Shown: piece after piece, positions 1 to 64,000 of the stretch
How the letters are laid out: every line of letters starts with the position of its first letter
How positions within the stretch are numbered: the first letter of the stretch is position 1
DNA from: a virus
UHGV virus genome: UHGV-0072281
Reading direction: 5' to 3' (one strand)
Length of the DNA: 64,000 bases
Notes under the pieces: model-generated
What the model was told of the DNA's origin: nothing
The model's database searches: none
The model's input: the letters and a program-made list of their open reading frames with translations, nothing else
Made by a program: the position numbers and the translations under genes

Positions 1-44
1 TTAAGAAATACGTAGCTACGGTTAATTAATTTAAGGAGTCTGTC

Positions 45-455
45 ATGAAAACGTTTATCAAAACTTTACTCGTTGCTGTAACTGTTCTGTTCTCTCTTAA
101 CGTAGCAGCAAAAACAGTAAAACTACCGGCGGGTATCAAATACGTCAACAGTACCGATGAATTCTACTGCACAGAAATTGACGGTCTGTATTGCCAGACA
201 AAGAATTTGTTTGAATACAAAGGTAACAGATATGTTTTCGTTGTTGAGCAAGGCGGTGCCTGGTGCTACGACAGCCCTATGTCGGTACTCAACCTGGAAA
301 CTGGGAAAGCACAGAAAATTGAATACAAAGACAACCAATTGTGTTCAGGCGAAAACAAACCGTTCTTCAAAATCAAAAATGGTGTCCCGACTGTAGGTAT
401 TATCGACACTTCTGGAGCACCAATCGTTGTAGCTCAGGACAAACTTAAAATCTAA
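45..455 (+). CDS. small secreted protein (N-terminal signal peptide, 4 Cys), function unknown
   Basis: ORF with AAGGAG RBS upstream; N-terminus MKTFIKTLLVAVTVLFSLNVAA is signal-peptide-like. Confidence 0.5.
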   Translation: MKTFIKTLLVAVTVLFSLNVAAKTVKLPAGIKYVNSTDEFYCTEIDGLYCQTKNLFEYKGNRYVFVVEQGGAWCYDSPMSVLNLETGKAQKIEYKDNQLCSGENKPFFKIKNGVPTVGIIDTSGAPIVVAQDKLKI

Positions 456-465
456 GGAGTAAACC

Positions 466-855
466 ATGCGTCTTATCTGCGCTTTGTTGGCGTTTTTCTC
501 AATCGGAGTTATGGCTTCTACACACATCGACGATTTATTACTTACCCCGGCAACGAACACAGACTATCACTACAACCCACCGGGTTTTGAAGTCTGCGAA
601 GGCGATGCAGGCGAATGCCAAGAAGTTGGCGCAGATGGACGCTATATACTCGTAAAAGCAGACGGAGGAACAACCTGCCCTGCGGGTTATTATTTCGTAC
701 TTGACTCTGTAGCAAAAGAGGTACTTCCTGTAACGACCAAAACGTGTGACCCCACGGTTGTATTAACCCTTGCGAAAAGCAAATCACGTGACCGTCATCT
801 TATCGTCATCGAAGAACGCGGTGAGATGTTAGGCGCTATCGAATTAGATTACTGA
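466..855 (+). CDS. small secreted protein, function unknown
   Basis: RBS TAAGGAG; hydrophobic N-terminus MRLICALLAFFSIGVMAS; terminator hairpin follows. Confidence 0.5.
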   Translation: MRLICALLAFFSIGVMASTHIDDLLLTPATNTDYHYNPPGFEVCEGDAGECQEVGADGRYILVKADGGTTCPAGYYFVLDSVAKEVLPVTTKTCDPTVVLTLAKSKSRDRHLIVIEERGEMLGAIELDY

Positions 856-866
856 TGTGTAGTCTT

Positions 867-905
867 GACCCCGGTTCGTGCCGATTCGTCCGGGGTCCTT
901 TTTAC
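867..905 (+). terminator. rho-independent terminator (gaccccgg...ccggggtc + T-run)
   Basis: inverted repeat followed by CTTTTTA, read from sequence. Confidence 0.5.
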
Positions 906-933
906 GACTTGTTTTACCTAAAGGAGAATTAAA

Positions 934-1410
934 ATGCGTTTGTCTAATGTTTATCAAGCAGCCCAATTCCATCATGAACTGACGGCTAAGCCTGAGTATA
1001 TTCGCCACAACTTAACGGTGGCTTGGAAACTGTTATTGATTGCTGATGCTGCACGACACAACGACCAGGAAACCATTATCAAAACCGTGCGTACTTTACG
1101 CCCTATTGACCTGGAAACAATTTGGTCGTTTGACTTAACTCGAATTTATCATCGTCGCTTTAATGCGGCGGTGGATGCGATACGTCCTTATTTCCACTAT
1201 TTGCAAGCAACATCAGACTGTGGTCCATCCTTAGAGTGGGTCTTGGTACAAAGCGTATGGAGCGATTACATTTATCTCCTATCTTTAGAGACGGGTGAAT
1301 GCATTATCGCTAACGAGGTATTCTCAACCAACGCCGAAATGTATCGTTCCCACGCTACTATCCAGGGTGTCTCACAGCCTATCTTATCACTCACGCACTT
1401 AGGGCTGTGA
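934..1410 (+). CDS. hypothetical protein
   Basis: 158-aa ORF with RBS AAAGGAG; followed by terminator. Confidence 0.5.
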   Translation: MRLSNVYQAAQFHHELTAKPEYIRHNLTVAWKLLLIADAARHNDQETIIKTVRTLRPIDLETIWSFDLTRIYHRRFNAAVDAIRPYFHYLQATSDCGPSLEWVLVQSVWSDYIYLLSLETGECIIANEVFSTNAEMYRSHATIQGVSQPILSLTHLGL

Positions 1411-1418
1411 TTAGCCCG

Positions 1419-1446
1419 GCCCCGCTGTGTACGGGGCTTCTTTTTT
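1419..1446 (+). terminator. rho-independent terminator (gccccg-loop-cggggc + TTCTTTTTT)
   Basis: GC stem plus U-tract read directly. Confidence 0.6.
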
Positions 1447-1464
1447 GCCAAAGGAAACTGAAAC

Positions 1465-2073
1465 ATGAACGAAATTACTTTGGTTCGTTTTATCGAAGCG
1501 ATGCGACTAAACGAAGCTAATCCTCACTCTCCGTTATTCATCGATTTAATGGAGGAAGAAGTCGAAGGGTTCTTAGCGTACCCGCGTTTGAAAGCGTATT
1601 TCGAACGTAAAACACCAACCGCTTACGAGAAGTTGATGTACGCGTTAGACAACCGTACTACGCTGAACACCACACCGTTTAAAGCGCTGGAAGCAATAGA
1701 CCCTACCGGGGGTGCAGGTATCCCACAACGTGTTGTGTTCTACTACATCGACAACGGCCGTATTAAAGCCGACGTTGTAAACTGGATCTCCGAAGGGGAA
1801 ATCCCAGAAACGCGTACTTTTAACCTCTGTCCGGTAGAAGAAGGTTGGGTCGCAGGAACGCATTATTCCTATCCGTATCAAAGCATCAAATCACCTTATC
1901 TGTATCCGGTGTATTTAGATGACGTTACGCCAGGAAAATGTATTCCCGTTACCAATCTGATTTGCTTACTGACGATGGAAGTTGTTGCGTCAGACGCAGG
2001 CCAGGCTTGGGTTGAGCAATCGAAAAATATCCAAAACTGGCAGCAGATGGGTTACAAACTCTACCAGCCGTAA
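1465..2073 (+). CDS. hypothetical protein
   Basis: 202-aa ORF; no recognisable motifs (no Mre11 phosphoesterase motifs). Confidence 0.5.
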   Translation: MNEITLVRFIEAMRLNEANPHSPLFIDLMEEEVEGFLAYPRLKAYFERKTPTAYEKLMYALDNRTTLNTTPFKALEAIDPTGGAGIPQRVVFYYIDNGRIKADVVNWISEGEIPETRTFNLCPVEEGWVAGTHYSYPYQSIKSPYLYPVYLDDVTPGKCIPVTNLICLLTMEVVASDAGQAWVEQSKNIQNWQQMGYKLYQP

Positions 2074-2079
2074 TACCAC

Positions 2080-2121
2080 GAGAGAACCTTCGGGTTCTCT
2101 CCCTTCTCTTTTATTTTTTTT
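2080..2121 (+). terminator. rho-independent terminator (gagagaacc ttcg ggttctctc + long T-run)
   Basis: perfect 9-bp stem, tetraloop, poly-T. Confidence 0.65.
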
Positions 2122-2146
2122 TCTTTTTACACCACGCTCCGTGAAT

Positions 2147-4663
2147 ATGGAGGTGGACATGTTAAAAGTTGAACGTATTGTACTTAAAGGATTTACCGGA
2201 ATGGGGTTACACGAAATCGAAACCTTCGATTTTACTATCCATTCCCCGACCACCATTATCCTCGGTGGTAACGGCTGCGGTAAGACCAGTTTACTGTCCG
2301 TGTTTCTACCTATCGCACCTTCGAAATCCGAATTCCGTGACGGGGGTTCTTACACCAACATCTGTTTGGTTAACGACCATCGTTACAAGTTTAAGGTTGC
2401 GCGTAAAGGCAACTCACTGGTTTGCGATATCGAGAACCTGACGACGGGTACCAAAATCGTCGAACAAGGTAATGCGAAAGTGTATAACTCTCGTGTAGAA
2501 GAAATCACGGGTATTACAAAAGAGATTAAAGAGTTACTGAACGGAGAAGTGCTTTTAACGGATGCAGGAACGGAACTGCGTCGTAAGTGGTTCTACCGTT
2601 TAAGTACGTCAGACTTAACTTACGCGTTAGGTTTTTATCAACGTTTACGAAAAAACCTGACGATGTTAAACGGCGGTGTTGAAATCACCAGCCGCAAGAT
2701 TGCAGAGTTGCGCACTCGCGTGATTGATAACGAGGAAGAACGTCAGCAGTTAGCAACACGGTTAAAAGCATTAGAAGTAGATTTACGTGAACTCAACAAA
2801 CAGATTGAACAACTGCCGGGTCTGAATCGTGACGTTACGGCGGCAACGATTCAATCGCTATTGCTTAAAATCGAAGCACCGATTAATGCTATCTTGGAAC
2901 ACCGTGGCGGATTACCTACGGAAGAACAGGTAGAGGAAGCACGACGCGTTGAAGCCACTGCCCGTGAAGCGGTGGTCTCTGCTGAAACAGAACTGTCCAT
3001 GCTAAACAAAGATTTGTCTTTGTTGATGGACGAGTCTACCCGCCAAGATTACCTGATGCGGAATCACGAGGGGTTAAAGAACACGGTTGCAAAACTGCGT
3101 GAGTTATTAAAGCAGTGGGACACCGAACATCTTTTCCCTGAACTGTTTGCGGAGACCGTTAATATCGACCAGCTTAAAGCAGCGACAGATGCGCGTGTCT
3201 GGGGACAACGTTTAGGAACAACGCTGGATGCTATTAAATCAACGGAACGGTTGAACGTACTGGAAGAGAAACTGTTGACCTTAGACCAAAACTCATCTGG
3301 GTTGCGTGACCGACTACAACGCGTTGAAAACGTATTGCAGAACCTCAACCACGAACGGAATCACTATTTGGAAACCGCCGAGGTTGATTGTCCGCAGTGT
3401 CAATTTAAATTCCGTCCGGGTGTGCGTCGTTCTTTGCCTGAATTGGAAGAAGCCATTCGTGGACAAATGGAGCAACGTAATACGTTACAGACTCAGCTTG
3501 ATTCCGTATTGCGAGACCGTACGGAATTAGAGTCGGACGTTAACTACATGCGTCAAGTACGAGAAATCGTTTTAACGTACTCGAAAGACCCGGTATTGAG
3601 TTTGTTCTTTAAACGTCTCCAGGAGCGGAATGTCTTTACGGATAACCGCAGTCAATTCGGCAGTCTGTGCGCGGAGTTTGATCATGAACTTTATTCCGCA
3701 ATTGAATACCACGAAACGAAACACCGTTTTGCTAAAGCGGAAAAAGAGTGGGCAAACGCAGTTGCAGCGGTAGGTAACGTTGATGGCGCTCTACAGCAGA
3801 AAATTGCCTTCCAGCAGGAGCGTTTGGGTAAGGCGACAGAAACGCTCTCAGAGCGCCGTAGAGAGCACGCAGTTGCTAATGATACCTTTTGTTATCTAAA
3901 CGAACTTAAAGCCACTGTAGACAATTTTAATGCGGTTTTTGAGCGTTTAGAGAACGATGTTAAGGTAACATTAACCAACACAGTGGTCGAAACGTTATTA
4001 AACGCCCGAGAAAACAAGTTGGATGCGTTCACCACAGCACGGGAACGGTACCGTCAGATGGAAAACGAACTCAACCAACTTACTGCGTTAGAAAAGGAGT
4101 TATCGGATTTACAAGCGCAGCAATTCAATAACAAACTGATGATTCAAGCGTTCTCGCCCGAGAAAGGGGTATTACGCAAATACTTCTACAACGCTATCGT
4201 GAGAATCACAGAATTAATGACGCGGTATATCGAACAAGTCTGGACCTACCCTATGCGGGTCATGCCGTGTGACTTAACCGACGGTGACTTAGACTACACG
4301 TTCCCAGTGCAGTTAAAAACCCATCCTGAACCGGTACCTGACGTGCGGAAAGGGTCGAAAGCGCAGCGGGCCATCTTTAATTTGATGTTTCGTTTAACCG
4401 CTTACAAAGCCCTGAAACTTCATCAGTATCCGCTACTGTTGGATGAACCGTCAGAAGGGATGGATGAGGAACACCGAAATAACCTCGTCGGGTTTATTAA
4501 AACCCTGGCGAATTCCGGTGAGTTCTCTCAGTTACTGGTGGTATCTCACGAAGCAGAAATTCATTCAAAACTTAACGAAGCCGCATACTGTGTTATTGAA
4601 CCTGAAGGTATAACACTGCCTGCGGTATACAACGAGGGAGTAAAAATTGTCTACGCAAACTGA
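2147..4663 (+). CDS. Rad50/SbcC-like SMC-family recombination ATPase (T4 gp46-like)
   Basis: Walker A GGNGCGKTSLL near N-terminus; long coiled-coil-like middle with CPQC zinc-hook motif (~3389-3400); C-terminal Walker B/D-loop LLLDEPSEGMD. ORF track start 1982 rejected: it overlaps the upstream terminator; in-frame ATG at 2147 or 2159 preferred. Confidence 0.75.
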   Translation: MEVDMLKVERIVLKGFTGMGLHEIETFDFTIHSPTTIILGGNGCGKTSLLSVFLPIAPSKSEFRDGGSYTNICLVNDHRYKFKVARKGNSLVCDIENLTTGTKIVEQGNAKVYNSRVEEITGITKEIKELLNGEVLLTDAGTELRRKWFYRLSTSDLTYALGFYQRLRKNLTMLNGGVEITSRKIAELRTRVIDNEEERQQLATRLKALEVDLRELNKQIEQLPGLNRDVTAATIQSLLLKIEAPINAILEHRGGLPTEEQVEEARRVEATAREAVVSAETELSMLNKDLSLLMDESTRQDYLMRNHEGLKNTVAKLRELLKQWDTEHLFPELFAETVNIDQLKAATDARVWGQRLGTTLDAIKSTERLNVLEEKLLTLDQNSSGLRDRLQRVENVLQNLNHERNHYLETAEVDCPQCQFKFRPGVRRSLPELEEAIRGQMEQRNTLQTQLDSVLRDRTELESDVNYMRQVREIVLTYSKDPVLSLFFKRLQERNVFTDNRSQFGSLCAEFDHELYSAIEYHETKHRFAKAEKEWANAVAAVGNVDGALQQKIAFQQERLGKATETLSERRREHAVANDTFCYLNELKATVDNFNAVFERLENDVKVTLTNTVVETLLNARENKLDAFTTARERYRQMENELNQLTALEKELSDLQAQQFNNKLMIQAFSPEKGVLRKYFYNAIVRITELMTRYIEQVWTYPMRVMPCDLTDGDLDYTFPVQLKTHPEPVPDVRKGSKAQRAIFNLMFRLTAYKALKLHQYPLLLDEPSEGMDEEHRNNLVGFIKTLANSGEFSQLLVVSHEAEIHSKLNEAAYCVIEPEGITLPAVYNEGVKIVYAN

Positions 4664-4847
4664 TTGGTGGCGTCAGTTACTAAGCGTTTTAGGCTTTAGC
4701 GTCATGGTGCTGGTTGCCATTCTGTACGTGCTATTTTGTATAACGGCGATTTTATGGGTGGTCTTAGCGTACGCGATTAGGCTCACCTGGGGTTCAATTT
4801 GGCACCAACGCGAATGTGAGTGGCGGTGTGTTGGAGGGAAGTCATGA
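4647..4847 (+). CDS. small membrane protein (66 aa, TTG start)
   Basis: hydrophobic core VLGFSVMVLVAILYVLFCITAILWVVLAYAI; GAGGGAG RBS; overlaps end of upstream gene. Confidence 0.35.
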   Translation: MSTQTDWWRQLLSVLGFSVMVLVAILYVLFCITAILWVVLAYAIRLTWGSIWHQRECEWRCVGGKS

Positions 4848-4954
4848 TTGAGGGTATTCTGTTAACACTTGGGTCGTTGTGGATTATTGGGAAATCCCTC
4901 AACTGGCTGATTAAAAAGCACGGATGGGCTTTCAAAGGCTCTACGTACAGTTAA
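4844..4954 (+). CDS. tiny membrane peptide (36 aa)
   Basis: hand-translated MIEGILLTLGSLWIIGKSLNWLIKKHGWAFKGSTYS; GGAGGG RBS 5 nt upstream; not in ORF track (too short). Confidence 0.25.
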   Translation: MIEGILLTLGSLWIIGKSLNWLIKKHGWAFKGSTYS

Positions 4955-4960
4955 GTTAGA

Positions 4961-4993
4961 ACCCCCTCCTGGGTAACTGGGAGGGTGTTTTAC
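4961..4993 (+). terminator. hairpin terminator (ccctcc...ggaggg + TTTTAC)
   Basis: inverted repeat read from sequence. Confidence 0.4.
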
Positions 4994-5005
4994 GAGGGAA
5001 GAACT

Positions 5006-5134
5006 ATGACTGTTGTCAATACTACCAATGCTGCAATCGGCGCTTTATATAACGCGGAACTAACATGGGGTGCGGGTTTTATTACCGTACTGCTTCTCGC
5101 CGCAGCCGCTTTTATCATTGGACGTTGGTTTTAA
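5006..5134 (+). CDS. tiny membrane peptide (42 aa)
   Basis: hand-translated MTVVNTTNAAIGALYNAELTWGAGFITVLLLAAAAFIIGRWF; GAGGGAA RBS. Confidence 0.25.
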   Translation: MTVVNTTNAAIGALYNAELTWGAGFITVLLLAAAAFIIGRWF

Positions 5135-5166
5135 TTTCATCTTTTTGCGTCTGTAAGGTCTGATAA

Positions 5167-5610
5167 ATGGAAATTTATTTGTTGAACGCACATTCTAAAA
5201 TCGGTGAGCAGCAAGCGAAAGATTTACTCGCACTCCATTACCGTTACTTAGATCACCAAGCAACGATGCTGAAAATCAAAACCGCTGTACCGAAATTAAA
5301 CGTGCGTCAACTGATCGAAGGCAACTGTGTTGTTCTGATTTATATCGACGATGTTGCGGTGGGTTATTGCAGTTACCGTAATCGCAACGGGGTACTCAAA
5401 ATTCGTTCGTTATACGTGCTGCCCGATTACCGTCAGCGTGGGGTAATGAAAGAAATCTTCAAAGCGATAGCCACTGATGAAACATTCGGTGAAATTGCAA
5501 TTGGGATGTACACGAAGTGCAAAGAAGCGAAAGAGTATTTCATTCGTCGTGGCTACAAAGCAACCTATTCTCACGATAAAGAATGGGTGGAATTCAGTAA
5601 AACTTTCTAA
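5167..5610 (+). CDS. GNAT-family N-acetyltransferase (putative)
   Basis: motif-A-like YVLPDYRQRGVMKEIF after a beta-strand-like VGYCSY segment; size 147 aa typical for GNAT. Confidence 0.5.
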   Translation: MEIYLLNAHSKIGEQQAKDLLALHYRYLDHQATMLKIKTAVPKLNVRQLIEGNCVVLIYIDDVAVGYCSYRNRNGVLKIRSLYVLPDYRQRGVMKEIFKAIATDETFGEIAIGMYTKCKEAKEYFIRRGYKATYSHDKEWVEFSKTF

Positions 5611-5676
5611 AACAATAAAGGCTCTCTTGACGTTCCTCACTATGAGTGTGAGAATTTTACGTCAGGAGAGCTACTT

Positions 5677-5913
5677 ATGTTAAACAGTTTCGGTGTAGGT
5701 GGAATGGATACAAGCATTTGCTGGAAAGAATACGAACGTGCAAATGCATTTCTCCAGCATCCCAACGTGGGTAAGATCGGTCAGGTGTGTTTTGGTAAAC
5801 CTGCACTGACAGCCTGTATTCAAGGTGCGTTAGGAACGCTGCCACCTGAATCACCTTTCGAGCCTAAGGAGAATCCAGATGTTACCAGGAACCCAAACCC
5901 CGTATCTATTTAG
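5677..5913 (+). CDS. hypothetical small protein
   Basis: 78-aa ORF; overlaps next ORF. Confidence 0.3.
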   Translation: MLNSFGVGGMDTSICWKEYERANAFLQHPNVGKIGQVCFGKPALTACIQGALGTLPPESPFEPKENPDVTRNPNPVSI

Positions 5914-6253
5914 TGAACCACTGGATAACAGCGACATCTTACAAATCTGTTATCAGTGTCACGAAATCGGTGGTAGTGAACTTACGCGGGTTAATAAACT
6001 GCTGTGGCTGATTCCAGAAATCGAATTACCGTTCGTTAAACCGAGTTTGTGGCGTCGTGGTGCGTGTCGCGAAGCGTATATGCTGTCAAAGTTTAACATT
6101 AATCTGGAGAAGGTCTGGGAGAAGATGAACGACGGCCAAACCAGAGAACAGATTACTCACACGCTGGAATTGCACCTTGCCATGAAACGCCTCGGTCTCG
6201 AACACGAAGGACTGGAGTCCGTTATCAGTCAATGGGTGAAAAGGAATCGTTAA
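5879..6253 (+). CDS. hypothetical protein
   Basis: 124-aa ORF, start uncertain. Confidence 0.4.
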   Translation: MLPGTQTPYLFSEPLDNSDILQICYQCHEIGGSELTRVNKLLWLIPEIELPFVKPSLWRRGACREAYMLSKFNINLEKVWEKMNDGQTREQITHTLELHLAMKRLGLEHEGLESVISQWVKRNR

Positions 6254-6326
6254 TGTCTAAAACGTATATAGCGATTTTGGTTGAGTTGGCGATTGGTGGA
6301 ACGCGGTTTATCCCTGTGCATCAATT

Positions 6327-6851
6327 ATGCTTACCTCACTCGGTAAGACCGTTATGCTAACGATACTTCCAGAATCGGTTATTGACAACGACCTGTTTAA
6401 CGCCCCTGAGCGCTTCAAGGTCGTTACGATAAATTGTGTAGGGGCAATGGGTCGGGGTATCGCTTTAGCGTGCAGAGAACGCTATCCTGGGCTTTATCAG
6501 GACTACCGAGAACGTTGCTTCGCTAACGAGATACGAATAGGGAATGTGTACGTTTATCCCGAGGAAAACTGCATTCTCTTACCAACTAAAACACATTGGA
6601 AACTGAAATCCCAGGTTTCTTATGTTATCGCGGGTATCACCGCGTTGGCAGATGCCGCAGAAAACTTAGAGGGTGGGGTGGCTTTACCGCCGTTAGGGAT
6701 GGCCAACGGTTGGTTGACAAAAGCTGAATGTCAACAAATCTTTTTGTTTATCGAAAAGAAACTCGTACCGAGGAGACAACAATACTGTTTCTATTTACCT
6801 GATCCGCTTTACCAAGAAGCAAAACCTTTAATTCCAAACCTTTTTAAATAG
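6327..6851 (+). CDS. macrodomain protein, TARG1/DarG-like (ADP-ribose-processing hydrolase)
   Basis: NDLFNAP...INCVGAMGRGIALA...LLPTKTHWKLK...LPPLGMANGW matches, from memory, the TARG1/DarG pattern GDLF..P...MGAGIA...ITKK..HK...MPRIGCGLD; alternative in-frame start at 6354. Confidence 0.6.
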   Translation: MLTSLGKTVMLTILPESVIDNDLFNAPERFKVVTINCVGAMGRGIALACRERYPGLYQDYRERCFANEIRIGNVYVYPEENCILLPTKTHWKLKSQVSYVIAGITALADAAENLEGGVALPPLGMANGWLTKAECQQIFLFIEKKLVPRRQQYCFYLPDPLYQEAKPLIPNLFK

Positions 6852-6858
6852 ATATTAT
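6849..6858 (+). promoter_or_regulatory. recurring motif TAGATATTAT (copy 1), candidate phage promoter element
   Basis: same 10-mer at 16321-16330 and near-identical CAGATATTAT at 25421-25430, each just upstream of a gene start. Confidence 0.2.
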
Positions 6859-6951
6859 CATTAGGGCACACAACAAAGGAGTACCAGCTGTCCGCGCCGT
6901 GATTTCGTTCTACGGAATACGGAAATGTATAAATCCAACTGGAGAACTAGT

Positions 6952-7638
6952 ATGTTTCGTATCTTCTTTCTTTTACTGGTAACACTTTTCGCGTTTAACG
7001 CATACGCATCCAAATCCGCGCCCAGTACCAAACACCATCGTGAATTCGAAATGATTCAAGACCGTTTCGAACGGGTAAAACCGTTGATTGTGGAAATCTC
7101 TCGAAAGCAGGGTGTTGATCCTAATTTGATGACCACGCTAATCTATCGAGAGTCACGGTTTAATCCGAAAGCGTATAATCGAACGTCTAAAGCGCACAGT
7201 CTGGTTCAGATGCTGCCGAGCACAAAGCGTAATTTGCTAAAACTCTACGGTGCCGAAATCGGACTTAGCCGCAATGCAGATTTGTACAATCCTCGTAATG
7301 CGGTGCTATTGGCTTCCGTCTACGTTAAACATTTAGAAAAGGGGTTAACTAAACGACTCAAACGCAAGCCCACTATTGCAGAAATAGCATTGGCTTATCA
7401 CTGGGGTGAAAGCGGTGCACACGCCAGGATTAAAAGCAAGTCTCGGGCAGCACAACGAGAAATGGCGAGCTTTATGAAAGATGCAACGTTCTACAGTGCA
7501 AAAATCAACAAGCCTGTAGCATCTCGTCAGCTTGCGTTTGCGAAGAAACCAGAACGCCAGATTCAGTTAGCAGAAGTTAACCGAATTTGGGATACGATAA
7601 ACACCAGTTTTCCATTTAAACAAGGAGTCACCCTTTGA
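6952..7638 (+). CDS. secreted soluble lytic transglycosylase (SLT-domain, endolysin-like)
   Basis: signal-peptide-like MFRIFFLLLVTLFAFNAYAS; SLT-like motifs ESRFNPKA...SKAHSLVQMLPST; start moved to 6952 (GGAG RBS) instead of 6925. Confidence 0.55.
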   Translation: MFRIFFLLLVTLFAFNAYASKSAPSTKHHREFEMIQDRFERVKPLIVEISRKQGVDPNLMTTLIYRESRFNPKAYNRTSKAHSLVQMLPSTKRNLLKLYGAEIGLSRNADLYNPRNAVLLASVYVKHLEKGLTKRLKRKPTIAEIALAYHWGESGAHARIKSKSRAAQREMASFMKDATFYSAKINKPVASRQLAFAKKPERQIQLAEVNRIWDTINTSFPFKQGVTL

Positions 7639-8144
7639 GCATCGTTGTAACCGATTGGTATAAAGGTATCACTAAGGCTACCCAAATTACTGCCCAGGAC
7701 GTGTACAGTATCGTTCGTAGCAGTAGCGAAGACCAGATAAAGTCCGACGAAGACTTTGCAACGCGTCATGAGTTTTACGATGCCCTTAAAACGGCTTTCG
7801 GTGATGACGAAGAAGAAGGCTTAGAGTTTGACTGGAACGTCAACCTTGCCTTGTTGTGGATTTGCGGATTACGTCCGAGTGTGAAAGACACGGAGCAAGG
7901 GAAAGTTCTGTTGTGGCACTACACCGGTAAATACAATCCGAACCAGGTCTTTAAAGAAGCGTATATGGAAGCCACTGTAGAGTTACAGAATCTGCTGTTG
8001 GGTGAGAACACCTACTGTCAACGCAGCTTCCTGACGATTCTGGAGAAACTGGCGTCTACACACAAAATCTGGCGTCAGGCAGATGCCCCTGAACACATCT
8101 TCGTTCTGGAATTTGCTGTGATTCCAAACCAGCCGTTCTTTTAA
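7635..8144 (+). CDS. hypothetical protein
   Basis: 169-aa ORF overlapping upstream stop by 4 nt (coupled). Confidence 0.5.
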   Translation: MSIVVTDWYKGITKATQITAQDVYSIVRSSSEDQIKSDEDFATRHEFYDALKTAFGDDEEEGLEFDWNVNLALLWICGLRPSVKDTEQGKVLLWHYTGKYNPNQVFKEAYMEATVELQNLLLGENTYCQRSFLTILEKLASTHKIWRQADAPEHIFVLEFAVIPNQPFF

Positions 8145-8150
8145 TACTTG

Positions 8151-8188
8151 CCCCTAATCCGATTGGATTAGGGGTACTTTTATTTATT
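8151..8188 (+). terminator. rho-independent terminator (cccctaatcc gatt ggattagggg + T-rich)
   Basis: perfect 10-bp stem. Confidence 0.6.
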
Positions 8189-8207
8189 CCCCTAAAGGAG
8201 AAAAGGT

Positions 8208-8687
8208 ATGTTGAAGTTTATCTGGCGTTACCCAACCCGATTTTGGTTCGTGGTATTAGAGGTAATCACCGTTCTACTGTTAGTGACATTCGTAAACGCC
8301 CCTACGAAACAAATGGTGATTTTCTGTGTATTCGTCGCTATACCGTTGTGGGTATTTGCAAAGATTATTAAGTTTTACATGATAAGCTGGGCGAACTACA
8401 CCTGTCCATTTAAACCCAGAGAAATCATGAACTGGTTGATGTATATCGAAGACCGTTTACCCGCTCAGTCTAAAACGTTAGGCTGGCAATCGATGTTGGA
8501 TATTGCGCTAGAAACAAACGCAAAATTCCCTGGGTCAAAGAATCCTTATTTGCTGCTGGCTGTTATTGTTGCCCAGCAGAAACGTGCAGGCGAACGTTGG
8601 TTACCGAAAGAAGCGAAAGAGTATATTCGTAAACATCCGAAGGCTTTCTATTCCGTAGGTCAATGGCGTAACCTCCCACTCTTTTAA
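8208..8687 (+). CDS. membrane protein with two N-terminal TM helices (holin-like topology, unproven)
   Basis: hydrophobic segments FWFVVLEVITVLLLVTFV and MVIFCVFVAIPLWVFAKII. Confidence 0.45.
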   Translation: MLKFIWRYPTRFWFVVLEVITVLLLVTFVNAPTKQMVIFCVFVAIPLWVFAKIIKFYMISWANYTCPFKPREIMNWLMYIEDRLPAQSKTLGWQSMLDIALETNAKFPGSKNPYLLLAVIVAQQKRAGERWLPKEAKEYIRKHPKAFYSVGQWRNLPLF

Positions 8688-8740
8688 CTTTTTTACAAAA
8701 CCCTTAGTTGATTTGAATAAACCTAAAGAGGACTATTAAA

Positions 8741-9676
8741 ATGACTTTTCCATCTGAAGTAATTTACGAACTGGCTAACACACTACGTCGTCACTATAGC
8801 GCCAAGATGATGCAAACCCATGTGGGTGCGACCGCTGACTTTTTGCGCGGCCATTTCCTGGGCAATAACCCGCCATCTATTACACAGGAAACGGTTTTCT
8901 CTATCGATCGTGCCTCCTTAATTCTTCCAATCGACCACGCCATTGCGGTTCAAGAAGGGAATACGTTCAACTTCTCTATGGGAATGCGACGTTCGTCTAT
9001 CGCCGTTAACTCAAACATGGGAAATAACCAGTCTTTCGTACAGAACACGCACTCTGCAGAACACGGTAACTGGTTCGTTGTTGTAGAACAAGGCGTGAAT
9101 CAGTATGACGTTGTTGCAGCTCGCGATGAATCTTTCTTTGAGCTGGGACAGATTTCTCGCCGTCGTGAAATTGCGCTTGACCTACGTCAAGGTAATATCG
9201 GATTAAGTGGGACCAGTGTCTATTTCATCCTGAGCAGTTGGGCACATGTAAGTTATGTGCTGAAAAATGCCAGTCCGACGTTCCACGCAACGACGGTAGA
9301 ATTTCGTGGCCTTGAGATAGAATATCGTGACGAAGAAGAAACGGTACCTGGCACAGAGGTCGCCATTTGTGAAAACTACGATGATCTGAAATCTGTGCTT
9401 GTTAAGCGTGATGTTTTCGAATCGTTAAACTTGGATTTCCCCGGCGATGAAAATGAAATATCCGTAGCTGACCTGGTAGAAACATTGTGTCAGAAAGACC
9501 AAGCTAACGAAATTAGCGACGAAGAAGCAGAACTCTTCCAAGTTCAACAACTCATCAGCAAGGTTATCGGCGGTCAGGAAATTGTTGACACCCTTATGGC
9601 TTTACCACCGAAGAAACGTACTCAAAAGTACATTCGTGAACTGGTTCTTGAAAACCTGGGTCAAGCCAAAAAGTAA
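8741..9676 (+). CDS. hypothetical protein, paralog family A (long member)
   Basis: N-terminus MTFPSEVIYELANTLRRH and C-terminal SGTSVYFILSSWAHV resemble the next gene. Confidence 0.55.
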   Translation: MTFPSEVIYELANTLRRHYSAKMMQTHVGATADFLRGHFLGNNPPSITQETVFSIDRASLILPIDHAIAVQEGNTFNFSMGMRRSSIAVNSNMGNNQSFVQNTHSAEHGNWFVVVEQGVNQYDVVAARDESFFELGQISRRREIALDLRQGNIGLSGTSVYFILSSWAHVSYVLKNASPTFHATTVEFRGLEIEYRDEEETVPGTEVAICENYDDLKSVLVKRDVFESLNLDFPGDENEISVADLVETLCQKDQANEISDEEAELFQVQQLISKVIGGQEIVDTLMALPPKKRTQKYIRELVLENLGQAKK

Positions 9677-9684
9677 TTTAAATC

Positions 9685-9718
9685 CCCTACTCCCGGAGGA
9701 GTAGGGTTAATTCTTTTT
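9685..9718 (+). terminator. terminator hairpin ccctactcc-cgga-ggagtaggg + T-run
   Basis: same stem recurs at 10298 and 29620. Confidence 0.6.
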
Positions 9719-9737
9719 CCATCTTAGGAGTATTAAA

Positions 9738-10286
9738 ATGTTTCCATCATCTGAATATTTAACCCACCTGGCTTACGGTATTCGTCGAGGTTCTGTTTTC
9801 CGTACACGTTTAAAGGACGTAAATTTCCTGGCTAATTTCTTATTTAACCATTTGGGAGATGGAACTAACGTTTACAAAAAGATCACCACAACACAACTTT
9901 ATTCCCTTATAGCGGCGTCTGAAATTGTACCTACAGATATTTGGCGATTCAAGCGTTATAACGGAGATATTACGATCAGTTTTCTTGATCATTCTCCTAT
10001 TACCGTTGAAATCGTCGAACGCGTTGATATTAATAGTGAAGTGTCTGGTTGGAAGATTCTGTTTGATTGTGGCAATCGTTATGCGGTACTTGGCTCCTCT
10101 GATGAACGTGACTTCCCATTCGACAAACCCTACTACTACCTCAGCGAAGATGATTTCCCGGATAAAGAATCCAATATCTTTTTAAACGGGGATACCGTTT
10201 ACTTCATTTTTCGTACTTGGAACGATGTTGCTGCTATGATTGCTCAAGGTGTCATCGATTACCGTAAACTAGAAGTCGACATTTAA
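9738..10286 (+). CDS. hypothetical protein, paralog family A (short member)
   Basis: MFPSSEYLTHLAYGIRRG... and GDTVYFIFRTWNDV parallel the upstream gene. Confidence 0.55.
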   Translation: MFPSSEYLTHLAYGIRRGSVFRTRLKDVNFLANFLFNHLGDGTNVYKKITTTQLYSLIAASEIVPTDIWRFKRYNGDITISFLDHSPITVEIVERVDINSEVSGWKILFDCGNRYAVLGSSDERDFPFDKPYYYLSEDDFPDKESNIFLNGDTVYFIFRTWNDVAAMIAQGVIDYRKLEVDI

Positions 10287-10297
10287 AATAAAAGCTA

Positions 10298-10332
10298 CCC
10301 TACTCCTTTTCGGGAGTAGGGTAATTTCTTTT
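10298..10332. terminator. bidirectional terminator between convergent genes (ccctactcc ttttcg ggagtaggg)
   Basis: hairpin flanked by T-rich on both strands; lies between + gene end 10286 and - gene end 10331. Confidence 0.6.
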
Positions 10333-10954
10333 AGTTAACTAACCCGTTAGCTTTAAGAATCTCTAACATCTGGTTGTTTAACTCTTTTAATTTTTTGTTT
10401 TCGTTTGTCAACGAAATAACTTGTTCCGACAACGGAATAGCCTCTCGAATTTTCTTTTTCCGAGCCGCTTCCATTTGTAGGTGTTGCTCCTCCGTCACCT
10501 TCCCTTCATACTCCATGGTCGTGATTTCGACTTTCGGGTCGATACCCAACGTACGGGTGAGAATATCCGAAACGTCTTTAGTCATCACCGACACATCTAC
10601 ATAATCCGGTACAAACGATAAGTCCACCACCATCACATTACGCTGGTACGCGATTCCCGATAAACCGGGACACGATTCTACGTAAGTGTCGGGGATATAA
10701 ACGACTTGACCATCGCGTGATTTAAACGTAAGTATTGACGCGTTAACAGTGGCATCAGCAAGATATTCTTCTCGCTCCAACCCAACGGGCTTGTAATACT
10801 CGTTGTAAACATCAATATTCTGACGTACTAAATCTGGGAAGGTACGTGATGCCTCCACCGTGAAGATAACCGTTTCGGCTAACGTAAACGGTGTTTTTAC
10901 CTTAAATAAACCCGTTGTATTAACGGGAACCAAAAGAGGTAAACGCGTAGCCAT
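10331..10954 (-). CDS. hypothetical protein
   Basis: 207-aa minus-strand ORF immediately downstream of the 458-aa minus gene. Confidence 0.5.
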   Translation of the reverse strand: MATRLPLLVPVNTTGLFKVKTPFTLAETVIFTVEASRTFPDLVRQNIDVYNEYYKPVGLEREEYLADATVNASILTFKSRDGQVVYIPDTYVESCPGLSGIAYQRNVMVVDLSFVPDYVDVSVMTKDVSDILTRTLGIDPKVEITTMEYEGKVTEEQHLQMEAARKKKIREAIPLSEQVISLTNENKKLKELNNQMLEILKANGLVN

Positions 10955-10957
10955 TCA

Positions 10958-12331
10958 TTACTCCTCGTCGATTTCAGTATACCATTTCGCTTTACGAGAC
11001 AGTATGCGATATTCGACGTTATCGTATTCAAACACCCAGAAGTAGTTATCTGGATCGGCTTCATCAACGAGTTTCACGACGTCCAGACTGGTCTGATACG
11101 GATGGTATTCTTCCGCTGCTATTAACGCCTGGAAGAACAACGCTAACCACTCTGTGGTGGATTTCGACATTCGTGCAATGTCTGGGTTTGTTGTTGCAAT
11201 CAGTGCGTAGTCTGGTAACGTTTCGTGTAAGGTATTCTTACGAGTGTCGTTTTCAGGACCACTGATAACCACCATGTTCAGTGATTTATACACAGTAGGT
11301 AAATCGGTAACATCCGTTGTCGGTTTGCTTACCGTATTACTATTTCTTTCTGCAACAGACTGATCAGACCATTCCCCAAACTTTGTAATGGCTTTGACCC
11401 AGAAATCATATGGAAGGATGGGGGAATAGAGAGCCGCCACGTCTTCCTCATTCGGTATACCACGGATTTTCCACCCCGGAACCATTGTGAATTTCGTAGT
11501 GGTAAAGATCTCAGGGAATACCTTCACCCCAATCGGAACCGTAAAGCTGGAGTTTGCAAGAATATGTTCACGCAACGCTTGCTTTATTTTCGTTGGGTTT
11601 TTTCCTGCACGTCCGTAAATGATAACCGACATTGGAACAACCAGTGTTGACTCGTAGTTTTCTTGGTCATGCCAGGTGTAGTAGTTAGTTTGGATGGCAG
11701 TATACGGGAACCCTGCCATTAACTCGTTGATTTTCTTATGGTGTTCGGTAAGGTTAAACCCTTCCATCGCTTTTTCAACGACTGACTTTGTGGCCAAGAA
11801 TGTGTCGATTGGCTCAATCGGCATCTGTACTTCGATTTCAAAACCCGTGTAGTCCTGGTCGAAGTCTTCATCCGAGAACCAAACTATGATTTGGTTATCT
11901 ACATCAGTGTCATCTTGTACTTGATCTGCTGTTGCTTCATATTTCCAGCTCACCCAACGTGGGAACCAGTTACTGTTCGTCTGGATCATCGCACCGGACT
12001 GAACACCGGAAATGGTTGTTTGGAATTGGCCTAATAATAGGCGCTGGAATTCAAGTTCGTCATTTCTCAGATTCCCCAAGATGGCTTGCTGGTAAATCCA
12101 TTGAGAAACGGTTAGAATATGATCAGAAAACTCGGCTGGAACAACAACCGTCTGTTTTTCTCGTTTAGACGTAAATGTCACCAACTGCACTTGCAGATTG
12201 GATTTAGTAAACGTCTGTTTACTCTTCGCGTACGAGAGGGTCAGATCAGACAGCTCACCTACCGGAGCGGTGACGCCGTCCTGATTGTCAAACAGAGCCG
12301 GTATCTGAATAAAACCTTGTAAGTCTAACAT
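10958..12331 (-). CDS. hypothetical protein (possible virion/structural)
   Basis: start placed at internal Met (MLDLQGF, codon at 12329-12331) with GGAG RBS; track start 12391 would overlap the divergent gene. Confidence 0.5.
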   Translation of the reverse strand: MLDLQGFIQIPALFDNQDGVTAPVGELSDLTLSYAKSKQTFTKSNLQVQLVTFTSKREKQTVVVPAEFSDHILTVSQWIYQQAILGNLRNDELEFQRLLLGQFQTTISGVQSGAMIQTNSNWFPRWVSWKYEATADQVQDDTDVDNQIIVWFSDEDFDQDYTGFEIEVQMPIEPIDTFLATKSVVEKAMEGFNLTEHHKKINELMAGFPYTAIQTNYYTWHDQENYESTLVVPMSVIIYGRAGKNPTKIKQALREHILANSSFTVPIGVKVFPEIFTTTKFTMVPGWKIRGIPNEEDVAALYSPILPYDFWVKAITKFGEWSDQSVAERNSNTVSKPTTDVTDLPTVYKSLNMVVISGPENDTRKNTLHETLPDYALIATTNPDIARMSKSTTEWLALFFQALIAAEEYHPYQTSLDVVKLVDEADPDNYFWVFEYDNVEYRILSRKAKWYTEIDEE

Positions 12332-12356
12332 AATTAAAAATACTCCGAGGTGAGCA

Positions 12357-12860
12357 ATGGGTTCATTTCTTAAAGTGCTTCCGTTCTTCATTCAGATGTT
12401 GATGGAAGCATTTAAACCAGGAGAAGGAGAAAACGTATCAAGAGCAAACAAGATAATGACTTTAATCATCACGGTCTTGTTATCCTACTCGGCTTTCGTC
12501 TCCTATGCGTACGTAGTGCAGTTTCACAAGCTCGTTACAGTACAATCGCATGATCAATACATGTCGCAATCTTACCAAGAGATGAAGCAAGATCGTGACA
12601 AACTGAAAGATGATAATGGTAGATTATACGACAAGCTCTTTATTTGCCTCGGCCAGAAACCGCCATATGAAAGCGGGTACAGCTCGGTAAAAGAAGACGT
12701 CTCTGCCAAAGATTTAACACCTAAGAAACCAGAAACTCCTGTTAGCCCAGCTTCAACACCAGAACAACGCAAAGAAGCTTCGGCACGACCTGTTGGTAGT
12801 CAAGACGCTAACAGTTTCCGTCAGGAGATCATAAAGACGTTATCGTCACCTAAGGAGTAA
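12357..12860 (+). CDS. membrane protein with one TM helix, coiled-coil and Pro-rich tail (i-spanin-like architecture, speculative)
   Basis: TM IMTLIITVLLSYSAFVSYAYVV, then charged helical segment, then PKKPETPVSPASTPEQ. Confidence 0.4.
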   Translation: MGSFLKVLPFFIQMLMEAFKPGEGENVSRANKIMTLIITVLLSYSAFVSYAYVVQFHKLVTVQSHDQYMSQSYQEMKQDRDKLKDDNGRLYDKLFICLGQKPPYESGYSSVKEDVSAKDLTPKKPETPVSPASTPEQRKEASARPVGSQDANSFRQEIIKTLSSPKE

Positions 12861-12863
12861 CTG

Positions 12864-13319
12864 ATGAAATCGCTGTTATTCATCATGATTTTGTGCGTGG
12901 GTTTGGTGAGTAATAGCTATGGAGAACCCGGTAAACGGTCATCCTATACTGCGTTACAGCCTCCGCCAGCGCCACCTATCATGTTAAATTGGAAAATTGA
13001 TAAAGACGCGATGCGGGAATATGTTGCGGATGTGAATACATACGCTTATTACGTTTATCTCTACACACGAAACTTAAATCAGCAAGCAGTCAAACGCGGG
13101 TGGAATCCACCGATGTTAGCACCTATCTGCGAACGGTTTGAAATTCCTAAATTACATTCCGTTCCAGAAAAGATGCTATTAGACGAGAAAGCGTTAACGC
13201 CACAAGAAATCAGTCGGGATTTATCACGTAAACTGAATTCGTTGTTGTGGAATTATCGCTCTGACCGGCAAGCTTTATTAGACGCCTACGATCAGTATCT
13301 GACAACGTGTTTGAACTGA
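12864..13319 (+). CDS. secreted/periplasmic protein
   Basis: signal-peptide-like MKSLLFIMILCVGLVSNSYG; no canonical lipobox. Confidence 0.45.
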   Translation: MKSLLFIMILCVGLVSNSYGEPGKRSSYTALQPPPAPPIMLNWKIDKDAMREYVADVNTYAYYVYLYTRNLNQQAVKRGWNPPMLAPICERFEIPKLHSVPEKMLLDEKALTPQEISRDLSRKLNSLLWNYRSDRQALLDAYDQYLTTCLN

Positions 13320-13324
13320 CAACG

Positions 13325-13368
13325 CCTCCTGTATCCTTCGGGGTACAGGAGGTATTTTCTTTTTAACG
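13325..13368 (+). terminator. rho-independent terminator (cctcctgtatcc ttcg gggtacaggagg + T-run)
   Basis: 12-bp stem with one mismatch, then ATTTTCTTTTT. Confidence 0.6.
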
Positions 13369-13406
13369 TTTAACCCCCTTCTAATGTATAGAGAAAGGAG
13401 CTTAAC

Positions 13407-14141
13407 ATGACATACCCGAAAACGATTCAACCCACCTTACCGACGCTGGTAATTGGTGCTGACGCAGAAACCAAATCACTGCGTCCTGATGCGTATTTGT
13501 TAACCACAGGCTTAGTTGCCTTTGACGTACCGACTTTAAAAATGGTAGGGTCGTCGTATATGCGTATTGATCCTAACGACCCTAAAGCAAAAGCTGTGTT
13601 CCACGAAGACCCGCAAACCGTGGGGTGGTGGGAAGGTAAAGGAGAACCTGAATACGCACCGTCTCGTGAAGCCTACACGGAAGCATGGGGTGGTACAACT
13701 CCTATGCCGGAAGCGCTGTGGGCAATGCGGAAGTGGTTAGACGAAATCACCGGCAAACACAATTTCGTTATTACCATGCGTGGGCCAGATTTCGATTCTC
13801 CAATTTTCATGAACGCGTTCGCACAATGTGACGTCCCTCCAGGTAAGTTCCGTAAGTTTAGTGCGTTAGACAGCGACCGCACCGCAGAGCGTTTAGCGCT
13901 GGCGTTTGGTTTTGAGCCTGACTTGACCGTTGAGCAAGTTTACTGGACGCGGGGTAAACCGGCATTTGAACACCATGCTTTGTGGGACGCTGCGAAAGAA
14001 GCGTACACCACCGCACGTATTTATCACCTTGCACTGATTACCCGCGAGTATGGGTACGAACGTGCTAAAGCCTGTCACGAAGAACTGAAAACCGGTGAGT
14101 ATATTCCACCACAGATTCGTGATCAGTTAACCAGGGATTAA
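13407..14141 (+). CDS. DnaQ-like DEDDh 3'-5' exonuclease
   Basis: Exo I-like LVIGADAET, Exo II-like GPDFDSPIF, Exo III HHALWDA (H-x-A-x-x-D). Confidence 0.55.
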   Translation: MTYPKTIQPTLPTLVIGADAETKSLRPDAYLLTTGLVAFDVPTLKMVGSSYMRIDPNDPKAKAVFHEDPQTVGWWEGKGEPEYAPSREAYTEAWGGTTPMPEALWAMRKWLDEITGKHNFVITMRGPDFDSPIFMNAFAQCDVPPGKFRKFSALDSDRTAERLALAFGFEPDLTVEQVYWTRGKPAFEHHALWDAAKEAYTTARIYHLALITREYGYERAKACHEELKTGEYIPPQIRDQLTRD

Positions 14142-14143
14142 GA

Positions 14144-15655
14144 ATGAAGAACGTTGATGTTGCTGTACTTTATACCGACGGTAGCCATTTAACCTCACCG
14201 ATGGGAACAGGCGGTGGGATTCACGGCTACCTGTTTAACAAGGAAGAGATTGTTGACGGTGGCGTTTATCGCCACCCTACCATTCCCGAAGGGATTACGA
14301 CCTCTGGTTATCGTCAGATTAACAAAGAGGAAAAACTTCCTGCGTTACCAGACTCCGTTGAGTTTGTGGACTGCGTTATTCCAGTACCGAAACACCACCA
14401 CTCCGATGTTGCAGAGATTGTTGCTTTTTTAACCGTTTTCGAAAAAGCACCATTCGTTGCAAAAAACTACGTTATCTATATCGACGCGTCTTACGTTGTG
14501 AATACGTTTAACGATTGGATTGACGGTTGGGCTAAGCGGGACTGGCGACGGGCTGATGGAACCCCTATCGCGAACCTTGAGCTGGTTCAACGGATGTGGG
14601 AAATTAAGAAACGTCTGAAGAGAGAAGGGAAAGGGATTCGTGTTCTTAAAATCAAAGGACACTCTGGTCACTACGGTAACGAACGAGCTGACGGGCTGGC
14701 ACGAAAAGGATCATCCATCTCTGCGCACGGAGAAGGTTTAGATTATCAGGCGTACTGGTCAGCAGATGAAATCCCGGAAGAACAGCAGGAAGAAATCGTC
14801 AGTGAAGGCGTTAACGTTGCCGCGTTTCCTGATATTTGCGTAACTAAGTTCTGTTACCCGATGGTAAATGAGCAGCACCCTACAGTTAAAGTAAACGGTG
14901 AAAATCTCTATTACATGTTCGGGGGTAACCACGCAAAACAGAAGGACGATATTGTCTTCGTTGGGAAATACATTCCTGATGCGCAGTTTTGTGTGATGTT
15001 TACACGTGAGCCGTGGACGAACGTTTACGATTTGGTTAACACCCACGCTGCTAAAGCCTGGGAGGGCGTACCACGTTTGCGTCAGTTTGACCCTATCGCT
15101 GTTGTGTTCAACCTGTTCGTAAAACGTAAGAAGTTTGCGGAAGCAGCGGCTAACGGTATCCCGGTTGACAAAATGCACTTTAGCGAAGACAAAAACCTGT
15201 GGATGTACGAAGACTTGTCTATCAGTCGTATTCTGCGTCCCGCGTTATTGTCATACCGCTGCGTAACCATTCGTGATGAACTGGCAGAGTGGCTGCGTGA
15301 CTGTTTGGAAGGCAAATCGAACGTTGTCTTAAATGACATTACCGATTTGCTTTATGACGAAAAAGGTAAACCCACCAAAGACTTTTACCGAAACGTGGAT
15401 AAAGGGTTTGACGTTTCCATTAAAATTCCTAACGGGAAGGTTGACGTTAAAACTATTCTGACGCGTGCTATCGACATACCGACACGTACGGAAATCAACC
15501 GTATTAAAGAACCAAACGGGCGATTCTACATTGCTGTACGTCGTCCAGAACGTCAGTATATTGAATACGCGTTAGTGTATATCGGTGAGAAGTATCATGG
15601 TCTGTGGTGTGGTTATTATTCAAACAAACGAATATTGACCGATAAGGAACTTTGA
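14144..15655 (+). CDS. RNase HI-like domain (N-terminal ~190 aa) fused to ~300-aa domain of unknown function
   Basis: LYTDGS (Asp), AEIVAF (Glu), IDASYVV (Asp), KGHSGHYGNERADGLA matches RNase HI KGHAGHPENERCDELA. Confidence 0.65.
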   Translation: MKNVDVAVLYTDGSHLTSPMGTGGGIHGYLFNKEEIVDGGVYRHPTIPEGITTSGYRQINKEEKLPALPDSVEFVDCVIPVPKHHHSDVAEIVAFLTVFEKAPFVAKNYVIYIDASYVVNTFNDWIDGWAKRDWRRADGTPIANLELVQRMWEIKKRLKREGKGIRVLKIKGHSGHYGNERADGLARKGSSISAHGEGLDYQAYWSADEIPEEQQEEIVSEGVNVAAFPDICVTKFCYPMVNEQHPTVKVNGENLYYMFGGNHAKQKDDIVFVGKYIPDAQFCVMFTREPWTNVYDLVNTHAAKAWEGVPRLRQFDPIAVVFNLFVKRKKFAEAAANGIPVDKMHFSEDKNLWMYEDLSISRILRPALLSYRCVTIRDELAEWLRDCLEGKSNVVLNDITDLLYDEKGKPTKDFYRNVDKGFDVSIKIPNGKVDVKTILTRAIDIPTRTEINRIKEPNGRFYIAVRRPERQYIEYALVYIGEKYHGLWCGYYSNKRILTDKEL

Positions 15656-16323
15656 TGCTGATTGTTTTTAGTCAAGCGTTATCGATGGCACCGAGTTATA
15701 TCCAGATACGCTTTTCAGCAATTGCGCGTCAGCAGTGGGGCTTTAAAGCCCCCTATTCTGACGATCACTATACACTCGGTGAAGTAGCACTTGAACTTGC
15801 TTTACGTTCATTGTGGGAAATCATTGCATTATACAATGCAGGTTGTGATATACCGAAAGATTGTTTCCCACAGCGGGTGATTGCACAAAGCACTACGAAC
15901 ACTTACGGTAATCCGGCATTGGTAGAAGAGTGCTTAGGCTACGCTAACCAATCCGGGGAACTGCAACACAACTTTAATCTGGTGATTAACAAAGTCTGGA
16001 GTGAGTTGGAAAGCTACCCTGAAAAGATTATCTGGTTTGATCGTAACCAATTCGTTAAGGAGGCGGCCAGTAAACGACCCGTACGTTTAGTTGCCTTAAA
16101 GCCCACCGACCTTGATTTGAAACAAACGTATCCCTTCCCGGAAGAAATTCGACTTTCTCCAGAAACCGTAGGACACACTATTTTCAAACAAGGTGACGCC
16201 TGGATACTTCCTCACGATCTAGACCGTTTCCTGCTCAACTCCGATCAGATTCACTCCGGCTATGATTCTCTCGTGAAAGAGTTTCACATCGATCCCTATT
16301 TCGCTAAAAATTTTCTTAGATAG
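15652..16323 (+). CDS. hypothetical protein
   Basis: 223-aa ORF, coupled overlap with upstream gene. Confidence 0.5.
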   Translation: MMLIVFSQALSMAPSYIQIRFSAIARQQWGFKAPYSDDHYTLGEVALELALRSLWEIIALYNAGCDIPKDCFPQRVIAQSTTNTYGNPALVEECLGYANQSGELQHNFNLVINKVWSELESYPEKIIWFDRNQFVKEAASKRPVRLVALKPTDLDLKQTYPFPEEIRLSPETVGHTIFKQGDAWILPHDLDRFLLNSDQIHSGYDSLVKEFHIDPYFAKNFLR

Positions 16324-16330
16324 ATATTAT
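16321..16330 (+). promoter_or_regulatory. recurring motif TAGATATTAT (copy 2)
   Basis: overlaps stop codon of upstream gene, about 30 bp before next ATG. Confidence 0.2.
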
Positions 16331-16360
16331 TCAGGTGTAGAACCCTCGGAGTTAATCACC

Positions 16361-17098
16361 ATGTTGAAAGTTTATGTCCCTCAATTACAACGTATTAATC
16401 CCTCGTTGTTCGAGGGATTCTTTTATAAATTTTGGCCACAATACTTCAATGAACATTTGAAGGACCCGAGGTGGTCAACCGCACAAGGAGAATTCTTTTA
16501 TACCGCACAGACTGCCTGCACAAACGTCTTTACTCGTCTCATCGCTGAGGTTATTGACGCTGTCAACACCAACCGAAACTTTGACCTTCGTGACGTCGTA
16601 ATAGATCTCTCAGCGATCTTCGATAACTACGATTGCGATGACGCAGTATTCGAACATTTCTCCTCTGAAGATGTGTGGGAGGCCGTTTATCAATGGCTAG
16701 AATACTACGTGAATTTTCTACTTTCCTCGAACATGTTAGAAAATTACAATAAAGCACTCTTTCCCATTTATAACGACTTAGTGAACGTTAAACTGACAAA
16801 GAATCTCGTTGGTTTTTGGTATTCGACCTACGACGCTGAAAGCAGATTGTGGGAAAAAGAAATGATCGCTTACGGCATCGAGCGCGGCGATTATGATGAA
16901 TTATATCGATGTTATTGGCCGTTCAATCATTACGAAAAAGGGTGTCAAGGCGATCCGTATTTGTGGTCTTTTTATTTCTGTAATCAGACTGGTGTTATTT
17001 ATCTTGAAGACACCGGTGTACGAATCCCTAACGGTACTGATGTAACATACTGCCAATTACGTAAAGACCGGGCTGACGCCATTTATCAGGATTATTAA
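16361..17098 (+). CDS. hypothetical protein
   Basis: 245-aa ORF. Confidence 0.5.
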   Translation: MLKVYVPQLQRINPSLFEGFFYKFWPQYFNEHLKDPRWSTAQGEFFYTAQTACTNVFTRLIAEVIDAVNTNRNFDLRDVVIDLSAIFDNYDCDDAVFEHFSSEDVWEAVYQWLEYYVNFLLSSNMLENYNKALFPIYNDLVNVKLTKNLVGFWYSTYDAESRLWEKEMIAYGIERGDYDELYRCYWPFNHYEKGCQGDPYLWSFYFCNQTGVIYLEDTGVRIPNGTDVTYCQLRKDRADAIYQDY

Positions 17099-17099
17099 C

Positions 17100-17642
17100 A
17101 TGAAATTACTTATCGATTTTTCCCTGAGTTTGTCACGCGACAGGCTAAATAAAATACTTACTGAAATGCGAAGTAAAGTGACGTTAGAATTGCACGATGC
17201 GATAGCGGTATACGAGAGAAAGCTAACGAAAGAGAACAACGGGGAGACCGTGGTGATCTTAGACGCTAAAGCGATGGTGGATTTTCTGGTGGACGTTTTA
17301 GAAAGGCGGATACACGCAGTGATAGAACGACCCTACCTGGTTCGTGTAACCGACCCAGACACTACGGTAGATTCGATACTGGAAAAAGCATTCGTTGACG
17401 CAGCACACTATTTACAAAATCATTCCCCGGACGATTTCGAAACGATTTACGTTGGTGTTATACAGCAACAGAATGCTGAAACCAATATAGTCGATACTGT
17501 GTGTTGGAGCGATATTCTTACTAATGAAACCATGTCTCGCATTCGAGATATCTTTATTGAAAATTTGGCATTAGTAAAAAGGGTGTGTAGTTCCGAGATT
17601 ATTTATTTATCATCGAAATACGAAAAATCTAAAGGAGTATAA
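17100..17642 (+). CDS. hypothetical protein
   Basis: 180-aa ORF. Confidence 0.5.
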   Translation: MKLLIDFSLSLSRDRLNKILTEMRSKVTLELHDAIAVYERKLTKENNGETVVILDAKAMVDFLVDVLERRIHAVIERPYLVRVTDPDTTVDSILEKAFVDAAHYLQNHSPDDFETIYVGVIQQQNAETNIVDTVCWSDILTNETMSRIRDIFIENLALVKRVCSSEIIYLSSKYEKSKGV

Positions 17643-17644
17643 TC

Positions 17645-18169
17645 GTGGATATTTTAATTCAACTTCGTAAGAAAACAACCGTCGTTACACCGATTGGGTT
17701 AGAGGAGAAAATCTCTGGCGCGGTTGCACGCAAGCTCTGTGGTGCTCACGGCTTTAGCAGTCATCAGGAACAGGTCGTTACTGCCGCCACATTACACAAC
17801 TTACGACACACAGTACATTACTGTCTAGTTGACAATGTTACTATCACTATTGATGGCGACGCAACTGCTGACCAACTGCGTCGTGAAATTGACCACAAAA
17901 TCGGCGTTTATAAAAGACGTTTCGATCGCGCCTGCGCACGTTTAACTGACGACGAAGCACTATGGAAACGTTTGAAACTTGAAATTGAGTACGCGGCACA
18001 ACGTTACGGGATTGGCGGTACCGAACCGTTGCTGACTGAACAAGAAATCATGTTAGCAATTGAAGTTTACATCACCGTTTGTCTCGCTATCCTGAAAGAG
18101 ACCAACTACGAAATTACAAAAGCGTTGTTAAACACCGCAGATGGACTATCCCCAATTTTAGGACAGTAA
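17645..18169 (+). CDS. hypothetical protein (GTG start)
   Basis: 174-aa ORF with AAGGAG RBS. Confidence 0.5.
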   Translation: MDILIQLRKKTTVVTPIGLEEKISGAVARKLCGAHGFSSHQEQVVTAATLHNLRHTVHYCLVDNVTITIDGDATADQLRREIDHKIGVYKRRFDRACARLTDDEALWKRLKLEIEYAAQRYGIGGTEPLLTEQEIMLAIEVYITVCLAILKETNYEITKALLNTADGLSPILGQ

Positions 18170-18170
18170 A

Positions 18171-18656
18171 ATGAACGTAAACGCAATCATTAATCTTTCT
18201 AATAGCGATATTATCCACGAGTTTCTAAACCACTGCGATCGGACGGAACAATCTATCCGTAACATGTTGGCACCGAAAACTGTGGATGCTATCTGGATGG
18301 CTTCGCAAGTAGCGAGTGTTGTTGCGGGCAGATATCGCGTATCCTTAGTGATGTGTCTGGACAATTTCTTCAACCAACCGGGACGTATTACCCAGACAGG
18401 TATCGGTAGAAGACTTTATGATGTTCGCATCGGAGCTTTCCATTCGATGATCACCGACTGGCACAACGGATACATGCCTGGTGCAATTATACCGTATACC
18501 GAACCAGAATGGCGTCGCTTTTATAGCCAAATCTTGGGTAATGAAAGCACGATTCATGAGATGATGACTATTATCAGTGCTGACCAAAGCCAACTTGCAT
18601 ACCAGCTATGGGAGTGGCTAAAAGCTAATTATCCTGATTACGTCAAAATCGACTAA
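18171..18656 (+). CDS. hypothetical protein
   Basis: 161-aa ORF; terminator follows. Confidence 0.5.
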   Translation: MNVNAIINLSNSDIIHEFLNHCDRTEQSIRNMLAPKTVDAIWMASQVASVVAGRYRVSLVMCLDNFFNQPGRITQTGIGRRLYDVRIGAFHSMITDWHNGYMPGAIIPYTEPEWRRFYSQILGNESTIHEMMTIISADQSQLAYQLWEWLKANYPDYVKID

Positions 18657-18662
18657 TACACA

Positions 18663-18694
18663 CCCTAGCTTCGGCTAGGGTTACTTTATATTTA
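18663..18694 (+). terminator. rho-independent terminator (ccctagc ttcg gctaggg + T-rich)
   Basis: 7-bp stem, TTCG loop. Confidence 0.55.
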
Positions 18695-18715
18695 ACCATT
18701 TTAGGAGAATATACC

Positions 18716-19648
18716 ATGTATTTGTACAAAAGTAAAAAAGTAAAAGGTATTAAAGACTGCCTTAGACAAATGGGGAGTCAGCATCTAGAAAATGTCATGG
18801 AAGAAAATCAAACAAAAGAAAATCCTGTCTCGAAATGGATAAAAAAGAATCGTAATCATCTAACCAATAGCTTTATACCGTATAATGAAGATTTAGGTCT
18901 CAAAGATCCACGTTCCCTTCACGCTCAAACATTGGCAATTGGATGGCTATACGGTGGTTCTTCCTTAATATCCGATCGAGCACTTAGAGAACTTGTTTTT
19001 GAGACTGAGATGCCCAGTAAATTCCCTGAAGAGTGGTTAGACTTTATACCTACTTGGACTGTAGCAATCGATGTAGGTAAAGAAGATGAGACTTTCTTTC
19101 TCGGCTATCGAAAAAATGGGAAGAGAAGGTTTATTATAATTGCTACAAATACTGATTACGGGTTAACAGAAGGCGTTACCACGATTGCCACTTGTTCGTT
19201 AGAGCTTCGTAGTGCAGGAAACGGACTTGTGGAAATCGACTATGCCGACGGTGTGGAGAACGAACAAGAAAAGATGCTATGGTTATCTCTGGCCAAAGCC
19301 GCCACATCGATGATATTTCTGTGCACCCTAATCCCACCTAATCTCAAAGCGTCTTACAATGACGTTAAGTTCAAAGAAATCAAAAAGAACGGCAGTATTA
19401 GCTACGAAGTCAAACCACGTGAACGTGATGTTAAAGTGGATATCACACCAGGACAAGTAAAATATCTGAAAGGATTCAACACCGACTTGAAAGCCATGCA
19501 AGGTATCAAACACGCTAAAGCTGCGCACATTCGTCGTGCCCACTGGCGTAGATACTGGGTTGGCCCAAGAAACGGTGAAAGAAAAAGAAAACTTTGCTGG
19601 ATTCCACCGACATTTGTTCGCGGCTACGTACCCCACACGCAAGACTAG
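18716..19648 (+). CDS. hypothetical protein, paralog family B, conserved basic C-terminal HIRRAHWRR motif
   Basis: C-terminus KAAHIRRAHWRRYWVGP...W.PP.F; internal LGWLYGG..ISD segment shared with next gene. Confidence 0.55.
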   Translation: MYLYKSKKVKGIKDCLRQMGSQHLENVMEENQTKENPVSKWIKKNRNHLTNSFIPYNEDLGLKDPRSLHAQTLAIGWLYGGSSLISDRALRELVFETEMPSKFPEEWLDFIPTWTVAIDVGKEDETFFLGYRKNGKRRFIIIATNTDYGLTEGVTTIATCSLELRSAGNGLVEIDYADGVENEQEKMLWLSLAKAATSMIFLCTLIPPNLKASYNDVKFKEIKKNGSISYEVKPRERDVKVDITPGQVKYLKGFNTDLKAMQGIKHAKAAHIRRAHWRRYWVGPRNGERKRKLCWIPPTFVRGYVPHTQD

Positions 19649-19658
19649 GAGAATTATA

Positions 19659-20543
19659 ATGTTAAGACGCAGAATTTATGGAGACACGCTTCGACGTATT
19701 AGTGAAGCTATAGAGACTGCACACAAAGACTTGTTTGGTCTGAAAGAAGATCGTTTTCTAACGTTTGTCAGGGAACACAAGAGGCAACTTCCCGTAACCT
19801 TTCTGCCCGTTAACGACCCAACGTACCGTGTGTTCGGCACCACCAAACAGGTGCCGTATTCTATCCGTCAATCGTTAGGTTTGGGCTGGCAATACGCAGG
19901 TATTGAAATTATCTCTGATAACGAGTTGATGGCGTTACTTGCAGACACTGAACGTTTAACGGATATTCCGTACGCGTGGATTGAAGCCATCCCTTCGTTC
20001 ACCTTTTCCGTGACTGTCAAGATTAACGAACTTCCTGCTACACTCTTTATCGGTCGTCGTAAATTCGAAGGTGAAGAAGTATTGTTCGTTTTACGATGGG
20101 TGGAGATAAATCAGCGGCACTGTTGGACAACCAAGATTTATCGGTTCAACAGAAAGGCAGATGACTTTGTTAGTTTAGAGCCTTACTTTGCTAACGAGTC
20201 AAAGGACGAGGAACTTCTGGATGAGGTACATATCGGTTTATATCTTTCCTCGCGGGTGAAGAAATCAGAACGCGAGCGACGGGAATACCGTGGTAGAACG
20301 ACACGTTACGTACCTGATACAGAAATCCTTCCACGCAGAGAACCTGTCGTTGTTGACGTAAGTCCAGTACAACGCGAAGACTTAGAGAAACAACGCAGGG
20401 AAGGCAGGAGAATCTGTTTAACGCCGCATCGCGCAGCACACATACGCAGGGCACATTGGAAACGGGTCTGGTGTGGGCCAATGACAGGCCCACGCTGGCA
20501 GGAGTGGCGATGGATTGCACCCGCCTTTATTTCCGGATTTTAG
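19659..20543 (+). CDS. hypothetical protein, paralog family B
   Basis: C-terminus RAAHIRRAHWKRVWCGP...W.AP.F; start moved to internal ATG 19659 with AGGAG RBS (track start 19536 overlaps upstream gene). Confidence 0.55.
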   Translation: MLRRRIYGDTLRRISEAIETAHKDLFGLKEDRFLTFVREHKRQLPVTFLPVNDPTYRVFGTTKQVPYSIRQSLGLGWQYAGIEIISDNELMALLADTERLTDIPYAWIEAIPSFTFSVTVKINELPATLFIGRRKFEGEEVLFVLRWVEINQRHCWTTKIYRFNRKADDFVSLEPYFANESKDEELLDEVHIGLYLSSRVKKSERERREYRGRTTRYVPDTEILPRREPVVVDVSPVQREDLEKQRREGRRICLTPHRAAHIRRAHWKRVWCGPMTGPRWQEWRWIAPAFISGF

Positions 20544-20560
20544 CGTGAAAATAAAGATTA

Positions 20561-20607
20561 CCCCTAGACCTTGTGGTCTAGGGGTAGCTTTTACTTTTTA
20601 TTTTTTG
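20561..20607. terminator. bidirectional terminator (cccctagacc ttgt ggtctagggg + T-run) between convergent genes
   Basis: perfect 10-bp stem; T-run overlaps stop of minus gene. Confidence 0.6.
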
Positions 20608-21353
20608 TTTGCCTTCAGAGCTTTCAGGCGTTCAGCCGTCACGTTCAGACATTCAATCAATTCGTTCACCTGTTTCATGAACAAACCAAACAGTTCAACC
20701 CAATCGGATGCAAAGTCTAACATCGCTGTCAGTTCTTTTGCCACGTTAGGATGAATGTTTTGTTCAGACAGAATCGTTGCAGAGGCTTTAATAGACTCGA
20801 TGGATTTGTCGATGTTCGTACGAAGTTTCTTCGTGATTTCAACGTTCAGTGCTTTTGCGCGGTTAAACGCAATATCGATCTCCGTAGCACTGTGGTACGT
20901 TTTCTCAATCGGGCGCTGGTCAATAACGTTGTTGGTGTAAGACTTAGCCAACTGGTTAACCAGGTCTTTCGGATTCACGTTACGTAACGGAATGTTAACG
21001 TTTTTATAACGGAAACCGATAGGTAATGACAGTACGCCCACATCATGTGTAAGGGCGGAAAGTTGCAACTCAACAGGTAAAAGGACACCGTCGTAGATCT
21101 TCTGTAGGGAACTCCACACCGATTCTAAGCGGTTAATGTGATCCATTACATAGGTATTGAAGCCTGGCGGTACAATAACCAACATGCCTGCAAAGTGTAA
21201 GAATTTTTCCTGTTGCATCCACTTGGAAACGTCTGACATGTCGTCGTAAGTGGTTAATGCAATCTCTTGTTGAGGGCCACTGAACCCTTTGGGTAAGATT
21301 GCAGACGCTTTAGCGGCAAAGCTAGTTAACGCTGCAAGTGGATTTACGTTCAT
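20598..21353 (-). CDS. hypothetical protein
   Basis: 251-aa minus-strand ORF, divergent from the recombinase operon. Confidence 0.5.
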   Translation of the reverse strand: MNVNPLAALTSFAAKASAILPKGFSGPQQEIALTTYDDMSDVSKWMQQEKFLHFAGMLVIVPPGFNTYVMDHINRLESVWSSLQKIYDGVLLPVELQLSALTHDVGVLSLPIGFRYKNVNIPLRNVNPKDLVNQLAKSYTNNVIDQRPIEKTYHSATEIDIAFNRAKALNVEITKKLRTNIDKSIESIKASATILSEQNIHPNVAKELTAMLDFASDWVELFGLFMKQVNELIECLNVTAERLKALKANKK

Positions 21354-21450
21354 TTAAAACCTCGGATTATAAGTCAGGGTTACATAGTAAAGTCTTTTTA
21401 CAGTTCATCCTGAACTTATGACCGAGATTATCTCACAAAGGTAAAGCTCG

Positions 21451-21750
21451 ATGAAAATCAAATTACTGACTCGAAACACCACGCCTCGTCTGGAACCGGA
21501 AATCTATCTTACCCCGGTGAAAAAAGACAAAGAAGGTAAGCCTATTCAAGTAGGTAAGATTCTTAGCGTGACCTCTTTACCTAACGGTAAGCGCGTGATG
21601 GAATTAGAAATCGACGAGCGCAACAAACGTCGTTTCGAGTCTATTGAGAACCCCTATCCTGAAAAATCGGAAGAAGTCACCGAGTGGGCAGAGACCTACT
21701 TTGAATTCTGGCACAAACGTCGCCTTCTTCTTCCGACCAAGAATCGTTAA
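21451..21750 (+). CDS. hypothetical small protein
   Basis: 99-aa ORF preceding the recombinase. Confidence 0.45.
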   Translation: MKIKLLTRNTTPRLEPEIYLTPVKKDKEGKPIQVGKILSVTSLPNGKRVMELEIDERNKRRFESIENPYPEKSEEVTEWAETYFEFWHKRRLLLPTKNR

Positions 21751-21765
21751 TTATTGGAGCGCTAA

Positions 21766-23262
21766 ATGGCAGGCCCAACTAAGCAAGTTATCGGTGAAGT
21801 AATTCGTCCTCGTTTTAACGTTTATACCATCATGGACCACGCCTTAGGCAACTACGAAAGAGGCGAAGATGGTTTATACTACCTTAACGGTGGTTTTGCC
21901 CACATCATGGGTTTCGCGGGTCGTGGTAACACCTTCAAATCCACACTGTTGGATTTCTGTATCTTCCAAATCCTGCAACGCTATAAAGCAGAGTGGGGTT
22001 CGAAATACGATACCGAAGTGTCTGCTGCCCTCGATCGCTTAGAGACCGGTTATATTTCTGCCATGCACGCCAACGGTATTGACGATGGAACTTCGGTACT
22101 GGAACTTATTCACGAAGGTCGTTATAACCTCGTTGGTTCTGACGTGATGCCCGGGGAACAGTATTACAGTGACTATATTCGTGATGAAGTGGAAAAACGC
22201 TTCAAGCAGTATATGTCTGGTAAAACGCGTGTAACGCCGTTCCTTGACCCGGTTCGTCGTAAGCAAAAAGAAATCCTTGACCCGTGGCTGTATTCTATCG
22301 ACTCCCTGTCGGAGTGGCACTCGTCTTCTCTGGAAGACAAGCACGCTAAAACGGATATCGGTGATTCCGATCAGAACATCCTCAACGCCCACGACGCCTT
22401 ACAGAAATCGAACATGATGAGCCGTTGGCCGTCTGCGTTTGCCCGTGGTGGTTTCTACATGGGCTTTGTTGCACAGATGGCCGATGACTCCGGTAAGGCG
22501 ATGGCGGGCGGTCGTCAAGGGCAGAAAGCAAACGCGAAACTGCTGGACGATGCGAACGACGATCTCAAATTCGCAGGGATTCCTCGTCGTCAGTTAAGCT
22601 TCCTGACTAACTCGTTTATTGTTGCGACAAAATCAGGCGAGCTGAAAAAAGACCAGAGTTATAACGCCCAGACCGGTGTTAACGAAGAACTTTACCCAAC
22701 CGCACGTTCAAAAGCCATGAACGCATCGGTTAACGACCTGAAAGTTATCACCTTTACGCAGTACCGTGCTAAAGGTGGACACACGGGTGTGAAGTTCCAG
22801 ATGATCTTCTCGCAAGAGATGGGTCTACTGTACCACCTGAGCCTGTGGCATTACCTGAGTGACACTCTGAAAAAATCCGAATTTGGATTTACATCCAGCG
22901 GTAGCGGTGGTTCCATTAAAGAACTCCAGATTCTTCCTGGAGTTAAATTCCAGCGTACGACGATTCGCGACATGATCGACGATAACCCGAAACTGCGTCG
23001 GGCGTTAGAAATCACGGCCGCGATTGCGTACATGCAGAACAACTACCATCGTTTAGAGGTTAAATACCACCTCACGATGGAAGAAATCTACAAACTCATT
23101 GATGAAAAATGGGATTGGAATGAGATTCTGGAGAACACCGTAGAATACTGGATGTTTAAAGACCAAGAAACGAAAGGTGGTAAACGCACGTTAACTGCCC
23201 GTACGATTCTGGGTATGGTCGTGGACGGCCTGGAACCGAAGTTCCTCACCAAAAAGAAATAA
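21766..23262 (+). CDS. UvsX/RecA-like recombinase (divergent)
   Basis: unusual P-loop FAGRGNTFKS parallels T4 UvsX AGPSKSFKS (recalled); Walker-B-like LYSIDSLS; DIGDSD and AMAGGRQ parallel RecA EIGDSHMG and UvsX MGGGTG. Confidence 0.6.
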   Translation: MAGPTKQVIGEVIRPRFNVYTIMDHALGNYERGEDGLYYLNGGFAHIMGFAGRGNTFKSTLLDFCIFQILQRYKAEWGSKYDTEVSAALDRLETGYISAMHANGIDDGTSVLELIHEGRYNLVGSDVMPGEQYYSDYIRDEVEKRFKQYMSGKTRVTPFLDPVRRKQKEILDPWLYSIDSLSEWHSSSLEDKHAKTDIGDSDQNILNAHDALQKSNMMSRWPSAFARGGFYMGFVAQMADDSGKAMAGGRQGQKANAKLLDDANDDLKFAGIPRRQLSFLTNSFIVATKSGELKKDQSYNAQTGVNEELYPTARSKAMNASVNDLKVITFTQYRAKGGHTGVKFQMIFSQEMGLLYHLSLWHYLSDTLKKSEFGFTSSGSGGSIKELQILPGVKFQRTTIRDMIDDNPKLRRALEITAAIAYMQNNYHRLEVKYHLTMEEIYKLIDEKWDWNEILENTVEYWMFKDQETKGGKRTLTARTILGMVVDGLEPKFLTKKK

Positions 23263-23270
23263 AAGCGTTA

Positions 23271-23291
23271 GGGTAGGGGATTACCCTACCC
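23271..23291 (+). other. intergenic stem-loop (gggtaggg gatta ccctaccc) without U-tract, directly before RBS
   Basis: read from sequence; may be processing/stability element or weak terminator. Confidence 0.3.
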
Positions 23292-23307
23292 TAGCTAAGG
23301 AGTCGTT

Positions 23308-23607
23308 ATGCGTTATCAAACGGAGATTGTGGAGCGCTTAAGCGAAGGTTTAGCCAGCGTCAGTCTGGAAACAGCAGCGGCATTTCGTGAGACTTTCGCT
23401 ACTTTCTTTCCCGATCGTGAATCTTTTTGTTTAAAGGTCGGTGAATATTATTCCAAGTTACTCGAACACTACGGTTACCCGCCGGTGAAATTCGACGTAC
23501 CTGAAAACACCGACGACATCAGTTATTGGATTGAAACCCTCGAAGCAGGGACACTTTCCAACTTGCGTAAGGCGGTAGAAAATGAAACTCGATCCAGCGC
23601 GGCGTAA
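23308..23607 (+). CDS. hypothetical small protein
   Basis: 99-aa ORF with AAGGAG RBS. Confidence 0.5.
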   Translation: MRYQTEIVERLSEGLASVSLETAAAFRETFATFFPDRESFCLKVGEYYSKLLEHYGYPPVKFDVPENTDDISYWIETLEAGTLSNLRKAVENETRSSAA

Positions 23608-24250
23608 AAAAGCAGAAGCTTACGCCTTACAAATCTTAAACCTGGTTGACCCCTCTGGGATTAACGCAGAGGCAGCAAAGAAAGCTTTTGCTCGAATGAC
23701 AGACGAACAGTTTAATCGTCTTCGTGAAGGGCTACCGATTTACAACCCGGTTGGCAGTAAAGTTAAAATAGACCACATGCGAAACGTTGAGCTATGTCGC
23801 GTTTTAGGTCTGAACCTGGAACAGCGGTTGTGGTTAACTGAGCCGAAAACGGGTGTTTTCCATCGTACCCGCTACCCACATCTGGTATTGCGCTTGCCTG
23901 CGCGTCGACAAACGCAGATGCAAGAAAAGAAAATGGCAGTAGCGAAGAACGACAAAGTTCGTGATAAACTCTCCGGTCAGGTTGTGGGTCCTTCTAAAGC
24001 ATCAGGTGTATCTTTCCCAGAAGCGTACATCATGTACTCGGATGGCCACGACTGGACACTGAAAGAGTTTCTGTGGGCGCGTGGGGGTAACGAAGCGTTA
24101 CAACGTGCGTTCTATCAATCGTTACGTCAAACCGGTAAGGGACGTATTGACCTACCAGGGGCAGAACGTACCAGTTCAAAAGCAACACGTACCTGGTCTG
24201 CGTATCTGAAAGCGATGCACATTGGTAACAACATAGGCCATCCGTCATGA
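23582..24250 (+). CDS. hypothetical protein
   Basis: 222-aa ORF, overlaps upstream by 26 nt. Confidence 0.45.
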   Translation: MKLDPARRKKAEAYALQILNLVDPSGINAEAAKKAFARMTDEQFNRLREGLPIYNPVGSKVKIDHMRNVELCRVLGLNLEQRLWLTEPKTGVFHRTRYPHLVLRLPARRQTQMQEKKMAVAKNDKVRDKLSGQVVGPSKASGVSFPEAYIMYSDGHDWTLKEFLWARGGNEALQRAFYQSLRQTGKGRIDLPGAERTSSKATRTWSAYLKAMHIGNNIGHPS

Positions 24251-24969
24251 GATTTTCTCGACGTTTTTTGATTGATATCGATGCGTTGTTTGACACCCGA
24301 ATCGGTTGGGTCAAAGCCATCAAACCTGAAAGATTGGAAATTATGGATTACGACGTTTATCGTCGTCGTTTTACGGAGGAATGGGCGACTGTCTTGGGGT
24401 TTGAGAATTGGAAAGAGGAGTATCAGAAACGCGATAAACGCGCGTTGATGAATGCGGAACCCACCGAACTGTTGTTGACGATGAAGAACGAATTCGAATG
24501 TATGTTACTCGAAATCGAGATGCATTCGCCTATCGAAAAACCGACACTGACGATCAACACCTGGCCGTATACTGACCTTACTGACCAAGAAATGCAAACG
24601 TTCTTGCAGATGTTCCGTATCTATTACGATATGGTGCAGGTTGAGTTAGTGTCGTGGCCGCATTCGGAGCTTACGCCAGGTCGTTTAGCGACAGCTTGGG
24701 ATTGTTGGATAATGTACGATTGGTTCGAGTGGATTGAACTCAATGCGAAACATCTGAAAAAGCCTATCCCTAGCTTTACCATTACGCACCCTGCCCTGCT
24801 AACGCCGGAACTTACAAAAGAGACGGTAGAGCAGCTTAAACGCGATGGTGTGAATCCGTTCAAGGAACACATCCGGTTTATGGCAGAGTGGGTCGGTGTC
24901 GACCCACGTGATTCTGCGTTATTTAGTCTGGCTCGTCCGAAGAAGGACGCGCAAACGCCGCAGTCATAA
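24247..24969 (+). CDS. hypothetical protein
   Basis: 240-aa ORF, ATGA coupling. Confidence 0.5.
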   Translation: MRFSRRFLIDIDALFDTRIGWVKAIKPERLEIMDYDVYRRRFTEEWATVLGFENWKEEYQKRDKRALMNAEPTELLLTMKNEFECMLLEIEMHSPIEKPTLTINTWPYTDLTDQEMQTFLQMFRIYYDMVQVELVSWPHSELTPGRLATAWDCWIMYDWFEWIELNAKHLKKPIPSFTITHPALLTPELTKETVEQLKRDGVNPFKEHIRFMAEWVGVDPRDSALFSLARPKKDAQTPQS

Positions 24970-25387
24970 TGGACTTCACGTCAATTTGTTCGCCAACCGG
25001 AGCCAACTCCCCTTCCGAGATTTCTACGTTAGGAATGTCTGGAAGGGTGGGTTGGTAACCATTATTTTCATCAGGTTCTTCGTCGTGACGTTTTATTTTC
25101 ACGTTACCGCGTTGCATCAGAATTGTATTCAGTGCGTTAGCCAAGTCTTGGTTCGCCTCACTGTTTTTCTGGGCAGCGGCAACACGTCGTTTAGAAATGA
25201 TCTGCTTATCTAGGTCGTTTAATAACGTCCCGATACGATCCACGGTCTTTAAGTCTTTGTGAGCATTAGGATCGTCTAAGATTAGATTGACAATTCTGAC
25301 ACGGGCTTGTTGCGTTTGGCGGAGAAGCGATTCTTCGTCGTCTACTTCACCATCTAACGCCTGGTATTTCACTTCTTCTTCAGCCAT
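24923..25387 (-). CDS. acidic hypothetical protein
   Basis: 154-aa ORF with strong GAGGTGG RBS on minus strand; 3' end overlaps convergent + gene by about 47 nt. Confidence 0.45.
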   Translation of the reverse strand: MAEEEVKYQALDGEVDDEESLLRQTQQARVRIVNLILDDPNAHKDLKTVDRIGTLLNDLDKQIISKRRVAAAQKNSEANQDLANALNTILMQRGNVKIKRHDEEPDENNGYQPTLPDIPNVEISEGELAPVGEQIDVKSIMTAAFARPSSDEPD

Positions 25388-25420
25388 TTAAAACCACCTC
25401 ATTTTCAAAAAGAAGTCAGA

Positions 25421-25430
25421 CAGATATTAT
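25421..25430 (+). promoter_or_regulatory. recurring motif CAGATATTAT (copy 3) in divergent intergenic region
   Basis: same core AGATATTAT as copies at 6849 and 16321. Confidence 0.2.
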
Positions 25431-25459
25431 TTACGTGAGACATTCTTTCGGAGTGAATT

Positions 25460-26008
25460 ATGTTTACAGGATTAATAACACGTTTTAAGAAACGTCTACA
25501 GCAAAAGCGTTTACAGGCTCTCAGAGAGTCTCTAAGGCAGGAGTTTCATAAGAACATCCATAACCCCTGCGCGAGAACGTTTAGCGGCTTACGGTTGCTT
25601 ACGTTGCCTATAAACGTAGATACCGAACCCTACCACCCCAGCTTACGTGGTAATCTCGAGTTACGTATCGCTAATCTCGATATTCTTTACCAACGTCTTG
25701 CTTTTTATATCAACGAATACCAACGCACGATTAATGGAACCTCTATCGAGTGGTTATCATTGCCAGAGTCGTTAAGTAAACAAAAAGACTCATCAGAAAA
25801 CCGCTGGTTAGACACTTATTTTGGGACGTCCAATCCGGCGGTTGCCTATTATAAGCTAACGCAGTTACTCGAGCTTATCGAACCTTACGAAGACATTTTC
25901 TTAAAGCCCAAGACCGATGAAGATCGGGCATTGGTAAATCACTGTGCACATTTGTTTCGTGAAATGGAGGTACTCATCGAACACTACCTTTTAAACCGAC
26001 CTGTTTAA
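25460..26008 (+). CDS. hypothetical protein
   Basis: 182-aa ORF. Confidence 0.5.
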   Translation: MFTGLITRFKKRLQQKRLQALRESLRQEFHKNIHNPCARTFSGLRLLTLPINVDTEPYHPSLRGNLELRIANLDILYQRLAFYINEYQRTINGTSIEWLSLPESLSKQKDSSENRWLDTYFGTSNPAVAYYKLTQLLELIEPYEDIFLKPKTDEDRALVNHCAHLFREMEVLIEHYLLNRPV

Positions 26009-26038
26009 TAATCAGTTAACCCCTTGTAACAAGGTGAA

Positions 26039-26854
26039 GTGATGGATAACGAAGCAAAAGCAAAACTGCAACGAGACGAAGAAGAACGTGCGGGTAAACC
26101 GTTGCAAAAACTTTACTGGGAATATAAAACTCAGATTGGGTGGGAACCTAAAGATTATAAGCTTGCAGTTGCAAGACACATCCTGTCCCCTGATTTCCGC
26201 ACACGTTCGAAGGCCGTTCTCGAAGATCGAGTACAACGCATCTCAACGAAACTTACCTCAGGTAACAACCGTGACTTACCAGTTGACCTTACGTGGCGAG
26301 GTTTCACGGAAGGGTTAGTGATTACCGGGGTGGAATCGTTGAGAATCTGTATAACGACTTACCGTGGACGTTTCCAGACAAAAACCATTTCTGAAGTTAC
26401 CACACGAGTGCGTGACGATCTTATCCGCTACGATTTTGAAGACTGTAACGAGAAACCGACTGCCAGTGCTAGTACGGAACTGAATCGTTTCTTCCGAGAT
26501 TGTGCGGGGACAGCAAAGACGATGGAGCACCCCCTTTCGAGACTCCTGTGGACAATCTTTGCGAATATCAAAATGACTTCGGATTGGTGGCATCGACTTT
26601 CAACGAACTATGTTAATAATCCAGAGAACTGTCTTCCTATCGCTTCTAAACGCAACGACATGCGGCACAATATGCAGCACAACATGCGACTGAAAAAGAA
26701 GCTGTCTTGGAAATGGTTTATGAGGATACTCAAGGCAATTGATGTGAAGAAATTCGATATTCTGTTGACGTTAAAACGCAAGAACGACAACAAGATTTAC
26801 GAAGTCGTTCACACGGTTGACCTCGAGGCTTATCAATTTCGGAGTACAGAATGA
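26039..26854 (+). CDS. hypothetical protein
   Basis: 271-aa ORF. Confidence 0.5.
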   Translation: MMDNEAKAKLQRDEEERAGKPLQKLYWEYKTQIGWEPKDYKLAVARHILSPDFRTRSKAVLEDRVQRISTKLTSGNNRDLPVDLTWRGFTEGLVITGVESLRICITTYRGRFQTKTISEVTTRVRDDLIRYDFEDCNEKPTASASTELNRFFRDCAGTAKTMEHPLSRLLWTIFANIKMTSDWWHRLSTNYVNNPENCLPIASKRNDMRHNMQHNMRLKKKLSWKWFMRILKAIDVKKFDILLTLKRKNDNKIYEVVHTVDLEAYQFRSTE

Positions 26855-28125
26855 AACTCGATCAGATAACCAGCCAGATTAACAAAGGTCAATCGGCTAT
26901 CGATAACTCGGTTAATACCGCGAAGAATGCGGTTAACCGAGTACAGTCTACGGTAGAGAACGCCGAACGTGGCATTCAGAATACCGTAGATAAAGTCAGC
27001 CAGCTTTCCGATCGTGCCGGTGAAACCTTTAACAAACTCATCAGCGGTGGAAGTGAACTGACCTCAAAAATCGGTAACCTATTCGGCGGTAGTGACATTG
27101 CCAGCGTGGGGGGTACCAAAACAGCAGGCAGCTCCACCTCCGGTGTTTCCCCAGGACAAAAAGTTCCTGGGTTTGCTTCTAACACTAAAGAGACACTACC
27201 TGTTCTCGATCCGCAGAAGCGTGATGTTTCAGAACCTTTCAAAAAGGTTAATGAGGAAGGGCTTAAAGCACTAGGGTATCTGTCACCCGGTGACTCAGGA
27301 AGTTTACTGGGCAAAGGTTGGGACAGCATTTCGTCGCTGAGTGATTCTCTTCTATCAGGAATTGGTACTGACTTCTCCTCCGTGAAGAAGCGTCTCGAAG
27401 GAACGCTGAATATCGCAGGTCAACTGGCTAAGCTTCCTTCAGAAATCAGTCATGAAGTCAACAACTTTATGTCTGAAGTCAACAGTATGCGTTACCAGAT
27501 AACCTCGGTTATTGATGACGTACAACACACGTTTGACAGCTATAAAGACCTTGACGATTTCTTAGCCATCGACAACTTGATTAACAGTTTCAAAGGCAGC
27601 GACAGTTTTTCAGCGTTAGACATTAACACGTCGTCTGCTTTGATCTACGGTCTGTCTACGAAACTTAACAGTTACGGATTGCCTGCAAAAATCGACCCGA
27701 TGATTCAGGCTATCAGTGACGATCAAGCAAAAGAGGCGCTTTACGGGGAGCTGATGATTCAAGCTGCTGCTACCGGTAACTTGGACTCAACAGAATATTA
27801 CCTGAACAAACTTCAGGAAGGTCAGGGCAAACAGATTGCGGAAACCGTGATTCAAAACATCATGGCTAACTTGCGTGTGGAAACCGGTACGAGTTTTAGT
27901 ACGTACGGTACACGAATGTTAGCGTTGTTTAAAGCACTGGATGCCAAATGGGATAAAACGAAAAACGTTACTCCTGAAACCACCGAACTGAAACTTTATA
28001 CTTACGCAGGCGCTAACGCGATACAAGCGCTGATGACCACCGAAAAACGTAACTACGTTTTAGCGGCAGGTAGTGTAAGTTATCAGTCTACCGATGAAAT
28101 CGTGGAAGGCTACTTTGCAATCTAA
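26851..28125 (+). CDS. hypothetical protein with N-terminal helical region and Gly/Ser-rich linker (possibly virion-associated)
   Basis: 424-aa ORF; composition only. Confidence 0.5.
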   Translation: MKLDQITSQINKGQSAIDNSVNTAKNAVNRVQSTVENAERGIQNTVDKVSQLSDRAGETFNKLISGGSELTSKIGNLFGGSDIASVGGTKTAGSSTSGVSPGQKVPGFASNTKETLPVLDPQKRDVSEPFKKVNEEGLKALGYLSPGDSGSLLGKGWDSISSLSDSLLSGIGTDFSSVKKRLEGTLNIAGQLAKLPSEISHEVNNFMSEVNSMRYQITSVIDDVQHTFDSYKDLDDFLAIDNLINSFKGSDSFSALDINTSSALIYGLSTKLNSYGLPAKIDPMIQAISDDQAKEALYGELMIQAAATGNLDSTEYYLNKLQEGQGKQIAETVIQNIMANLRVETGTSFSTYGTRMLALFKALDAKWDKTKNVTPETTELKLYTYAGANAIQALMTTEKRNYVLAAGSVSYQSTDEIVEGYFAI

Positions 28126-28135
28126 GAGGCCGGAT

Positions 28136-28957
28136 ATGTCCGAACCACAATTACTGCGCTCCGTATTAAAGAAAATCAAAAGTCAAAGTGAAGACATTCA
28201 ATCACTGGCTTTAACGCTCGGTTATGCACCGGGTGACTTACGTTCTAAATCCTACGTGAACGCGTCAAGCATTGTACTCACGCCTGATGAGCGCCTTGCT
28301 TATGTCCTATACCTGAGACGGTTAGGCTATGTTTGTGCTTTACCTGAACAACTCCCGTTTACCGATGGGGTGAACCACATCAACTTTTACTCCAACGGTC
28401 GTACTACCGTGGGTAAGATGATCAGTAACTTCTACGCGAAACCCGACGGGTCAAAATTTGACACGATACACGGTCAGTTCCTGACGTTAGAAGGTTACTA
28501 TCACTACTTGCGTATCGTTGACTACATGTTACACATGGGTTACTCGATTAAAACGATGGGACGTCTGGAGACTGAGTTTCCTGATATTCTTCGTTTACGT
28601 ACGTTAACAGGTACTGAGTGTATTCAGTTAGGTCGTCGATTAAAAGCGGCAATTTACGGGAAAACGGATTACCGTCCCGGTGAGTTTAGTAGCTACGCGA
28701 CTGGCGCATTTAAGAATGCACTGCTGCGTAAGTTGCACCAGTTGCAATACGACGGGTCTTGTTTAGGTAATACCCTGTCTTACTGCCATTCGATGAATCT
28801 TCCGTTCTTGCATTATTACGTCATGAACGGTCGGGTGATTACACCACCACATTCTGAATGGCTTCCTAATCTGGTGGTTTCTATTATTGAAAACATCGAC
28901 TATAACGACTCGACGTTCGATATTACGGACGTCAGTGAACGTATGGGATTAATCTAA
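28136..28957 (+). CDS. hypothetical protein
   Basis: start at internal ATG 28136 with RBS; track start 28094 overlaps upstream gene. Confidence 0.5.
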   Translation: MSEPQLLRSVLKKIKSQSEDIQSLALTLGYAPGDLRSKSYVNASSIVLTPDERLAYVLYLRRLGYVCALPEQLPFTDGVNHINFYSNGRTTVGKMISNFYAKPDGSKFDTIHGQFLTLEGYYHYLRIVDYMLHMGYSIKTMGRLETEFPDILRLRTLTGTECIQLGRRLKAAIYGKTDYRPGEFSSYATGAFKNALLRKLHQLQYDGSCLGNTLSYCHSMNLPFLHYYVMNGRVITPPHSEWLPNLVVSIIENIDYNDSTFDITDVSERMGLI

Positions 28958-29616
28958 TGGGATTGTTCGATACCCTAGCGCGGCTGGATAAAGCGCAGGA
29001 AGAAGAAATCATTCGTGTTGCTGGTGAGTCCATTAAACACGAAGTCGAAAAGGAATACTGCGTTTGGGTAAAACCTACGCAAGCGGGATGGGATTGGCTC
29101 CACGCACAAGAAGCCAAGATGTTCATGGACATTCTCATGCCGATAGAAGGTGGGCGTCGTCGTATCCGTATTAAAGAAGACGGTACGGCACAGCTAACGC
29201 TTAAACGTAAATTCCAGGACGGAAAGGTTGAAGAGAATTCGGATATCGGTATTAGTTCTGCACTCTCTTTTTACAAAGACGGTTATTTGGCACACCTGGT
29301 GAAACGTATTCACTTAGAGCCGGGTGAATTAGCCGATAAAGGGGCTAAGCATTGGGATATTGATATTTTCACTATCACCACCGGACACCCTGCAATTGAA
29401 GTTTCAGCTGACTTTAACGATCTTATCACCGAGATGCGTAGTAGTACCAGCGTTGGTGACTGGGTGAAAGTTGAACTGGAAGTCGAACGTTACGAGATTG
29501 CAGATGTTCTGTCTGTGATTCCGTTTGAGTTTGACGGCCATATTCCGGCTACGCCGAAAGATCCTGAAGACCAAGAATATCTTCGTGATTACTGGGATTC
29601 AGTTACCCGTATGTAA
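28957..29616 (+). CDS. hypothetical protein
   Basis: 219-aa ORF. Confidence 0.5.
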   Translation: MGLFDTLARLDKAQEEEIIRVAGESIKHEVEKEYCVWVKPTQAGWDWLHAQEAKMFMDILMPIEGGRRRIRIKEDGTAQLTLKRKFQDGKVEENSDIGISSALSFYKDGYLAHLVKRIHLEPGELADKGAKHWDIDIFTITTGHPAIEVSADFNDLITEMRSSTSVGDWVKVELEVERYEIADVLSVIPFEFDGHIPATPKDPEDQEYLRDYWDSVTRM

Positions 29617-29619
29617 CAC

Positions 29620-29660
29620 CTACCCTACTCCTAGACAGGAGTAGGGTATTTTCATTTTTT
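29620..29660 (+). terminator. terminator hairpin taccctactcc tagaca ggagtagggta + T-run
   Basis: third copy of the ccctactcc/ggagtaggg stem family. Confidence 0.6.
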
Positions 29661-29680
29661 ACCCTAAAGGAGAATTTACC

Positions 29681-30034
29681 ATGCAAGCTCAGTTTTTTAA
29701 TACCCCCAACGGGTTCGGTTTTAGATTCCCTGAATTTGTTATTGAAGTACCACTCACACGTGGTGTGCTATTAAAACTACGCACCGTACTGGCCAACTTC
29801 TCAGGAAAGACTGTGGAAATTCGTGTGTGGGAAGGTTCGGAAAATCCTGACGGTGTTATGTTTGTCGATTACAATTGGATTAAAAGAACTGGTTTTCCGC
29901 TTGTACGAATTGTTGAGGCTGTTCATGGTTTACCCTTCCACAGTCTGCTGGGAAATATAACATTACCTGAAACCGGCAATTATTCTTCCCCTGCTGATGA
30001 TGAATACCAAATTCATCTTGTTTTGTTGAAATAA
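29681..30034 (+). CDS. hypothetical protein
   Basis: 117-aa ORF after CCTAAAGGAG leader. Confidence 0.5.
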   Translation: MQAQFFNTPNGFGFRFPEFVIEVPLTRGVLLKLRTVLANFSGKTVEIRVWEGSENPDGVMFVDYNWIKRTGFPLVRIVEAVHGLPFHSLLGNITLPETGNYSSPADDEYQIHLVLLK

Positions 30035-30094
30035 TTTTTACAGTTGGGAACAAACTTATGTCTCCCAAGGCTACGTTTAAGCGGAGAAACAATT

Positions 30095-30637
30095 ATGCGT
30101 GGATATATTCTCGATCTTGCAATTTCTGTAGAAGAACTTGTGGAAAAACTCGGCGGTACTGGTCGCGGACTTCATGAGAAGACCAAAAGCATAGCCTATC
30201 TTCTCGAACCAAAATACGAACGGAAACTCCACATGATTGCCTCCGTTCGCAACAAATCCAACCACAGGAGAATTCTCCCCGATCGCATAGACGTCTATGA
30301 ACAGGCTGTGGAAGAAACGAGGCTCTATTTAGAAGATCTGATCAGAAAAATTGAAGAACGGAAACGTCGATATGAAACGGAAATAAATTCGGCGGAAATA
30401 AATACTCGCTATCTAACACGTGAAGAGGCGTGGAGAAAACTAGCAGACGAGATCGAACGTCATGATAAGGATGTGGCGCGTATGGGGGAGTATGCCAGGA
30501 CAACGGGTATAGACCCGGCTACTGCGAAAGAGAAGAAATGGTCTGATTTGACTGTAGTAGAAAAGATAGGTTGGGGTGCCGGTATTGCAATCATGGGAGC
30601 TGCGGTTGCGTACCTTAAAATAAAGTCTCGTGACTAA
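30095..30637 (+). CDS. coiled-coil protein with C-terminal TM anchor
   Basis: charged helical N-terminal part; C-terminal IGWGAGIAIMGAAVAYLKI; start at internal ATG with GGAG RBS. Confidence 0.45.
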   Translation: MRGYILDLAISVEELVEKLGGTGRGLHEKTKSIAYLLEPKYERKLHMIASVRNKSNHRRILPDRIDVYEQAVEETRLYLEDLIRKIEERKRRYETEINSAEINTRYLTREEAWRKLADEIERHDKDVARMGEYARTTGIDPATAKEKKWSDLTVVEKIGWGAGIAIMGAAVAYLKIKSRD

Positions 30638-30651
30638 ATCGGGTATCGGAA

Positions 30652-31197
30652 ATGAAACAAAAACAGTTAACTGATCACGTTAATGCGTTTAAACACTTTC
30701 TGGATAACGCGGGTATAAAACCTGGCGAACAGGCAGACGCATGGACTGCACGTCTATACGGAAGTATCGGCAAAGTCTGTGAATCCACGACAACACACGA
30801 CGGATTGTTTGTTGCTAAAGCAGTAGGCATTGCCTTGTGGGATATTGCCGCTTTAGTTTACGTGATGAATAACGGGGATTTACGCCCCCTTGAAAAATCG
30901 TTACACCGACTACTGGCCATTAAGAAATGGAAAAATGAACATCCTGAGTCAATCGCGGTTACGTTGATACCAGAAGCGGTACTTGCTATCAAAGCGGTAC
31001 GCAGTTGTACCGCCCGTGCACAAATGGAGCGTCGATTACATCTCACGACGCTCTTTTATCAATTGGCCAGAATTGTAAAAATGAACGGCCTAATCTTCGA
31101 CCGGGTTCTACAGAACGGACGTATAAGTTGGACAGAAGAACTAAGTAGTTCTCCGTTCTATACAAAACTAAAACTTAAAGACATTTTGAAGGGTTAA
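30652..31197 (+). CDS. hypothetical protein
   Basis: 181-aa ORF. Confidence 0.5.
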   Translation: MKQKQLTDHVNAFKHFLDNAGIKPGEQADAWTARLYGSIGKVCESTTTHDGLFVAKAVGIALWDIAALVYVMNNGDLRPLEKSLHRLLAIKKWKNEHPESIAVTLIPEAVLAIKAVRSCTARAQMERRLHLTTLFYQLARIVKMNGLIFDRVLQNGRISWTEELSSSPFYTKLKLKDILKG

Positions 31198-31198
31198 C

Positions 31199-31507
31199 AT
31201 GGAAAACTATTCAGGTTGGGCAATTTCGCAGTGCATTGGCTATTCTTTACGTTCTTTAGTGCGTACACTTTATAACAAAAACTCGGGCGAAGCTATTACA
31301 CCGCAGTTATTGGGCAAATTGGAAGTCGAAGTTAACTATAAACTAAAACAGTTACTCGATAATCACGTAAGAACAATGCGTTGGGAGTTCTTGCTACGTG
31401 GTAAGAAGCCTTCAATTACCGTTGTAGCAGAAGGCAGTGAAATCGTTCTCCAATCCAACGCAGACCTGTTTGAAATTTTAACTGAACTCGAAAAGGACAA
31501 AATCTAA
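31199..31507 (+). CDS. hypothetical protein
   Basis: 102-aa ORF. Confidence 0.45.
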   Translation: MENYSGWAISQCIGYSLRSLVRTLYNKNSGEAITPQLLGKLEVEVNYKLKQLLDNHVRTMRWEFLLRGKKPSITVVAEGSEIVLQSNADLFEILTELEKDKI

Positions 31508-31827
31508 TGACTGTGAACGACAATATAAAGAAAAAGATTGACGAGATTATAAGCGTCAGTTTAGATAGAATCGAGTTAATTCCCGAGACTAAGGAAATCA
31601 AATACTACGTTCCCGCAGACGAACTATTTCCAGGTCTTCTTAGAATCTCACCAAAAAAGGTTGAAGAGGCTAAACGCCAATTCGAAGTTCGTGGCCTTAA
31701 GGTTGACATTGTTAACAAAAAACATTTTCATGTAACGTATAGCCAGGAAAACATTATTTTTAGTCCTGAGCAAGCGCAACGTAATTTAGATATTTTAACG
31801 AAACGAATGGGGAATAATAACAAATGA
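31507..31827 (+). CDS. hypothetical protein
   Basis: 106-aa ORF. Confidence 0.45.
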
Positions 31828-32864
31828 AACAGTATTTAGCGTTAATGCAAGACATTCTGGATAACGGCGTTGTCAAAAAAGACCGTACAGGTGTAGGGAC
31901 ACTTTCTGTATTTGGTCGCCAACTACGTTTTGACCTGAAAGAAGGTTTCCCATTAGTTACTACGAAAAAGGTTCACCTGAAAAGTATCATTCATGAACTG
32001 TTGTGGTTCTTAAACGGTGACACTAACGTGAAGTACCTGCAAGAGAATGGGGTAAGAATCTGGAACGAGTGGGCGAATGAAGAAGGGGAATTAGGCCCTG
32101 TCTACGGGCAGCAGTGGCGGGAATGGATGGATACCAAACTGGTTTATCTTTGGGACGAGCGTAGCAAAGACGTATTGAGAGAACGAGGATATCGCTACAT
32201 TGGGACTATCGCAAAGGACGATCCTGAAGAAAGTATCGTTATTTATCGCAAATCTCACGACCAGATCAGTAAAGTTATTCAACAACTTCGTGAAGACCCA
32301 GATTCACGACGCATTATTGTTAGTGCCTGGAACGTAGGTGATCTGGACGATATGGCACTTAACCCATGCCATAATTACTTCCAATTCTACACAACAGAAA
32401 TGACGTTGCTTGAACGACTGGATTGGTACGAAGTAAACGAACCGGAAAAATTTGCGAACGCACCACTTATTACTCACGAAGATATCGATAGCGAAGAACG
32501 ACTTCACGAAATTTTAGATCGTGAGGGCATTCCACGCCGTAAGCTTTCATGTTTTTACATGATGCGGAGCAACGATTACCTACTCGGCGCACCGTTTAAC
32601 GTCGCTTCTTACGCGTTGTTAACCCACATGATTGCTCAACAACTCAATATGGTTCCAGACGAGTTGGTTTATAGTGGCGTAGATGTTCATCTTTACTCTA
32701 ACCATCTGGAGCAGGCAAAACTTCAACTTACACGCGAACCTTACCCGCTACCTAAACTGGTTATCAAACGTAAACCTGATTCTATCTTCGATTACAAATA
32801 CGAAGACTTCGAATTGGTTGGGTATCAATCACACGACACAATTAAAGCTCCCATAGCTGTCTAA
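31824..32864 (+). CDS. thyA: thymidylate synthase (ThyA-type) with two internal insertions
   Basis: near-identical blocks to E. coli ThyA as recalled: [56 protein letters not shown] (catalytic Cys), [29 protein letters not shown]; 346 aa vs about 264. Confidence 0.9.
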
Positions 32865-32871
32865 GGGGTAC

Positions 32872-33168
32872 ATGATGATTAATGAGAAAACGCACGCAGA
32901 GTTAACTTCTTTCGGTATTAGTCGATTAGCTGAACTAAAAACTATCACCGAACGTGCCGGAATAGCATTGCAGGCCAAAGGTAAGTTTGATCAAGCTGAT
33001 ATCGAAATCTTAGAGAAGATTTCGGCAACGTTAAAAGACTTACGTGTATTGAATATTCTTGTTGGTAAATTGGGTGGTCTAAGTAACAAGAAATTGGCCG
33101 AAATACACGGGGTGACGCCAAGCCGAATATCTCAAATCATCAGCAAGGCCAAACGAGATTTTCAATAA
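32872..33168 (+). CDS. small sigma-70 region-4-like / GerE-type HTH protein
   Basis: C-terminal LRVLNILVGKLGGLSNKKLAEIHGVTPSRISQIISKAKRDF resembles sigma70 region 4.2 (L..RE..VL..RFG...TLEEVG..FGVTRERIRQIE.KALRKL). Confidence 0.45.
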   Translation: MMINEKTHAELTSFGISRLAELKTITERAGIALQAKGKFDQADIEILEKISATLKDLRVLNILVGKLGGLSNKKLAEIHGVTPSRISQIISKAKRDFQ

Positions 33169-33202
33169 AGTTATTTCGCTTGTAATTAAAAGGAACAATG
33201 AA

Positions 33203-33649
33203 ATGTCTAAAACTCATGTTAACTATAACATCGTAGTAGAAGAATTATCAAAAGGTTTAACTGATCTGGATTCTAAAGATAATCCATTTACCGATCGTTA
33301 TGGACCTAAAGCTTTATCTGAATTCCGTACTATTCGATATGGTACAGGTAGACAGACGGGGCTTACAGACTTCGGTGTCGAGTTAGCTAAGAACCATAAA
33401 GGGAAGGTATTATTCGTTAATCCAAAAGGGTTCTTAGAGGACGATGTGTTATTCCGTTTGGGTCTCGAAGACTTACCGGAGAATATCACGCAAATCATTG
33501 GCTATCAAATGGGTACAGAAAAAGAAAAATACAGCCTTGTTATTGTAGACAACGCTGGGGTTTTCTTTAATATTTTCCGTTACATGAAATTCTTCCGCTT
33601 ACTAGCAAACTCAGTAACTAAAGACGTCGTAATACATTTAATGGGTTAA
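33203..33649 (+). CDS. hypothetical protein
   Basis: 148-aa ORF. Confidence 0.5.
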   Translation: MSKTHVNYNIVVEELSKGLTDLDSKDNPFTDRYGPKALSEFRTIRYGTGRQTGLTDFGVELAKNHKGKVLFVNPKGFLEDDVLFRLGLEDLPENITQIIGYQMGTEKEKYSLVIVDNAGVFFNIFRYMKFFRLLANSVTKDVVIHLMG

Positions 33650-33666
33650 TCGATGAGGTTGGTTGT

Positions 33667-33837
33667 ATGGAAGAATTAGAGACAGTTTCCTGTTACATTC
33701 CTAGAAGACGCGTTATAAAAGAATGTTACATCGATAAAATTTTAATCTCTCGTATCAAGAAAGGTCCACGAAAACATCGAACCAAGAAAGTGTTTATTTA
33801 TAAACACTTCGAAAAGGTTCTAATCCGACCTTACTGA
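33667..33837 (+). CDS. tiny basic protein with KKGPRKHR motif (paralog 1 of 3)
   Basis: hand-translated MEELETVSCYIPRRRVIKECYIDKILISRIKKGPRKHRTKKVFIYKHFEKVLIRPY; GAGG RBS. Confidence 0.35.
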   Translation: MEELETVSCYIPRRRVIKECYIDKILISRIKKGPRKHRTKKVFIYKHFEKVLIRPY

Positions 33838-33865
33838 TTAAATTAACTCATGGAGTAAATTTGTT

Positions 33866-34063
33866 ATGCTGAACGATGTTCTTAGTTTCTCGATAATGTA
33901 TTTCGAACCGAAGAAATTCCGTACCATTGTTACACGTTGTCGGAAAGGGCCGCGTAAAGGACGTAAACGTTTCCAAGTAATTCAACTTTCTTATTCTGCG
34001 CTCCTTGAAGCTAACCCATTCGAGATGAAACCTAATGAAGAAACCGGATTTACTCAACATTGA
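33866..34063 (+). CDS. small basic protein with RKGPRKGRKR motif (paralog 2 of 3)
   Basis: IVTRCRKGPRKGRKRFQV aligns with ILISRIKKGPRKHRTKKVF of the preceding ORF. Confidence 0.4.
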   Translation: MLNDVLSFSIMYFEPKKFRTIVTRCRKGPRKGRKRFQVIQLSYSALLEANPFEMKPNEETGFTQH

Positions 34064-34274
34064 TTACGTGATCGGCGGTATAATCCTCGTCGGATATGCC
34101 CGCAAACGTAAAGGGCCCGGCAGCAACAAATTCTTCGGTAAACGTGTTGTAAAATCAATGGCATGTCTCAGACCGCAGAAATATTGGCCCCTAATGTACT
34201 TCAATAGTATGCACGATGCGGCCGACAAACGTATGGCTCTGTGTATAAGAAAATTAGAGGGTAAAAATGACTGA
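34035..34274 (+). CDS. small basic protein with RKRKGPGS motif (paralog 3 of 3)
   Basis: ILVGYARKRKGPGSNKFFGKRVV shares the [KR]KGP[RG] core. Confidence 0.4.
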   Translation: MKKPDLLNIDYVIGGIILVGYARKRKGPGSNKFFGKRVVKSMACLRPQKYWPLMYFNSMHDAADKRMALCIRKLEGKND

Positions 34275-34410
34275 AGAAGTTAAAGTAGAAACCATTAAAG
34301 AATCTGACGAATTTGCAATCCCTGGCTTAGACCCGGAAACAACCGTAGAGAAGGGTGCTGACCCAACTACGGAAGACGATAACTGCTCAGGCGGGGCTTG
34401 CAAAATTTAA
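34267..34410 (+). CDS. tiny acidic peptide (47 aa) ending CSGGACKI
   Basis: hand-translated; GAGGG RBS 6 nt upstream; followed by terminator. Confidence 0.3.
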   Translation: MTEEVKVETIKESDEFAIPGLDPETTVEKGADPTTEDDNCSGGACKI

Positions 34411-34418
34411 CAGTTCAT

Positions 34419-34458
34419 GGGGTGCTTATGTAGCACCCCTAATCCTTATTCTTTTTGT
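34419..34458 (+). terminator. rho-independent terminator (ggggtgct tatgt agcacccc + T-rich)
   Basis: 8-bp stem. Confidence 0.5.
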
Positions 34459-34478
34459 TAATCTAATGGAGTTTTAAA

Positions 34479-35309
34479 ATGGGCGAACGTTTTGACATCA
34501 ACACTATTTACAACATCGTGGTTAATCCTGGTCAACACCTGGAAGAAGTTAACGCACAACTGCGTGCTCTGAATGAAAAAGCAATGCAGTTCGATGCTAT
34601 TTACACAATTGGTGTAAATCCTGGCACCAACCGTGTTCGTGTAGAAGGTAAACGCCACACCGGTAATCAAGAACTGGATATCGAAACGATCGAAGCACCG
34701 ATTAAACTTACAGGTGCCGAATATAACGGTACAGTAATGCACACCGTATCGGTTCCGGTCTACTCTATCGAGAACTGTGTAGAACGTGTTAAAGGTTGGT
34801 CTAAAGAACGTGGTATTCTCGACAACGGTAAACTGGAAACACAAATCACAAAGTTCTTTGAAGAGTTTGGTGAAATCGCAACAGGTATCAGCAAAAACAA
34901 ACCTGAACTGATCATGGACGGTATCGGCGATGCGTTAGTGGTTCTGGTGAACATTCTGGAACTGGGTAAAGAATACCATGACGAATACTTAACAACGGCC
35001 GATATTATTAGTAGCGGTTTAACTATGCAACTTCGTGATGTTGCAAATGTTGAAGCTTGTGCAAACGATCATAAATTCCCACATCGAAAATACCTGGAAG
35101 CAACTAAATCTTTTTCCACGTCTTTCTTAAATACTAACAAAGACGATAACCTGTTCGATCATGGTTTGTATTGCCTTGCTTGTCTCGCGCTGTATTACAA
35201 ACTGGACATTCGCCATTGTTTCTCTTTAGCCTGGCATGAAATCAAAGACCGTAAAGGTTACCTGAACGCCGACGGCATCTTTGTAAAAGATGCAGACTTG
35301 GCGAAATAA
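34479..35309 (+). CDS. MazG-like nucleotide pyrophosphohydrolase domain (C-terminal) with N-terminal extension
   Basis: FFEEFGEIATGI...DGIGDALVVLVNILE...WHEIKDRKG fits the all-alpha NTP-PPase EExxE...D..GD...L...K.R pattern. Confidence 0.5.
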   Translation: MGERFDINTIYNIVVNPGQHLEEVNAQLRALNEKAMQFDAIYTIGVNPGTNRVRVEGKRHTGNQELDIETIEAPIKLTGAEYNGTVMHTVSVPVYSIENCVERVKGWSKERGILDNGKLETQITKFFEEFGEIATGISKNKPELIMDGIGDALVVLVNILELGKEYHDEYLTTADIISSGLTMQLRDVANVEACANDHKFPHRKYLEATKSFSTSFLNTNKDDNLFDHGLYCLACLALYYKLDIRHCFSLAWHEIKDRKGYLNADGIFVKDADLAK

Positions 35310-35317
35310 ATAAAAGT

Positions 35318-35370
35318 ACCTACCTCCTTTCGGAGGTAGGTTAACTTTCTTATTTTTTTTTCTTTTTTTT
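35318..35370. terminator. bidirectional terminator (acctacctcc tttcg ggaggtaggt + long T-run), repeat copy 1
   Basis: near-identical element at 59033-59074; sits between convergent gene ends. Confidence 0.65.
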
Positions 35371-35932
35371 AAGCGCCAGGAACAATTCCAGAAGAGATAT
35401 ACGTCAAACCGTCAAGTTCGGTGACTTTAATCAACTTCGAAATGTCCTTACCGTCAGACGGCAGCTCTGTTAAGTACACCTCCAGCCGACCTGTCCACGC
35501 CAAAGATCTCCCATTCATGATAATGATAGTTTTATCTTTGCTGTCTGGTGCAGCTGTTGGGTTCTCAACTTCGTCGTCGGTAATCTGTAAATTGTACTTA
35601 TTGCGGAAAAGTTGTAGTACCTCAGATACCGTAGTCGCATTAACACCCGCAACAGAAACTACAAAGTCACCTAAGAGGTGCTCTAAATCCAATCGACGAT
35701 AAATAACGTCGATTTTACCAAATGTTTTCTGCTCGATGATACCCTGGACGCTAAGTTGAGTATTTAATCGTGTAAATTGAGTTTCTGGTGTTTCTACCGC
35801 AGGAATATGTGACGGCGTGCCAAAATCCAACTTATCGATTGTAATACCTTTATCTACCAAACCTGGATTCTTTTTTACTAATAACTCATAAACCAGTTGT
35901 TTTCCTGATTTACCTAATAGCGTATTAGCCAT
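35369..35932 (-). CDS. hypothetical protein (virion-module gene)
   Basis: 187-aa ORF in minus-strand block. Confidence 0.5.
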   Translation of the reverse strand: MANTLLGKSGKQLVYELLVKKNPGLVDKGITIDKLDFGTPSHIPAVETPETQFTRLNTQLSVQGIIEQKTFGKIDVIYRRLDLEHLLGDFVVSVAGVNATTVSEVLQLFRNKYNLQITDDEVENPTAAPDSKDKTIIIMNGRSLAWTGRLEVYLTELPSDGKDISKLIKVTELDGLTYISSGIVPGA

Positions 35933-35957
35933 TGCCTTCCCTCAGACTTTAATAACG

Positions 35958-38159
35958 TTATCGCGCTTGCGGTAGGAAGATGTTCGCGATTTGTCGTGCC
36001 GGGATAACATCCAACGCAGCGTTGATGAAACTCCCCTGCGACCACGCAGATGCCCAGTTCTGCGCCCAGATAGAAGCGTTAATCTTAGCGCGGGCGATAC
36101 CGTTAGTACGTTCGTACAACGTAGCACCACCTAAACACGCCATAAACTCACTGAACTTGTTATCGTCATCCCAGACCTTAGTGTCGGTCACAATCGGCAT
36201 GTACATGACGCGAGTCAAATCACGAATAGTAACAGAAATATCGCAGGACAGTGGAACACTATCACCAGGACGCCAACCTAGACCACCTACACCGAACTGT
36301 AAGGACATCGACGTTACCATTGCATTACGGAACGAGAAACGTCCTTGAGAGTAACACTCTAAGTAAAACGGATGGGTAAAGGTTTGTTTACCGGTTGCGA
36401 TCGGACACACTGCTGCAATCCAAAACGAGAGCGGGACTAACAAATCCTGGAAAATGTCCAGGTCGTTACCCGACCAACAACGTAAAGGAATGGTTAAAGT
36501 AATGTCATCTCCCGATGCGTCAGAACTATCCCAGACTTCTGGGAAGTCTATCACTGAGGAGTTGTACAACGACATTATCCCCGTCAAATGTAGGGTGTCT
36601 GCAACGCCTCGCATCGCTGACTTAATACCGGAAACTAAAGCATCGACCGCACTAAAACCGGTTTGACCGCCAGACAGGTTAACTTCCAGCGAACGTGCTT
36701 TTGCTGTTGCGGAGTTTACCATCCCGGAAATTTCAGGTTCTTTCGTGGAGTTAGAGAACGAACGCGAAACGGTGTCTTTACCGTCAATACGCCAAGTAAC
36801 CCACTGTGAACCGTTCTTAATCTCCGACAAGACGTTATCGCCAACGTCTGCAACCATATCGGTAAACTCTTTAAAGAACGTTCCTACTTTGGATTCATCT
36901 TTACCTTTGTTCATCCAATCTTGAACTTCAGCAATATCTCCTTCGGTAAGATCTTCTGGATTCTTTTCATCCAACGTAGAGTTCAGCTGCTTAGCTGCCG
37001 CTGCACGTTTCTCCATAGCCTGACGGGTTTTCTCCTGCTCTGACTGAATCTCTGCTGCTCGCTGCTGTAATTCAGTAGCAGTCCCCCCGACCACCAAGCT
37101 ATTACTCATCTGGCCAATCAATTGGTCTTCCTGAGTATCAATGTCCTGTATAGAGGAGGCATACCCACCCTTTTCACTTCTGGCAACTTTCTCCAAGTCG
37201 TATAACGAAACTTCAAATCCTTCTGCTTTCTGTCGTACACGATCGCTATAAGTAGCATTATAGTAAAACGCGCGCAAACGACTGGCAAACAACTCTTCAT
37301 CGTCGCCGGATTCTACACGAATCATATCGATGGTTTTAGCCTGATAGTTCGCCAAGGTCTGGTAACGGTTAATCATTCGGTAAATGTCAAACTCACCATT
37401 CGCTTTCCAGACTTCTGGTAAGGATTTATACCACTCTTCACGATCTTTATGGTAGCTATTTTCTTTGCTTTCGGTATCGTAACCCAACGCAAAAGTCCCT
37501 AACACACCCGTTGGCACTAAACGACGATAAATTAGCTGGGTGTTCAGGATGTTTTGCACAGCGCGTAAATACAGATGCATTGCGGGCTTAACGTAATAGT
37601 ATCTTGACGTTTCTTTATTCAGTGCTGCCGAAAGAATCCTCGGTGTAATCAGAATCACCGCGAATGCTACAGTACCAACCGTCGCCCAAATAGCGGCCGC
37701 ACCGATATACGAAGCTGCTGTTCGAATAATTCCTGGATAGTCACCTGTACGTGCGAGGTATGCCAGGTTAGAATCGTACATGTTCGCAAAGAACGAAGCC
37801 ATACCCAGATACTTCGGCTTACCGAAACGACAATGAACGTAAAATGAGTTTTGGCTAATGCTTTCGTAGTAATACGTCCCTAAACGATAAGACCCTGCGG
37901 CTGAGGAGTTATAAAAGGATTCACTACCGCTCTTAGTCGCATCGGGTTGTGCAAACGCGCCTGTTGAGGAAGGGTCTGCAAAAAGTGTAAACTGGGGCGG
38001 ACTATTAATCGCTTTACTGCCACCGACTGTGGTGTCTTCAAACGACAACATACCACCGGAATAGCGGCGCAAGGCCAGGAAACGTTCATCTCGACCATCG
38101 ACTGCGCCATTAAATAGGTTTTTGACCCAGCTTGAGTCGTTAACTGTTCTAGCGTCCAC
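35958..38159 (-). CDS. hypothetical large protein (733 aa, probably structural)
   Basis: long ORF directly downstream of the giant gene on the same strand. Confidence 0.55.
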   Translation of the reverse strand: MDARTVNDSSWVKNLFNGAVDGRDERFLALRRYSGGMLSFEDTTVGGSKAINSPPQFTLFADPSSTGAFAQPDATKSGSESFYNSSAAGSYRLGTYYYESISQNSFYVHCRFGKPKYLGMASFFANMYDSNLAYLARTGDYPGIIRTAASYIGAAAIWATVGTVAFAVILITPRILSAALNKETSRYYYVKPAMHLYLRAVQNILNTQLIYRRLVPTGVLGTFALGYDTESKENSYHKDREEWYKSLPEVWKANGEFDIYRMINRYQTLANYQAKTIDMIRVESGDDEELFASRLRAFYYNATYSDRVRQKAEGFEVSLYDLEKVARSEKGGYASSIQDIDTQEDQLIGQMSNSLVVGGTATELQQRAAEIQSEQEKTRQAMEKRAAAAKQLNSTLDEKNPEDLTEGDIAEVQDWMNKGKDESKVGTFFKEFTDMVADVGDNVLSEIKNGSQWVTWRIDGKDTVSRSFSNSTKEPEISGMVNSATAKARSLEVNLSGGQTGFSAVDALVSGIKSAMRGVADTLHLTGIMSLYNSSVIDFPEVWDSSDASGDDITLTIPLRCWSGNDLDIFQDLLVPLSFWIAAVCPIATGKQTFTHPFYLECYSQGRFSFRNAMVTSMSLQFGVGGLGWRPGDSVPLSCDISVTIRDLTRVMYMPIVTDTKVWDDDNKFSEFMACLGGATLYERTNGIARAKINASIWAQNWASAWSQGSFINAALDVIPARQIANIFLPQAR

Positions 38160-38204
38160 TTTCTACCTCTTTAAGATGGGGGTGGTTTCCCACCCCCGTG
38201 TTTA

Positions 38205-41200
38205 TTAACCCGCACGTCTAACGTTAAGCTGTCGTGCTGGCTGTTCAACGGACATTTGTCGTGATGCTGAGCCTGCTGGTGCCATAGGTTGGGTCGATAC
38301 GGTGTTTTGTACCGGCTGCGGACGTTGTTTAAGAATCGTGACAATCTCTCTGAGATACCCCGCCGATTCTTTCGCAACAGCCAACTGCTGGACACTAATC
38401 GGATCACCGCTACTGAGTGTAGGCCCGTTTTGTGCATCAGAAGTAACCGCAGGTGCCGGTTTACTCGTTGCTGCTACGCGCTGCACAGCGCCTTCTTTCA
38501 CCTTCTCGACATCTTCTTCAGGCAACCCTTCGTTTCTAGCTCCAGCCGCAACGGTCTCCGCAATCGTAGAGGCGTCGCCGCCAGCACTACTACCGCCAGG
38601 TGACGGTACTGCCGGACCACCACTGGTTGCAGCTTTGACATTGTCTGCACCCATCGCACCTTTCTCTGCTAACGCATCGTCACGACGCGCAGCATTCGAT
38701 GCGGGCAAGTTATCCGTCGCTCCAGAAATTGATGGATCGTTAGCTGCTCCTGCTGCTACCGCTGGAGAGGAGGCAACCGCAGGCGTTAGCCCTTTCACCA
38801 TGTCTTTCGTTGAAGCTGGGTTAGCCGCAATTTCGTTTGTCGCCACAGCACCCATACGGCGGTTCAGTTCATTAATAACTTCGCCAACAGTACGAATACG
38901 AACAATCTGTTCGCCTCGCATTTCGTAGAAGACTCCCTTATTACCTCTAAGGATTTGAGGAGTAATACCTTCTGCTTTGTCGGCTGGCATGTTCGGATTC
39001 TGCCGCCATGCATTAAGGAACTTCTTACCACCGCCTGGACCCAAGAAGTGATACAGATACGCAACAGCCGGGGGCGGTTCTACACCACCCAGGTCTTTCT
39101 GCGCCTGCATGATATTATCACGAATAAACTGTACCCCGAGGATGGTATTTGCCCACGGGTCATACTGGTTTACTTGCGGAATACCGTACCGACGAGAATA
39201 CCCCTTCATCATTCCAGACCACGTACTGTCGATGAACTGGAACAACCCTGCTGCTGACGCACCTGGGTTCTTGACGCCGTATCTGAAACCAGATTCAGCT
39301 TTCGCCATCGCAATCGCAATCGCAGGCGGAACACCTAAGGTATTTGCGACATCTGCAATCATTGCTTTAACGCCTTCTACGTTAGGTGTCTTACCACTAC
39401 CCAGTTTACTGATTGGATATTTCTCAGCCAAGGTTTTGTAATCACCTTCTTTGACGTCCCCGAGTTTAATCCCGGATTGGCCCGTAGAGAACTTCGCGTA
39501 ATTGCTGATCCCCATCTCACCCACAACTTGAGATAAGTCACCCGGTGTACCGTAAGACGACCCACCGTTTGGCAAGTACCCATCGTTAGACGCTGTACCC
39601 CAATCAACGACACCTTTAAAGCGTTCTTTGCCATCTTCGTCGGTTTGGTACATTCTCGTCGCACGATCGGCTTTCTGCCACTTCGCACGTTTACCTGCTG
39701 CGGGAGTAGAGCGCAGGGTGTTACGAACAGCCAGGTCAGGTTCTTTTGACAGTTCTTTCAGGTTGGCAAGTTCAGTAGCAACAGAACCTGCATCAGTGTT
39801 TGCTTCCTCGCCTAGCGGGTTGAATGGAATCTCCCACACGGACTGTCGAATACCGCCCTTCATGTTGTAAGCGCCACGAATCATCAACGCCAATTCGTAC
39901 ATGAACCCACCGGATACTTTCAATTCGGTAGGGTCTGCTTGCGGAATGTAACGTTTCAGACCAACGACGTAGGTCATATACGCCGGTAAGAAACGGTTGT
40001 AGAACCAGTTCTTACAACGCTCCTCTTTAGGACCACCTATCAAGTCAGGCGAGATAACCGCAATGGCTTCTTTCCAGTTGCCTTTATAGGTACAGTTCTT
40101 CACATCAATGTCTTTCAACACGTTCTTCTCTAACAACGTGAAAAGATTACGCGTTGTTTGGTTGATAGTAACCGCACCGTAGGTTTTCCACCTGACCGAT
40201 TCCAGGTCTTCCAAATCGCTTTTCTTCGGTAATGAATGCCAGTCAACTTGGATTTGAACCTGCTCAGTCCCGTCTTCCCATCCTTCAACCTTCGCAACTT
40301 TCTCGTTACGTTCAGCATCCGCATTCGCCAATACCTGACTGGTTTCAGCAACGGACGCAATTTTGTGGCCTTCGACAGCGTCACGCATACCTGAACGTTG
40401 TTTCCGTTTGTCGTCAGTACGCATGTTGATTGACCGCCACACACGTTCCTGTGCTTCGACAACCTCTTCCCCTGACAAGAACTCTGCCGGAGTAAAGGTA
40501 ACGAAATCCCACGCTTTAGAGAACCAACCCTGGTTAACTTTACGCGGGTCAGTCAACGAACGGAATTCCGCAGAATCTTTACCCATCTTCATTTTGTTGT
40601 AGAGGGTAATCATATCCGCTTTCGACACTTTCTTCGGATCACCAACATCTGCCAAAGCGATATCGTTATCCATAGACTTCAGTGCTGAAATCCAACGGAG
40701 GTAAATCGGTGCGAAACGTTGTAACATAAACGCAGTAAATGCTAACATCTCACCACGTTCTTCCAAGTTTACACCAAACCCTTCTGCGAGTTTCTTCACG
40801 TCTTCGGAAGACAAGCCACGTAATTGTGCTTCACCCCCTTCGGTATACGAGACGTAAGGTTTCAAAGCGTCTTCTAAATAACGGGCTTTCATACCGTCTT
40901 CAGAAGACCACTGGTCGTAGTCACGGAAACCGTATTGTGCCAGACGCATATAGTCGAGGTACTGCGCTTTCACACGGGTAGCGCATTTATACGCCCAATA
41001 ACCCAGACCAGCGGCAGTCGCACCGATCACAATTGCAGGCCAACCCACCGCAGCTACCACCGTAGATGCAGCCGAGGCTACCGCAGTCACCGCCGGAACC
41101 GCTAAACGCTGTACGGCAAACTTACCAACATTCCACGCTGCTTTACCGAGGAACCCGGTAGGTTTAAAAATACCCCACTTCGCAACTTTACCCAGTATGG

Positions 41201-44200
41201 AACCCACCGTACCTAAGATACTCACGATTGGTCCTACCAACGGTAGCCCTTTGAGGAAGTCCATCACCCCGCCTTTACGTCCTTTCTGTTCGGCGGATTT
41301 CTTGGCTTTCTCTTCTTCCTTAGAACGTCTACGACGACGGAAGAATTGGAAGTAGTCGCGTTTTTCATCATTGGCTGCCGGTTTGTTACGTTGTCCGAAC
41401 TTACTGAACATCGTACGAATCAAGCCATCAGGCGCACCAGCACGTTCCGCAGAGTCGCGCATGGTGTTAAACCAGGACATTTCCTGGAGGTTAACCATCC
41501 GGTTTAAACGTTCCAGTAATGCTGAACCAACACTTTTCGCTTTCTGCTTACCTTTGTTGATAACGCGTCCTGCGCTATCCGTTGCGGTTTCGAAATCCTC
41601 TTTCGCTGCGTTAATCACGCGTGTTGGAGAAACCTTACCACGGGCGTATAAGTGTTGACGGTAAAACTCAGCAACGTCATCGTCACGGCCTGCTAAACGA
41701 GACTCCGTCCGATAGCGAGTACCGATATCGTAGCGTGGATCGCGGAAGCTATCTACCGTTTCGCCAAAGCGTCCACGGAAACGGTCAAACCAGCCTTTAC
41801 CCGCAGCACCCCAACGAGACAGTCTATCACCAACTCCCTGACGGAAACGTGAGAATCGGTCACGTTGTCTGCCTCGCCAATCCCGGAAATTCTGGAAATA
41901 GTCTTTAAACCCGTCGCGGAAATCCTTAACGCGGTTAAGCATCCCTTTGATAGATTTCGACCCAACGTTTTTCTCCAGTTGCTCCGTCCAGGATTCATCT
42001 TCAGGCTCACCATCTAAACGACGGTTAAGGAGTTTATAGATGCGAATCAGGATATGGTTGGTCTTACGGCCATTCGACCAGGAGAACATGCTGAAACCGC
42101 CGCCAGAACCCCCATCCTTACGATTCTGCCACCACCGGGTAAGCGGGTTGTCGGTCGCTAACTCTTTGAATTTCTCAAAGCCACGTTTTGCATTGTTCCA
42201 CAAACGAGCGGGCATTCCCGTTACACGGGAAATCATGCTTTGTAAACGTGTTTTCTCACTGCCTTCAGGAATCTCGTTAAGCCACTCACGTGCTTTCTCG
42301 AAGATAGACGCTGCTCTTGGTGAGATTAGACCAATAAGTTTCTTCGGTAAGTTAACGGCTTTGTTTACCGCTGTACCTGCTTTACCGGAGATATACTGGA
42401 ACAGGGCCTGGAGTTTACCGCCTTTATAGAAGCGCAGTTTACCCGCAGCCGCTAAGTCCGCCGCTGCGAGAATCAAGTTCCCGGCTTCGTCAACAATATC
42501 ACGACCCAGCTTAATGTCGTCTAACGAGCTGAGTTGTACCAGCTTGTTGGTTTTAGGGTCAGCCTGATAATACTCACCTGCCTCTAAACGGCTTCCTTGT
42601 AAAACAACATTGCCTTTCTCGTCGTAGATGTCTCGAACACCAAGAACGCCTTTCCCGAACGCTACTGCTGAATTCCAGCCTGTGGACAGCGTACCAGTAA
42701 CTAAACCTTTCAGTCGTTCAAAAACACCTGGACCGTCAGAAGACCCACCGGAGAATTTCCCACGGATAAAACTGCCCAGTGACTGTAAACGCCCTTTCCC
42801 TCTCAGGAACATGTTCTTCGCAAAACGACCAGCGCCCGTACCGGTGTCCCAAAGTACACCCGCCCAACGACGGAACAGCCCACTTTCACCAAGCACAATG
42901 CGCTTACGTTTGCGTTTGTTACCGGTACTACCCGCGTCTTCAGATGCGTCACCCTCACCGTCACGACCACCACCTAAGCTTGCCAACAGAATACCTTCTT
43001 CATCCATGTTCTTGACATGTTTCAGAATTTCCTGCACGGTGTTGGATTCGGATTTGTTACGGATAGCATCAACGATTCTATCAAACTGTTGCTCTAAACC
43101 CGCATTAGTGTCAGGCCGTTCGCTTAACAGTTCAACAAAGTTGGTGGATTTTTCACCGTAGAGGACAGCAGCAAGTTGTCGTGCTGACAGCCCACGGCCA
43201 CCACGTCCACCTTTACCTTTAACGGTGTCAATAGTCGACTCGTCACCGGTTACGGAAGCGTCTACACCCAAACGACGTAAGTAGTCACCTAGCGCAGAAC
43301 CGTTTTTCAGTTTGCGCTGGATTTCTTGCTCACGGGTTAACGAACGACCAGAGCGAGTTTTCCCCATGGCCAGGTCGTTGTATAGCGTATACGGATCGTT
43401 AATGTCTTTATCTACATCAAACCGATCGTTCTTCGCATCGTACTTAAAGATACCTGCGTCACGTAACGCATTCTCGCCGTAGATAATTGAGGCTTCGTCT
43501 ACCGTGTTTTGACGTGCACGAATTGTTGACTGAATAGCTGAAATCTTACCAGCAATCTCGTTGCTCAGTTCGTGATGACCGCCTGCCAGTTCTGAAGACC
43601 GTGCTTCTAAGACCGCCTGAATCGCTTCTACCGCGTTCGCATTCATGTAACGATACATGTGCATCGGGTCTTTCAGCAGACTGCCTACGTCGAATGCCTT
43701 ACCTTCAGACGCACGGGATTCGATATAGTCCGCCAGCGCCTGGCGAGTTTTCGAATCCAGAGTTTTGTCTTTGTCGATAAAGTCAACGGTTTCGTTAATG
43801 TACTGCTGTAAACGTTTACGCTGTTCGTCATTAGCAACTGCCTTACGTACGCGATTGCCAATAACTTTACGATCCACCATACCTCGCGTGGTCAGGTCAT
43901 AAACCTGATCGTGGTGTTCGCCATATCCACGACGAATAGATTTGTTAATCTCCGTCAGCAAGGTCGGGATGACTTCCGTGATGCTAAGATATGCTTTACG
44001 GTCGAACTTCGCTGCTGCTGATAACGCCTCTGCTGAACGTTCTTCTAAAGCTAATCCCTCACGACGCAGCGGTGTCACTAACCCCATCTCGTGCATTAAA
44101 CGGAAGACAGTGGCCAATGGACCATCTATCTCACCAGCAATCGCTGAGTTAGAGATAGAAGATAAGTTACCGAACCCGTAGCGTGCCAACTGAAGCCGTT

Positions 44201-45338
44201 TCATGACTTCTGGGTTCTTTTCTAACTCACTGCGTGTCCAGTTCTGTAAACGTTCTACTTGCGGTTGTAAGAATCGTTTTGCTAACCAACCACCGGCAAA
44301 CCCTACGACTTTACCTCGGCTATTCGTACGACGACGTTCTGGCGACAGTGAAGAACTGTCTTCCATGTCGAAGTCGTCTTCCTGACCCATTGACAGAACT
44401 TGTTCTAATAGCCCACGTCCGTCACTGAAGATATTCGAAATCTTTTTCTTCGCGTTCTCACGGATTTGTTCAACGAACGAATCTGCGTAACGTAAGGGGT
44501 TCATCCATTCGGCAGCTTTACGTTTTACGTTAGCCCAACGAATTTCAGAGAATTCCTCTTTTGCATAATCCGGCAACGCGGTGTTTTTAACAATCGCTTC
44601 AAGTGCCGGAGTGTTACGGCTAAACTCGTCCTGTTTAAGTTTAGCAATATCTTGCAACGCGAATAACGTACGGTATTGCAGCTCTAGCTGTTTACGCTGA
44701 ACGTTAAGCATCACCCCACGACTTAAACTGGTCGTCAGGTTAACGTCTTTCGCAATACCGATAACCGTCTGGAACAGCGCATCGGACTTCATGTCCTTGA
44801 TGGTGTCACGAAGACGGTCTTCTACCATCCCTTCCTGAACTTCACGTTGCTGTTCAGGTGTTTGTGGGGTACCCGCAAAAACAGTGTCTAACTCACGATC
44901 CATTAATGCCTGTTTAGGATCGTAATTCCCGTAATCGTACTGGTCGCTTTTCGCCCATTTATCGATCTTACGGGTTACACTGTCAGGCAAATACCGTTTT
45001 AGGGTTGGGCCTAATTGACGAGCTTGTGCCTTCACCACGCGGGAGGTCTTTTCAATCTCGTCTTTCGTATGGGCCAGAATGTCTTGACCTGCGGCTTTGA
45101 CGTTCTTATAACCTTCATAAGCGTCAGACGCCGGTTTTGGCATTCCTTTTAAAATGACCTGATCACGTTTATTTTCGGGCCAGATAGTCGACAATGCCGA
45201 CTTACGGGCAGCACGAAATGTGTCCATGACCGGGTTACGCGATTGGTCTTGTTGACGAGGGGGCTCATCAAAATCGTCCCAGTCGTCCATGTTATCAAGA
45301 TCGATTTCATCGAAATCGTCTTTACCTTTTTTAGCCAT
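38205..45338 (-). CDS. giant virion-type protein (2377 aa) with lytic transglycosylase (SLT) domain, TM segments and low-complexity regions
   Basis: SLT motif AKAESGFRYGVKNPGASAAGLFQFIDSTW (about 38900-39330); hydrophobic block LPLVGPIVSILGTVGSILG...AIVIGATAAGLGYWAY (about 40980-41290); acidic N-terminus DDFDEIDLDNMDDWDDFDE; Arg-rich repeats; Ala/Pro/Ser-rich C-terminus. Confidence 0.7.
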   Translation of the reverse strand: MAKKGKDDFDEIDLDNMDDWDDFDEPPRQQDQSRNPVMDTFRAARKSALSTIWPENKRDQVILKGMPKPASDAYEGYKNVKAAGQDILAHTKDEIEKTSRVVKAQARQLGPTLKRYLPDSVTRKIDKWAKSDQYDYGNYDPKQALMDRELDTVFAGTPQTPEQQREVQEGMVEDRLRDTIKDMKSDALFQTVIGIAKDVNLTTSLSRGVMLNVQRKQLELQYRTLFALQDIAKLKQDEFSRNTPALEAIVKNTALPDYAKEEFSEIRWANVKRKAAEWMNPLRYADSFVEQIRENAKKKISNIFSDGRGLLEQVLSMGQEDDFDMEDSSSLSPERRRTNSRGKVVGFAGGWLAKRFLQPQVERLQNWTRSELEKNPEVMKRLQLARYGFGNLSSISNSAIAGEIDGPLATVFRLMHEMGLVTPLRREGLALEERSAEALSAAAKFDRKAYLSITEVIPTLLTEINKSIRRGYGEHHDQVYDLTTRGMVDRKVIGNRVRKAVANDEQRKRLQQYINETVDFIDKDKTLDSKTRQALADYIESRASEGKAFDVGSLLKDPMHMYRYMNANAVEAIQAVLEARSSELAGGHHELSNEIAGKISAIQSTIRARQNTVDEASIIYGENALRDAGIFKYDAKNDRFDVDKDINDPYTLYNDLAMGKTRSGRSLTREQEIQRKLKNGSALGDYLRRLGVDASVTGDESTIDTVKGKGGRGGRGLSARQLAAVLYGEKSTNFVELLSERPDTNAGLEQQFDRIVDAIRNKSESNTVQEILKHVKNMDEEGILLASLGGGRDGEGDASEDAGSTGNKRKRKRIVLGESGLFRRWAGVLWDTGTGAGRFAKNMFLRGKGRLQSLGSFIRGKFSGGSSDGPGVFERLKGLVTGTLSTGWNSAVAFGKGVLGVRDIYDEKGNVVLQGSRLEAGEYYQADPKTNKLVQLSSLDDIKLGRDIVDEAGNLILAAADLAAAGKLRFYKGGKLQALFQYISGKAGTAVNKAVNLPKKLIGLISPRAASIFEKAREWLNEIPEGSEKTRLQSMISRVTGMPARLWNNAKRGFEKFKELATDNPLTRWWQNRKDGGSGGGFSMFSWSNGRKTNHILIRIYKLLNRRLDGEPEDESWTEQLEKNVGSKSIKGMLNRVKDFRDGFKDYFQNFRDWRGRQRDRFSRFRQGVGDRLSRWGAAGKGWFDRFRGRFGETVDSFRDPRYDIGTRYRTESRLAGRDDDVAEFYRQHLYARGKVSPTRVINAAKEDFETATDSAGRVINKGKQKAKSVGSALLERLNRMVNLQEMSWFNTMRDSAERAGAPDGLIRTMFSKFGQRNKPAANDEKRDYFQFFRRRRRSKEEEKAKKSAEQKGRKGGVMDFLKGLPLVGPIVSILGTVGSILGKVAKWGIFKPTGFLGKAAWNVGKFAVQRLAVPAVTAVASAASTVVAAVGWPAIVIGATAAGLGYWAYKCATRVKAQYLDYMRLAQYGFRDYDQWSSEDGMKARYLEDALKPYVSYTEGGEAQLRGLSSEDVKKLAEGFGVNLEERGEMLAFTAFMLQRFAPIYLRWISALKSMDNDIALADVGDPKKVSKADMITLYNKMKMGKDSAEFRSLTDPRKVNQGWFSKAWDFVTFTPAEFLSGEEVVEAQERVWRSINMRTDDKRKQRSGMRDAVEGHKIASVAETSQVLANADAERNEKVAKVEGWEDGTEQVQIQVDWHSLPKKSDLEDLESVRWKTYGAVTINQTTRNLFTLLEKNVLKDIDVKNCTYKGNWKEAIAVISPDLIGGPKEERCKNWFYNRFLPAYMTYVVGLKRYIPQADPTELKVSGGFMYELALMIRGAYNMKGGIRQSVWEIPFNPLGEEANTDAGSVATELANLKELSKEPDLAVRNTLRSTPAAGKRAKWQKADRATRMYQTDEDGKERFKGVVDWGTASNDGYLPNGGSSYGTPGDLSQVVGEMGISNYAKFSTGQSGIKLGDVKEGDYKTLAEKYPISKLGSGKTPNVEGVKAMIADVANTLGVPPAIAIAMAKAESGFRYGVKNPGASAAGLFQFIDSTWSGMMKGYSRRYGIPQVNQYDPWANTILGVQFIRDNIMQAQKDLGGVEPPPAVAYLYHFLGPGGGKKFLNAWRQNPNMPADKAEGITPQILRGNKGVFYEMRGEQIVRIRTVGEVINELNRRMGAVATNEIAANPASTKDMVKGLTPAVASSPAVAAGAANDPSISGATDNLPASNAARRDDALAEKGAMGADNVKAATSGGPAVPSPGGSSAGGDASTIAETVAAGARNEGLPEEDVEKVKEGAVQRVAATSKPAPAVTSDAQNGPTLSSGDPISVQQLAVAKESAGYLREIVTILKQRPQPVQNTVSTQPMAPAGSASRQMSVEQPARQLNVRRAG

Positions 45339-45367
45339 AACGTTTAATCCGTATCAGGAGATTTAGC

Positions 45368-46993
45368 GTGAATAAACTTAATTGGGTTGACTTTTATCTG
45401 CTCAATGTAAACAAGTCTCTTGTGTCGCGATTACGACCCGTCACGACCACAGATACTTTTCAAGGGTTGACAAAAAACTTTCACCCTGAAGGGTTGTACT
45501 CCACGGAGATATTCGGTCTTACGGGAAGTGAAGCCCGAGACTCAATGTTTTCTTACATTGATATTAAATTAGATATCATTTCGCCGACGGTGTGTTTGGC
45601 GTTATTCCAACTAAAACAACTCTACGAAGAAATTTGTTCTGGAAAACGCTACGCAACCTGGAGCGAAAAAGAAAAAGATTTTGAACCGGCTTTGCCTGGC
45701 GACGCTGGCGCAGATACCGGTTTTAACTTTTTCCTTAGTCACTACAACGACTTAAAACCCGGACGTAACGAATCGTTACAACGTGACGAAACGGTGGATT
45801 TCTTCGAGAAGTTCCGTCCCGTGAGTCTTAGCCGCTATGTTCTCGTATTACCCGCGGGTTTACGTGATTTGGTGGTTAGACAAGACGGTAGGGAACAGGA
45901 AGAGGAAATCGGTGGGTTATATCGTCGTTTGATTTCTTTGGCCAGGGCGATTCCTGACCGCGCTACACGGGTTGAATTAACGAACCCTGTACGATGGAAA
46001 CTCCAACAAACCTTTAACGAAATCTGGATGTACTTCTTTAACATCCAGGACGGTAAAGGTGGCTTCCAACGTCGTAAAGTGACGTCGCGTAAACTGATGA
46101 ACGGGACACGTAACGTATTGTCCTCATTCTCCACAGGCTCTAAATGCATGGGGCGTGAGGATGCGATTCGACCGACCGACACCAAAATTGGTTTGTATCA
46201 GGGTCTGAAAGCGTTGCTACCTGTTGCGCAATACCAGATACGTGAACGTTACCTCGGTAACATTCGTGCTGGCGATGGCAACCTTTATGGCGTAAACACC
46301 AAAACGCTTAAACGCGAGTTCTTGGAGGTTGGGGGTCGTGTTTACGACACCTTTACCACAGACGACGGTATCGAAACATTAATTAACCGGATGGAAGCTC
46401 GCGAGCTTCGTCATCAACCGTTAATGATTAACGATACCCATTACGTCGCGCTGGTCTACCAAGACAACAAACATTTTAAGGTGTTCTACGATATCGACGA
46501 ACTGCCTAAAACGTTTGACCGTAAAAACGTCCACGGAATGACCCTGGTAGAATTACTCTACTTATCGGGTTACGAACTGTGGAACAATTATTTCGGTTTC
46601 GTTACACGTTATCCCGTCACCGGTCGAGGCTCGACGTACTCATCGACCATAAGATTGGAGACCACCACGTCATCTTTATACCTAAAAGAACTGGAGGATG
46701 ACTGGGAGACTGAAAAGCCACACGGAGCTATCAGTTATCCTGACAGGACGGTTCCGACCTTTGTCGAGTCGATGGCACCGCACCCGTCACGATTGGGTGG
46801 CTTAGGGGGTGACTACGATGGTGACACCGGTTCACTTAACGCGCCTATGTCGCAAGAAGCACTCGAGGAAAACCGTAACTGGATACACTCGAAGAACTAC
46901 TGGTTCGATTCTGACGGGAATTTCAAAATCAATCCTGTCAACAACGTGATTAAACGTGCGACGCAAGCGTTATTAAAGAATCCAAAAGGCTAA
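45368..46993 (+). CDS. multisubunit RNA polymerase beta-prime-like subunit, N-terminal part (split beta-prime; GTG start)
   Basis: blocks parallel E. coli beta-prime as recalled: HPEGLYSTEIFG (ERDGLFCARIFGP), VLVLPAGLRDLVVRQDGRE..GGLYRRLISL (VLPVLPPDLRP..DLNDLYRRVINR), GKGGFQRRKV (GKQGRFRQNLLGKRV), GGDYDGDTGSLNAPM (NADFDGDQMAVHVPL); zinc-ribbon cysteines absent. Confidence 0.75.
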   Translation: MNKLNWVDFYLLNVNKSLVSRLRPVTTTDTFQGLTKNFHPEGLYSTEIFGLTGSEARDSMFSYIDIKLDIISPTVCLALFQLKQLYEEICSGKRYATWSEKEKDFEPALPGDAGADTGFNFFLSHYNDLKPGRNESLQRDETVDFFEKFRPVSLSRYVLVLPAGLRDLVVRQDGREQEEEIGGLYRRLISLARAIPDRATRVELTNPVRWKLQQTFNEIWMYFFNIQDGKGGFQRRKVTSRKLMNGTRNVLSSFSTGSKCMGREDAIRPTDTKIGLYQGLKALLPVAQYQIRERYLGNIRAGDGNLYGVNTKTLKREFLEVGGRVYDTFTTDDGIETLINRMEARELRHQPLMINDTHYVALVYQDNKHFKVFYDIDELPKTFDRKNVHGMTLVELLYLSGYELWNNYFGFVTRYPVTGRGSTYSSTIRLETTTSSLYLKELEDDWETEKPHGAISYPDRTVPTFVESMAPHPSRLGGLGGDYDGDTGSLNAPMSQEALEENRNWIHSKNYWFDSDGNFKINPVNNVIKRATQALLKNPKG

Positions 46994-46996
46994 TCA

Positions 46997-49900
46997 ATGT
47001 TGCTCATTAAACAGTTTAACCAACGCTTCTCTGTGCGTAAAACAGACGAGTTTGGTAATCCGAGGATTATCCCGCTCGAGAAGCTCCAGATACCACGAGG
47101 CTCTATACTGCACGTCGTGGATCTCGATCAGGTGGTCTTAGCGCCACCTGCTACGCTGGAAATCATCCAGCCGTTGGAAAAACCTGCACAAATTCGCCAC
47201 CACTTTAAACTTCCCGAAGAAGGGATCAGTGGGCATCCACGTAACAAACCTGTGCAGGGGCAAGAACGTGCTATCTTTGCGTACCATCGCGCAAACCGTC
47301 CAATTCGTCGTCTGACTTCAGACGACCTGATTCGTAAAGACTTAAAAGTTCTCCTTATTGAGAACTATACACCGATGTTATCGCACTACTATTATCCAGA
47401 CACTCAACTAGCCTGGTACGATAGACTGCGTAACATCCAGCTGTTAATGACTAACCAGTTCAAATACGACACGCAAGAATACATGCGTCAGAACTACTTC
47501 GTGATTGTGCTGGGGTCAACGTTACCGTCTTTCCAGAAGTTCCAAACGACGTATAACGATCGTGTTAAAAGCAAGATTGAAAAGTTCCAGGACTTTAACC
47601 TGCTGTGGTTATTGGAACTGTTCGCTTGGGCATACGGTAAACAGTCTGATTCTCTGTTTGCAGGAATGGACTTAACGCAACTGTCTCGAATGAACTTCAT
47701 CTTCACCCACAACAGCGGCTTTACGTCGATGAACATGGGTGTCGTGGAGAAGATGCGTAAATCGTCCGGTGGTCGTTTAAGTGACGATCAGATGGCCAGG
47801 ATGTTCTATCGTACGTTAGTGCGTGTAATGACACAAGCACCGTCTAATGCGTACGAAGCTGAATTCCTGACACCGGAAGGTGATGAACGTATCTTTGTTA
47901 AGGACATCGAAGAGGATGCCGTTGACGTCGTTGACGATACAGACGTTGTTAACGACGCTGTGGTTGAATCGGATAACGCTTTCGATGAAAAAGAAGACCT
48001 CGTTATTGAGGAGCCGAAAGAAGACGTTAAGCCGACGACTATCGTTATCGAAAAAACGATTGCTCACGATGACATTATCAAACAGGAAGCGCAGAAACTG
48101 GCTGAGGCGGGCCGCTTAAGCTCCAAAGCGTATCAGTTCCTGTCTGATTCGACCAAACGTTTCGTTCAGTTACCAAACCCGTACAACCCGAAAGAGACTT
48201 ACGGTGAAGCATTAACCATTCACGAAAAAGACATTGCCGTGAAAGCGGAACCGAAGAAAGTCCAGCGACTGGTTACGGATGAAGGTTGGGCAGAAAACGT
48301 TACCGACCAAATGGTGAAACAATACAACCAGACCATGATGAGTAAAGACGTACTGGCAGCAGTCGCCAGTTCTCAACGTCTTGGTTTGGCTATTCACAAC
48401 CACACGATCGAGAAAGAGATTTCCGTTACGGGAACTATCGAACACCACACCCTGCGTGTTCAACCGATTGGCGGTGAACCGACGACGGTACGTTTCTCTA
48501 TCCCTGGCTTAACTGAAGATGGTACCTGGGTAGCGAACGGTGTTGAATACACCATGCGTCGTCAGCGTGTAGACGTTCCGATTCGTAAGGTCGCCCCAGA
48601 CACCGTAGCGTTAACTACCGCTTACGGTAAAAACTTCGTACGTCGTAGTGACAAAGTCGCAAACGACTACGGCCGTTGGTTAACGAACGCGATTATCACG
48701 CGTGCCGTAGACCCGACCAACACGGAGATCACCGACGCACGACTCGCGAACGTTTTCGATCCTACTGAGAAACTTCCTCGTCAGTATACGGAGATTGCAC
48801 GTCGTATCGCCAGCTTTAATGCAGGCGGGTATATGTGGAATTTCGATTATAAAGAAGCGGTTAACTTCTTTAATGACGAACAGCTTACTGACGCAAACAA
48901 CGTTGAGATGTTACCGGTTGCGAAACGTCCACGCAGTGAAGTTATTGTGGTGATGGATACCAAGTCCATGCTCTATACCGTTAAGGGTAAAGAGTGTACA
49001 CCGCTGGGCACCATCTCTGAAGTGCTTGGTTTCAGTAGCCAGAAAGCGCCAAGAGAGATGACCGAGCTTTCACTGATGGGCAAATCGCTCTCACTGGGCT
49101 TCATCTTCTCGTTCTATTTAGGTCTGCAAGGGATGCTTAAACATTTCGGCATTCAGTACGAAATCGTCCCCGTTGGCCAACGTGTAGATAAGAGCACGTA
49201 CGATTCTATTATTCGTCTCCAGGACAGTAAGTTCCTGGTAACGTGTGATAACGATCAGCAACGAATGATTCTACACGGTCTGGATAAGTACCTGAAACAC
49301 CTGGTAGCTTATACCGAGTCCGAAGTCGACCGCGAAGACATTTACCTGAACTTAATACGTGATGCAGATGGGCTAACTCCACGCTACATCAACGAGCTGA
49401 AACAAATGCGGGCCGCGTTTGTTGATGACATGCACGCACGTATCCTCAGGAAAATGGGTGAACCGGAAACCTTTATCGGGCTATTGGAACGTTCTAACGA
49501 ACTGTTACAAACCGACCACTCTTTACCGGAGATTAACGGTGATGAGATGATGTTCTTAGGGAACCAACGTATTTCCTACCACATCTACACTGCGATGGTC
49601 AGGGCGATGCGTAACTACAACAACGCACCGAACAGTAACCGTAAGTTCGAACTTACTCAGGACATGATTTGGGGCGCAATTAACTCCGACCCGTCTGTTC
49701 TGTTAGCGCCGGGTGCTAACCCTATCCAGTCGATTAAAGAGAAAGACGTTATCACCATGGGTGGTACGGGTGGCCGTAACCGTAAAACAATGGTTTATCA
49801 CACGCGTGAGTTCCAACCGAGTGACCTGGGTATTGTTTCCGGTAACACGGTGGATAACGGTGATGTAGGTATTACTGCTTTCGCCACTAACAACCCACGT

Positions 49901-51163
49901 TTCGATACCGTTGACGGCACAACCTATAAACGGGATGAAAAGAACCTGAAACCGAGCGATACTCTGTCATTTATAGATGGTCTCGTACCAGATACCCTGA
50001 TGGACGACGCTAAACGTCAAAACTTCGTTGGGATTCAGTTAGGTTCTGCCACCAGTTGTAACGGCGCTACCACTACCCCTTATCGTACCGAACAGGAGAA
50101 ATTTGTCGCTCACCGTACGTCGGTGAAACACGCACGCGTTATTGATAAAGCAGGTAAAATCACCGGTCTGTCTAAAGACCATATCGAAATTACGTACGAA
50201 GATGGAAGTAAAGAAGCCTTTCCTCTAGGGCGCTGGTTCGGCCCCCACGAAGGTACCTTCTATCCGCACACCCTGGTGACTCGCTGGAAAGCCGGTGACA
50301 AACTCCCGGCCGGGGCAGTCATCACTTATAACGAGCAACACTTTGAACCCGATATCTACGACCCTACTCAGGTTTCCTGGAAAAACGGGGTGCTGGCTAC
50401 CGTCGCTTTAATCGAGGCTGAAGAAGTAATCGAAGACTCCAATGCTATTTCTGAACGGTTCGCGAAGAAAATGGTTGGGCAGGTTACTAAGCTGAAAGAA
50501 GTGGTGATTAACAGCAACCAGATGCTCCTGGAAATCGTTAACGAAGGGGAACACGTTGACGTCGACACAATCCTATGCACATTTACTGACGACCTTACGG
50601 GGGATATGAGTACCTTTAGTAAGGAAGCAGCACAAACGTTGCAAAGTTTAAGTTCGTACGCACCTCGTGCTGGGGTTCGTGGTATCGTGGATAAAATCGA
50701 AGTCGTGTATCACGGTGAAACCGAAGACATGACGCCTTCACTGGCAGAACTGGTACGCAAATACGATCGTATTCGTCGTAAAGCAGCGTTGGCTGTTAAT
50801 CGTGGCGATCCGGTATCAGGGAGTGTTAATGGGGATTACCGTGTAGAGGGTGTACCGTTAGCCTTTAACTCGCTTTGTGTTCGATTCTTTATTACGCACG
50901 AAGTTGAAATGGCCGCAGCGGATAAGATGGTTATTGCTAACCAGCTGAAAACCACTGTACAAGAAGTGATGTACGGGGAAAACAAAACAGAAGATGGCGA
51001 CGACATTGACATTTTGTTCGGTCGCGATTCTGTCGACGCACGTATCGTAGGTTCTATCCAACGAATCGGTACCGCAAATGCTGTGGGTGAACAAGCAGGG
51101 ATTCTTATCGGTCGTATTCTCGACGGCGAGTCCGTGCCTGAGTTACCAGCGACGCTTAAATAA
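46997..51163 (+). CDS. large hypothetical protein (1388 aa) co-transcribed with beta-prime-N; possibly another RNAP subunit or virion protein
   Basis: starts 4 nt after beta-prime-N stop; no unambiguous RNAP motif found by eye. Confidence 0.55.
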   Translation: MLLIKQFNQRFSVRKTDEFGNPRIIPLEKLQIPRGSILHVVDLDQVVLAPPATLEIIQPLEKPAQIRHHFKLPEEGISGHPRNKPVQGQERAIFAYHRANRPIRRLTSDDLIRKDLKVLLIENYTPMLSHYYYPDTQLAWYDRLRNIQLLMTNQFKYDTQEYMRQNYFVIVLGSTLPSFQKFQTTYNDRVKSKIEKFQDFNLLWLLELFAWAYGKQSDSLFAGMDLTQLSRMNFIFTHNSGFTSMNMGVVEKMRKSSGGRLSDDQMARMFYRTLVRVMTQAPSNAYEAEFLTPEGDERIFVKDIEEDAVDVVDDTDVVNDAVVESDNAFDEKEDLVIEEPKEDVKPTTIVIEKTIAHDDIIKQEAQKLAEAGRLSSKAYQFLSDSTKRFVQLPNPYNPKETYGEALTIHEKDIAVKAEPKKVQRLVTDEGWAENVTDQMVKQYNQTMMSKDVLAAVASSQRLGLAIHNHTIEKEISVTGTIEHHTLRVQPIGGEPTTVRFSIPGLTEDGTWVANGVEYTMRRQRVDVPIRKVAPDTVALTTAYGKNFVRRSDKVANDYGRWLTNAIITRAVDPTNTEITDARLANVFDPTEKLPRQYTEIARRIASFNAGGYMWNFDYKEAVNFFNDEQLTDANNVEMLPVAKRPRSEVIVVMDTKSMLYTVKGKECTPLGTISEVLGFSSQKAPREMTELSLMGKSLSLGFIFSFYLGLQGMLKHFGIQYEIVPVGQRVDKSTYDSIIRLQDSKFLVTCDNDQQRMILHGLDKYLKHLVAYTESEVDREDIYLNLIRDADGLTPRYINELKQMRAAFVDDMHARILRKMGEPETFIGLLERSNELLQTDHSLPEINGDEMMFLGNQRISYHIYTAMVRAMRNYNNAPNSNRKFELTQDMIWGAINSDPSVLLAPGANPIQSIKEKDVITMGGTGGRNRKTMVYHTREFQPSDLGIVSGNTVDNGDVGITAFATNNPRFDTVDGTTYKRDEKNLKPSDTLSFIDGLVPDTLMDDAKRQNFVGIQLGSATSCNGATTTPYRTEQEKFVAHRTSVKHARVIDKAGKITGLSKDHIEITYEDGSKEAFPLGRWFGPHEGTFYPHTLVTRWKAGDKLPAGAVITYNEQHFEPDIYDPTQVSWKNGVLATVALIEAEEVIEDSNAISERFAKKMVGQVTKLKEVVINSNQMLLEIVNEGEHVDVDTILCTFTDDLTGDMSTFSKEAAQTLQSLSSYAPRAGVRGIVDKIEVVYHGETEDMTPSLAELVRKYDRIRRKAALAVNRGDPVSGSVNGDYRVEGVPLAFNSLCVRFFITHEVEMAAADKMVIANQLKTTVQEVMYGENKTEDGDDIDILFGRDSVDARIVGSIQRIGTANAVGEQAGILIGRILDGESVPELPATLK

Positions 51164-51169
51164 TCTCAA

Positions 51170-51189
51170 GGGGTGGGTCGCTCCCACCC
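51170..51189 (+). other. stem-loop (ggggtggg tcgct cccaccc) without U-tract after the large gene
   Basis: read from sequence. Confidence 0.3.
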
Positions 51190-51210
51190 TGATAAACTCC
51201 GGAGTAGAGA

Positions 51211-51504
51211 ATGTCTATTTTAGATAAAATCAAACAGCGACACGGTATTCCGACTGGGAAAAATATTACCCAGCAAAGCGTGGAGGGCTATAGCCCTATC
51301 CAACGTACTAACTACGTGTCTTTGGGCAACACGGTTGAACTGGCGACCGAAATCGTGCACGGGTTGATTCGTGGCAATTCTGGAATGTCTGACCGTATCG
51401 GCGATCAGAAACTGCTGAAACGCGATATCGCTGACCTGGTGGGAGCTCGTTTGTACACGAAGCTTCAGGATGCCGTCACCACCAATAATGAGGTTAAACA
51501 ATGA
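51211..51504 (+). CDS. hypothetical small protein
   Basis: 97-aa ORF. Confidence 0.45.
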   Translation: MSILDKIKQRHGIPTGKNITQQSVEGYSPIQRTNYVSLGNTVELATEIVHGLIRGNSGMSDRIGDQKLLKRDIADLVGARLYTKLQDAVTTNNEVKQ

Positions 51505-52961
51505 TCAGTTTATACTCGCTGAACGCAGTTACCAACGCCATGAAGCTGTGCAAACAGCACAACATTCAACTCGGCACCGAGGTTGACTCTCCGGTTGATC
51601 TGTTAAACCGTGCGGTAGACCCATCGCGTGTTTTCGATACCACCATTACTGACGAACAGTTCTTCCAGGAACTGCCAGCAATCACTCAGCTGAAACGTCC
51701 GACGGAGGCAACGTCAGAAGCGTCCGTTATCCGTGACGGTGCCATTGAGCCAGAAGCGCTGCGTGTTGACGATCATGAAACTACGCTGTTCGAACTGAAG
51801 AACATGGCAATTCAACGCTGCAACGGGATGCTTGATTTCGCCCGTAACGTGGTACAGCCGTTCGTTCAGTTGGTTATTCAGAACAACGTTATCGACGAAG
51901 TTAAACCGTTGGTAGAAGACTGGAACCTGATTCCGGTGGGTATCGACAGCTGTGTTGATTCTCCAGTTGTCCAGGCACTGGTTCAGGAAATCGCTAACCC
52001 GATGGGTAACGGGACGACTTACGACCCGATTAATTTCGACGTTCCAACCAACATCGAAATCCCAGAAACGGGTGTTAAGGCGTACGACGAATTAGTACGT
52101 AGCCTGCTTAACGATTTGGATATTAGTATTTACGATGCGGCTAAACTGATCCTGGCCGGTAACAACACCGTACCAGTTGCAAGCAACGCACCGATGATTC
52201 TGAAAGAGCGTGTGCTGGTTCTGCTGCTGTCTTCCTACTACATCGAACGTCCTTGGCCTGACTCAGGCGTCGACGCGTTGAAGTGGAAAGCTGAAATGGG
52301 TCGTGCTTACTACACCTCTATCGGCTGGGTTTACGGTTTCGAAAGAGAAATCCTGAACCGTGTCGCGACAGGTAACATCATCTACAGCTACGACACCGAT
52401 AAGAAAGACGTGTATATCTGTCAGGAAACGATGGATGACTACCTGTCTAAAGGTGGTATCGTTGAAGGTCTGCTGGGCGCTATTTATCTGATGGACGAAG
52501 GCGACTATAACGTTTCTGCGCGCGTTCCTGCACTGTTGGAAAACCAGAATACTTACGTCGATGCTTATAACCGTCGTGCGATTATTACGCAGAAGAAAAA
52601 CGAGCAGGACTGGGTAACACGTAACCGTCAGTCACTGAAAACAGCATTCTCTCTGGCTATCGACCAGCTTGACCAGGGATACTTCGATAACGGAGAAGAC
52701 CAGCGTACGCGTGAAGATGTGAAGCGTTGGGTCATGGCAAGTTGCGACACCTTCTTTAGCAATGCTGATGACGACATCACGCTCTTTATTATCCAAACCG
52801 CGTGTAACGACGTGTTCCGCGTATGGGAAATTGGCCCACTGATGCGGACGATTCACCAGGCGATGTTGGATAATCAAGACCCGTCACAAGCAGCAACCAG
52901 TTGGATGATTGACTACGTTCTGGACTGGATTTCAGGTTCTGTGTTTGTTGACAAACTCTAA
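51501..52961 (+). CDS. hypothetical protein (486 aa)
   Basis: ATGA-coupled ORF. Confidence 0.55.
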   Translation: MISLYSLNAVTNAMKLCKQHNIQLGTEVDSPVDLLNRAVDPSRVFDTTITDEQFFQELPAITQLKRPTEATSEASVIRDGAIEPEALRVDDHETTLFELKNMAIQRCNGMLDFARNVVQPFVQLVIQNNVIDEVKPLVEDWNLIPVGIDSCVDSPVVQALVQEIANPMGNGTTYDPINFDVPTNIEIPETGVKAYDELVRSLLNDLDISIYDAAKLILAGNNTVPVASNAPMILKERVLVLLLSSYYIERPWPDSGVDALKWKAEMGRAYYTSIGWVYGFEREILNRVATGNIIYSYDTDKKDVYICQETMDDYLSKGGIVEGLLGAIYLMDEGDYNVSARVPALLENQNTYVDAYNRRAIITQKKNEQDWVTRNRQSLKTAFSLAIDQLDQGYFDNGEDQRTREDVKRWVMASCDTFFSNADDDITLFIIQTACNDVFRVWEIGPLMRTIHQAMLDNQDPSQAATSWMIDYVLDWISGSVFVDKL

Positions 52962-52972
52962 TGCAATAGGAG

Positions 52973-53707
52973 GTGATCGTGAGTGCGATTGAAACAGCCC
53001 GTCGTGATCCCACTAAGATTCATGCGGACTTGGTAAATAACGGCACGGTCACCACTACCAAAGGGGGATGTTACATTTACATCCCCGTTGGGTTTGTGGC
53101 GAAAGAGTTGGCGGTTATTTCTTCTACGGTAACGATTGTAGGTATTTTTGCTATCTCAACGGACCGTAAAACTTACGGGGTTTCCAGTGTCACTACACTG
53201 ATTGAGATTACCCCAACGGCGTTTGAAGAGATTGACGTCTTTGGCGTCCCTTATTACGAATTTCGTTTTGACCCCGGCACAGTGGTTTTCCCCAACCGCA
53301 ATTTACAGGTGTTGTCCGCACCGATATACAACATTGCGTCGTATATTTACGACTTTGGTAACCGTCCTTTCTGGTTTACCGCTTACGACGATGCTGAACT
53401 ATTAGCACCGGATAAGGTAAAGCGATGGAACGGTTTTACTGTATTTGCCGATCAGATTACCGCTGACGTTTATGCTGCACACACGCAGCGTAAAGTGGGT
53501 GATCCAAAAACGTTTTTCCGTTATACCTTGAAAAAAGACAGTGACTTAAACAACCCTGTCCAATTCATCCCGCTACGTAGTGGGTCTCTTAACAAAACGT
53601 CGAGACTGGCGAAGCTTGCTGACGTAGAACTGAAACGTGGTATTCGTTCTGCGCTACAAGTTGACCCAGTACGTGCCGAACCGCTCGAAGATTTGTTTAT
53701 GAGGTAA
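52973..53707 (+). CDS. hypothetical protein (GTG start)
   Basis: AGGAGGTG RBS upstream. Confidence 0.5.
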   Translation: MIVSAIETARRDPTKIHADLVNNGTVTTTKGGCYIYIPVGFVAKELAVISSTVTIVGIFAISTDRKTYGVSSVTTLIEITPTAFEEIDVFGVPYYEFRFDPGTVVFPNRNLQVLSAPIYNIASYIYDFGNRPFWFTAYDDAELLAPDKVKRWNGFTVFADQITADVYAAHTQRKVGDPKTFFRYTLKKDSDLNNPVQFIPLRSGSLNKTSRLAKLADVELKRGIRSALQVDPVRAEPLEDLFMR

Positions 53708-53738
53708 TTTACCTTTTTACTTTCACTCGGGGAAAACA

Positions 53739-54542
53739 ATGGACAACTTGACCCTACGTTACAATTGCGTAGCGTTAGCCGGTGTTAATGCTCCAGCCAC
53801 TCTGGAGAAAGACGCGGATGGTTATTACCGCGTATTATTGGGTGCTCTGAATATTTTTAACTCGGAAGGGATTTTCTACGCCTATAACGAGTCTAAGCAC
53901 GTATTCGAGCGCTCTAACATTTTCATGCGTAAAGTAAAAGCCGGTAACCTGTTCGGGGAAGAAGACCACCCTGCACCGCAACCGGGAATGACCGAAGCGC
54001 AGTGGATTGACCGTAACGAATGGATTGAGACGAAAAACGTCTGTATGCACATTCGTGAAGTCGAAGTTATTCCAACCGATCAGACCTGTAACGGTTTGCC
54101 AGTAATGGAAATCTGGGGCTGGATTAAACCGAACCGCGAACGTGGTCCGTATCTGGCAGAAGCGTTAGAGAATCCACATCAAAACGTTTGCTTCTCTCTG
54201 CGTGCTATCGTACGTGAAGGGTATGTTGGTGGGGTGAAAACGCGTCGCCTGGATCGTCTGGTCACCTTCGACTGGGTTATCGAAGATGGGCTTCAGATTT
54301 GCAACAAATACTCCGCAATTCAGCGTGGTAGCAAAGTGGCTCAGGAATCTACCCGTGTACTGCTGGACCGCCGTGTGTCGCTTCAGGCGCTGGAAGACAT
54401 CCTGCGTAACCCAAGCACCACTTCAGCTATCGCAACGGAATCTCGTCGCGGTGAAGTCCGTGCTTTAGCTCAGGAGTATCTGGCAATTGCCAACAAACGC
54501 ACCAACCTGCGGGTTATGGGCTTAGGGAACGGGAAGTGGTAA
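53739..54542 (+). CDS. hypothetical protein
   Basis: 267-aa ORF. Confidence 0.5.
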   Translation: MDNLTLRYNCVALAGVNAPATLEKDADGYYRVLLGALNIFNSEGIFYAYNESKHVFERSNIFMRKVKAGNLFGEEDHPAPQPGMTEAQWIDRNEWIETKNVCMHIREVEVIPTDQTCNGLPVMEIWGWIKPNRERGPYLAEALENPHQNVCFSLRAIVREGYVGGVKTRRLDRLVTFDWVIEDGLQICNKYSAIQRGSKVAQESTRVLLDRRVSLQALEDILRNPSTTSAIATESRRGEVRALAQEYLAIANKRTNLRVMGLGNGKW

Positions 54543-55181
54543 ATGGCTGATAATGTCGAACCTTCGCTGGTAAAGTGGTTGGAGCAACAGTTGCCACGTA
54601 CCGCGAAAAAAGTTTCGTTGAAAAAACTGGATACTGCTCCACTCCATATCAGCGATAAAAAAATCCCGGTCTTTACGCCCAGGATTCCTCATAGCGTTTA
54701 CAGCGACGAAGACAAAACGGTTCCCCGTATTTGTTGTTCAGTCGATTTAGAAAAATGTTTGCGCGGCGTTCGACGTTACTTCGTACCGAGTCCTTATGAG
54801 GACATGAGACACCGTTACTATCTTCATGCATTTGATGAGCGTGACGTTGTTCAACCATCGGTAGAACTCTCAAGTGAACCTTTCCGTGCGAACGAGGTTT
54901 GGATTGTTCCACATCGTTTATCGAACTGGGAAATCAAACCCTCCGTTATCGGTGAGTTGCGCCTAGTTCGATTAGCAGATAACGGATATAAACACACACT
55001 CGCTGTTGCATTACACGAAGACGTTCGTCTAAACAGTAACCAGCTGTTAAAGGCAGGTAAGTTTTACGAAATCACGGTGACTATCTCTGAACGGGAACCG
55101 TTGATTGTTGTTAGTGATGCGGTAGAAATCTCGCGTGGTATTTTTGACGCTGCGTTAAACGAATACACTGTAACTCCATAA
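54543..55181 (+). CDS. hypothetical protein
   Basis: 212-aa ORF. Confidence 0.5.
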   Translation: MADNVEPSLVKWLEQQLPRTAKKVSLKKLDTAPLHISDKKIPVFTPRIPHSVYSDEDKTVPRICCSVDLEKCLRGVRRYFVPSPYEDMRHRYYLHAFDERDVVQPSVELSSEPFRANEVWIVPHRLSNWEIKPSVIGELRLVRLADNGYKHTLAVALHEDVRLNSNQLLKAGKFYEITVTISEREPLIVVSDAVEISRGIFDAALNEYTVTP

Positions 55182-55230
55182 TCGCCCAGTTCATGGTCTG
55201 CAACCCGAATTTGTCGATTGTGAGGGAAGC

Positions 55231-55530
55231 ATGAAAGTGGTTAACATTGCCATACCTCCGACTTTGCAAACTTTAACGCCTGAGGAATTGAAAGCGCTAA
55301 CAATCTTTGCCGTCCAAGGACGTGCAGGAAAGGAAGTGCTTTCCGAAATACTCGCTGAACGTTTCGACACCAAACGTAAAGTAAACAACATTGTCGCAGG
55401 TATTTCACAACAAGATATCGCAAAGTTTTATTGCGACGTCCGTAAAGCTGGAACCGAAATCGACTTTACGCGTACGTATCTCTTGTTAACTGAACCTTGT
55501 CGGTTCATTCTTTCGATTAAGCAGACTTAA
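55231..55530 (+). CDS. hypothetical small protein
   Basis: 99-aa ORF. Confidence 0.45.
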   Translation: MKVVNIAIPPTLQTLTPEELKALTIFAVQGRAGKEVLSEILAERFDTKRKVNNIVAGISQQDIAKFYCDVRKAGTEIDFTRTYLLLTEPCRFILSIKQT

Positions 55531-55587
55531 TTTTTACAATTTCTACCGTTTACTGTGTCGGAGGAAAATTACAAAGGATAACCAAAT

Positions 55588-56139
55588 ATGTTTAATTTAG
55601 ACAGCGACGGCGTTTTCGCAAACTGGCGTGGTTACGTTTTGGAACACCACCTTAAAGGAATGAGTATAGAAGAATTTCACGGAATGCCAGAGTTGCATCG
55701 TCGTGCTTTGATGCGGGAAATCTATTTAAACGACCCGGATCTTTTTTATAAACTAGACCCGATACCCGAGGCCGTTAAAATCCTCGAAACAGTAGAAAGT
55801 CTGGGAGAATGCTGGGCGATTTTAACGTCAGGTTCAGAGGATCATTTCGATCACGACCGTGTTGTAGAAAGCAAAAAATTATTCTTCGAAAAACACTTCG
55901 GTGTCCCTGGCCATAAAGTCATCGTTACAACTTCCTCTGCGGAGAAAGCGTCCTACGCAGATAAGGGAAGATTGCTAGTTGACGATTATGGACGTAATTG
56001 CCGTGAGTGGGTGTTAAAGGGCGGGGCCGCAATTTATACGCGGACGAACGAACCTGAGGTCGATGCGATTTGCCGACAAATCAGGACGTTTGCAGAAAGT
56101 CCCTTAGAATACTCAGGTCAAATTTTGTGCGTGCAGTAA
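55588..56139 (+). CDS. HAD-superfamily 5'(3')-deoxyribonucleotidase-like protein
   Basis: N-terminal FNLDSDGVF (DxDGV motif I) and LLVDDYGRN (DD motif IV). Confidence 0.45.
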   Translation: MFNLDSDGVFANWRGYVLEHHLKGMSIEEFHGMPELHRRALMREIYLNDPDLFYKLDPIPEAVKILETVESLGECWAILTSGSEDHFDHDRVVESKKLFFEKHFGVPGHKVIVTTSSAEKASYADKGRLLVDDYGRNCREWVLKGGAAIYTRTNEPEVDAICRQIRTFAESPLEYSGQILCVQ

Positions 56140-56148
56140 AAACCTTTC

Positions 56149-56189
56149 GGGTAGTCTATCCAGTGGATAGACTACCCTACCTATTTTTA
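56149..56189 (+). terminator. rho-independent terminator (gggtagtctatcc agt ggatagactaccc + T-run)
   Basis: 13-bp perfect stem. Confidence 0.65.
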
Positions 56190-56282
56190 ACCCTATTGAA
56201 AAATATCTCAGATATATATTACTTAGGTGAGCGTTGTAGAATTACACGCTATTCGACTTGTTAACCTAAAGGAGTATTAAAG

Positions 56283-56672
56283 ATGAAAAACGAATTATTC
56301 AAAGACCCGTTTGTTGTATTACTGATTTCTACTCGTGCTATCATGCGTCCAGATGACCTGGAACGATTAATTACAGACGAAGCTTATCTGTGCGAGCAGC
56401 GTGACAAACTACTGAACAAAGAATGTCCAGATGAGTTAATCGAACCTTTTGTACGTATCATTCGCGATGAAGAATGGCGTAAGAAAAATCAACTGTCTGA
56501 AAACATCGCCGTATCAGTTGGATGTCTGTTTATGGTTTTTAAGTTCGACAAAGACATCTGGTACCTCTTTACTGACGAAGAACGCAAAGTCTTAATGGAC
56601 GATCTTCAACTTGCCACAAAACGTGTTAACAAATTCGTCGCTAACCGTACGCAGGTAAATCTGGAAAGATAA
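56283..56672 (+). CDS. hypothetical protein, paralog family C
   Basis: 129 aa; FKDPFVVLLISTR parallels CRDPFTLWLLCSLR in the next gene. Confidence 0.5.
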   Translation: MKNELFKDPFVVLLISTRAIMRPDDLERLITDEAYLCEQRDKLLNKECPDELIEPFVRIIRDEEWRKKNQLSENIAVSVGCLFMVFKFDKDIWYLFTDEERKVLMDDLQLATKRVNKFVANRTQVNLER

Positions 56673-56673
56673 A

Positions 56674-57063
56674 ATGAAATGGTCAAAAGAACTTATCGAG
56701 GTCTGTCGTGACCCGTTCACACTGTGGTTGCTGTGCAGCCTACGACGTGACGACAGATTCTATACTTTCGTCAAAGACCCTCAAGCGTTAGTCAATCACG
56801 TAAAACGTGAGGAGACGCGTTTAGAGACGCTTAAAGAGGAAAGTAATACCCTAGAACCAGCTGATGCGTTTTATGTCCGTATGATGTCTCCTACGTGGCG
56901 TAAAACACATCGGTTAAAGGCACCGACGTTAGCAGACATGGTACAAGAACTTGCCCGTGCGGTGAGTTCTGACCATCTGCTCTATCGGAATATCATTCAA
57001 CAACCTGACAGTTGGCACGACTTACGTCTGATGTTAATCCGCTGTCAGTTCACTTTCTCCTAA
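56674..57063 (+). CDS. hypothetical protein, paralog family C
   Basis: 129 aa, same length and N-terminal motif as upstream gene. Confidence 0.5.
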   Translation: MKWSKELIEVCRDPFTLWLLCSLRRDDRFYTFVKDPQALVNHVKREETRLETLKEESNTLEPADAFYVRMMSPTWRKTHRLKAPTLADMVQELARAVSSDHLLYRNIIQQPDSWHDLRLMLIRCQFTFS

Positions 57064-57084
57064 TCGACATGTAAGGTTTTATAA

Positions 57085-57756
57085 ATGGAAGCTATCGAAA
57101 TTAACAAATTCTGGGAACAAGTCATTGCTCAATTCCGCGATTTCTATCGCTACACAGACAGCGCCCACCGTATCGACCACATCCAGTCAGTGAAGTCTAA
57201 TGCCATCCGCATTGCTTATCTGCTGGGTGAGTCTAAGCACCTTAAAAATATCCTGGTCGCTGTTGCGGCACATGACATATTCTCAACTAAAGCCGATCGT
57301 GCTTCACATCACATCAAAGCCTTCAACTACGTTCTGGATTCTGCGCCGATTCTAAAACGTCGCTTTAAGCTTACCTGTGATGACATTACCGAGATAGCTT
57401 ACGCGGTACTAGAACATCGCAGTTCACACAAAGGCGGGTACAACTCTATTGTATCTGAAATTGTCGCGGCTGCGGACCGTGGTATCCCTTCTATCGATGA
57501 AGTGAAAAATTACATGTACCGCTCTTACTTATACGCACGTGACCATGGAAAATCCGTTACCGATTCGAAGTTCCATGCGATTCGTCACGTACAAGAAAAG
57601 TTCGGTCGTAATGGCAAATCTCGCGTTCCAGAGTGGTACGAGAAACTCTTCGCGAAAGAGATTCTGGAACGTCAAGAGTACGTAGAGATGCTCGGCCTCG
57701 AGCACTTTACTTTTGAAATCACCAACGACTTAGAAAGTCGTATCCAAAACCAGTAA
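57085..57756 (+). CDS. HD-domain phosphohydrolase (putative)
   Basis: HRIDH ... VAVAAHDIF consistent with the H...HD metal-binding motif. Confidence 0.45.
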   Translation: MEAIEINKFWEQVIAQFRDFYRYTDSAHRIDHIQSVKSNAIRIAYLLGESKHLKNILVAVAAHDIFSTKADRASHHIKAFNYVLDSAPILKRRFKLTCDDITEIAYAVLEHRSSHKGGYNSIVSEIVAAADRGIPSIDEVKNYMYRSYLYARDHGKSVTDSKFHAIRHVQEKFGRNGKSRVPEWYEKLFAKEILERQEYVEMLGLEHFTFEITNDLESRIQNQ

Positions 57757-57777
57757 TAACTTGAAGGAATAAAACCA

Positions 57778-58260
57778 ATGGCTAAAGTAACTTCTATCAA
57801 AGACCTGGCTGCAATGATTGATGCACTGGAAACTCCAGCAATGACCATGAACGACGACCTGGTGGTCAACGCTGACCCTATGGTAAAAATTTATGAAGAA
57901 ACGCTGCCGGTTATCAAAGTTAACGATACTGACTATCGCTTAACGCTGAAAGACGCCGACGCGGTTCGTCAACACGATGCTAACTTCCTGGAAGTGTACG
58001 GGAAAGTCGCTTCTGGTCTGATTGTGGAAAAAGCGAAAGCCGATGCTGAGATGGCCGCGATGAACATCACCACCGAAATCGGTAACGCATCGTTCTCCAC
58101 GGTGTTCTCTCGCCCGACCGGGGACACCATCAGCCAGAAAGAATGGGCTGCATCCATCGGTTTCGGTTACGGTGTGCCGAAGTCTAAAGCACTGGAAGGC
58201 AAGCTTCGTAAGCAATTCGCTGCGGACATGATGGCTTCCGATGACGAAGACGACGAATAA
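57778..58260 (+). CDS. hypothetical protein with acidic C-terminal tail (SDDEDDE)
   Basis: 160-aa ORF with GGAAT RBS region. Confidence 0.5.
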   Translation: MAKVTSIKDLAAMIDALETPAMTMNDDLVVNADPMVKIYEETLPVIKVNDTDYRLTLKDADAVRQHDANFLEVYGKVASGLIVEKAKADAEMAAMNITTEIGNASFSTVFSRPTGDTISQKEWAASIGFGYGVPKSKALEGKLRKQFAADMMASDDEDDE

Positions 58261-58416
58261 GGTTGCGATACTCGGAGGGAAGGTAAAACATACCTATATC
58301 CCTCCTACACCGATTAACCCTACGGCCTGGCAGAATCCGCTCTCCAGAACGTTAGGGTTACCTAAACCGATTGACGGTTTGGTGTATCTGTCGCATCGAC
58401 GGAGAAAATAAAAGTT

Positions 58417-58448
58417 AAGGCGGTTTTATGACCGCCTTATTTTTTTTG
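58417..58448 (+). terminator. rho-independent terminator (aaggcggt tttatg accgcctt + TTTTTTTT)
   Basis: 8-bp stem with U-tract. Confidence 0.65.
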
Positions 58449-58465
58449 ATCTCGGGAGATATAAA

Positions 58466-59026
58466 ATGTCAAACCCTAACCTTTTTGGTGGGCCTGTTAC
58501 GCCAGGACATCAGATTGTCGACGATGTAAAACCGTTACCTAACGTCATGACGCGTACTGAGGTTATTAATCGCCTAAACCAAATCGGTGAAGTCTTTACG
58601 TTGTCAATGAAATCTGTGTTGGAAGATGCGTTCCCACACATTGCAGGCTGGCCTGCTGAAACCATCCCCCACACCATCAACGGATATCAACGTTTCCTAA
58701 CTGAAATCAGATCAACGGCTTCAGGTAACGTTATCGCCGGTTTTGTTATTCGTTTCAAACAGTTACTGTTAATTGAATTCGGTAAAGATGTTATCGATTC
58801 CCTTGAACGTGAACTGGTTTCGTTACACGACAACGAAATCGTACGTAACGAAAAAGGTGAGGGTTCCAACGAATTAACGCTGTGGAAACTCGCTTATCCT
58901 GACGATATCACCAACAGCCCACCGACCACTTACGATTTAATTTCAACCTTCCTGTTGTTGATGCAAATGAAAAACTTAATCATCCGTGCATCCGCATCGA
59001 AAGTCCTAGGAACGGAAGAAAAATAA
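58466..59026 (+). CDS. hypothetical protein
   Basis: 186-aa ORF. Confidence 0.5.
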   Translation: MSNPNLFGGPVTPGHQIVDDVKPLPNVMTRTEVINRLNQIGEVFTLSMKSVLEDAFPHIAGWPAETIPHTINGYQRFLTEIRSTASGNVIAGFVIRFKQLLLIEFGKDVIDSLERELVSLHDNEIVRNEKGEGSNELTLWKLAYPDDITNSPPTTYDLISTFLLLMQMKNLIIRASASKVLGTEEK

Positions 59027-59032
59027 AAAAGT

Positions 59033-59074
59033 ACCTACCTCCTTTACGGAGGTAGGTAAACTTATTTTTTTCTT
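59033..59074. terminator. bidirectional terminator (acctacctcc tttac ggaggtaggt + T-run), repeat copy 2
   Basis: about 45-bp near-identical copy of the 35318 element. Confidence 0.65.
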
Positions 59075-59948
59075 AACGAAGCTGATTGGCCATCTGCTCG
59101 TCGGACACAGAACGATAACCGCCAGCCGTAGCATCGACGTCTGGGTTGATACCGTCGGTCTGTTGAGACGGAGTGAGCCACAGTTTGCGCTCGTAAGGAC
59201 GCAGACCGTACAGTTTCATACGTTCCAGTTCCTTCTGCGCTGCCTGCATCGGGCCCCAACCTGTCCATTGCTGGGAGGTAAAGGTGATGGACAGTTCGTT
59301 AGTTTGCGGACCGGTGTTCGGGTCACGTTCACCGATATCCTGACCGTTAGACTCAGGAGCCATGTTGGTCAGCCACCATGCGTTCTGCGGTTTACGTTGA
59401 TACGCATCCGGTTCGAAGTACAGCACAGTCATGCTGTACATATCCGGCAGGTGGTCAGGAACGTTCGGGTTGATTGCCGCCAGACCAGGGTGGCCTGTGT
59501 GCGGGTCACAAACACCGTATACCAGCCACGCCCAGAGCATGTTCTGATACACTTTACCCAACTTATCCGGGGTAGTGTGCGTAACAGAAGACAGAGCTTC
59601 CGTTACCAGACCAGCTTCATACTGGACGCGGTTGTTACGACCCTGTTGGGTCTGCACGTACTCAGCACTCAGGGATTTATCCAAACCGGTAATCGTGGTG
59701 TGAACCTCGATAAACGATTTGATTGCCTGACGCCACAGTTGTGGGTTCGGCATGTAATCAACCCAGCGAGGGAATTCCATCACGCGGGCGATTACGTTAC
59801 GACGCAGACGGTGGGCGTTGGTAACAAACTTACCAACCTGCCCGACCGGACCGTTTTGACCCGAGCTGAACGGGTTGACCATGTCGTACTGACCACCGTC
59901 AACATGCAAGCCCTGGTCAGGTAAAATCATGCGTTCTTTGATGGACAT
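59073..59948 (-). CDS. virion structural protein (candidate tail tube; speculative)
   Basis: 291-aa ORF immediately downstream of the 685-aa gene on the same strand. Confidence 0.45.
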   Translation of the reverse strand: MSIKERMILPDQGLHVDGGQYDMVNPFSSGQNGPVGQVGKFVTNAHRLRRNVIARVMEFPRWVDYMPNPQLWRQAIKSFIEVHTTITGLDKSLSAEYVQTQQGRNNRVQYEAGLVTEALSSVTHTTPDKLGKVYQNMLWAWLVYGVCDPHTGHPGLAAINPNVPDHLPDMYSMTVLYFEPDAYQRKPQNAWWLTNMAPESNGQDIGERDPNTGPQTNELSITFTSQQWTGWGPMQAAQKELERMKLYGLRPYERKLWLTPSQQTDGINPDVDATAGGYRSVSDEQMANQLR

Positions 59949-59951
59949 CTA

Positions 59952-62009
59952 TTAGCTCTCCGTACTGTCGCGACGATAAACTTTGATCGTCGTGTTGAAC
60001 TGCGTCAACAGTACACCGCCTTCAGCTTTAATGTCCAGCGTGATGGAATAGCCGTTAGCTTTGTCATCCGCTGTCATGTACGCACTCGGAGTAATGTTGG
60101 CAATACTATCCAGGCGACCTTCCAAACGCTCGGTGATTTTGTTCTCAATCATTTTCGCGCGTTCGTCGTCCGTCATACGGCTCTCACCGGACATATCTGC
60201 CCAAACTTGATCACTGACACGATAAACGTAGGTCATGATGAAGTTAAACAGTGCGTTATTCAGCACTGAACGTTCTTCGCTATAGATGGACTGAAGTGCT
60301 GGGATGAACAAACGATAGTAGTCGCGGGAACGTGCAGTAACCAGAGACACATCCCAGTCGGATGCGTAAATCTCGTTACCTTTCCACGGCATACTCAGAT
60401 CGTACAGATCTTCGATAATCGTCTCTTCACCACGGCTGAAGCGATAAGCAGGTTTAGCGCGACCTTCACCGGAACCCAAATACTTCGAGAAGAAGTTCGC
60501 GATGCTGTAACACATCGGAACCGGTTTCTTGTAAGAGGAGTTACGGATGTAGGCGTCCTGACCACAAATCATCCCACGGCACGCTGGGGTACCGTAATAA
60601 GACGATTCAGGTACAGACGTGATCATTTCGATCAGCGCTGTTTTCACGTTCTCTTCCGTTTGCAGATCGTTACGACCTTGATTGTAAACGTGGGTGCAAA
60701 GAGTCAGGAACGTGTTACGAGAACGACCGATGAAGTTCGTCAGGGCTTTCTTGGTATCCATGCTGAAGCCGGAGTCCCAGAAGCAACCCAGAGAGTATTT
60801 CAGTTCGTTATCGTAGCGGACTTTACCGCCGTCCGGGAACAGAGACATTTCACGGCGAACCAGTTCGTCGTAAACATCGTTGTTCATGGTCCCGTTACTA
60901 CCGCCTTGCAGGTAGTGGATATTCGAAGCAGAGAAAACAATTTTACCTACTTCTTCAGACGGGTTAACTTGTAAACCGTCGTAGAGCTGACCGGTTAAGT
61001 CAACGCCACCGAAAATATCGACCATATACGGATCGGTAATTGCCGGTTTTGCGTTTTGAATCTTAGATTGGGCCAGTTTCAGCACCGTTTCCAGGTTTTC
61101 ACGGTAGATGTAAAACTCTTCGAACGGGCCGTAATCCGGCAGACCACCGATATCCGGCATCGTCTGACGATACGCATCTGGAACGACGACTTCGAAGTCC
61201 AGCTGGGTGCTCATCGGCTGATAGTATGCATCGGGCTTGAAGCTAACATTGATGCTGCTAAGACCTTTGAGGGTCTTCCAAATCACCGGTGATGTTACCC
61301 CTGCTAAGGTCTCGAACCATTGCAGTGCGTACATACGTCCGCCTACATTCGTCTGATAAGCAGACGCAATAGACGGGCTGGATTTTTCGTTCAGCGGAAC
61401 CAGTTTGAAACCAAATCCGTTGACATCAGAACCCGCGTACGGACCTTTGATATCAAAAATCGGATAGAGTTTTGATTTCGCCTGAGTCTCGGTATCAGTC
61501 ATCGTACCTTCGGTGACGGTGCCCGCTTTTACGTTGCTGACATCATCGATGACGGACAGACGGAAGACGATTTTCAGACCGTCTACCTGTTCTCTGACTT
61601 TCGGCTTACCGCTTACGTCGTACTGAATCACGCCGTTCTCACGCTCATAAGCGGGAACTTTCGTTTCCAGTACGTCAGCAACCAGACGGATAGCTGCGGT
61701 TTTCGCATCATCCGGTACCAGGCGCTGATACATGCAATCGTTACCGTTAGCGTTGAACATCGCCTGGAAAGGTGTGTTAAACGTCGCGTAATCGCCACGC
61801 AGGTCGAACAGATCGCGACCAAGCAGAGACAATGCATTATCCCCGGATAACGGGAACGCCTCGTCGTCTACCCCGCGTGAAGCAAAGGTGAAGATCAGCG
61901 GCTTATGAATCGGATCACCCGTGGGGGTCCGAACAAGCTCAGGGACAGAATTGTCCTGCCACCCCTGCTTGTTATTCAACGGCGCGCCGTTTCGTGGAAT
62001 AAAACTCAT
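59952..62009 (-). CDS. virion structural protein (candidate tail sheath or major capsid; speculative)
   Basis: 685-aa ORF; size and pairing with a 291-aa downstream gene resemble a sheath-tube pair. Confidence 0.5.
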   Translation of the reverse strand: MSFIPRNGAPLNNKQGWQDNSVPELVRTPTGDPIHKPLIFTFASRGVDDEAFPLSGDNALSLLGRDLFDLRGDYATFNTPFQAMFNANGNDCMYQRLVPDDAKTAAIRLVADVLETKVPAYERENGVIQYDVSGKPKVREQVDGLKIVFRLSVIDDVSNVKAGTVTEGTMTDTETQAKSKLYPIFDIKGPYAGSDVNGFGFKLVPLNEKSSPSIASAYQTNVGGRMYALQWFETLAGVTSPVIWKTLKGLSSINVSFKPDAYYQPMSTQLDFEVVVPDAYRQTMPDIGGLPDYGPFEEFYIYRENLETVLKLAQSKIQNAKPAITDPYMVDIFGGVDLTGQLYDGLQVNPSEEVGKIVFSASNIHYLQGGSNGTMNNDVYDELVRREMSLFPDGGKVRYDNELKYSLGCFWDSGFSMDTKKALTNFIGRSRNTFLTLCTHVYNQGRNDLQTEENVKTALIEMITSVPESSYYGTPACRGMICGQDAYIRNSSYKKPVPMCYSIANFFSKYLGSGEGRAKPAYRFSRGEETIIEDLYDLSMPWKGNEIYASDWDVSLVTARSRDYYRLFIPALQSIYSEERSVLNNALFNFIMTYVYRVSDQVWADMSGESRMTDDERAKMIENKITERLEGRLDSIANITPSAYMTADDKANGYSITLDIKAEGGVLLTQFNTTIKVYRRDSTES

Positions 62010-62071
62010 GGAACGTCTCCATATTCAGTCTTTAAGACCTTGAAAAAGGGTCATACTAAGGTATCATACTC

Positions 62072-62977
62072 ATGGCACTCAAAAACGCTTACAACGGCAC
62101 TCCCTTTAATACCATAGACCTTACCCGCTTACACGCGGACTTGGAATTGGCTCGTAAGGTTAACCAAACTGTTGCTCAGTCTGAAGAAGTCCATTACGTT
62201 ATCGAAACAGCCGATGTAAAACCGTTCCCGTTACCTATCGTCATTGGTGATGACGTGTACGTTGACGCACGAACTTTTACGACGCTCGATAAAAACGGCG
62301 AGTTAAAAATTCGTAACCCCATTGAGCACCAATTACGTCTAGACGAAGCACGTTGGGAATTAGTGTGGAAACGGAACAATGATAAGCTCGGTGCGTTGAT
62401 GGCCCGAATGTCTTATCACCATGAGATCTTCAGCAGGTGGATTAGCGATGCGATTGAACACACCTATGCACTTGCTCCATATCAAAGCGGTCAAGTCAAG
62501 GCACTCGCAGCGCTGTTTTCCGTAGGACAGTTCTATAACAACTTCGAAGATGAAGTAAAAATGCTGCGTATGCAGCAGCAGTTGGAACGTGAACTGCGAC
62601 TCTCGCCACAGTTTTTCGAAACCGTCACCGGTAATACCGAGTTTCTGTTCCCGCGTAATATCGGTGAATTCGTTGAGATGGTTAAAGCAGCGGGTATCCC
62701 GCGTCTTAATGAACTGAGCGTGGTTAGCTTGCAGTCAATGCTGGCGACCAGCTTAGGCAGCTACATCAGCTACGACCGCCAGTTGGTGACCAGCGCCATC
62801 GAATATCCGCCATCGCTGTTTGTGATTGTCCGCACCTGTTTAGAAAACTCGGTGTTCAACCGTTCACGTTTGGGTGGGCTGATTAAGAAATGTGACGTGG
62901 CAAAACGTAAAGATGCGTTTACTATCGCTTACGATACATTACTGAACCAGAATACCAAACCCTTAAATATCCAGTAA
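62072..62977 (+). CDS. hypothetical protein
   Basis: 301-aa ORF divergent from the structural gene. Confidence 0.5.
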   Translation: MALKNAYNGTPFNTIDLTRLHADLELARKVNQTVAQSEEVHYVIETADVKPFPLPIVIGDDVYVDARTFTTLDKNGELKIRNPIEHQLRLDEARWELVWKRNNDKLGALMARMSYHHEIFSRWISDAIEHTYALAPYQSGQVKALAALFSVGQFYNNFEDEVKMLRMQQQLERELRLSPQFFETVTGNTEFLFPRNIGEFVEMVKAAGIPRLNELSVVSLQSMLATSLGSYISYDRQLVTSAIEYPPSLFVIVRTCLENSVFNRSRLGGLIKKCDVAKRKDAFTIAYDTLLNQNTKPLNIQ

Positions 62978-62987
62978 GAGGTCCACT

Positions 62988-64000
62988 ATGGAGAACTGGC
63001 TGGTCGCCCACGCCATCCAAAAAGCGTGGCAGCGTCCATATCTCGACGGGGTGTTGAACATTGCACCCTTCCGTCTTTCACCCAAGACCGGGGCGATCGG
63101 CTTTTTCAAACACGGTCGGACACCGGTAGCGCTACCGAAAGAAAATACCTGGTGGCACGCATTCGCTATTGATAAACTTCACGTAAACTGGGGGAACTTA
63201 GCCATTCCCCTAAACCGCTGGAAGAAACTTTCAACGTGTGTGAACGGCTTCAGTACCTGGATGCTGGTCTACAACGAGAACGGAGTTTCGATCCCCTCTG
63301 AGTATGTCTACTTTTACCGCACCAGCACTGGGATGGTTTACATGGCTATCCCACAATCCGATCGCTATAGCTGGTTAGAAGAAGACATCTGCTACCTGCG
63401 AATTTATCCGGGTTACAGTGGGGGTGAAAACGCGCCGTACATTAACCCAACCACCGTTGAGTATTTCTCACCGCCCAACCGCGAACAGGTTCAGAGAGTC
63501 GTCGATCGGTATAACCTACTTAAGCAACAGAATAAAGGTTACGTTGAGTTCTGGTTAAACGGTGAATTAATCGACTCACCGAAAACGCAAGACATTAAAG
63601 TCTGGGACGATATCGACATTCGTGTTGATGGACGTGTACGCCGCATCGTTGAATTCCGTTGTGGTGACTTACCGACGTTTATGTCTACGCTCGACAGCAA
63701 GCGTAAGTATTTGCTCCACATTCCGAAAAAAGACGGGATTTGGATTTTCAACAACGACGCCGAAATTCAGCTGTTCTGGAAAGGTCGCGGTCGTTATTAC
63801 CATCGTCATCGACACCAAGCGATGCGTCAGCTAACGTGGAACGATTTGGCTATCCCGACTGAACGTATTGCAAAATACCGTAATGTCTTTAACGAGTCTA
63901 TCACCGACTTAGATGAACTGGTCATTCGTCTTATTATCCGTGACGACTATCTCGACATTACGCCGCTGTATAACTCGTCCCACGTCCACGATTTGTATCG
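62988..64000 (+). CDS. hypothetical protein, 3'-truncated by window end
   Basis: hand-translated open frame from ATG 62988 (AAGAGG RBS) to the window edge, no stop. Confidence 0.45.
   Translation, partial: MENWLVAHAIQKAWQRPYLDGVLNIAPFRLSPKTGAIGFFKHGRTPVALPKENTWWHAFAIDKLHVNWGNLAIPLNRWKKLSTCVNGFSTWMLVYNENGVSIPSEYVYFYRTSTGMVYMAIPQSDRYSWLEEDICYLRIYPGYSGGENAPYINPTTVEYFSPPNREQVQRVVDRYNLLKQQNKGYVEFWLNGELIDSPKTQDIKVWDDIDIRVDGRVRRIVEFRCGDLPTFMSTLDSKRKYLLHIPKKDGIWIFNNDAEIQLFWKGRGRYYHRHRHQAMRQLTWNDLAIPTERIAKYRNVFNESITDLDELVIRLIIRDDYLDITPLYNSSHVHDLY

Follow-up and report, generated by a model that had tools for sequence, protein, structure and literature searches.

Two adjacent genes, A and B, found in the window (the whole 64-kb stretch of DNA analysed here) are diverged members of the AcrVA2/FinQ family (Pfam PF26125 'AcrVA2-like'). 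They occupy a fixed hotspot of SPN3US-like nucleus-forming (Chimalliviridae-type) Enterobacterales jumbo phages, at which the number of family copies is 0, 1 or 2. We consider it moderately probable that the pair forms an accessory cassette whose products act as two-step silencers of specific targets. The family itself is known; new here are the hotspot with its changing copy number and a modular divergence between near-identical phages. The features are collected in Table 1.

Table 1. Features of the A-B locus (positions in the window).
Feature	Position	Strand	Basis or remark
G+C-rich hairpin followed by T-rich tract, upstream of A	18662..18681	+	terminator-like site
Shine-Dalgarno TAGGAGAAT of gene A	18702..18710	+	read from sequence
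Gene A, AcrVA2-like, 310 aa	18716..19648	+	open reading frame
Gene A aa 73-87 (LAIGWLYGGSSLISD), conserved N-terminal block	18932..18976	+	profile alignment to AcrVA2
Gene A aa 136-180, hypervariable beta-strand segment of the middle domain	19121..19255	+	candidate specificity determinant
Gene A aa 269-301, C-terminal signature AAHIRRAHWRRYWVGP...WIPPTFV (H271, R273, H276, W281, G283, W295, P298)	19520..19618	+	invariant columns
Shine-Dalgarno TAGGAGAAT of gene B	19646..19654	+	9-mer identical to that of A
Gene B, AcrVA2-like, 294 aa, paralog of A	19659..20543	+	BLASTP against A, E 1e-25; PHROG 6160, E 2e-21
Gene B aa 73-87 (LGLGWQYAGIEIISD), conserved N-terminal block with W77, D87	19875..19919	+	conserved columns
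Gene B aa 259-291, C-terminal signature AAHIRRAHWKRVWCGP...WIAPAFI (H261, R263, H266, W271, G273, W285, P288)	20433..20531	+	invariant columns
Bidirectional terminator-like hairpin, 13 bp, between gene B and the convergent 251-aa gene	20558..20587		right cassette edge

A and B are complete paralogs

The initial annotation described tandem paralogs of about 300 aa at 18716-20543, and this description holds. Both open reading frames are present, and BLASTP aligned their products over the full length, at E 1e-25 and with 25% identity across 280 aa. The two are thus complete paralogs, related far beyond chance, and not one split gene. Divided by segments of A, the identity is 19% over aa 1-70, 37% over aa 71-135, 6% over aa 136-215, 20% over aa 216-260 and 47% over aa 261-310. 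The shared stretches are those that the initial annotation named. Both proteins have, at aa 73-87, the block L(A/G)(I/L)GW.Y.G..(L/I)ISD; the C-terminal motif AAHIRRAHW(R/K)R.W.GP ... W I. P. F lies at aa 269-300 of A and 259-290 of B. Gene conversion was rejected as the source of this identity because of the codons used: the final 43 aligned codons hold 21 identical residues, the same codon being used for 7 of them, and synonymous sites there are saturated between A and B (pS 0.94). Therefore, the motif has been kept at the protein level.

The longest open reading frame of B opens at a GTG at 19536. The true start is the ATG at 19659, because the same Shine-Dalgarno sequence as that of A precedes it and gene callers give 294 aa on related contigs. 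The stop codon of A provides the first three bases of the Shine-Dalgarno sequence of B, so translational coupling of the two genes is possible.

It might be supposed that one gene has been broken by a sequencing error, or that the pair is a recent duplication with one copy decaying, since the two frames are adjacent on the same strand, the longest frame of B overlaps the end of A, and B carries a premature stop on one metagenome contig. This can practically be dismissed. Each protein spans the whole family profile, from the N-terminal block through the C-terminal motif; A and B each have their own Shine-Dalgarno sequence and ATG; the intact pair occurs in at least nine independent assemblies; and both copies are under purifying selection (dN/dS 0.03-0.28; for B, 0.03-0.08). 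A split by sequencing error, named in the initial annotation as a possible refutation, is thereby ruled out, and two full-length genes stand.

Membership in the AcrVA2-like family

The motif had at first been assigned to no known family; that family is PF26125. Near-identical relatives carry PF26125 on both genes, with the strongest confidence mark; in them the A copy is 72-95% and the B copy about 98-99% identical to that of the window. When gene A alone was compared with the PDB, it matched AcrVA2 (7ci1_A) at E 1.8e-4. A 16-sequence profile matched AcrVA2 at E 6.2e-10 (profile positions 75-303, chain residues 72-317), and an alignment of 42 retrieved representatives matched it over its full length at E 5e-44. 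The family is very large, as the profile search yielded 5124 cluster representatives. The fold of A also agrees with the AcrVA2 crystal structure, with three parts of which the last is a small four-stranded sheet.

Gene B is the more divergent of the two. No AcrVA2 match was obtained in PDB searches with B alone or with a three-sequence profile of its clade, and Foldseek with the predicted model of B gave no significant match. Its membership therefore rests on its homology to A, on the match to PHROG 6160 (E 2e-21), on PF26125 in the relatives, and on hhalign, by which the B clade aligns with distant family members at 97% probability (E 1e-10). In SPN3US-like phages, the PHROG 6160 members now called hypothetical proteins can be annotated as AcrVA2-like. 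Scans of A, B and their relatives against Pfam-A, NCBIfam and PADLOC returned nothing useful, the miss in Pfam-A being due to a copy that lacks PF26125; PADLOC matches to mREase_IV (E 0.013) and DpdD (E 0.044) were taken as noise.

Conserved residues of the C-terminal signature and the N-terminal block

The C-terminal signature of A, for which a four-stranded beta-sheet is predicted, aligns with HIRRGHWHGYWQG...W.P.vFV of AcrVA2. In this alignment the H-x-R-x-x-H residues (H271/R273/H276 of A, H261/R263/H266 of B) correspond to H286/R288/H291 of AcrVA2, and each of the three is 100% conserved in 146 distant representatives. It was demonstrated previously that alanine mutants of H286/R288/H291 lose down-regulation of Cas12a mRNA and protein while still co-precipitating Cas12a (bioRxiv 10.1101/2022.11.29.518452). 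That the retained motif marks a functional site, as had been proposed from its conservation, is supported, and the motif is largely a common feature of a characterised family, the very outcome that the initial annotation had set against its own reading. Since the motif residues are those that AcrVA2 needs for mRNA loss, an RNA-related role in A and B is plausible.

The position of AcrVA2 H293, two residues past the last histidine of the motif, is occupied by R278 in A and K268 in B. It is a histidine in 98% of the retrieved family, and Q, H, C or R in the SPN3US-like clade. Judged from the alignment, we regard this loss as a deviation that does not disqualify A and B, and the chemistry of the site may differ. 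A HEPN-type RNase, with R-x(4-6)-H in an all-alpha-helical domain, was also considered and was ruled out by motif spacing and secondary structure.

In the N-terminal block, W77 and D87 of both A and B align with W79 and D89 of AcrVA2, mutants of which show partial loss of function. Conservation across the wider family is 99% for W77 and 82% for D87. The family consensus of the block is AWRxTQGIYRFD, and the AcrVA2 counterpart is AWRNTLGIYQLD.

Modular divergence of A and B

The segment aa 136-180 is the least conserved in every comparison (42% among A alleles, 38% among B alleles, 7% between A and B). Against near-identical relatives, its nucleotide identity in A is 55-59%, while that of the flanks is 95-100%. 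It can be seen in three relatives with such flanks that aa 1-215 of A are 58-61% identical, whereas aa 216-310 are 99-100% identical; for the Enterobacter ludwigii allele the corresponding values are 61% and 100%. Gene B likewise has a second allele class, at 62-63% identity. Synonymous sites have diverged further in the variable part than in the flanks (pS 0.44-0.73 versus about 0.1), which points to exchange of alleles by recombination; by itself it is no proof of diversifying selection on a binding surface.

This pattern would fit a protein in which recognition lies in a variable part and the effector function in a constant one. For the AcrVA2 family, a C-terminal domain common to the members with divergence toward the N-terminus has been described (Marino et al., bioRxiv 10.1101/2022.11.29.518452). 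The peptide-binding pocket of AcrVA2 can be tied to aa 136-180 only approximately, through the alignment positions of E98, D129 and D195, and a triple mutant of that pocket had no effect in vivo (bioRxiv 10.1101/2022.11.29.518452). From the near-total difference of A and B in aa 136-180, the two proteins probably act on two different targets.

A hotspot with zero, one or two copies

The relatives of the window phage belong to Chimalliviridae. In SPN3US and phiEaH2 the site is empty; SaP7, EC001, Asesino, Machinavirus and Alexandravirus have one copy; and two copies are found in the lineage of the window only, the window holding no others within its 64 kb. SaP7 and EC001 are of the same species as SPN3US, from which they differ at the site by a clean indel of about 1 kb, and their own alleles are just 40% identical to each other. 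The locus is accessory and polymorphic.

The single-copy genes (Asesino gp235, SaP7 ULF48428, EC001 MGA_211, ChrisDB gp236; PHROG 6160), annotated merely as hypothetical proteins, share family and motif with A and B. They lie at the same site, with small upstream genes on one side and the convergent 251-aa gene ahead of UvsX on the other, but as one copy instead of two and at 24-30% identity to A or B. A neighbour-joining tree did not decide which of the two is orthologous to the single-copy gene: it paired A with B in 54% of bootstraps and placed A with the single-copy clade in 41%.

Hairpins mark both edges. The one upstream of A, on the left, resembles a terminator for the operon before it; SaP7 and EC001 have analogous hairpins ahead of their single copy. 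The equivalent of the hairpin beyond B lies 3' of the single-copy gene in SaP7/EC001 and is present at the empty site of SPN3US. A promoter scan gave matches not above those in shuffled sequence and was left unused. Nucleus-forming jumbo phages thus carry the AcrVA2-like family as a dispensable, swappable cassette, which points to a role in conflict rather than in core replication.

Proposed mechanism and alternative functions

By homology, A and B most likely work as AcrVA2 does. In a first step, the variable N-terminal and middle domains would bind a specific polypeptide, probably the nascent chain on the ribosome. In a second step, the constant C-terminal four-stranded domain with its H-x-R-x-x-H-W would trigger loss of the mRNA being translated, and the target protein would not be made. 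We infer nascent-chain recognition, mRNA destruction and the identity of the targets by transfer from one family member at 11-19% identity, AcrVA2. Translation-dependent, polypeptide-specific down-regulation of mRNA is established only for AcrVA2 and AcrVA2.1, and even for AcrVA2 the published mechanism does not yet name what degrades the mRNA (bioRxiv 10.1101/2022.11.29.518452).

A and B may instead be true AcrVA2-type anti-CRISPRs that shut off synthesis of host Cas12a, as the homology to AcrVA2 and the common functional motif would allow; huge-phage proteins clustering with AcrVA2 have been proposed as Acrs in the literature. We hold this to be quite improbable. The family typically occurs in bacteria without Cas12a (Marino et al., bioRxiv 10.1101/2022.11.29.518452). 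The identity to AcrVA2 is low, and conservation is poorest in the putative recognition part. In the hosts of this phage group (Enterobacter, Erwinia, Salmonella and E. coli), type V-A systems are rare, which also counts against it. In addition, the relatives belong to a family of phages whose nucleus-like shell already protects DNA from DNA-cutting CRISPR, and two highly diverged copies with swapped alleles are ill-suited to one conserved target. Cas12a is therefore an unlikely target of A and B; host defence factors, other host factors or the proteins of competing mobile elements are more likely.

Another explanation would do without mRNA decay: A and B would be stoichiometric binders of mature proteins, as inhibitors or adaptors, and the basic motif a general anchor to RNA, DNA or the ribosome. 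We regard it as unlikely, though less so than an action on Cas12a, because binding by AcrVA2 alone is not inhibitory, its motif mutants bind and fail to inhibit, and AcrVA2 leaves DNA cleavage in vitro unblocked. A role as virion or packaging proteins, the basic tail binding the genome or serving for incorporation or localisation, is hardly credible. The basic composition is the sole point in the tail itself in its favour, together with the annotation of some neighbouring genes in relatives as virion structural. No sign of the packaging or localisation signal offered in the initial annotation was found: the gene is missing at the same site in SPN3US and phiEaH2, alleles inside one phage species can be as dissimilar as those of SaP7 and EC001, the family extends across plasmids and many kinds of phage, and the motif has another, demonstrated role in AcrVA2.

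Returning to two-step silencing, a more far-reaching version can be put forward only tentatively. The cassette would be a pair of retargetable silencers directed by nascent chains, in which the H-x-R-x-x-H domain is the effector and aa 136-180 pick a target from the host or a rival element; modules would be swapped by recombination at the hotspot, against cytoplasmic defences that the shell around the DNA cannot stop. If this is true, both the specificity code of the family and its targets could be read from natural pairs of alleles in which nothing but the variable module differs, such as A of the window and the E. ludwigii allele.

Comparison with known systems

AcrVA2 (Moraxella bovoculi prophage; PDB 7CI1/7CI2; Marino et al., bioRxiv 10.1101/2022.11.29.518452) is so far alone among bacterial proteins in being reported to recognise a peptide and then destroy the specific mRNA that encodes it. 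Its gene adjoins acrVA1 in a prophage, whereas A and B form a tandem pair in a virulent jumbo phage; A has Arg and B has Lys in place of its H293, and the host range of this phage makes its target, Cas12a, unlikely here. The locus offers a natural experiment: two paralogs are neighbours, and near-identical phages carry pairs of alleles in which the presumed effector is the same and the presumed recognition part has been replaced.

When 72,556 plasmids were searched with A by tblastn, the sole match was a jumbo-phage genome misfiled as a plasmid. The family nevertheless has a plasmid-borne member, FinQ (fertility inhibition, IncI-type E. coli plasmids), a homolog of AcrVA2 with the same conserved HxR motif, which lowers the mRNA of F-plasmid transfer genes (bioRxiv 10.1101/2022.11.29.518452). 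FinQ acts on a co-resident plasmid, while A and B are borne by a phage. Its likeness to A and B, seen through the published description, is that of a family member with a target other than Cas12a, in Enterobacteriaceae and in a conflict between mobile elements.

Family assignment of genes A and B

Genes A and B, two adjacent genes of the window, were read in the initial annotation as tandem paralogs. This was borne out, as the proteins are 25% identical over 280 residues (BLASTP, E 1e-25) and each is complete. A single gene split in two was rejected, because both A and B span the family profile from end to end. The longest open reading frame for B starts at a GTG (19536) and overlaps A, but the predicted true start is the ATG at 19659: the Shine-Dalgarno 9-mer TAGGAGAAT lies upstream of it, an identical 9-mer lies upstream of A, and gene callers also gave B 294 aa in related contigs. 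The Shine-Dalgarno sequence of B begins with the stop codon of A (TAG, 19646-19648). From this overlap and the hairpin on either side, the pair looks like one compact unit.

Features of the window (positions in the window)
Feature	Position	Strand	Remark
161-aa gene	18171-18656	+	just upstream of gene A
Hairpin	18662-18681		upstream of gene A
Gene A	18716-19648	+	ORF, 310 aa
Deviating codon of gene A	19547-19549		residue 278
Gene B	19659-20543	+	ATG start, 294 aa
Deviating codon of gene B	20460-20462		residue 268
Hairpin, 13 bp	20558-20587		3' of gene B; bidirectional terminator-like
Higher-G+C block	36000-45400	-	
Tail-fibre/transglycosylase-like gene	38205-45338	-	2377 aa; in higher-G+C block
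Higher-G+C block	45368-51163	+	
Tail sheath gene	59952-62009	-	

Scans of A and B against local Pfam, NCBIfam and PADLOC gave nothing. Pfam-A hmmscan, with a copy evidently lacking the PF26125 model, gave no match for any family member, so that the local Pfam scan alone would wrongly call members of this family orphans. Both proteins fall in PHROG 6160 (function unknown). When A was searched against the PDB with phmmer, the sole match was AcrVA2 (7ci1_A, E 1.8e-4), an anti-CRISPR acting on Cas12a, and the match crosses the C-terminal motif (HIRRAHWRRYWVGP...WIPPTFV in A, HIRRGHWHGYWQG...WQPAVFV in 7ci1_A). A profile built from A, B, their metagenomic orthologs and jumbo-phage homologs matched AcrVA2 with E 6.2e-10 (profile positions 75-303, chain residues 72-317). 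In the precomputed annotation of a large protein collection every homolog carries the PF26125 label, and a contig look-up gave PF26125 "AcrVA2-like", with the strongest confidence mark, for both members of the pair in relatives. A search with a profile across 1.84 billion cluster representatives retrieved 5124 family members at E <=1e-3 (3700 at E <=1e-10), and an alignment of 42 of those retrieved matched AcrVA2 over its full length (E 5e-44).

Gene B is the more divergent of the two. It gave no direct match in the PDB, alone or as a clade profile, and its model gave no significant Foldseek match. It is linked to the family by its similarity to A and its PHROG 6160 match; B genes that share about 98-99% identity with that of the window carry PF26125, and hhalign against distant family members gave a probability of 97% (E 1e-10). 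Membership of A in the AcrVA2-like family is close to certain, and that of B highly probable.

Conserved blocks and experimentally tested residues

Identity between A and B is unevenly distributed. Along A it is 19% at residues 1-70, 37% at 71-135, 6% at 136-215, 20% at 216-260 and 47% at 261-310. Predicted secondary-structure elements follow one another in the same order in both proteins. Two conserved blocks pointed out in the initial annotation, an internal LGW.YGG..ISD and the arginine-rich C-terminal motif, were found exactly as described. Over the last 43 aligned codons, the same codon is used at 7 of the 21 identical residues, with synonymous sites at saturation (pS 0.94). Gene conversion as the source of the motif identity was therefore rejected; these values indicate that the motif is kept by selection at the protein level.

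AcrVA2 brings down both the mRNA and the protein of Cas12a by a factor of more than ten, an effect that needs translation and the amino-acid sequence, not the codons, of the Cas12a N-terminus. Residues conserved across the family, FinQ included, were mutated in it: H286A, R288A and H291A abolish the effect but retain co-precipitation of Cas12a, and W79A and D89A cause partial loss of function (Marino et al., bioRxiv 10.1101/2022.11.29.518452). Equivalent residues were assigned with an offset read from alignments (PDB chain = paper numbering + 1). H286, R288 and H291 correspond to H271, R273 and H276 of A and to H261, R263 and H266 of B; W79 and D89 correspond in both proteins to W77 and D87, which are the W and D within the LGW.YGG..ISD block. 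Among 146 distant family representatives, the H, R and H of the motif are each conserved in 100%, as are P104 and P112 (A numbering), and W77, W295 and P298 in 99%. These equivalences and this conservation indicate that both blocks are a family signature coinciding with the tested residues. The earlier argument that such conservation marks a functional site is thus sound. The family, left unassigned there, has already been described and curated (PF26125), with the motif as its hallmark.

After "HW", at the position of AcrVA2 H293, 98% of the 146 distant family members have His, but A has Arg and B has Lys; within the SPN3US-like clade, Q, H, C and R all occur at the position equivalent to A 278. 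This suggests that the effector site of the clade may differ from that of the rest of the family.

The phage and its relatives

The window derives from a jumbo phage. Among its genes are those for split multisubunit RNA polymerase beta subunits, UvsX, RNase H, a tail sheath and a 2377-aa tail protein. Of named phages, the window is closest to the Erwinia phages of Erskinevirus (about 75% nucleotide identity over the start of UvsX and two genes upstream), and its gene order is common to Seoulvirus (SPN3US) and Machinavirus. Seoulvirus and Erskinevirus belong to the Chimalliviridae, the nucleus-forming phages. IMG/VR contig UViG_3300014543_000002 is 100% identical to the window's locus. NZ_CP134650.1 (222,441 bp), a close relative, is recorded as a non-mobilizable plasmid, 'plasmid unnamed1', of Enterobacter ludwigii. 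Over the region examined, however, it has the gene order of the window (exonuclease, RNase H, AcrVA2-like pair, UvsX). Almost certainly, the record is the genome of a jumbo phage that the bacterial isolate carried or with which it was co-assembled. Its filing under this species suggests Enterobacter as the host genus.

The higher-G+C block (0.49-0.51 against about 0.43 elsewhere) has a negative GC skew and also holds a virion-related gene of 733 aa; next, on the plus strand, come two genes for RNA polymerase beta subunits of the phiKZ-like phage type.

Copy number at the AcrVA2-like site

The site is bounded by a small upstream gene and a convergent 251-aa gene that precedes UvsX. It holds no copy in SPN3US (gp213 directly abuts gp214) and phiEaH2, and one copy in SaP7, EC001, Asesino, ChrisDB and SNUABM_4; Alexandravirus has one copy with different neighbours. 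Two copies occur in the window's lineage only, also among 37 IMG/VR loci with a family member. A clean indel of about 1 kb, in flanks 92-98% identical, separates SPN3US from SaP7 and EC001, which are assigned to its species; the alleles of SaP7 and EC001 are just 40% identical to each other. Taken together, these observations argue that the gene is dispensable and exchangeable, as is typical for accessory genes of conflict. A neighbour-joining tree, in which 54% of bootstraps placed A and B as sisters, gave no decision on whether the duplication is specific to the window's lineage.

At one locus (IMGVR_UViG_3300003177_000020, 3340-4213) the AcrVA2-like gene is spread over two overlapping ORFs, apparently through a frameshift rather than as a tandem pair. 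At another (metagenome contig ERZ27318539 k141_26687, 1268-2080) the B copy has a premature stop at codon 24 (AAA to TAA), with 98% identity to B over the remainder; either one population carries a pseudogene or the contig was misassembled.

Modular divergence among near-identical phages

Within eight relatives (amino-acid identity of UvsX 96-100% and of the 251-aa gene 92-100%), variation is concentrated locally in the A + B cassette. In the three closest aligned genomes (NZ_CP134650.1 and the relatives' loci L011 and L015), nucleotide identity in 150-nt windows is 55-70% across 18240-19360 and mostly 95-100% outside this patch, the background being regained at about 19360. Residues 1-215 of A are 58-61% identical in three relatives, and residues 216-310 are 99-100% identical in the same relatives; for B, identity is 98-100% in six relatives, and in a further two it is 62-63%. 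Synonymous sites of the variable part are also more diverged (pS 0.44-0.73, compared with about 0.1), which points to exchange of cassette alleles by recombination and not merely to fast evolution in place, and the breakpoints vary from relative to relative. Residues 136-180 are the least conserved stretch in every comparison (identity of 42% among A alleles, 38% among B alleles and 7% for A against B). Overall dN/dS of A and B is 0.03-0.28, indicating that both copies are functional.

The 161-aa gene, which had no PHROG or Pfam match, is hypervariable across near-identical relatives (41-100% amino-acid identity, against 96-100% for UvsX), and SPN3US has it though without an AcrVA2-like gene. 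Its mosaic pattern is independent of that of A: in L011 it is 94% identical (nearly 100% over the first two-thirds) and A just 72%, while in L015 it is 73% identical and A 95%.

Proposed mechanism and targets

In AcrVA2 target binding is separable from the effector step, only binding surviving the motif mutations, and among its homologs the C-terminal domain is retained, with divergence toward the N-terminus (bioRxiv 10.1101/2022.11.29.518452). The same split is seen in A and B, both between paralogs and between alleles. On this analogy, the most likely mechanism is that A and B would each recognise a different polypeptide, probably nascent, and that the constant H-x-R-x-x-H domain would bring about loss of the mRNA encoding it; we put the chance that the AcrVA2 mechanism applies to A and B at about even. 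New here are the tandem arrangement, the chimallivirus hotspot with 0, 1 or 2 copies, and natural allele pairs in which the putative effector part is constant and the putative recognition part replaced. These could help to find the targets and specificity determinants of a poorly understood family.

Cas12a, on which AcrVA2 itself acts, is an improbable target of A and B, because the family occurs mostly in bacteria without Cas12a (bioRxiv 10.1101/2022.11.29.518452), the hosts are Enterobacterales, identity of A and B to AcrVA2 is only 11-19%, and nucleus-forming phages already have a shield against DNA-cutting CRISPR systems. A precedent for a target other than Cas12a in enterobacteria is the plasmid homolog FinQ, which lowers the mRNA of F-plasmid transfer genes (bioRxiv 10.1101/2022.11.29.518452).

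Follow-up and report, generated by a model that had tools for sequence, protein, structure and literature searches.

The sequence analysed here, referred to as the window, is a stretch of 64,000 nt from the viral genome UHGV-0072281. DNA and protein searches identified this genome as that of an SPN3US-like jumbo phage. Its relatives belong to Seoulvirus, Erskinevirus, Machinavirus, Wellingtonvirus and Derbicusvirus, with approximately 65-78% nucleotide identity, and the closest are contigs of 220-228 kb from Shigella and other assemblies, with 81-86% protein identity. The local gene order is that of SPN3US genes 216-223. The genes and sites around the convergent pair, which we refer to as genes A and B, are as follows.

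21766-23262, + strand, UvsX-like gene
23308-23607, + strand, gp217 homolog
23582-24250, + strand, gp218 homolog (virion RNA polymerase beta C-terminal fragment)
24247-24969, + strand, gene B, 240 aa, ATG start, TAA stop at 24967-24969, homolog of SPN3US gp219 and phiKZ ORF147
24923-25387, - strand, gene A, 154 aa, ATG start, TAA stop at 24923-24925, SPN3US gp220 family
25394-25400, - strand, Shine-Dalgarno sequence of gene A, GAGGTGG, 6 nt upstream of the ATG

Gene B lies directly downstream of the gene for the virion RNA polymerase (vRNAP) fragment, and its ATG overlaps the stop codon of that gene (ATGA). That upstream gene has its profile match in PHROG 3233 ('RNA polymerase beta subunit'), and its SPN3US homolog, gp218, has been described as a fragment of the virion RNA polymerase beta subunit that covers the C-terminal part (PMC5105663). 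A profile search matched gene B over its full length to PHROG 3328 (E 9.3e-82, residues 1-235). Its product is approximately 59% identical to SPN3US gp219, and homologs are found in 185 phage records, across phiKZ-like phages. In SPN3US, the phage for which this has been shown, the amber mutant am30 (Q91am) established gp219 as essential; the protein, for which phiKZ ORF147 is given as the homolog, was not detected in virions (PMC5105663). ORF147 is not mentioned in the phiKZ transposon paper, and searches of Pfam and NCBIfam with gene B gave no match. The structural model of gene B (pLDDT 83, with residues 234-239 below 50) appears to resemble HAD-like folds only distantly. We considered assigning the protein as a HAD-superfamily phosphatase or 5′(3′)-deoxyribonucleotidase, and rejected this because the catalytic motif I, DxDx(T/V), is not conserved: the window has D10-I-D12, the corresponding family columns vary (C/N/V/F/E), and D16, R18 and G20 alone are invariant.

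Gene A is the sole reverse-strand gene within a forward-strand block; after it, in map order, come the homologs of gp221-223 on the forward strand. It matches PHROG 5894 over its full length (E 3.8e-57, residues 3-152 of 154), and its product is 61% identical to SPN3US gp220. A preliminary description of this locus had noted a strong ribosome binding site and an acidic product, and we found both as described, the protein having a pI of 4.54 with 31 Asp and Glu against 18 Lys and Arg. Gene A was detected in 62 phage records by tblastn, in 38 protein clusters by a word-indexed search, and in 91 representative clusters by a profile search, almost all of them 125-190 aa long. The family is marked by the invariant linear motifs EEVKYQAFDG, GYQP and EGELAPVGE.IDV..IM..AF.RP. 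Searches of Pfam, NCBIfam and PDB sequences returned nothing significant, and the AlphaFold model (pLDDT 61) is too weak for a fold search; it has long helices at residues 18-38 and 46-93, a short C-terminal helix and low-confidence ends, residues 149-154 among them. The layout, a single reverse gene between the homologs of gp219 and gp221, is the same in 16 phage records and is also kept in metagenomic or assembly contigs. The reverse orientation is kept in every relative examined, distant ones included. Gene A is unannotated in the phiEaH2 record, and SPN3US_0220 appears in the supplements of PMC5105663 only as a passenger SNP. A + strand ORF of 105 aa within gene A (24896-25213) is probably a chance frame.

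Substitutions relative to DNA sequences of approximately 75% identity fall at codon positions 1, 2 and 3 in numbers of 31, 17 and 120 for gene B, and 15, 6 and 69 for gene A. The length and sequence of both genes remain conserved in homologs with as little as 24-40% identity. Given the full-length family matches, the third-position substitution bias and the recurrence of the overlap in relatives, we conclude that both ORFs are genuine genes. Both deserve annotation, and the reverse gene gains a precise family and a conserved context.

Anatomy of the overlap and terminators at convergent junctions

The preliminary description had reported that the two genes overlap tail to tail by about 47 nt, with no terminator between them. 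The sequence and the ORF list confirmed the coordinates of the overlap, which are given here for both strands.

24923-24969, both strands, doubly coding stretch of 47 nt, tail to tail
24923-24969, + strand, final 15 codons of gene B and the stop codon, SLARPKKDAQTPQS followed by the stop
24923-24969, - strand, final 15 codons of gene A and the stop codon, IMTAAFARPSSDEPD followed by the stop

Within the overlap, codon position 1 of one gene lies opposite position 1 of the other, and every position 3 lies opposite a position 2; hence no change is silent in both genes. Comparison of relatives showed that the stop codon of gene B (TAA or TGA) falls within conserved Ile-Met codons of gene A, and the sequence shows the stop codon of gene A within conserved Phe-Ser codons of gene B. 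In the alignments, the doubly encoded part of gene B is the variable tail after ...LFSL, and that of gene A is the end that follows the short conserved helix IM..AF. The C-terminal tails of both proteins are thus the parts that vary in the alignments, and they are modelled with low confidence.

A consensus scan, folding of positions 24900-24990 and a perfect-stem scan each revealed no terminator-like site between or inside the pair, in agreement with the preliminary description. Relative to shuffled sequences, folding of 24900-24990 scored z = -0.25 (+ strand) and z = -1.23 (- strand). The best stem in the overlap of the window is 5 bp plus 2, flanked by neither an A run nor a T run. By contrast with this junction, each of the other four solid convergent junctions in the window carries a perfect, GC-rich hairpin of 10-13 bp between an A run and a T run, with folding energies of -22 to -30 kcal/mol and z-scores of -4.2 to -6.2.

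10287-10330, both strands, convergent junction with hairpin between A run and T run
20544-20597, both strands, convergent junction with hairpin between A run and T run
35310-35368, both strands, convergent junction with hairpin between A run and T run
59027-59072, both strands, convergent junction with hairpin between A run and T run

We also went through the complete SPN3US annotation and scanned all 17 of its convergent CDS-CDS junctions. Fifteen of these have a gap of 37-133 nt and a hairpin of 9-13 bp with A and T runs; A accounts for 4-13 of the 15 bases before the hairpin and T for 5-12 of the 15 bases after it, mostly at least 7. The two exceptions are the gp219/gp220 pair and a junction with a doubtful 43-aa ORF. 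The gp219/gp220 junction is the sole overlapping one, and its best stem is 8 bp long (A_up 1, T_dn 1). phiKZ, too, has bidirectional terminators where genes converge, as well as single reverse genes embedded in opposite-strand clusters (PMC10914365). We conclude that the missing terminator is the unusual part of the junction, since a terminator rule is otherwise near-universal in these genomes. Because the junction is an exception to this rule, we infer on sound grounds that antisense transcripts would overlap here, as the preliminary description had proposed, and the potential overlap of the transcripts is far longer than the 47 nt shared by the coding sequences.

Conservation of the junction among relatives

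The tail-to-tail overlap, ranging from 4 to 56 nt, was present in all 24 of the closer relatives examined. In 22 of the 24, it was found by an annotation-independent stop-to-stop ORF search; independent gene calls were also used. The lengths of the overlap are listed here.

47 nt, the window and close relatives, also SPAsTU
53 nt, SPN3US
35 nt, pEa_SNUABM_29
56 nt, phiEaH2 and Asesino
50 nt, Huxley and SNUABM_6
56, 53 and 56 nt, Caitlin, ChrisDB and SNUABM_4, respectively
50 and 53 nt, Wellington and SNUABM_11, respectively
23 nt, CR5, EarlPhillipIV and Phobos
20 nt, Vibrio phage pVa-21, in which the gene A product is just 24% identical
35, 53 and 44 nt, three metagenomic or assembly contigs
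4 and 14 nt, two further relatives

Overlap length equals 2 modulo 3 in 22 of the 23 longer overlaps, indicating that length has changed by in-frame insertions and deletions alone and that the relative frames have been kept. We looked for extra nucleotide conservation within the overlap and rejected it, since the divergence there of 17-19% (8-9 of the 47 positions) is similar to the 18-25% observed in the flanks. In the centre of the overlap, a 5-nt block is replaced between the window and its relatives.

Evidence for a conserved RNA structure in the overlap is weak. The window has the inverted repeat CGTCC-N6-GGACG, and many relatives have CGTCC-N3-12-GGACG, which corresponds to the Arg-Pro codons of the two proteins facing each other. 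The stems reach 8-9 bp in SPN3US, SPAsTU and SNUABM_11, and the arms are CTTCGG/CCGAAG in Erskinevirus. We compared the minimum free energy of the overlap, extended by 12 nt on either side, with that of every other window of these two genes, in each of 22 genomes. The ranks ranged from 0.01 to 0.97, placing the overlap in the top 1-6% in five genomes and making it ordinary (0.2-0.97) in most. Rfam searches at gathering scores found nothing in the window, and region 23000-26000 gave a chance-level match alone.

Three distant relatives, L037, L038 and L036, were located by profile matches to gene A. They have the same synteny, in which a reverse gene A is followed by the homolog of gene B, the gene for the vRNAP fragment and the UvsX-like gene, and in them the A-B pair faces across gaps of 47, 54 and 80 nt, respectively, that hold a strong hairpin. 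It follows that the overlap is not needed for the pair to function. phiKZ-type phages are without gene A; there, the gene that converges on the B homolog is a tail gene, at a distance of 133 nt in KTN4 and 42 nt in Noxifer. We conclude that the overlap is a state of this clade and not a requirement, and that the pair can exist insulated.

These comparisons bear on a further suggestion of the preliminary description, that the arrangement might entail mutual regulation of the two genes, and they do not support it. The overlap is conserved no better than its flanks (19% divergence for the overlap against 21-25%), its length drifts between 4 and 56 nt, its RNA structure is inconsistent, and three distant relatives keep the pair apart with a strong hairpin. 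Mutual regulation is therefore not the reading that we favour.

Predicted transcript ends and promoters

No transcriptome of this phage or of SPN3US turned up in the literature searched, and we found nothing on expression of SPN3US gp219/gp220 in PMC5694885. The elements described below are predictions from the DNA.

29621-29648, + strand, first + strand terminator downstream of gene B, 12-bp stem beginning TACCCTACTCC, then a T run
24871-24908, - strand, substitution-free block of 38 nt, no differences from relatives of approximately 75% identity
24888-24907, - strand, hairpin in gene B, 8-bp stem with a 4-nt loop, -15.2 kcal/mol, 16 nt past the gene A stop codon
23255-23293, - strand, distal hairpin, 10-bp stem at 23269-23293, T-rich run on the - strand only
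25407-25437, + strand, promoter-like motif, AAAAAGAAGTCAGACAGATATTAT-TTACGT-G, directed toward gene 25460-26008 and away from gene A

A hairpin scan of the whole window found no stem of at least 8 bp on the + strand between 24907 and 29621. Transcription that leaves gene B is thus expected to traverse the whole of gene A in the antisense direction before it reaches the terminator at 29621.

For transcription leaving gene A, two elements come into consideration. The block at 24871-24908 is free of differences, compared with a mean of 5 differences per 20 nt, which suggests some nucleotide-level constraint beside the junction. The hairpin at 24888-24907 has no U tract, and we regard it as a candidate 3′-end element of the gene A transcript. 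The 50 nt past the gene A stop codon fold with an energy of -20.4, compared with a null minimum of -16.3, which is the best of all 50-nt windows of both genes. This stretch is also the best-folding one in SPN3US, but not in most other relatives. Farther downstream, the scan found no - strand hairpin with a T run before 23293. The hairpin at 23269-23293 separates the UvsX-like gene from the gp217 homolog, 1.63 kb downstream of gene A, and was flagged by the scan as a - strand terminator (+ strand values: A_up 9, T_dn 4); 16 of 16 phage relatives have a hairpin in this position. It would be the first canonical terminator available to - strand transcription. The T run of this hairpin also encodes the Lys-Lys-Lys-stop with which the UvsX-like gene ends, so the polarity of the hairpin may be incidental.

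The divergent spacer upstream of gene A is 72 nt long and carries the block AAAAAGAAcTCAGACAGATATTATcT, which hardly varies among relatives of four genera, although the genes themselves are only approximately 65% identical. ATATTAT-TTACGT-G follows an A-rich stretch, lies 23 nt upstream of the ATG at 25460, has its predicted transcription start at G25437, and fits the AR9 consensus. In AR9, the early promoter consensus of the virion RNA polymerase is AAATATATATTAT-(6N)-G (PMC5312081). The motif recurs at 56199-56225 on the + strand, behind a terminator and with no divergent gene, where 0.01 chance matches were expected. This second copy of ATATTAT-N6-G extends over 56199-56229, and weaker copies are located at 6844, 16316 and 21424. 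Since the block is near-invariant, recurs and fits the AR9 consensus, we read 25407-25437 as a putative outward + strand promoter, possibly of early type, for gene 25460-26008.

No recognisable conserved promoter motif was found on the gene A strand in the upstream spacer, and the conservation of the spacer block would be accounted for by the outward-facing + strand promoter rather than by a promoter of gene A. The spacer measures just 29-31 nt in the CR5 group. We also considered sigma-70 promoters and rejected them; their count was not above chance, and they are probably irrelevant to this phage type. In the divergent spacers of AR9, an early promoter serves one direction and a non-early promoter the other (PMC5312081). 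The spacer upstream of gene A is similar in that it has ATATTAT-N6-G with an A-rich upstream part, facing away from gene A. It differs in that AR9 is a distant Bacillus phage, the start in our genome is a predicted one, and no late-type motif was recognised for gene A.

Readings of the junction

Genes A and B are two real genes packed end to end without the usual terminator, and we think it probable, though well short of certain, that the overlap is a form of compaction in which un-insulated transcription is tolerated. Gene B is the last gene of a forward run that comprises the UvsX-like gene, gp217, gp218 and then gp219, and gene A is an old, always reverse single gene for a small acidic helical protein. 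The spacer with a bidirectional terminator that otherwise separates convergent genes is absent at this junction in this clade, and the overlap may have originated through loss of that terminator. The two frames run into each other, each ending at the first stop codon that the codons of the partner allow, and only the weakly constrained, low-confidence tails are doubly encoded. On this reading, the coding overlap would be tolerated genome compaction and not a device. Forward transcription leaving gene B would read antisense through gene A, with no terminator until 29621, and reverse transcription of gene A would read into gene B, where it may stop at 24888-24907 or continue 1.6 kb to 23293-23255. 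This would be tolerated because the units are expressed at different times or levels, and any interference would be incidental or, at most, a matter of fine-tuning. Two observations count against this reading: the substitution-free block with its hairpin just beyond the gene A stop codon, and the inverted repeat CGTCC...GGACG that recurs in many relatives.

A different reading starts from the persistence of the overlap. In 24 genomes it is never replaced by a gap, down to approximately 24% identity of gene A, so the terminator-less state could be selected. The layout would then be a regulatory device or temporal switch, acting through colliding polymerases or sense-antisense pairing, that makes gene A and the forward module (gp217, the vRNAP fragment, gp219 and read-through into gene A) mutually exclusive. 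This reading would account for a junction that is the only convergent one without a terminator in the window, and likewise in SPN3US, as well as for the reverse orientation of gene A even in distant relatives. The first canonical - strand terminator, 1.6 kb downstream and conserved in position, could belong to the same device, and the outward early-type promoter upstream of gene A suggests that gene A and its neighbour differ in expression class. However, three distant relatives part the pair with a strong hairpin, the overlap shows no extra sequence conservation, its length drifts between 4 and 56 nt, and the T run of the distal hairpin doubles as coding sequence for Lys-Lys-Lys-stop. On balance, we regard a selected device as rather unlikely. 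One could further imagine a timing switch in which read-through from the forward module (the vRNAP fragment and the essential gp219) silences gene A, a long antisense 3′ extension of the gene A transcript, perhaps as far as the hairpin at 23293-23269, damps gp217, gp218 and gp219, and the hairpin at 24888-24907 sets the reach of that extension; we give such a switch about one chance in a handful.

It might also be supposed that a terminator is in fact present, with the weak hairpin in the overlap, although it lies in coding sequence, acting on the phage RNA polymerases as a stop signal in both directions or as a processing signal. An inverted repeat is seen in most relatives, its arms differ between genera, and the overlap folds better than 96-99% of the other stretches of these two genes in the window, SPN3US, SPAsTU and phiEaH2. 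Against this, the rank is 0.2-0.97 in approximately 15 of the 22 genomes, including CR5, pVa-21, Caitlin and ChrisDB; 5-bp stems are expected by chance; A and T runs are absent, as the values for SPN3US illustrate (A_up 1, T_dn 1); the arms are also explained by Arg-Pro codons conserved in both proteins; and the hairpin is far weaker than real terminators at -22 to -30 kcal/mol. Such a signal therefore seems improbable to us. Long antisense ORFs can arise by chance, and on this general point alone one of the two ORFs might be taken for a spurious frame on the opposite strand. The full-length family matches, the substitution bias at third positions and the conservation of both genes to 24-40% identity, together with the essentiality of the gene B ortholog in SPN3US and the strong ribosome binding site and invariant motifs of gene A, leave almost no room for this explanation.

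Convergent overlap at the 3′ ends of genes is an already known kind of arrangement. In prokaryotes and phages, convergent overlapping genes are usually explained by 3′ extension after a stop codon has been lost or shifted. The pair described here resembles such overlaps in that a few tens of bases are shared, the least constrained parts of the proteins are involved and the length varies. It differs in that the overlap replaces a near-obligatory terminator and is stable across several genera. What is new is that the junction is the single exception to the terminator rule, that this exception is conserved over several genera, and that distant relatives insulate the pair.

In Listeria excludons and in lambda oop/cII, cis-antisense or convergent control has been demonstrated by reciprocal expression and by an RNA or interference mechanism. 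Genes A and B are similar to these in being convergent units with a 3′ overlap, where collision and formation of an RNA duplex are potentially possible, but they are known from their layout, and distant relatives insulate them. Convergent units without an insulator, one of the features expected of a cis-antisense pair, are present here at the sequence level. If the terminator-less state proved functional, it would illustrate in simple form how antisense control works in a nucleus-forming phage, where transcription is physically separated from translation. The junction is a clean natural test case for how giant-phage RNA polymerases behave at un-insulated convergent units.

Lone reverse genes have been described in phiKZ, where PHIKZ153, PHIKZ_p52 and PHIKZ169 are single-gene units in an opposite-strand cluster, each with its own start and terminator (PMC10914365). 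Gene A is likewise a lone reverse gene in a forward block of a Chimalliviridae genome in which bidirectional terminators between convergent genes are the rule; unlike the phiKZ units, it is without a terminator of its own and overlaps its neighbour. No homolog of gene A was detectable in phiKZ.

The nearest counterpart is the pair of SPN3US genes 219 and 220 (JN641803: 190428-191156 and complement 191104-191574). These are annotated with overlapping coordinates, and we found no discussion of their overlap in the literature searched. They are orthologs of genes B and A, at the identities of approximately 59% and 61% given above, and share with them the neighbours, the orientation, the tail-to-tail overlap and the terminator-less junction. 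The two pairs differ in the length of the overlap (53 nt in SPN3US and 47 nt here) and in the sequences of the tails, and the stem within the overlap is 8 bp in SPN3US, compared with 5 bp plus 2 in the window.

Terminator hairpins and their common stem

The terminator hairpins of the window have in common a stem sequence as well as a shape, the sequence being TACCCTACTCC, TACCTACCTCC or TACCCCTAGACC. They lie at the following positions:

9685-9706, terminator hairpin with the common stem
10296-10323, terminator hairpin with the common stem
20559-20586, terminator hairpin with the common stem
23269-23293, terminator hairpin with the common stem
29621-29648, terminator hairpin with the common stem
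35318-35341, terminator hairpin with the common stem
59032-59058, terminator hairpin with the common stem

The motif TACCYWMYYCC occurs seven times in the window, against an expectation of 0.6, and terminators of SPN3US have stems of the same kind (for example, CTACCCTCTCC, CCTACCTCCCC and ACCCTACTCCC). Possible readings of the common stem are a termination signal recognised by its sequence and a dispersed repeat family.

The hairpin at 23269-23293, located between the UvsX-like gene (21766-23262, + strand) and the next forward gene, has a T run on the reverse strand only, whereas its counterparts in SPN3US, pEa_SNUABM_29 and Erwinia phage phiEaH2 are flanked by T runs on both sides. Upstream of this hairpin there is a single reverse gene, at a distance of 1.6 kb, and on the forward strand the Shine-Dalgarno sequence of the next gene comes directly after the hairpin.

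Lone reverse genes and the convergent gp219-family gene

A second lone reverse gene is found 3.5 kb from the gp220-family gene (24923-25387, - strand):

20598-21353, - strand, lone reverse gene encoding 251 aa

Its 3′ end carries a proper bidirectional terminator (20559-20586), which the gp220-family gene lacks. Its size and position suggest homology to SPN3US gp214, whose counterpart in phiKZ is the essential head protein ORF153 (PMC5105663). In phiKZ, PHIKZ153 has been described as a single-gene unit embedded in a cluster on the opposite strand (PMC10914365).

Beyond the stop codon of the gp220-family gene, and inside the convergent gp219-family gene (24247-24969, + strand), a block of 38 nt (24871-24908) carries no substitutions relative to relatives that are ~75% identical. 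Within this block, an 8-bp hairpin lies 16 nt beyond that stop codon and folds on the - strand with an energy of -15.2 kcal/mol. SPN3US has a hairpin at the equivalent position, and in contig L035 a hairpin followed by TTTTAT lies 12 nt past the stop codon of the reverse gene.

The gp219-family protein, which is essential in SPN3US, may have a distantly HAD- or deoxyribonucleotidase-like fold. D10-x-D12 is present in the protein encoded in the window but is not kept across the family as a whole, and this may be a HAD-like protein that lacks catalytic activity yet is retained throughout the nucleus-forming phages.

In phiEaH2 (NC_019929), the gp220-family gene is intact (positions 2995-3465 counted within the locus), with an overlap of 56 nt. 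The database record leaves this gene unannotated and instead calls an 894-nt ORF, G173_gp142, on the opposite strand across the same site, which is probably a mis-annotation.

Stretches without a mapped gene and possible signals upstream of forward genes

In a crude ORF map at 60 aa, three stretches (18657-19535, 33650-34478 and 1411-1981), each 570-880 nt long, came out without a gene, although genes are tightly packed elsewhere in the genome. Small genes or non-coding elements may be present there.

Intergenic spacers of the window also contain a + strand motif, AAAAA.A..TCAGA.A.ATATTAT-N6-G:

25407-25437, + strand, intergenic, motif
56199-56229, + strand, intergenic, motif
6844-6870, + strand, intergenic, weaker copy
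16316-16340, + strand, intergenic, weaker copy
21424-21440, + strand, intergenic, weaker copy

The copy at 25407-25437 is near-invariant in four genera, and the ATATTAT-N6-G portion agrees with the consensus of AR9 early promoters, which are used by the virion RNA polymerase (PMC5312081). Judged by sequence, these sites are candidate early promoters of the SPN3US-like phage group.

Closely upstream of several forward genes (starts at 934, 8208, 8741, 29681 and 56283, + strand) we observed a repeated sequence, CCTAAAGGAG or CCTAAAGAGG. It is much longer than a plain Shine-Dalgarno sequence, and may belong to a promoter or to a translation signal.

Follow-up and report, generated by a model that had tools for sequence, protein, structure and literature searches.

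The locus described here lies in a window of 64,000 nucleotides of the virus genome UHGV-0072281 and comprises a thyA gene together with a preceding open reading frame (ORF), both encoded on the strand as given (Table 1). The overlap between the stop codon of the 106-aa ORF and the thyA start codon suggests that both genes are co-transcribed and translationally coupled. In a phmmer comparison with the PDB sequences, E. coli ThyA (264 aa) ranked first (E = 2.5e-109); it aligned in three collinear blocks and left two segments that are present in the query only. The net gains of these two inserts sum to 82 residues, i.e., the whole length excess over E. coli ThyA (346 - 264). An alignment to the sequences of ThyA structures had been proposed in an earlier note on this DNA, and it places the inserts where they were seen there, after QQWREW and after FQFYT. 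The insertions of about 35 and 45 residues which the note had described as being in frame correspond to net gains of 36 and 46 residues within one uninterrupted ORF, and their hydrophilic nature is reflected in GRAVY values of -0.91 (insert 1) and -0.86 (insert 2). The two-insert architecture is far beyond chance.

Table 1. Coordinates of thyA, its alignment blocks and the preceding ORF in the 64,000-nucleotide window (Ec, E. coli ThyA numbering)
Feature	Position	Strand	Details
Upstream ORF, 106 aa	31507..31827	+	no assigned function; stop overlaps thyA start (ATGA)
thyA CDS	31824..32864	+	346 codons plus TAA stop; uninterrupted ORF
Core block 1, residues 1-102 (Ec 1-102)	31824..32129	+	holds R21, E58, W80, W83, Y94
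Insert 1, residues 103-144	32130..32255	+	42 aa replacing 6, net +36; 126 nt
Core block 2, residues 145-191 (Ec 109-155)	32256..32396	+	R162/R163 (Ec R126/R127); NPCH motif with catalytic Cys182 at nt 32367-32369
Insert 2, residues 192-238	32397..32537	+	47 aa replacing 1, net +46; 141 nt
Core block 3, residues 239-346 (Ec 157-264)	32538..32861	+	LSCFYMMR strand, R248, S249, D251, N259, H289, Y291, C-terminal KAPIAV

Besides thyA, the window contains two split genes for RNA polymerase beta subunits as well as genes for a tail sheath, for SbcC, for a UvsX-like recombinase, for an RNase H-like protein and for a giant protein of 2,377 aa with an SLT domain. Upstream of thyA, the ORFs correspond in length to those around gp223-229 of phage SPN3US, which features a similar ORF order around its thyA gene, and a MazG-like pyrophosphatase is encoded 1.6 kb downstream. 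Based on gene content and ORF order, the source can be assigned as a putative SPN3US-like (Seoul-like, Chimalliviridae-type), nucleus-forming jumbo phage. A megablast search of positions 31000-34000 against the phage isolate collection gave no nucleotide-level match. Identical as well as 88-98% identical ThyA proteins are encoded on contigs of 220-226 kb from metagenomes and from assemblies that bear the labels Salmonella, E. coli and Shigella. Relatives with about 91% DNA identity are on record as circular "plasmids" of 222 kb in E. coli 98232 and Enterobacter ludwigii. These circular elements fit the persistent, non-temperate Seoul-like nucleus-forming jumbo phages which have been described in bacterial assemblies (bioRxiv 10.1101/2024.12.31.630880).

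Enzyme identity and active site

The Pfam family PF00303 covers residues 2-346 of the encoded protein (E = 3.3e-110, 367.8 bits vs a cut-off of 24.3), and the cut-offs of the NCBIfam thymidylate synthase (TS) equivalogs NF002499 (411.8 vs 405), NF002497 (395.7 vs 327) and TIGR03284 (340.2 vs 108.35) are passed; an orthologue is annotated as thyA by PGAP. Outside the inserts, 170 of 251 positions (67.7%) are identical to E. coli ThyA. The comparison of dUMP-binding, folate-binding or catalytic positions included, in Ec numbering, R21, E58, I79, W80, W83, Y94, R126/R127, C146, H147, R166, S167, D169, L172, G173, F176, N177, H207, Y209, the C-terminus and others, and all 26 positions are identical or conservatively replaced. 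The nucleophile and the phosphate-binding arginine set (C182/H183, R21, R248, R162/R163) are present, and both the uracil-specifying asparagine N259 (Ec N177) and the folate-site residues I79, W80, W83, D251, L254, G255, F258 and Y291 are kept. The C-terminus reads IAV (KAPIAV) vs VAI in E. coli ThyA. An AlphaFold2 model built on an alignment of 60 sequences reached a mean pLDDT of 94.9 and a pTM of 0.92 and was matched by Foldseek to E. coli TS with TMt values (normalised to target) of 0.96-0.97 (E = 4.8e-42).

As judged from sequence and predicted structure, the ORF can with high confidence be regarded as a canonical dUMP-methylating ThyA. The resemblance to enterobacterial ThyA including the NPCH cysteine, as pointed out in the earlier note, holds for the core with Cys182 and the other key residues. 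The identity of the gene is not new since SPN3US, Goslar and others possess orthologues with a thymidylate synthase annotation. In comparison to E. coli ThyA (PDB 2TSC, 1TYS), the phage enzyme shares the predicted fold, the catalytic cysteine, the arginine quartet, the asparagine, the folate-binding residues and the C-terminus, whereas the E. coli enzyme is devoid of both inserts. T4 Td and the ThyA proteins of T4- and T5-like phages are phage-encoded dTMP suppliers as well, but they are only 25-40% identical, are encoded by about 280-290 codons and feature neither of the inserts. The td intron of T4-like phages represents another kind of interruption, and a search of positions 31500-33200 against Rfam revealed no match at E <= 1 and hence no intron-like RNA in the thyA gene of the window.

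Predicted fold and distribution of the inserts

Insert 1 is predicted to form a beta-alpha-beta-beta unit (strand 101-108, helix 112-120, strands 124-129 and 138-145) with pLDDT values of 95-98 in the AlphaFold2 model. For insert 2, four short helices are predicted (195-205, 207-212, 218-222 and 224-233), with pLDDT falling to about 69 around residues 211-220. Among the PDB fold matches, no solved TS covers either insert, the best TMq values (normalised to query) being 0.73-0.74 for insert-less TS such as the E. coli enzyme. Searches of the inserts alone against Pfam yielded sub-threshold noise only (DUF1653, E = 0.14; DUF6678, E = 0.12). Insert 1 contains the motif W-x-D-x-[KR]-x-V ... G-[YF], and insert 2 carries T-x-E-[LM]-T-x-x-ER ... 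LD-x-x-G-[IV]-P-x-R-x-LSC. No homology that would indicate an internal duplication was seen between insert 1 and insert 2 (hhalign P = 0.25), and a hidden Markov model of the module at the second site (site 2) did not detect insert 1 of the phage ThyA.

With regard to the E. coli enzyme, insert 1 enlarges the Ec 100-110 segment. This segment was named the "interface loop", and human TS also has an insertion there (PMC4661567). Insert 2 sits on the beta-hairpin at Ec 155-158, directly before the LSCxxxxR strand, which reads LSCQLYQR in E. coli ThyA and is altered to LSCFYMMR in the phage ThyA. The LSCQLYQR peptide reproduces the TS strand that follows the insert-2 hairpin. Peptides with this sequence have been developed to target the monomer-monomer interface of TS (PMC8041318). 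According to their primary-sequence position and the literature on E. coli and human TS, both inserts would lie beside dimer-contact elements and at a distance from the catalytic site.

Lineage-specific insertions into the small domain or the interface loop without loss of activity have precedents in L. casei ThyA and human TS. L. casei ThyA features a small-domain insert of about 50 aa at Ec 83-88 (site A), a site which is empty in the phage ThyA, and the insert of human TS at the first site (site 1) comprises only about 8 aa. At site 2, the TS of L. casei, human and T4 are short, and the best PDB matches to the phage protein likewise cover the core only; none of the characterised TS compared here features a large site-2 insert.

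Relatives were found by tblastn in 50,697 phage records and belong to Seoulvirus (SPN3US and relatives), Goslarvirus, Erskinevirus and Machinavirus. Their ThyA proteins comprise 339-353 aa, are 58-64% identical in a single piece with 100% query coverage and feature inserts at the identical two sites in a multiple alignment. The TS of SPN3US (AEP84062.1), Goslar (QBO63934.1), Asesino (gp251), phiEaH2 and Machina (gp242) thus carry both inserts, with an overall identity to the ThyA of the window of 59-63%, which splits into 37-49% for the inserts and 68-75% for the core. When searched alone against phages, the insert peptides matched only ThyA of the same jumbo-phage group (37-49% identity), and no stand-alone homologue was found. 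The best match among viral structures (BFVD) is the modelled TS of Pseudomonas phage 201phi2-1 (B3FJL1, 457 aa), which covers the whole query with a TMq of 0.92 (rmsd 2.2) vs about 0.73 for insert-less solved TS. This protein differs by an identity of merely 34% and by being about 110 residues longer, which points to further insertions.

A search of 1.84 billion proteins extended this picture to 50%-identity representatives. Among the 150 best-ranked ones, 113 feature a site-2 insert of at least 25 aa, 92 a site-1 insert of at least 20 aa and 70 have both sites filled, with these numbers not being frequencies as the ranking favours insert-bearing proteins. Across the relatives, insert lengths at both sites range from a few to more than 250 residues, and a conserved site-2 motif (T-x-E-[LM]-T-x-x-ER ... 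LD-x-x-x-[VI]P-x-R-x-LS) is recognizable. A degenerate DNA pattern derived from the beginning of the site-2 module matched 82 IMG/VR contigs, 38 of which are at least 185 kb in size. The catalytic residues are conserved throughout this IMG/VR set, some members of which display non-canonical C-termini and W83Y. The same pattern was applied to 185,579 bacterial and archaeal species, each represented by a single genome (596 Gb in total), and gave seven matches, with about one to two expected by chance; five were true ThyA, mostly on contigs of metagenome-assembled genomes. The insert-bearing ThyA proteins therefore represent a largely viral clade, and the insert-2 motif hardly occurs in cellular genomes. 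The earlier note had considered that the apparent inserts might be conserved in ordinary ThyA clades. Such conservation was encountered within the largely viral clade only and scarcely extends to cellular genomes, with five ThyA matches in 185,579 species genomes. The modules at site A and site 2 of ThyA proteins resemble each other (hhalign P = 1.2e-4). In addition, three modules of this kind seem to be present in the ThyA of Serratia phage KpSz_1.

Origin and evolution of the inserts

A relatively recent host-derived origin of the gene, as assumed in the earlier note, does not agree with homologous inserts being common to Seoulvirus, Goslarvirus, Erskinevirus and Machinavirus and with the structural match to 201phi2-1 TS. 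The filling of the same sites in four genera, the match to 201phi2-1 and the common occurrence of inserts in metagenomic and viral ThyA proteins rather indicate that thyA with its inserts is old in this phage lineage. The host-likeness of the protein, which in sister genera amounts to 77-80% identity to E. coli ThyA, appears confined to the core. The interpretation of the inserts as protein-level additions instead of introns was corroborated, as they are in frame, predicted to be folded with high confidence in two AlphaFold2 models, characterized by omega values of 0.05-0.27 and without an Rfam match. A group I intron, an intein or a homing endonuclease was considered as well and rejected, with the inserts measuring only 126 and 141 nt, being in frame and predicted to be folded, and giving nothing beyond the Pfam noise (E = 0.12-0.14) and no Rfam match. 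The same applies to selfish in-frame repeats of the Rickettsia RPE type: neither tblastn nor blastn found a second copy of an insert in the 64-kb window, and the GC content of insert 1 (0.42) and insert 2 (0.44) is like that of the core (0.43).

Within the 120 closest clusters, which share at least 87% identity, variable columns make up 76% of insert 1 and 64% of insert 2 but 23-34% of the core. Indels were confined to the inserts, where they are in frame and comprise 2 aa and 5 aa. Omega values according to Nei-Gojobori, calculated for six nucleotide sequences, were 0.05-0.27 for the inserts and 0.04-0.11 for the core. The former values imply that the inserts are constrained. Thus, the inserts are under purifying selection, yet they are far more variable than the core.

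The variability of insert 1 is of a particular kind. In the 120 closest clusters, whose cores are at least 90% identical, this insert is strictly bimodal, with 32 clusters carrying an allele A and 88 an allele B and no intermediates between them. The phage ThyA of the window features allele A; allele B is only 34-36% identical to it and two residues shorter. In a comparison of the window with the element of E. coli 98232, the nucleotide identity drops from 93-100% to 33-60% only over codons ~101-140. Allele A is nearest to insert 1 of Machina (45%) and allele B to insert 1 of Goslar (48%), compared to 34% between A and B. According to a second AlphaFold2 model, allele B is predicted to keep the beta-alpha-beta-beta fold (pLDDT >= 97). 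Among the Salmonella-, E. coli- and Shigella-labelled assemblies, both alleles are represented. Taken together, the alignments suggest that insert 1 behaves in evolution like an exchangeable cassette, of which two strongly diverged alleles exist. Further mosaic tracts are present in thyA and the surrounding region, so that recombination seems to be general here, with insert 1 being the extreme case.

Possible roles of the inserts

It is likely that the gene encodes a working phage ThyA which supplies dTMP and carries surface modules inherited within the viral clade, with a probable role in protein-protein contacts and unchanged chemistry. The enzyme would catalyze the classical folate-dependent reaction (dUMP + CH2-H4folate -> dTMP + H2folate) and may thereby provide dTMP for the replication of a genome of about 225 kb. 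It would presumably be made in the cytoplasm beside the host ThyA. In PhiPA3 infections, TS-GFP, made with either the phage or the host enzyme, was reported to be excluded from the phage nucleus. The inserts may be independently folded surface modules, one of which, the beta-alpha-beta-beta unit, would replace the interface loop, and the other, the helical unit, would grow from the hairpin. Given this predicted position beside dimer-contact elements and remote from the catalytic site, both inserts most likely serve to extend the subunit interface, or another surface for protein-protein contacts, or to change its specificity, and they probably leave the chemistry unchanged. One option is that they block the formation of mixed dimers with the 68-80% identical host ThyA, the active sites being shared between subunits; another is that they dock a partner protein. 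The assembly into a phage nucleotide-synthesis complex, which the earlier note had proposed, would likewise be a candidate role. The variability of the inserts (64-76% vs 23-34% of the columns) and the restriction of indels to them would nevertheless also fit a weakly constrained decoration of the enzyme.

Two other explanations, which concern the reaction and the source of the gene, appear very improbable. A changed chemistry would turn the protein into a dUMP or dCMP hydroxymethylase or another pyrimidine modifier feeding a hypermodified-base pathway. Phage enzymes of this type do exist in the TS superfamily (PMC7824862), the MazG-like pyrophosphatase downstream would suit such a pathway, and the non-canonical C-termini and W83Y of some insert-bearing IMG/VR relatives point in the same direction. 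Nevertheless, the hydroxymethylases have lost the closure motif as well as the hydride-transfer environment, and the dCMP enzymes feature Asp at Ec N177, whereas the phage ThyA retains N259, W80, W83, Y94, D251, F258 and KAPIAV and passes the thymidylate synthase equivalog cut-offs. For dUMP hydroxymethylases, the criteria are less sharp than for the dCMP enzymes. The retention of Asn259 and of the KAPIAV C-terminus argues against a hydroxymethylase-type variant, and PHROG scans of about 20 ORFs of the window, including the neighbours of thyA, detected neither a kinase nor a transferase that would belong to such a hypermodification pathway. An altered substrate preference or a dUMP-modifying variant, for which the earlier note had left room, is therefore unlikely in view of the conserved Asn259, folate residues and C-terminal APIAV. 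Hardly more can be said for a recent capture from enterobacteria followed by de novo gain of the inserts, or for remnants of selfish in-frame DNA, introns or inteins. The core identity to E. coli ThyA of 67.7%, and of 77-80% in sister genera, would speak for a capture, but this reading is largely refuted by inserts which are homologous in at least four genera and structurally also recognizable in 201phi2-1, by the GC content of the inserts matching that of the core, by the failure to find insert copies elsewhere in the window and by the lack of Rfam and significant Pfam matches for the inserts alone.

More weight has to be given, although it is still rather unlikely, to the possibility that the inserts are the result of a neutral, entrenched loop growth at indel-tolerant sites and are kept only because their removal would destabilize the fold. 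Both sites tolerate between a few and more than 250 residues across relatives, variability is highest in the inserts, which are also the only places with in-frame indels, and the insertion of human TS falls into the site-1 region as well (PMC4661567). Still, omega is 0.05-0.27 and not about 1, the motifs W-x-D-x-K/R-x-V ... GY and T-x-E-L-T-x-x-ER ... LD-x-x-x-VP-x-R are kept across proteins of 45-60% identity, and the same fold is predicted for alleles which are only 34% identical. It is less probable, and in our opinion doubtful, that insert 1, and perhaps insert 2, forms a specificity surface in an antagonistic or partner co-evolution with its alleles being maintained or exchanged by selection. 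The recogniser would then be a host immune sensor or inhibitor, or a variable phage partner, which is an equally doubtful assumption. In favour of such a co-evolution, the bimodality of insert 1 (32 A vs 88 B) on cores of at least 90% identity can be cited, as can the drop of the nucleotide identity to 33-60% only at codons ~101-140, the greater closeness of each allele to another genus (Machina 45%, Goslar 48%) than to the other allele and the purifying selection within each allele class. On the other hand, the gene and its region are mosaic, so the cassette may be merely the most visible recombination tract, both alleles occur in Salmonella-, E. coli- and Shigella-labelled assemblies without an obvious correlation to the host, and a literature search for phage TS as a defence trigger was without result. 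Literature searches on TS inserts, the phage nucleus and defence triggers also returned no description of the jumbo-phage TS inserts.

The preferred reading of an unchanged enzyme with inherited surface modules could be carried further. The inserts would then be dedicated interaction modules, insert 1 being an exchangeable, dimorphic specificity cassette under balancing or diversifying selection and related modules having been copied into other ThyA loops in other jumbo phages. This extension appears improbable at present. If it were true, insert 1 would decide on pairing or recognition, be it between self and host ThyA subunits, with a partner in phage nucleotide synthesis or by a host immune sensor or inhibitor.

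The annotation of the gene as thyA is unchanged by this analysis, and it is the uncharacterised modules and the dimorphism of insert 1, not the identity of the gene, that deserve attention. A large and almost exclusively viral branch of a very well-studied enzyme carries two add-on modules which are predicted to be folded. The insert-2 motif can serve as a marker for viral, mainly jumbo-phage, thyA in metagenomes. If the inserts control dimer specificity or the binding of a partner, they would represent a way by which the phage insulates or wires a host-like enzyme beside the copy of the host in the cytoplasm.

Genes flanking thyA

The family phrog_10269 (299 positions) is represented in the window by two separate ORFs upstream of thyA (181 and 102 aa), whereas SPN3US carries one gene of 289 aa (gp228) at this place. 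Since the same split was found in related contigs (L013), a sequencing error is probably not its cause. The family also matched the MazG-like protein weakly. The latter is encoded 1.6 kb downstream of thyA, with which its gene therefore forms a small nucleotide-metabolism neighbourhood.

Features flanking thyA in the window
Feature	Coordinates	Remark
ORF, 181 aa, and adjacent ORF, 102 aa	30652-31197; 31199-31507	phrog_10269 N- and C-terminal parts
ORF, 98 aa, directly 3' of thyA	32872-33168	weak C-terminal helix-turn-helix signal
Three small ORFs, tandem or overlapping, 56/65/79 aa	33667-34274	basic motif in each
MazG-like nucleotide pyrophosphohydrolase	34479-35309	phrog_7855, 4.7e-73

The helix-turn-helix signal of the 98-aa ORF (HTH_3 / Sigma70_r4) remained below threshold. 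Because an ORF of 98 aa likewise follows thyA in L017 but is absent at this place from the E. coli 98232 element (L014), it is a variable accessory gene. The three small ORFs, for which Pfam gave no match, share a K/R-G-P-(R/G)-K-like basic motif (KKGPRKHRTKK, RKGPRKGRKR and RKRKGPGSNK) and may encode paralogous small basic proteins.

Insert 1 alleles and modules in other ThyA loops

Two deeply divergent alleles of insert 1, located in the interface loop (site 1), were distinguished, which are only 34% identical and differ in length by 2 aa, with the remainder of the gene being at least 90% identical. The divergence is limited to codons ~101-140 (window 32130-32255 vs L014 10830-11864), and either allele is nearer to the insert from a different phage genus than to its counterpart. 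Among the 150 best 50%-identity representatives, 27 (including P0131 and P0160) feature very long insertions at site 1 (100-280 aa), which may stem from read-through of an endonuclease or intron or from the insertion of a whole domain; two of the 27 gave sub-threshold matches to an I-HmuI NUMOD-like homing-endonuclease domain.

Serratia phage KpSz_1 (L011, MN871448.1, frame 0 of the locus) encodes an unannotated ThyA of 459 aa, in which there seem to be three modules of a similar helix-loop-'GVPxR' type: one at site A, one within Ec 110-146 (E. coli ThyA numbering) and one at site 2. The modules of site A and site 2 are also alike when compared over a large number of sequences (hhalign P = 1.2e-4; HMM domain E ~1e-4), which suggests a duplication of the module into other ThyA loops.

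Variants and occurrence in cellular assemblies

Of 77 insert-bearing viral ThyA from IMG/VR (L026-L105), 23 have the C-terminus ...PLSN in place of ...P[VI]A[VI]; Tyr at Ec W83 likewise occurs in 23, counted separately, which may or may not be the same sequences. Such enzymes may represent a subgroup in which cofactor handling or the chemistry is changed. One genome of a cultured bacterium, Cesiribacteraceae bacterium YIM B00369 (L023, scaffold14, 158 kb), encodes a 311-aa ThyA whose site-2 module is short, a rare example, cellular or prophage-borne, of an otherwise viral architecture.

Elements submitted as circular 'plasmids' of 222 kb in E. coli 98232 (NZ_CP173450.1; locus L014, 180661-204113) and Enterobacter ludwigii (NZ_CP134650.1) are relatives of the window's jumbo phage with ~91% DNA identity, and the same thyA is found on 220-226 kb contigs in many assemblies of Salmonella, Shigella and E. 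coli. These plasmid-like deposits and contigs match the 'persistent virulent jumbo phages' described in a preprint (bioRxiv 10.1101/2024.12.31.630880).

Follow-up and report, generated by a model that had tools for sequence, protein, structure and literature searches.

The 98-aa helix-turn-helix (HTH) protein encoded directly downstream of thyA in the window (the whole 64,000-nt stretch of viral DNA that was analysed) most likely serves a Salmonella/E. coli jumbo phage as an ordinary small DNA-binding regulator that works as a dimer. It combines a predicted long helical hairpin with an HTH domain of the sigma region 4 type. Small phage HTH regulators are already known as a kind; the family uniting a helical hairpin with a sigma-4-like HTH is uncharacterised and has so far been seen only on jumbo-phage-type contigs. 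Because the protein consists of HTH and hairpin only, and because its gene is dispensable and is exchanged between strains, it should not be counted as a phage sigma factor. The features of the locus are as follows:

29621-29648, + strand: terminator-like hairpin with T-run, upstream boundary of the unit comprising thyA, the HTH gene and mazG
31824-32864, + strand: thyA, thymidylate synthase homolog of 346 aa, conserved upstream neighbour in at least five phage backgrounds
32863-32868, + strand: Shine-Dalgarno sequence AAGGGG, read from the sequence, overlapping the thyA stop codon TAA (32862-32864)
32865-33180, + strand: presence/absence cassette (approximate extent), cleanly deleted in five close relatives
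32872-33168, + strand: HTH gene, 98 aa (97 aa possible), based on ORF, orthologs, dN/dS and family alignment A2
32884-32976, + strand: helix 1, residues 5-35, first hairpin arm and putative dimerisation surface (AlphaFold2, pLDDT 86.8)
32992-33072, + strand: helix 2, residues 41-67, second hairpin arm (structure model; TIGR02937 and FliA alignments)
33085-33162, + strand: HTH, residues 72-79 and 83-97 (model; register with sigma region 4.2)
35318-35341, no strand assigned: bidirectional terminator-like hairpin, end of the unit after mazG

The window derives from a phiKZ-like jumbo phage that has Salmonella phage SPN3US (Seoulvirus) as a relative. As the first-pass annotation had recognised, the phage brings its own multisubunit RNA polymerase (RNAP), encoded by split beta/beta' genes at 45368-46993 and 46997-51163; one of the subunits is 86% identical to its SPN3US counterpart. 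The window also carries a tail sheath gene and virion protein genes, the latter adjoined by a minus-strand ORF of 2377 aa (38205-45338) located just upstream of the divergent RNAP subunit genes. No DNA-level match to the window was found in the phage database, and an identical stretch is present in IMG/VR contig IMGVR_UViG_3300014543_000002. On the plus strand, the unit bounded by the two hairpins listed above encodes several unknown genes, thyA, the HTH gene, a 148-aa gene and a MazG-like gene (34479-35309). Canonical bacterial ThyA is about 80 residues shorter than the 346-aa homolog found here, which shares its unit with the MazG-like nucleotide pyrophosphohydrolase. Upstream ORFs of 181 aa (30652-31197) and 102 aa (31199-31507) match positions 35-163 and 201-298 of phrog_10269 (299 aa), respectively, and the MazG-like protein matches positions 5-83 of the same model; the split between the two ORFs is also present in the E. 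coli 'plasmid' relative.

Terminator-like hairpins recur between genes throughout the window (9685-9710, 10295-10325, 18660-18685, 23269-23295, 29621-29648, 35318-35341, 56170-56200 and 59033-59056). Their stems are related in sequence, with cores ACCCTA...TAGGGT or ACCTACCTCC...GGAGGTAGGT that are usually followed by a T-run, and the stem sequence is more conserved than a plain terminator requires. Since the recurrent intergenic motifs are these hairpins, they contain no operator candidate for the HTH protein, and no promoter or operator was found adjacent to the HTH gene.

The HTH gene is a real gene. Its coordinates (32872-33168, + strand) are exactly those first assigned to a 98-aa protein, and its start lies 7 nt after the thyA stop codon. 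An alternative in-frame ATG at 32875 is better spaced relative to the Shine-Dalgarno sequence than the first ATG, and the 97-aa versions annotated by PGAP begin there. Homologs 79-99% identical to the protein form thirteen 90%-identity clusters; its own cluster holds 58 member sequences, and several of these each recur on dozens of contigs, with lengths up to 228 kb. For the whole gene, dN/dS is 0.07-0.10 in comparisons with orthologs of 91% identity (0.10) and 79% identity (0.08); for the HTH part alone it falls to 0.03-0.07.

The AlphaFold2 model, generated with the family alignment as input, is confident (pLDDT 86.8) and folds residues 5-35 and 41-67 into a long antiparallel hairpin followed by HTH helices at 72-79 and 83-97. 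Modelled alone, residues 41-98 reach a pLDDT of 96.9 with unchanged helices. The supposed 'short helical N-terminus' of the first-pass annotation is therefore a long hairpin in the model, and the description of the protein as 'essentially' a stand-alone region 4 does not hold: the predicted hairpin accounts for about two thirds of the protein and helix 41-67 continues directly into the HTH, so the protein is not a bare region 4. Hydrophobic residues of helix 1 recur with a spacing of 3-4, while helix 2, predicted as one continuous helix, aligns with sigma region 4.1 in profile comparisons. The HTH motif reads G-L-S-x-K-K-L-A-E-x-x-G-V-T-x-S-R-I-S-Q-I; G69, A76, R85 and Q88 are conserved in at least 90% of the family, and in the alignment the conserved recognition-helix residues sit at sigma-4 DNA-contact positions. 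With a net charge of +4 (most relatives: +3 to +5), the HTH segment is basic, and the pI of the whole protein is 9.8. Searching the PDB with the full-length predicted fold returned generic helical hairpins and no significant match beyond those; for the N-terminal half, the sole matches are coiled-coil or designed helical bundles.

The claimed resemblance to sigma region 4.2 is borne out for the family profile and not for the single sequence. With the single protein as query, Pfam ranks HTH_3 (9e-4) before Sigma70_r4 (4e-3; 17.1 bits against a gathering cutoff, GA, of 24.1), all matches lying under their gathering cutoffs, and phmmer with residues 41-98 against the PDB returned nothing but a MarR protein (E=1.4). 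On these searches the region 4 resemblance of the individual sequence is not significant. The consensus of the family's C-terminal domain matches Sigma70_r4 at 1.7e-5 and 24.6 bits (GA 24.1), and 17 of the 22 family members match the same model at E<=0.1. Among 10 members rescanned individually, P0045 alone clearly passes; P0047 and P0032 pass in a further scan. The top NCBIfam matches of the consensus are sigma-family models throughout, phrog_1740, a sigma factor family, matches the family at 8.5e-7, and the family profile finds WhiG (1.9e-4), FliA (2.7e-3) and NarL (about 0.1) in the PDB. Alignment with hhalign places the family in register with E. coli FliA 194-231 and RpoD 571-598, and residues 42-95 of the protein map to positions 106-159 of 165 in TIGR02937. 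Family members or the consensus also give weak matches to the sigma-like mimic domain of PhyR. Judged by these profile comparisons, sigma region 4 is the consistent, top-ranked signal of the family.

Resemblance in this one domain does not make the protein a sigma factor. Neither Sigma70_r2 nor any other region 2 model in Pfam or NCBIfam matches it, and a protein without region 2 or 3 cannot be one; the names given to it by PGAP and IMG (sigma-70 family sigma factor) are over-annotations. It differs from the Sigma70_r4 proteins (PF04545; sigma-28 types FliA and WhiG) by the lack of regions 2 and 3 and in that its 4.1-like segment, 27 residues long, is one unbroken helix that pairs with an additional helix at the N-terminus; in comparison with RpoD, equivalents of R584 and E585 are missing. 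Of the two profiles that had been proposed for comparison, Sigma70_r4 is favoured over GerE on the consensus. The GerE/LuxR match is much weaker than that to sigma region 4 (0.088 vs 1.7e-5; NarL at about 0.1 vs WhiG at 1.9e-4). Membership in this family was rejected: GerE (PF00196) scores 12.9 bits on the consensus (E=0.088) against a GA of 23.5 and matches 3 of the 22 members. Unlike GerE/LuxR proteins, the HTH protein lacks a C-terminal dimerisation helix, and its N-terminal hairpin would dimerise instead. A five-helix XRE/Cro-type HTH_3 domain (PF01381) was likewise rejected, the score being under the cutoff (19.7 bits vs GA 23 over 26 HTH-core residues; consensus 17.2 bits) and the model showing three helices in the domain. 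Profile-based membership in the Mor/C family (Mor, PF08765) was rejected as well: Pfam gives no match for the single protein, and the consensus reaches 15.2 bits against a GA of 24.9, covering the HTH alone (profile positions 59-98 of 107). One family member, P0045, passes the Mor cutoff, and the likeness of Mu Mor/C to the HTH protein is limited to the HTH. FocB/PapB resemble the HTH protein in their small size (about 100 aa) and in being all-helical DNA binders with an HTH; their name was given to DAY52715.1 by a third-party MAG annotation.

Alignment A2 defines the helical-hairpin and sigma-4-like HTH family, to which the protein belongs by full-length match, motif (G..K..AE....S..R[IV][SC]Q[IL]) and location on a phage contig. 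An exhaustive HMMER search yielded about 20 full-length small homologs of about 90-110 aa, and neither PHROG nor Pfam contains a model dedicated to the family. Its members are found on contigs of 56-300 kb with long arrays of small unidirectional genes, and wherever their extent is informative these contigs are jumbo-sized (234-239 kb; 263 kb; 300 kb). Mean pairwise identity within the family is 15% in helix 1, the fastest-evolving part, 20% in helix 2 and 38% in the HTH. In other jumbo phages, some members are separate genes at a distance from thyA, and in 300-kb Klebsiella/Serratia phages the HTH module forms the N-terminus of a 224-aa protein. The window encodes a single copy, whereas some jumbo phages have two or three paralogs. 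Three lie within about 3 kb in L003 (2931-3221, 3618-3944 and 5738-6040), the extra copies having HMM E-values of 1.6e-16 and 2.3e-5, and in L008 a weak second copy (6600-7121) directly follows the first. Repeated HTH modules in proteins of the HNH and GIY-YIG type (P0023, P0035) also match the HTH core.

In the SPN3US-like clade, five backgrounds that differ in their downstream neighbours (the window, L030, L031, L006-L008 and L011) have the HTH gene at the thyA 3' end. No conserved partner gene was found. L030 has no 148-aa gene, L031 has an SPN3US-type 176-aa gene after the HTH gene, and in L006-L008 the HTH start codon overlaps the thyA stop codon (ATGA in L008). Five of six close relatives, whose 148-aa neighbour is 95-100% identical, have no HTH gene. 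These are two circular 'plasmids' of about 222 kb and three IMG/VR genomes of 220-225 kb; each shows a clean indel of about 315 nt, with the 148-aa gene starting about 30 nt after the thyA stop codon. SPN3US- and phiKZ-type genomes in the phage database contain no HTH homolog anywhere, and in SPN3US-type genomes three unrelated genes fill the slot after thyA. Comparative genomics thus indicates that the HTH gene is dispensable and, because close relatives do without it, that the basic lytic programme can run in its absence. The last 60 nt or so of thyA are divergent beside the cassette. L008 and L011 have flanking genes at 80-95% identity and ThyA proteins at 86%, yet their HTH proteins share just 28%, which points to allelic replacement and not to drift. 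Nucleotide identity varies from 65% to 100% per 100 nt, making the thyA region a mosaic. Two further small presence/absence cassettes flank thyA (window 31507-31827 and about 33680-33880): L019 and L020 lack a 106-aa gene upstream of thyA, and close relatives also vary in a segment located downstream of the 148-aa gene. In L011, a perfect 20-nt palindrome without T-run, CGGGTGGGTATACCCACCCG, is located at 5950-5975 between thyA and the divergent HTH allele; nothing comparable is present at the thyA/HTH junction of the window or of L008.

We lean towards the view that the protein is an accessory dimeric DNA-binding regulator, that is, a transcription repressor or activator and not a sigma subunit. 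The gene is co-transcribed with thyA as part of the thyA-mazG nucleotide-metabolism unit, and its translation is tightly coupled to that of thyA. Based on the hydrophobic pattern and by analogy with Mor, the N-terminal hairpin may pair with that of a second copy, yielding a four-helix-bundle dimer that would present two basic sigma-region-4-type HTHs to a DNA site and could then regulate transcription like Mu Mor/C or GerE. As the most economical reading, such a regulator would resemble Mor/C and GerE in architecture and working mode without family membership. One difference is that Mor/C use the host sigma-70 RNAP, which phiKZ-like phages do not employ for their own genes (PMC7618050). In one survey, 92% of jumbo phages encode HTH transcription factors of their own and none of the phiKZ-group phages encodes a sigma factor (PMC7824862). 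Possible roles may include the tuning of phage genes, action on host genes and inter-phage competition; the gene's position in a mosaic slot whose content is quickly swapped points to a modulatory role specific to the strain. Several points count against a regulator. The recurrent intergenic motifs yielded no operator candidate, no promoter or operator was found beside the gene, and the full-length fold has no significant PDB match other than generic helical hairpins. Swapped alleles keep the recognition helix while the N-terminus changes fully, the opposite of what is usual for specificity-switching repressors, and in nucleus-forming phages a regulator made in the cytoplasm needs to be imported to reach the phage DNA.

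One of the two roles raised in the first-pass annotation, that of a promoter-specificity factor for the phage polymerase, is very improbable, also in the form of an auxiliary RNAP subunit or minimal sigma that reads a -35-type element, even though split beta/beta' genes are encoded in the window, Sigma70_r4 is the top profile match of the consensus and public pipelines call the protein a sigma factor. The gene is missing in five of six close relatives and in all SPN3US- and phiKZ-type database genomes, and the protein has no region 2. In phiKZ, the sigma-4 site of the nvRNAP is taken by the CTD of gp68 (PMC7618050), nvRNAP promoters have no conserved -35 element (PMC7618050; also PMC13282480), and reviews state that these RNAPs have no sigma homolog (PMC7824862, PMC13282480). 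The gp68 and AR9 gp226 CTDs likewise stem from jumbo phages; gp68 itself, 521 aa long, is a permanent RNAP subunit without sequence similarity to other proteins and touches DNA via loops and not via an HTH (PMC7618050), whereas the 98-aa protein is dispensable. Dispensability, the gp68 CTD at the sigma-4 position and the absence of a conserved -35-like element together disfavour the specificity role; what survives of the earlier interpretation is the domain type, a sigma-4-type HTH. It is unlikely, though less so, that the protein is a sigma-4 decoy or mimic that binds a host partner (beta-flap tip, FlgM, Rsd or class II activators) and perturbs host transcription. The nearest profile matches being sigma-28-type region 4 (WhiG and FliA), the weak PhyR matches and the accessory, fast-evolving nature of the gene, which suits a host-interaction factor, are consistent with this, as is the presence of host-transcription takeover genes in RNAP-encoding jumbo phages described in reviews (PMC13282480). 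However, identity to E. coli FliA region 4 is 26% over 38 residues, giving no sign of recent host capture, and the best-conserved residues are the polar or basic recognition-helix positions expected for DNA contact; on sequence grounds, both count mildly against a decoy. The predicted continuous helix 41-67 is also unlike the two-helix 4.1 that forms the flap-binding surface. Scarcely probable is a more specific version, in which a swappable sigma-28-like region-4 dimer would occupy sigma-28-type -35 elements or titrate FlgM or the beta-flap, rewiring flagellar or global host transcription while the phage infects the cell or is carried as an episome. SPN3US is a flagellum-dependent phage (PMC11428620), and a host-acting mimic, if true, would be a sigma-domain mimic in a phage that does not need the host RNAP.

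Two further explanations start from the behaviour of the locus. In the first, a selfish mobile cassette would target the thyA 3' end, much as free-standing homing-endonuclease genes are clustered at td and nrd genes; the protein would be its DNA-binding component or a relic of it and have no regulatory role for the phage. We regard this as unlikely on balance. The precise indel, which recurs at a single position behind thyA across several lineages with different downstream contexts, the divergence of the last 60 nt or so of thyA, the replacement of alleles between near-identical backgrounds and the HTH modules shared with HNH/GIY-YIG-type proteins argue for it; but the protein has no nuclease domain and is under strong purifying selection, family genes stand alone away from thyA in other jumbo phages, and the whole region is mosaic with unrelated indels too. 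There is also a small chance that it acts in inter-phage competition, carrier state or immunity, as a repressor that silences a co-infecting relative or maintains the episome of about 222 kb. Relatives occur as circular 'plasmids' of that size and on 223-228 kb contigs from Salmonella, E. coli and Enterobacter isolates, the variety of alleles at one fixed locus recalls immunity regions, and HTH repressors of jumbo phages have been proposed to act in pseudolysogeny (PMC7824862). Yet both complete 'plasmid' genomes lack the HTH gene, which is consequently not required for carriage, and the recognition helix is conserved, not diversified, between alleles.

A sigma-like gene in a Chimalliviridae-type jumbo phage would be notable because such phages have been described as having no sigma homologs and a host-independent transcription. 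The fixed linkage of the HTH family to thyA together with allele swapping is unusual, and the thyA-linked cassette offers a tractable natural plus/minus system for accessory transcription factors in nucleus-forming phages.

The two relatives of this lytic-type jumbo phage deposited as circular 'plasmids' (L016, NZ_CP173450.1; L017, NZ_CP134650.1) show about 90% nucleotide identity and are part of complete bacterial genomes; the hosts are E. coli 98232 (human urine) and Enterobacter ludwigii (gull cloaca). Many assemblies of Salmonella enterica isolates likewise contain members of the HTH protein's cluster, on contigs of 223-228 kb. These records suggest that the phage is carried or pseudolysogenic in such hosts, or else that contamination has persisted in co-culture. 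In a 131-aa NCBI protein on a 2.8-kb contig (P0011), the N-terminal 90 residues equal the HTH protein and the tail starts with a 14-residue run identical to the end of a reverse-strand ORF at 32829-32978 of the window; from this arrangement, P0011 looks like an inverted-junction assembly chimera rather than a true fusion.
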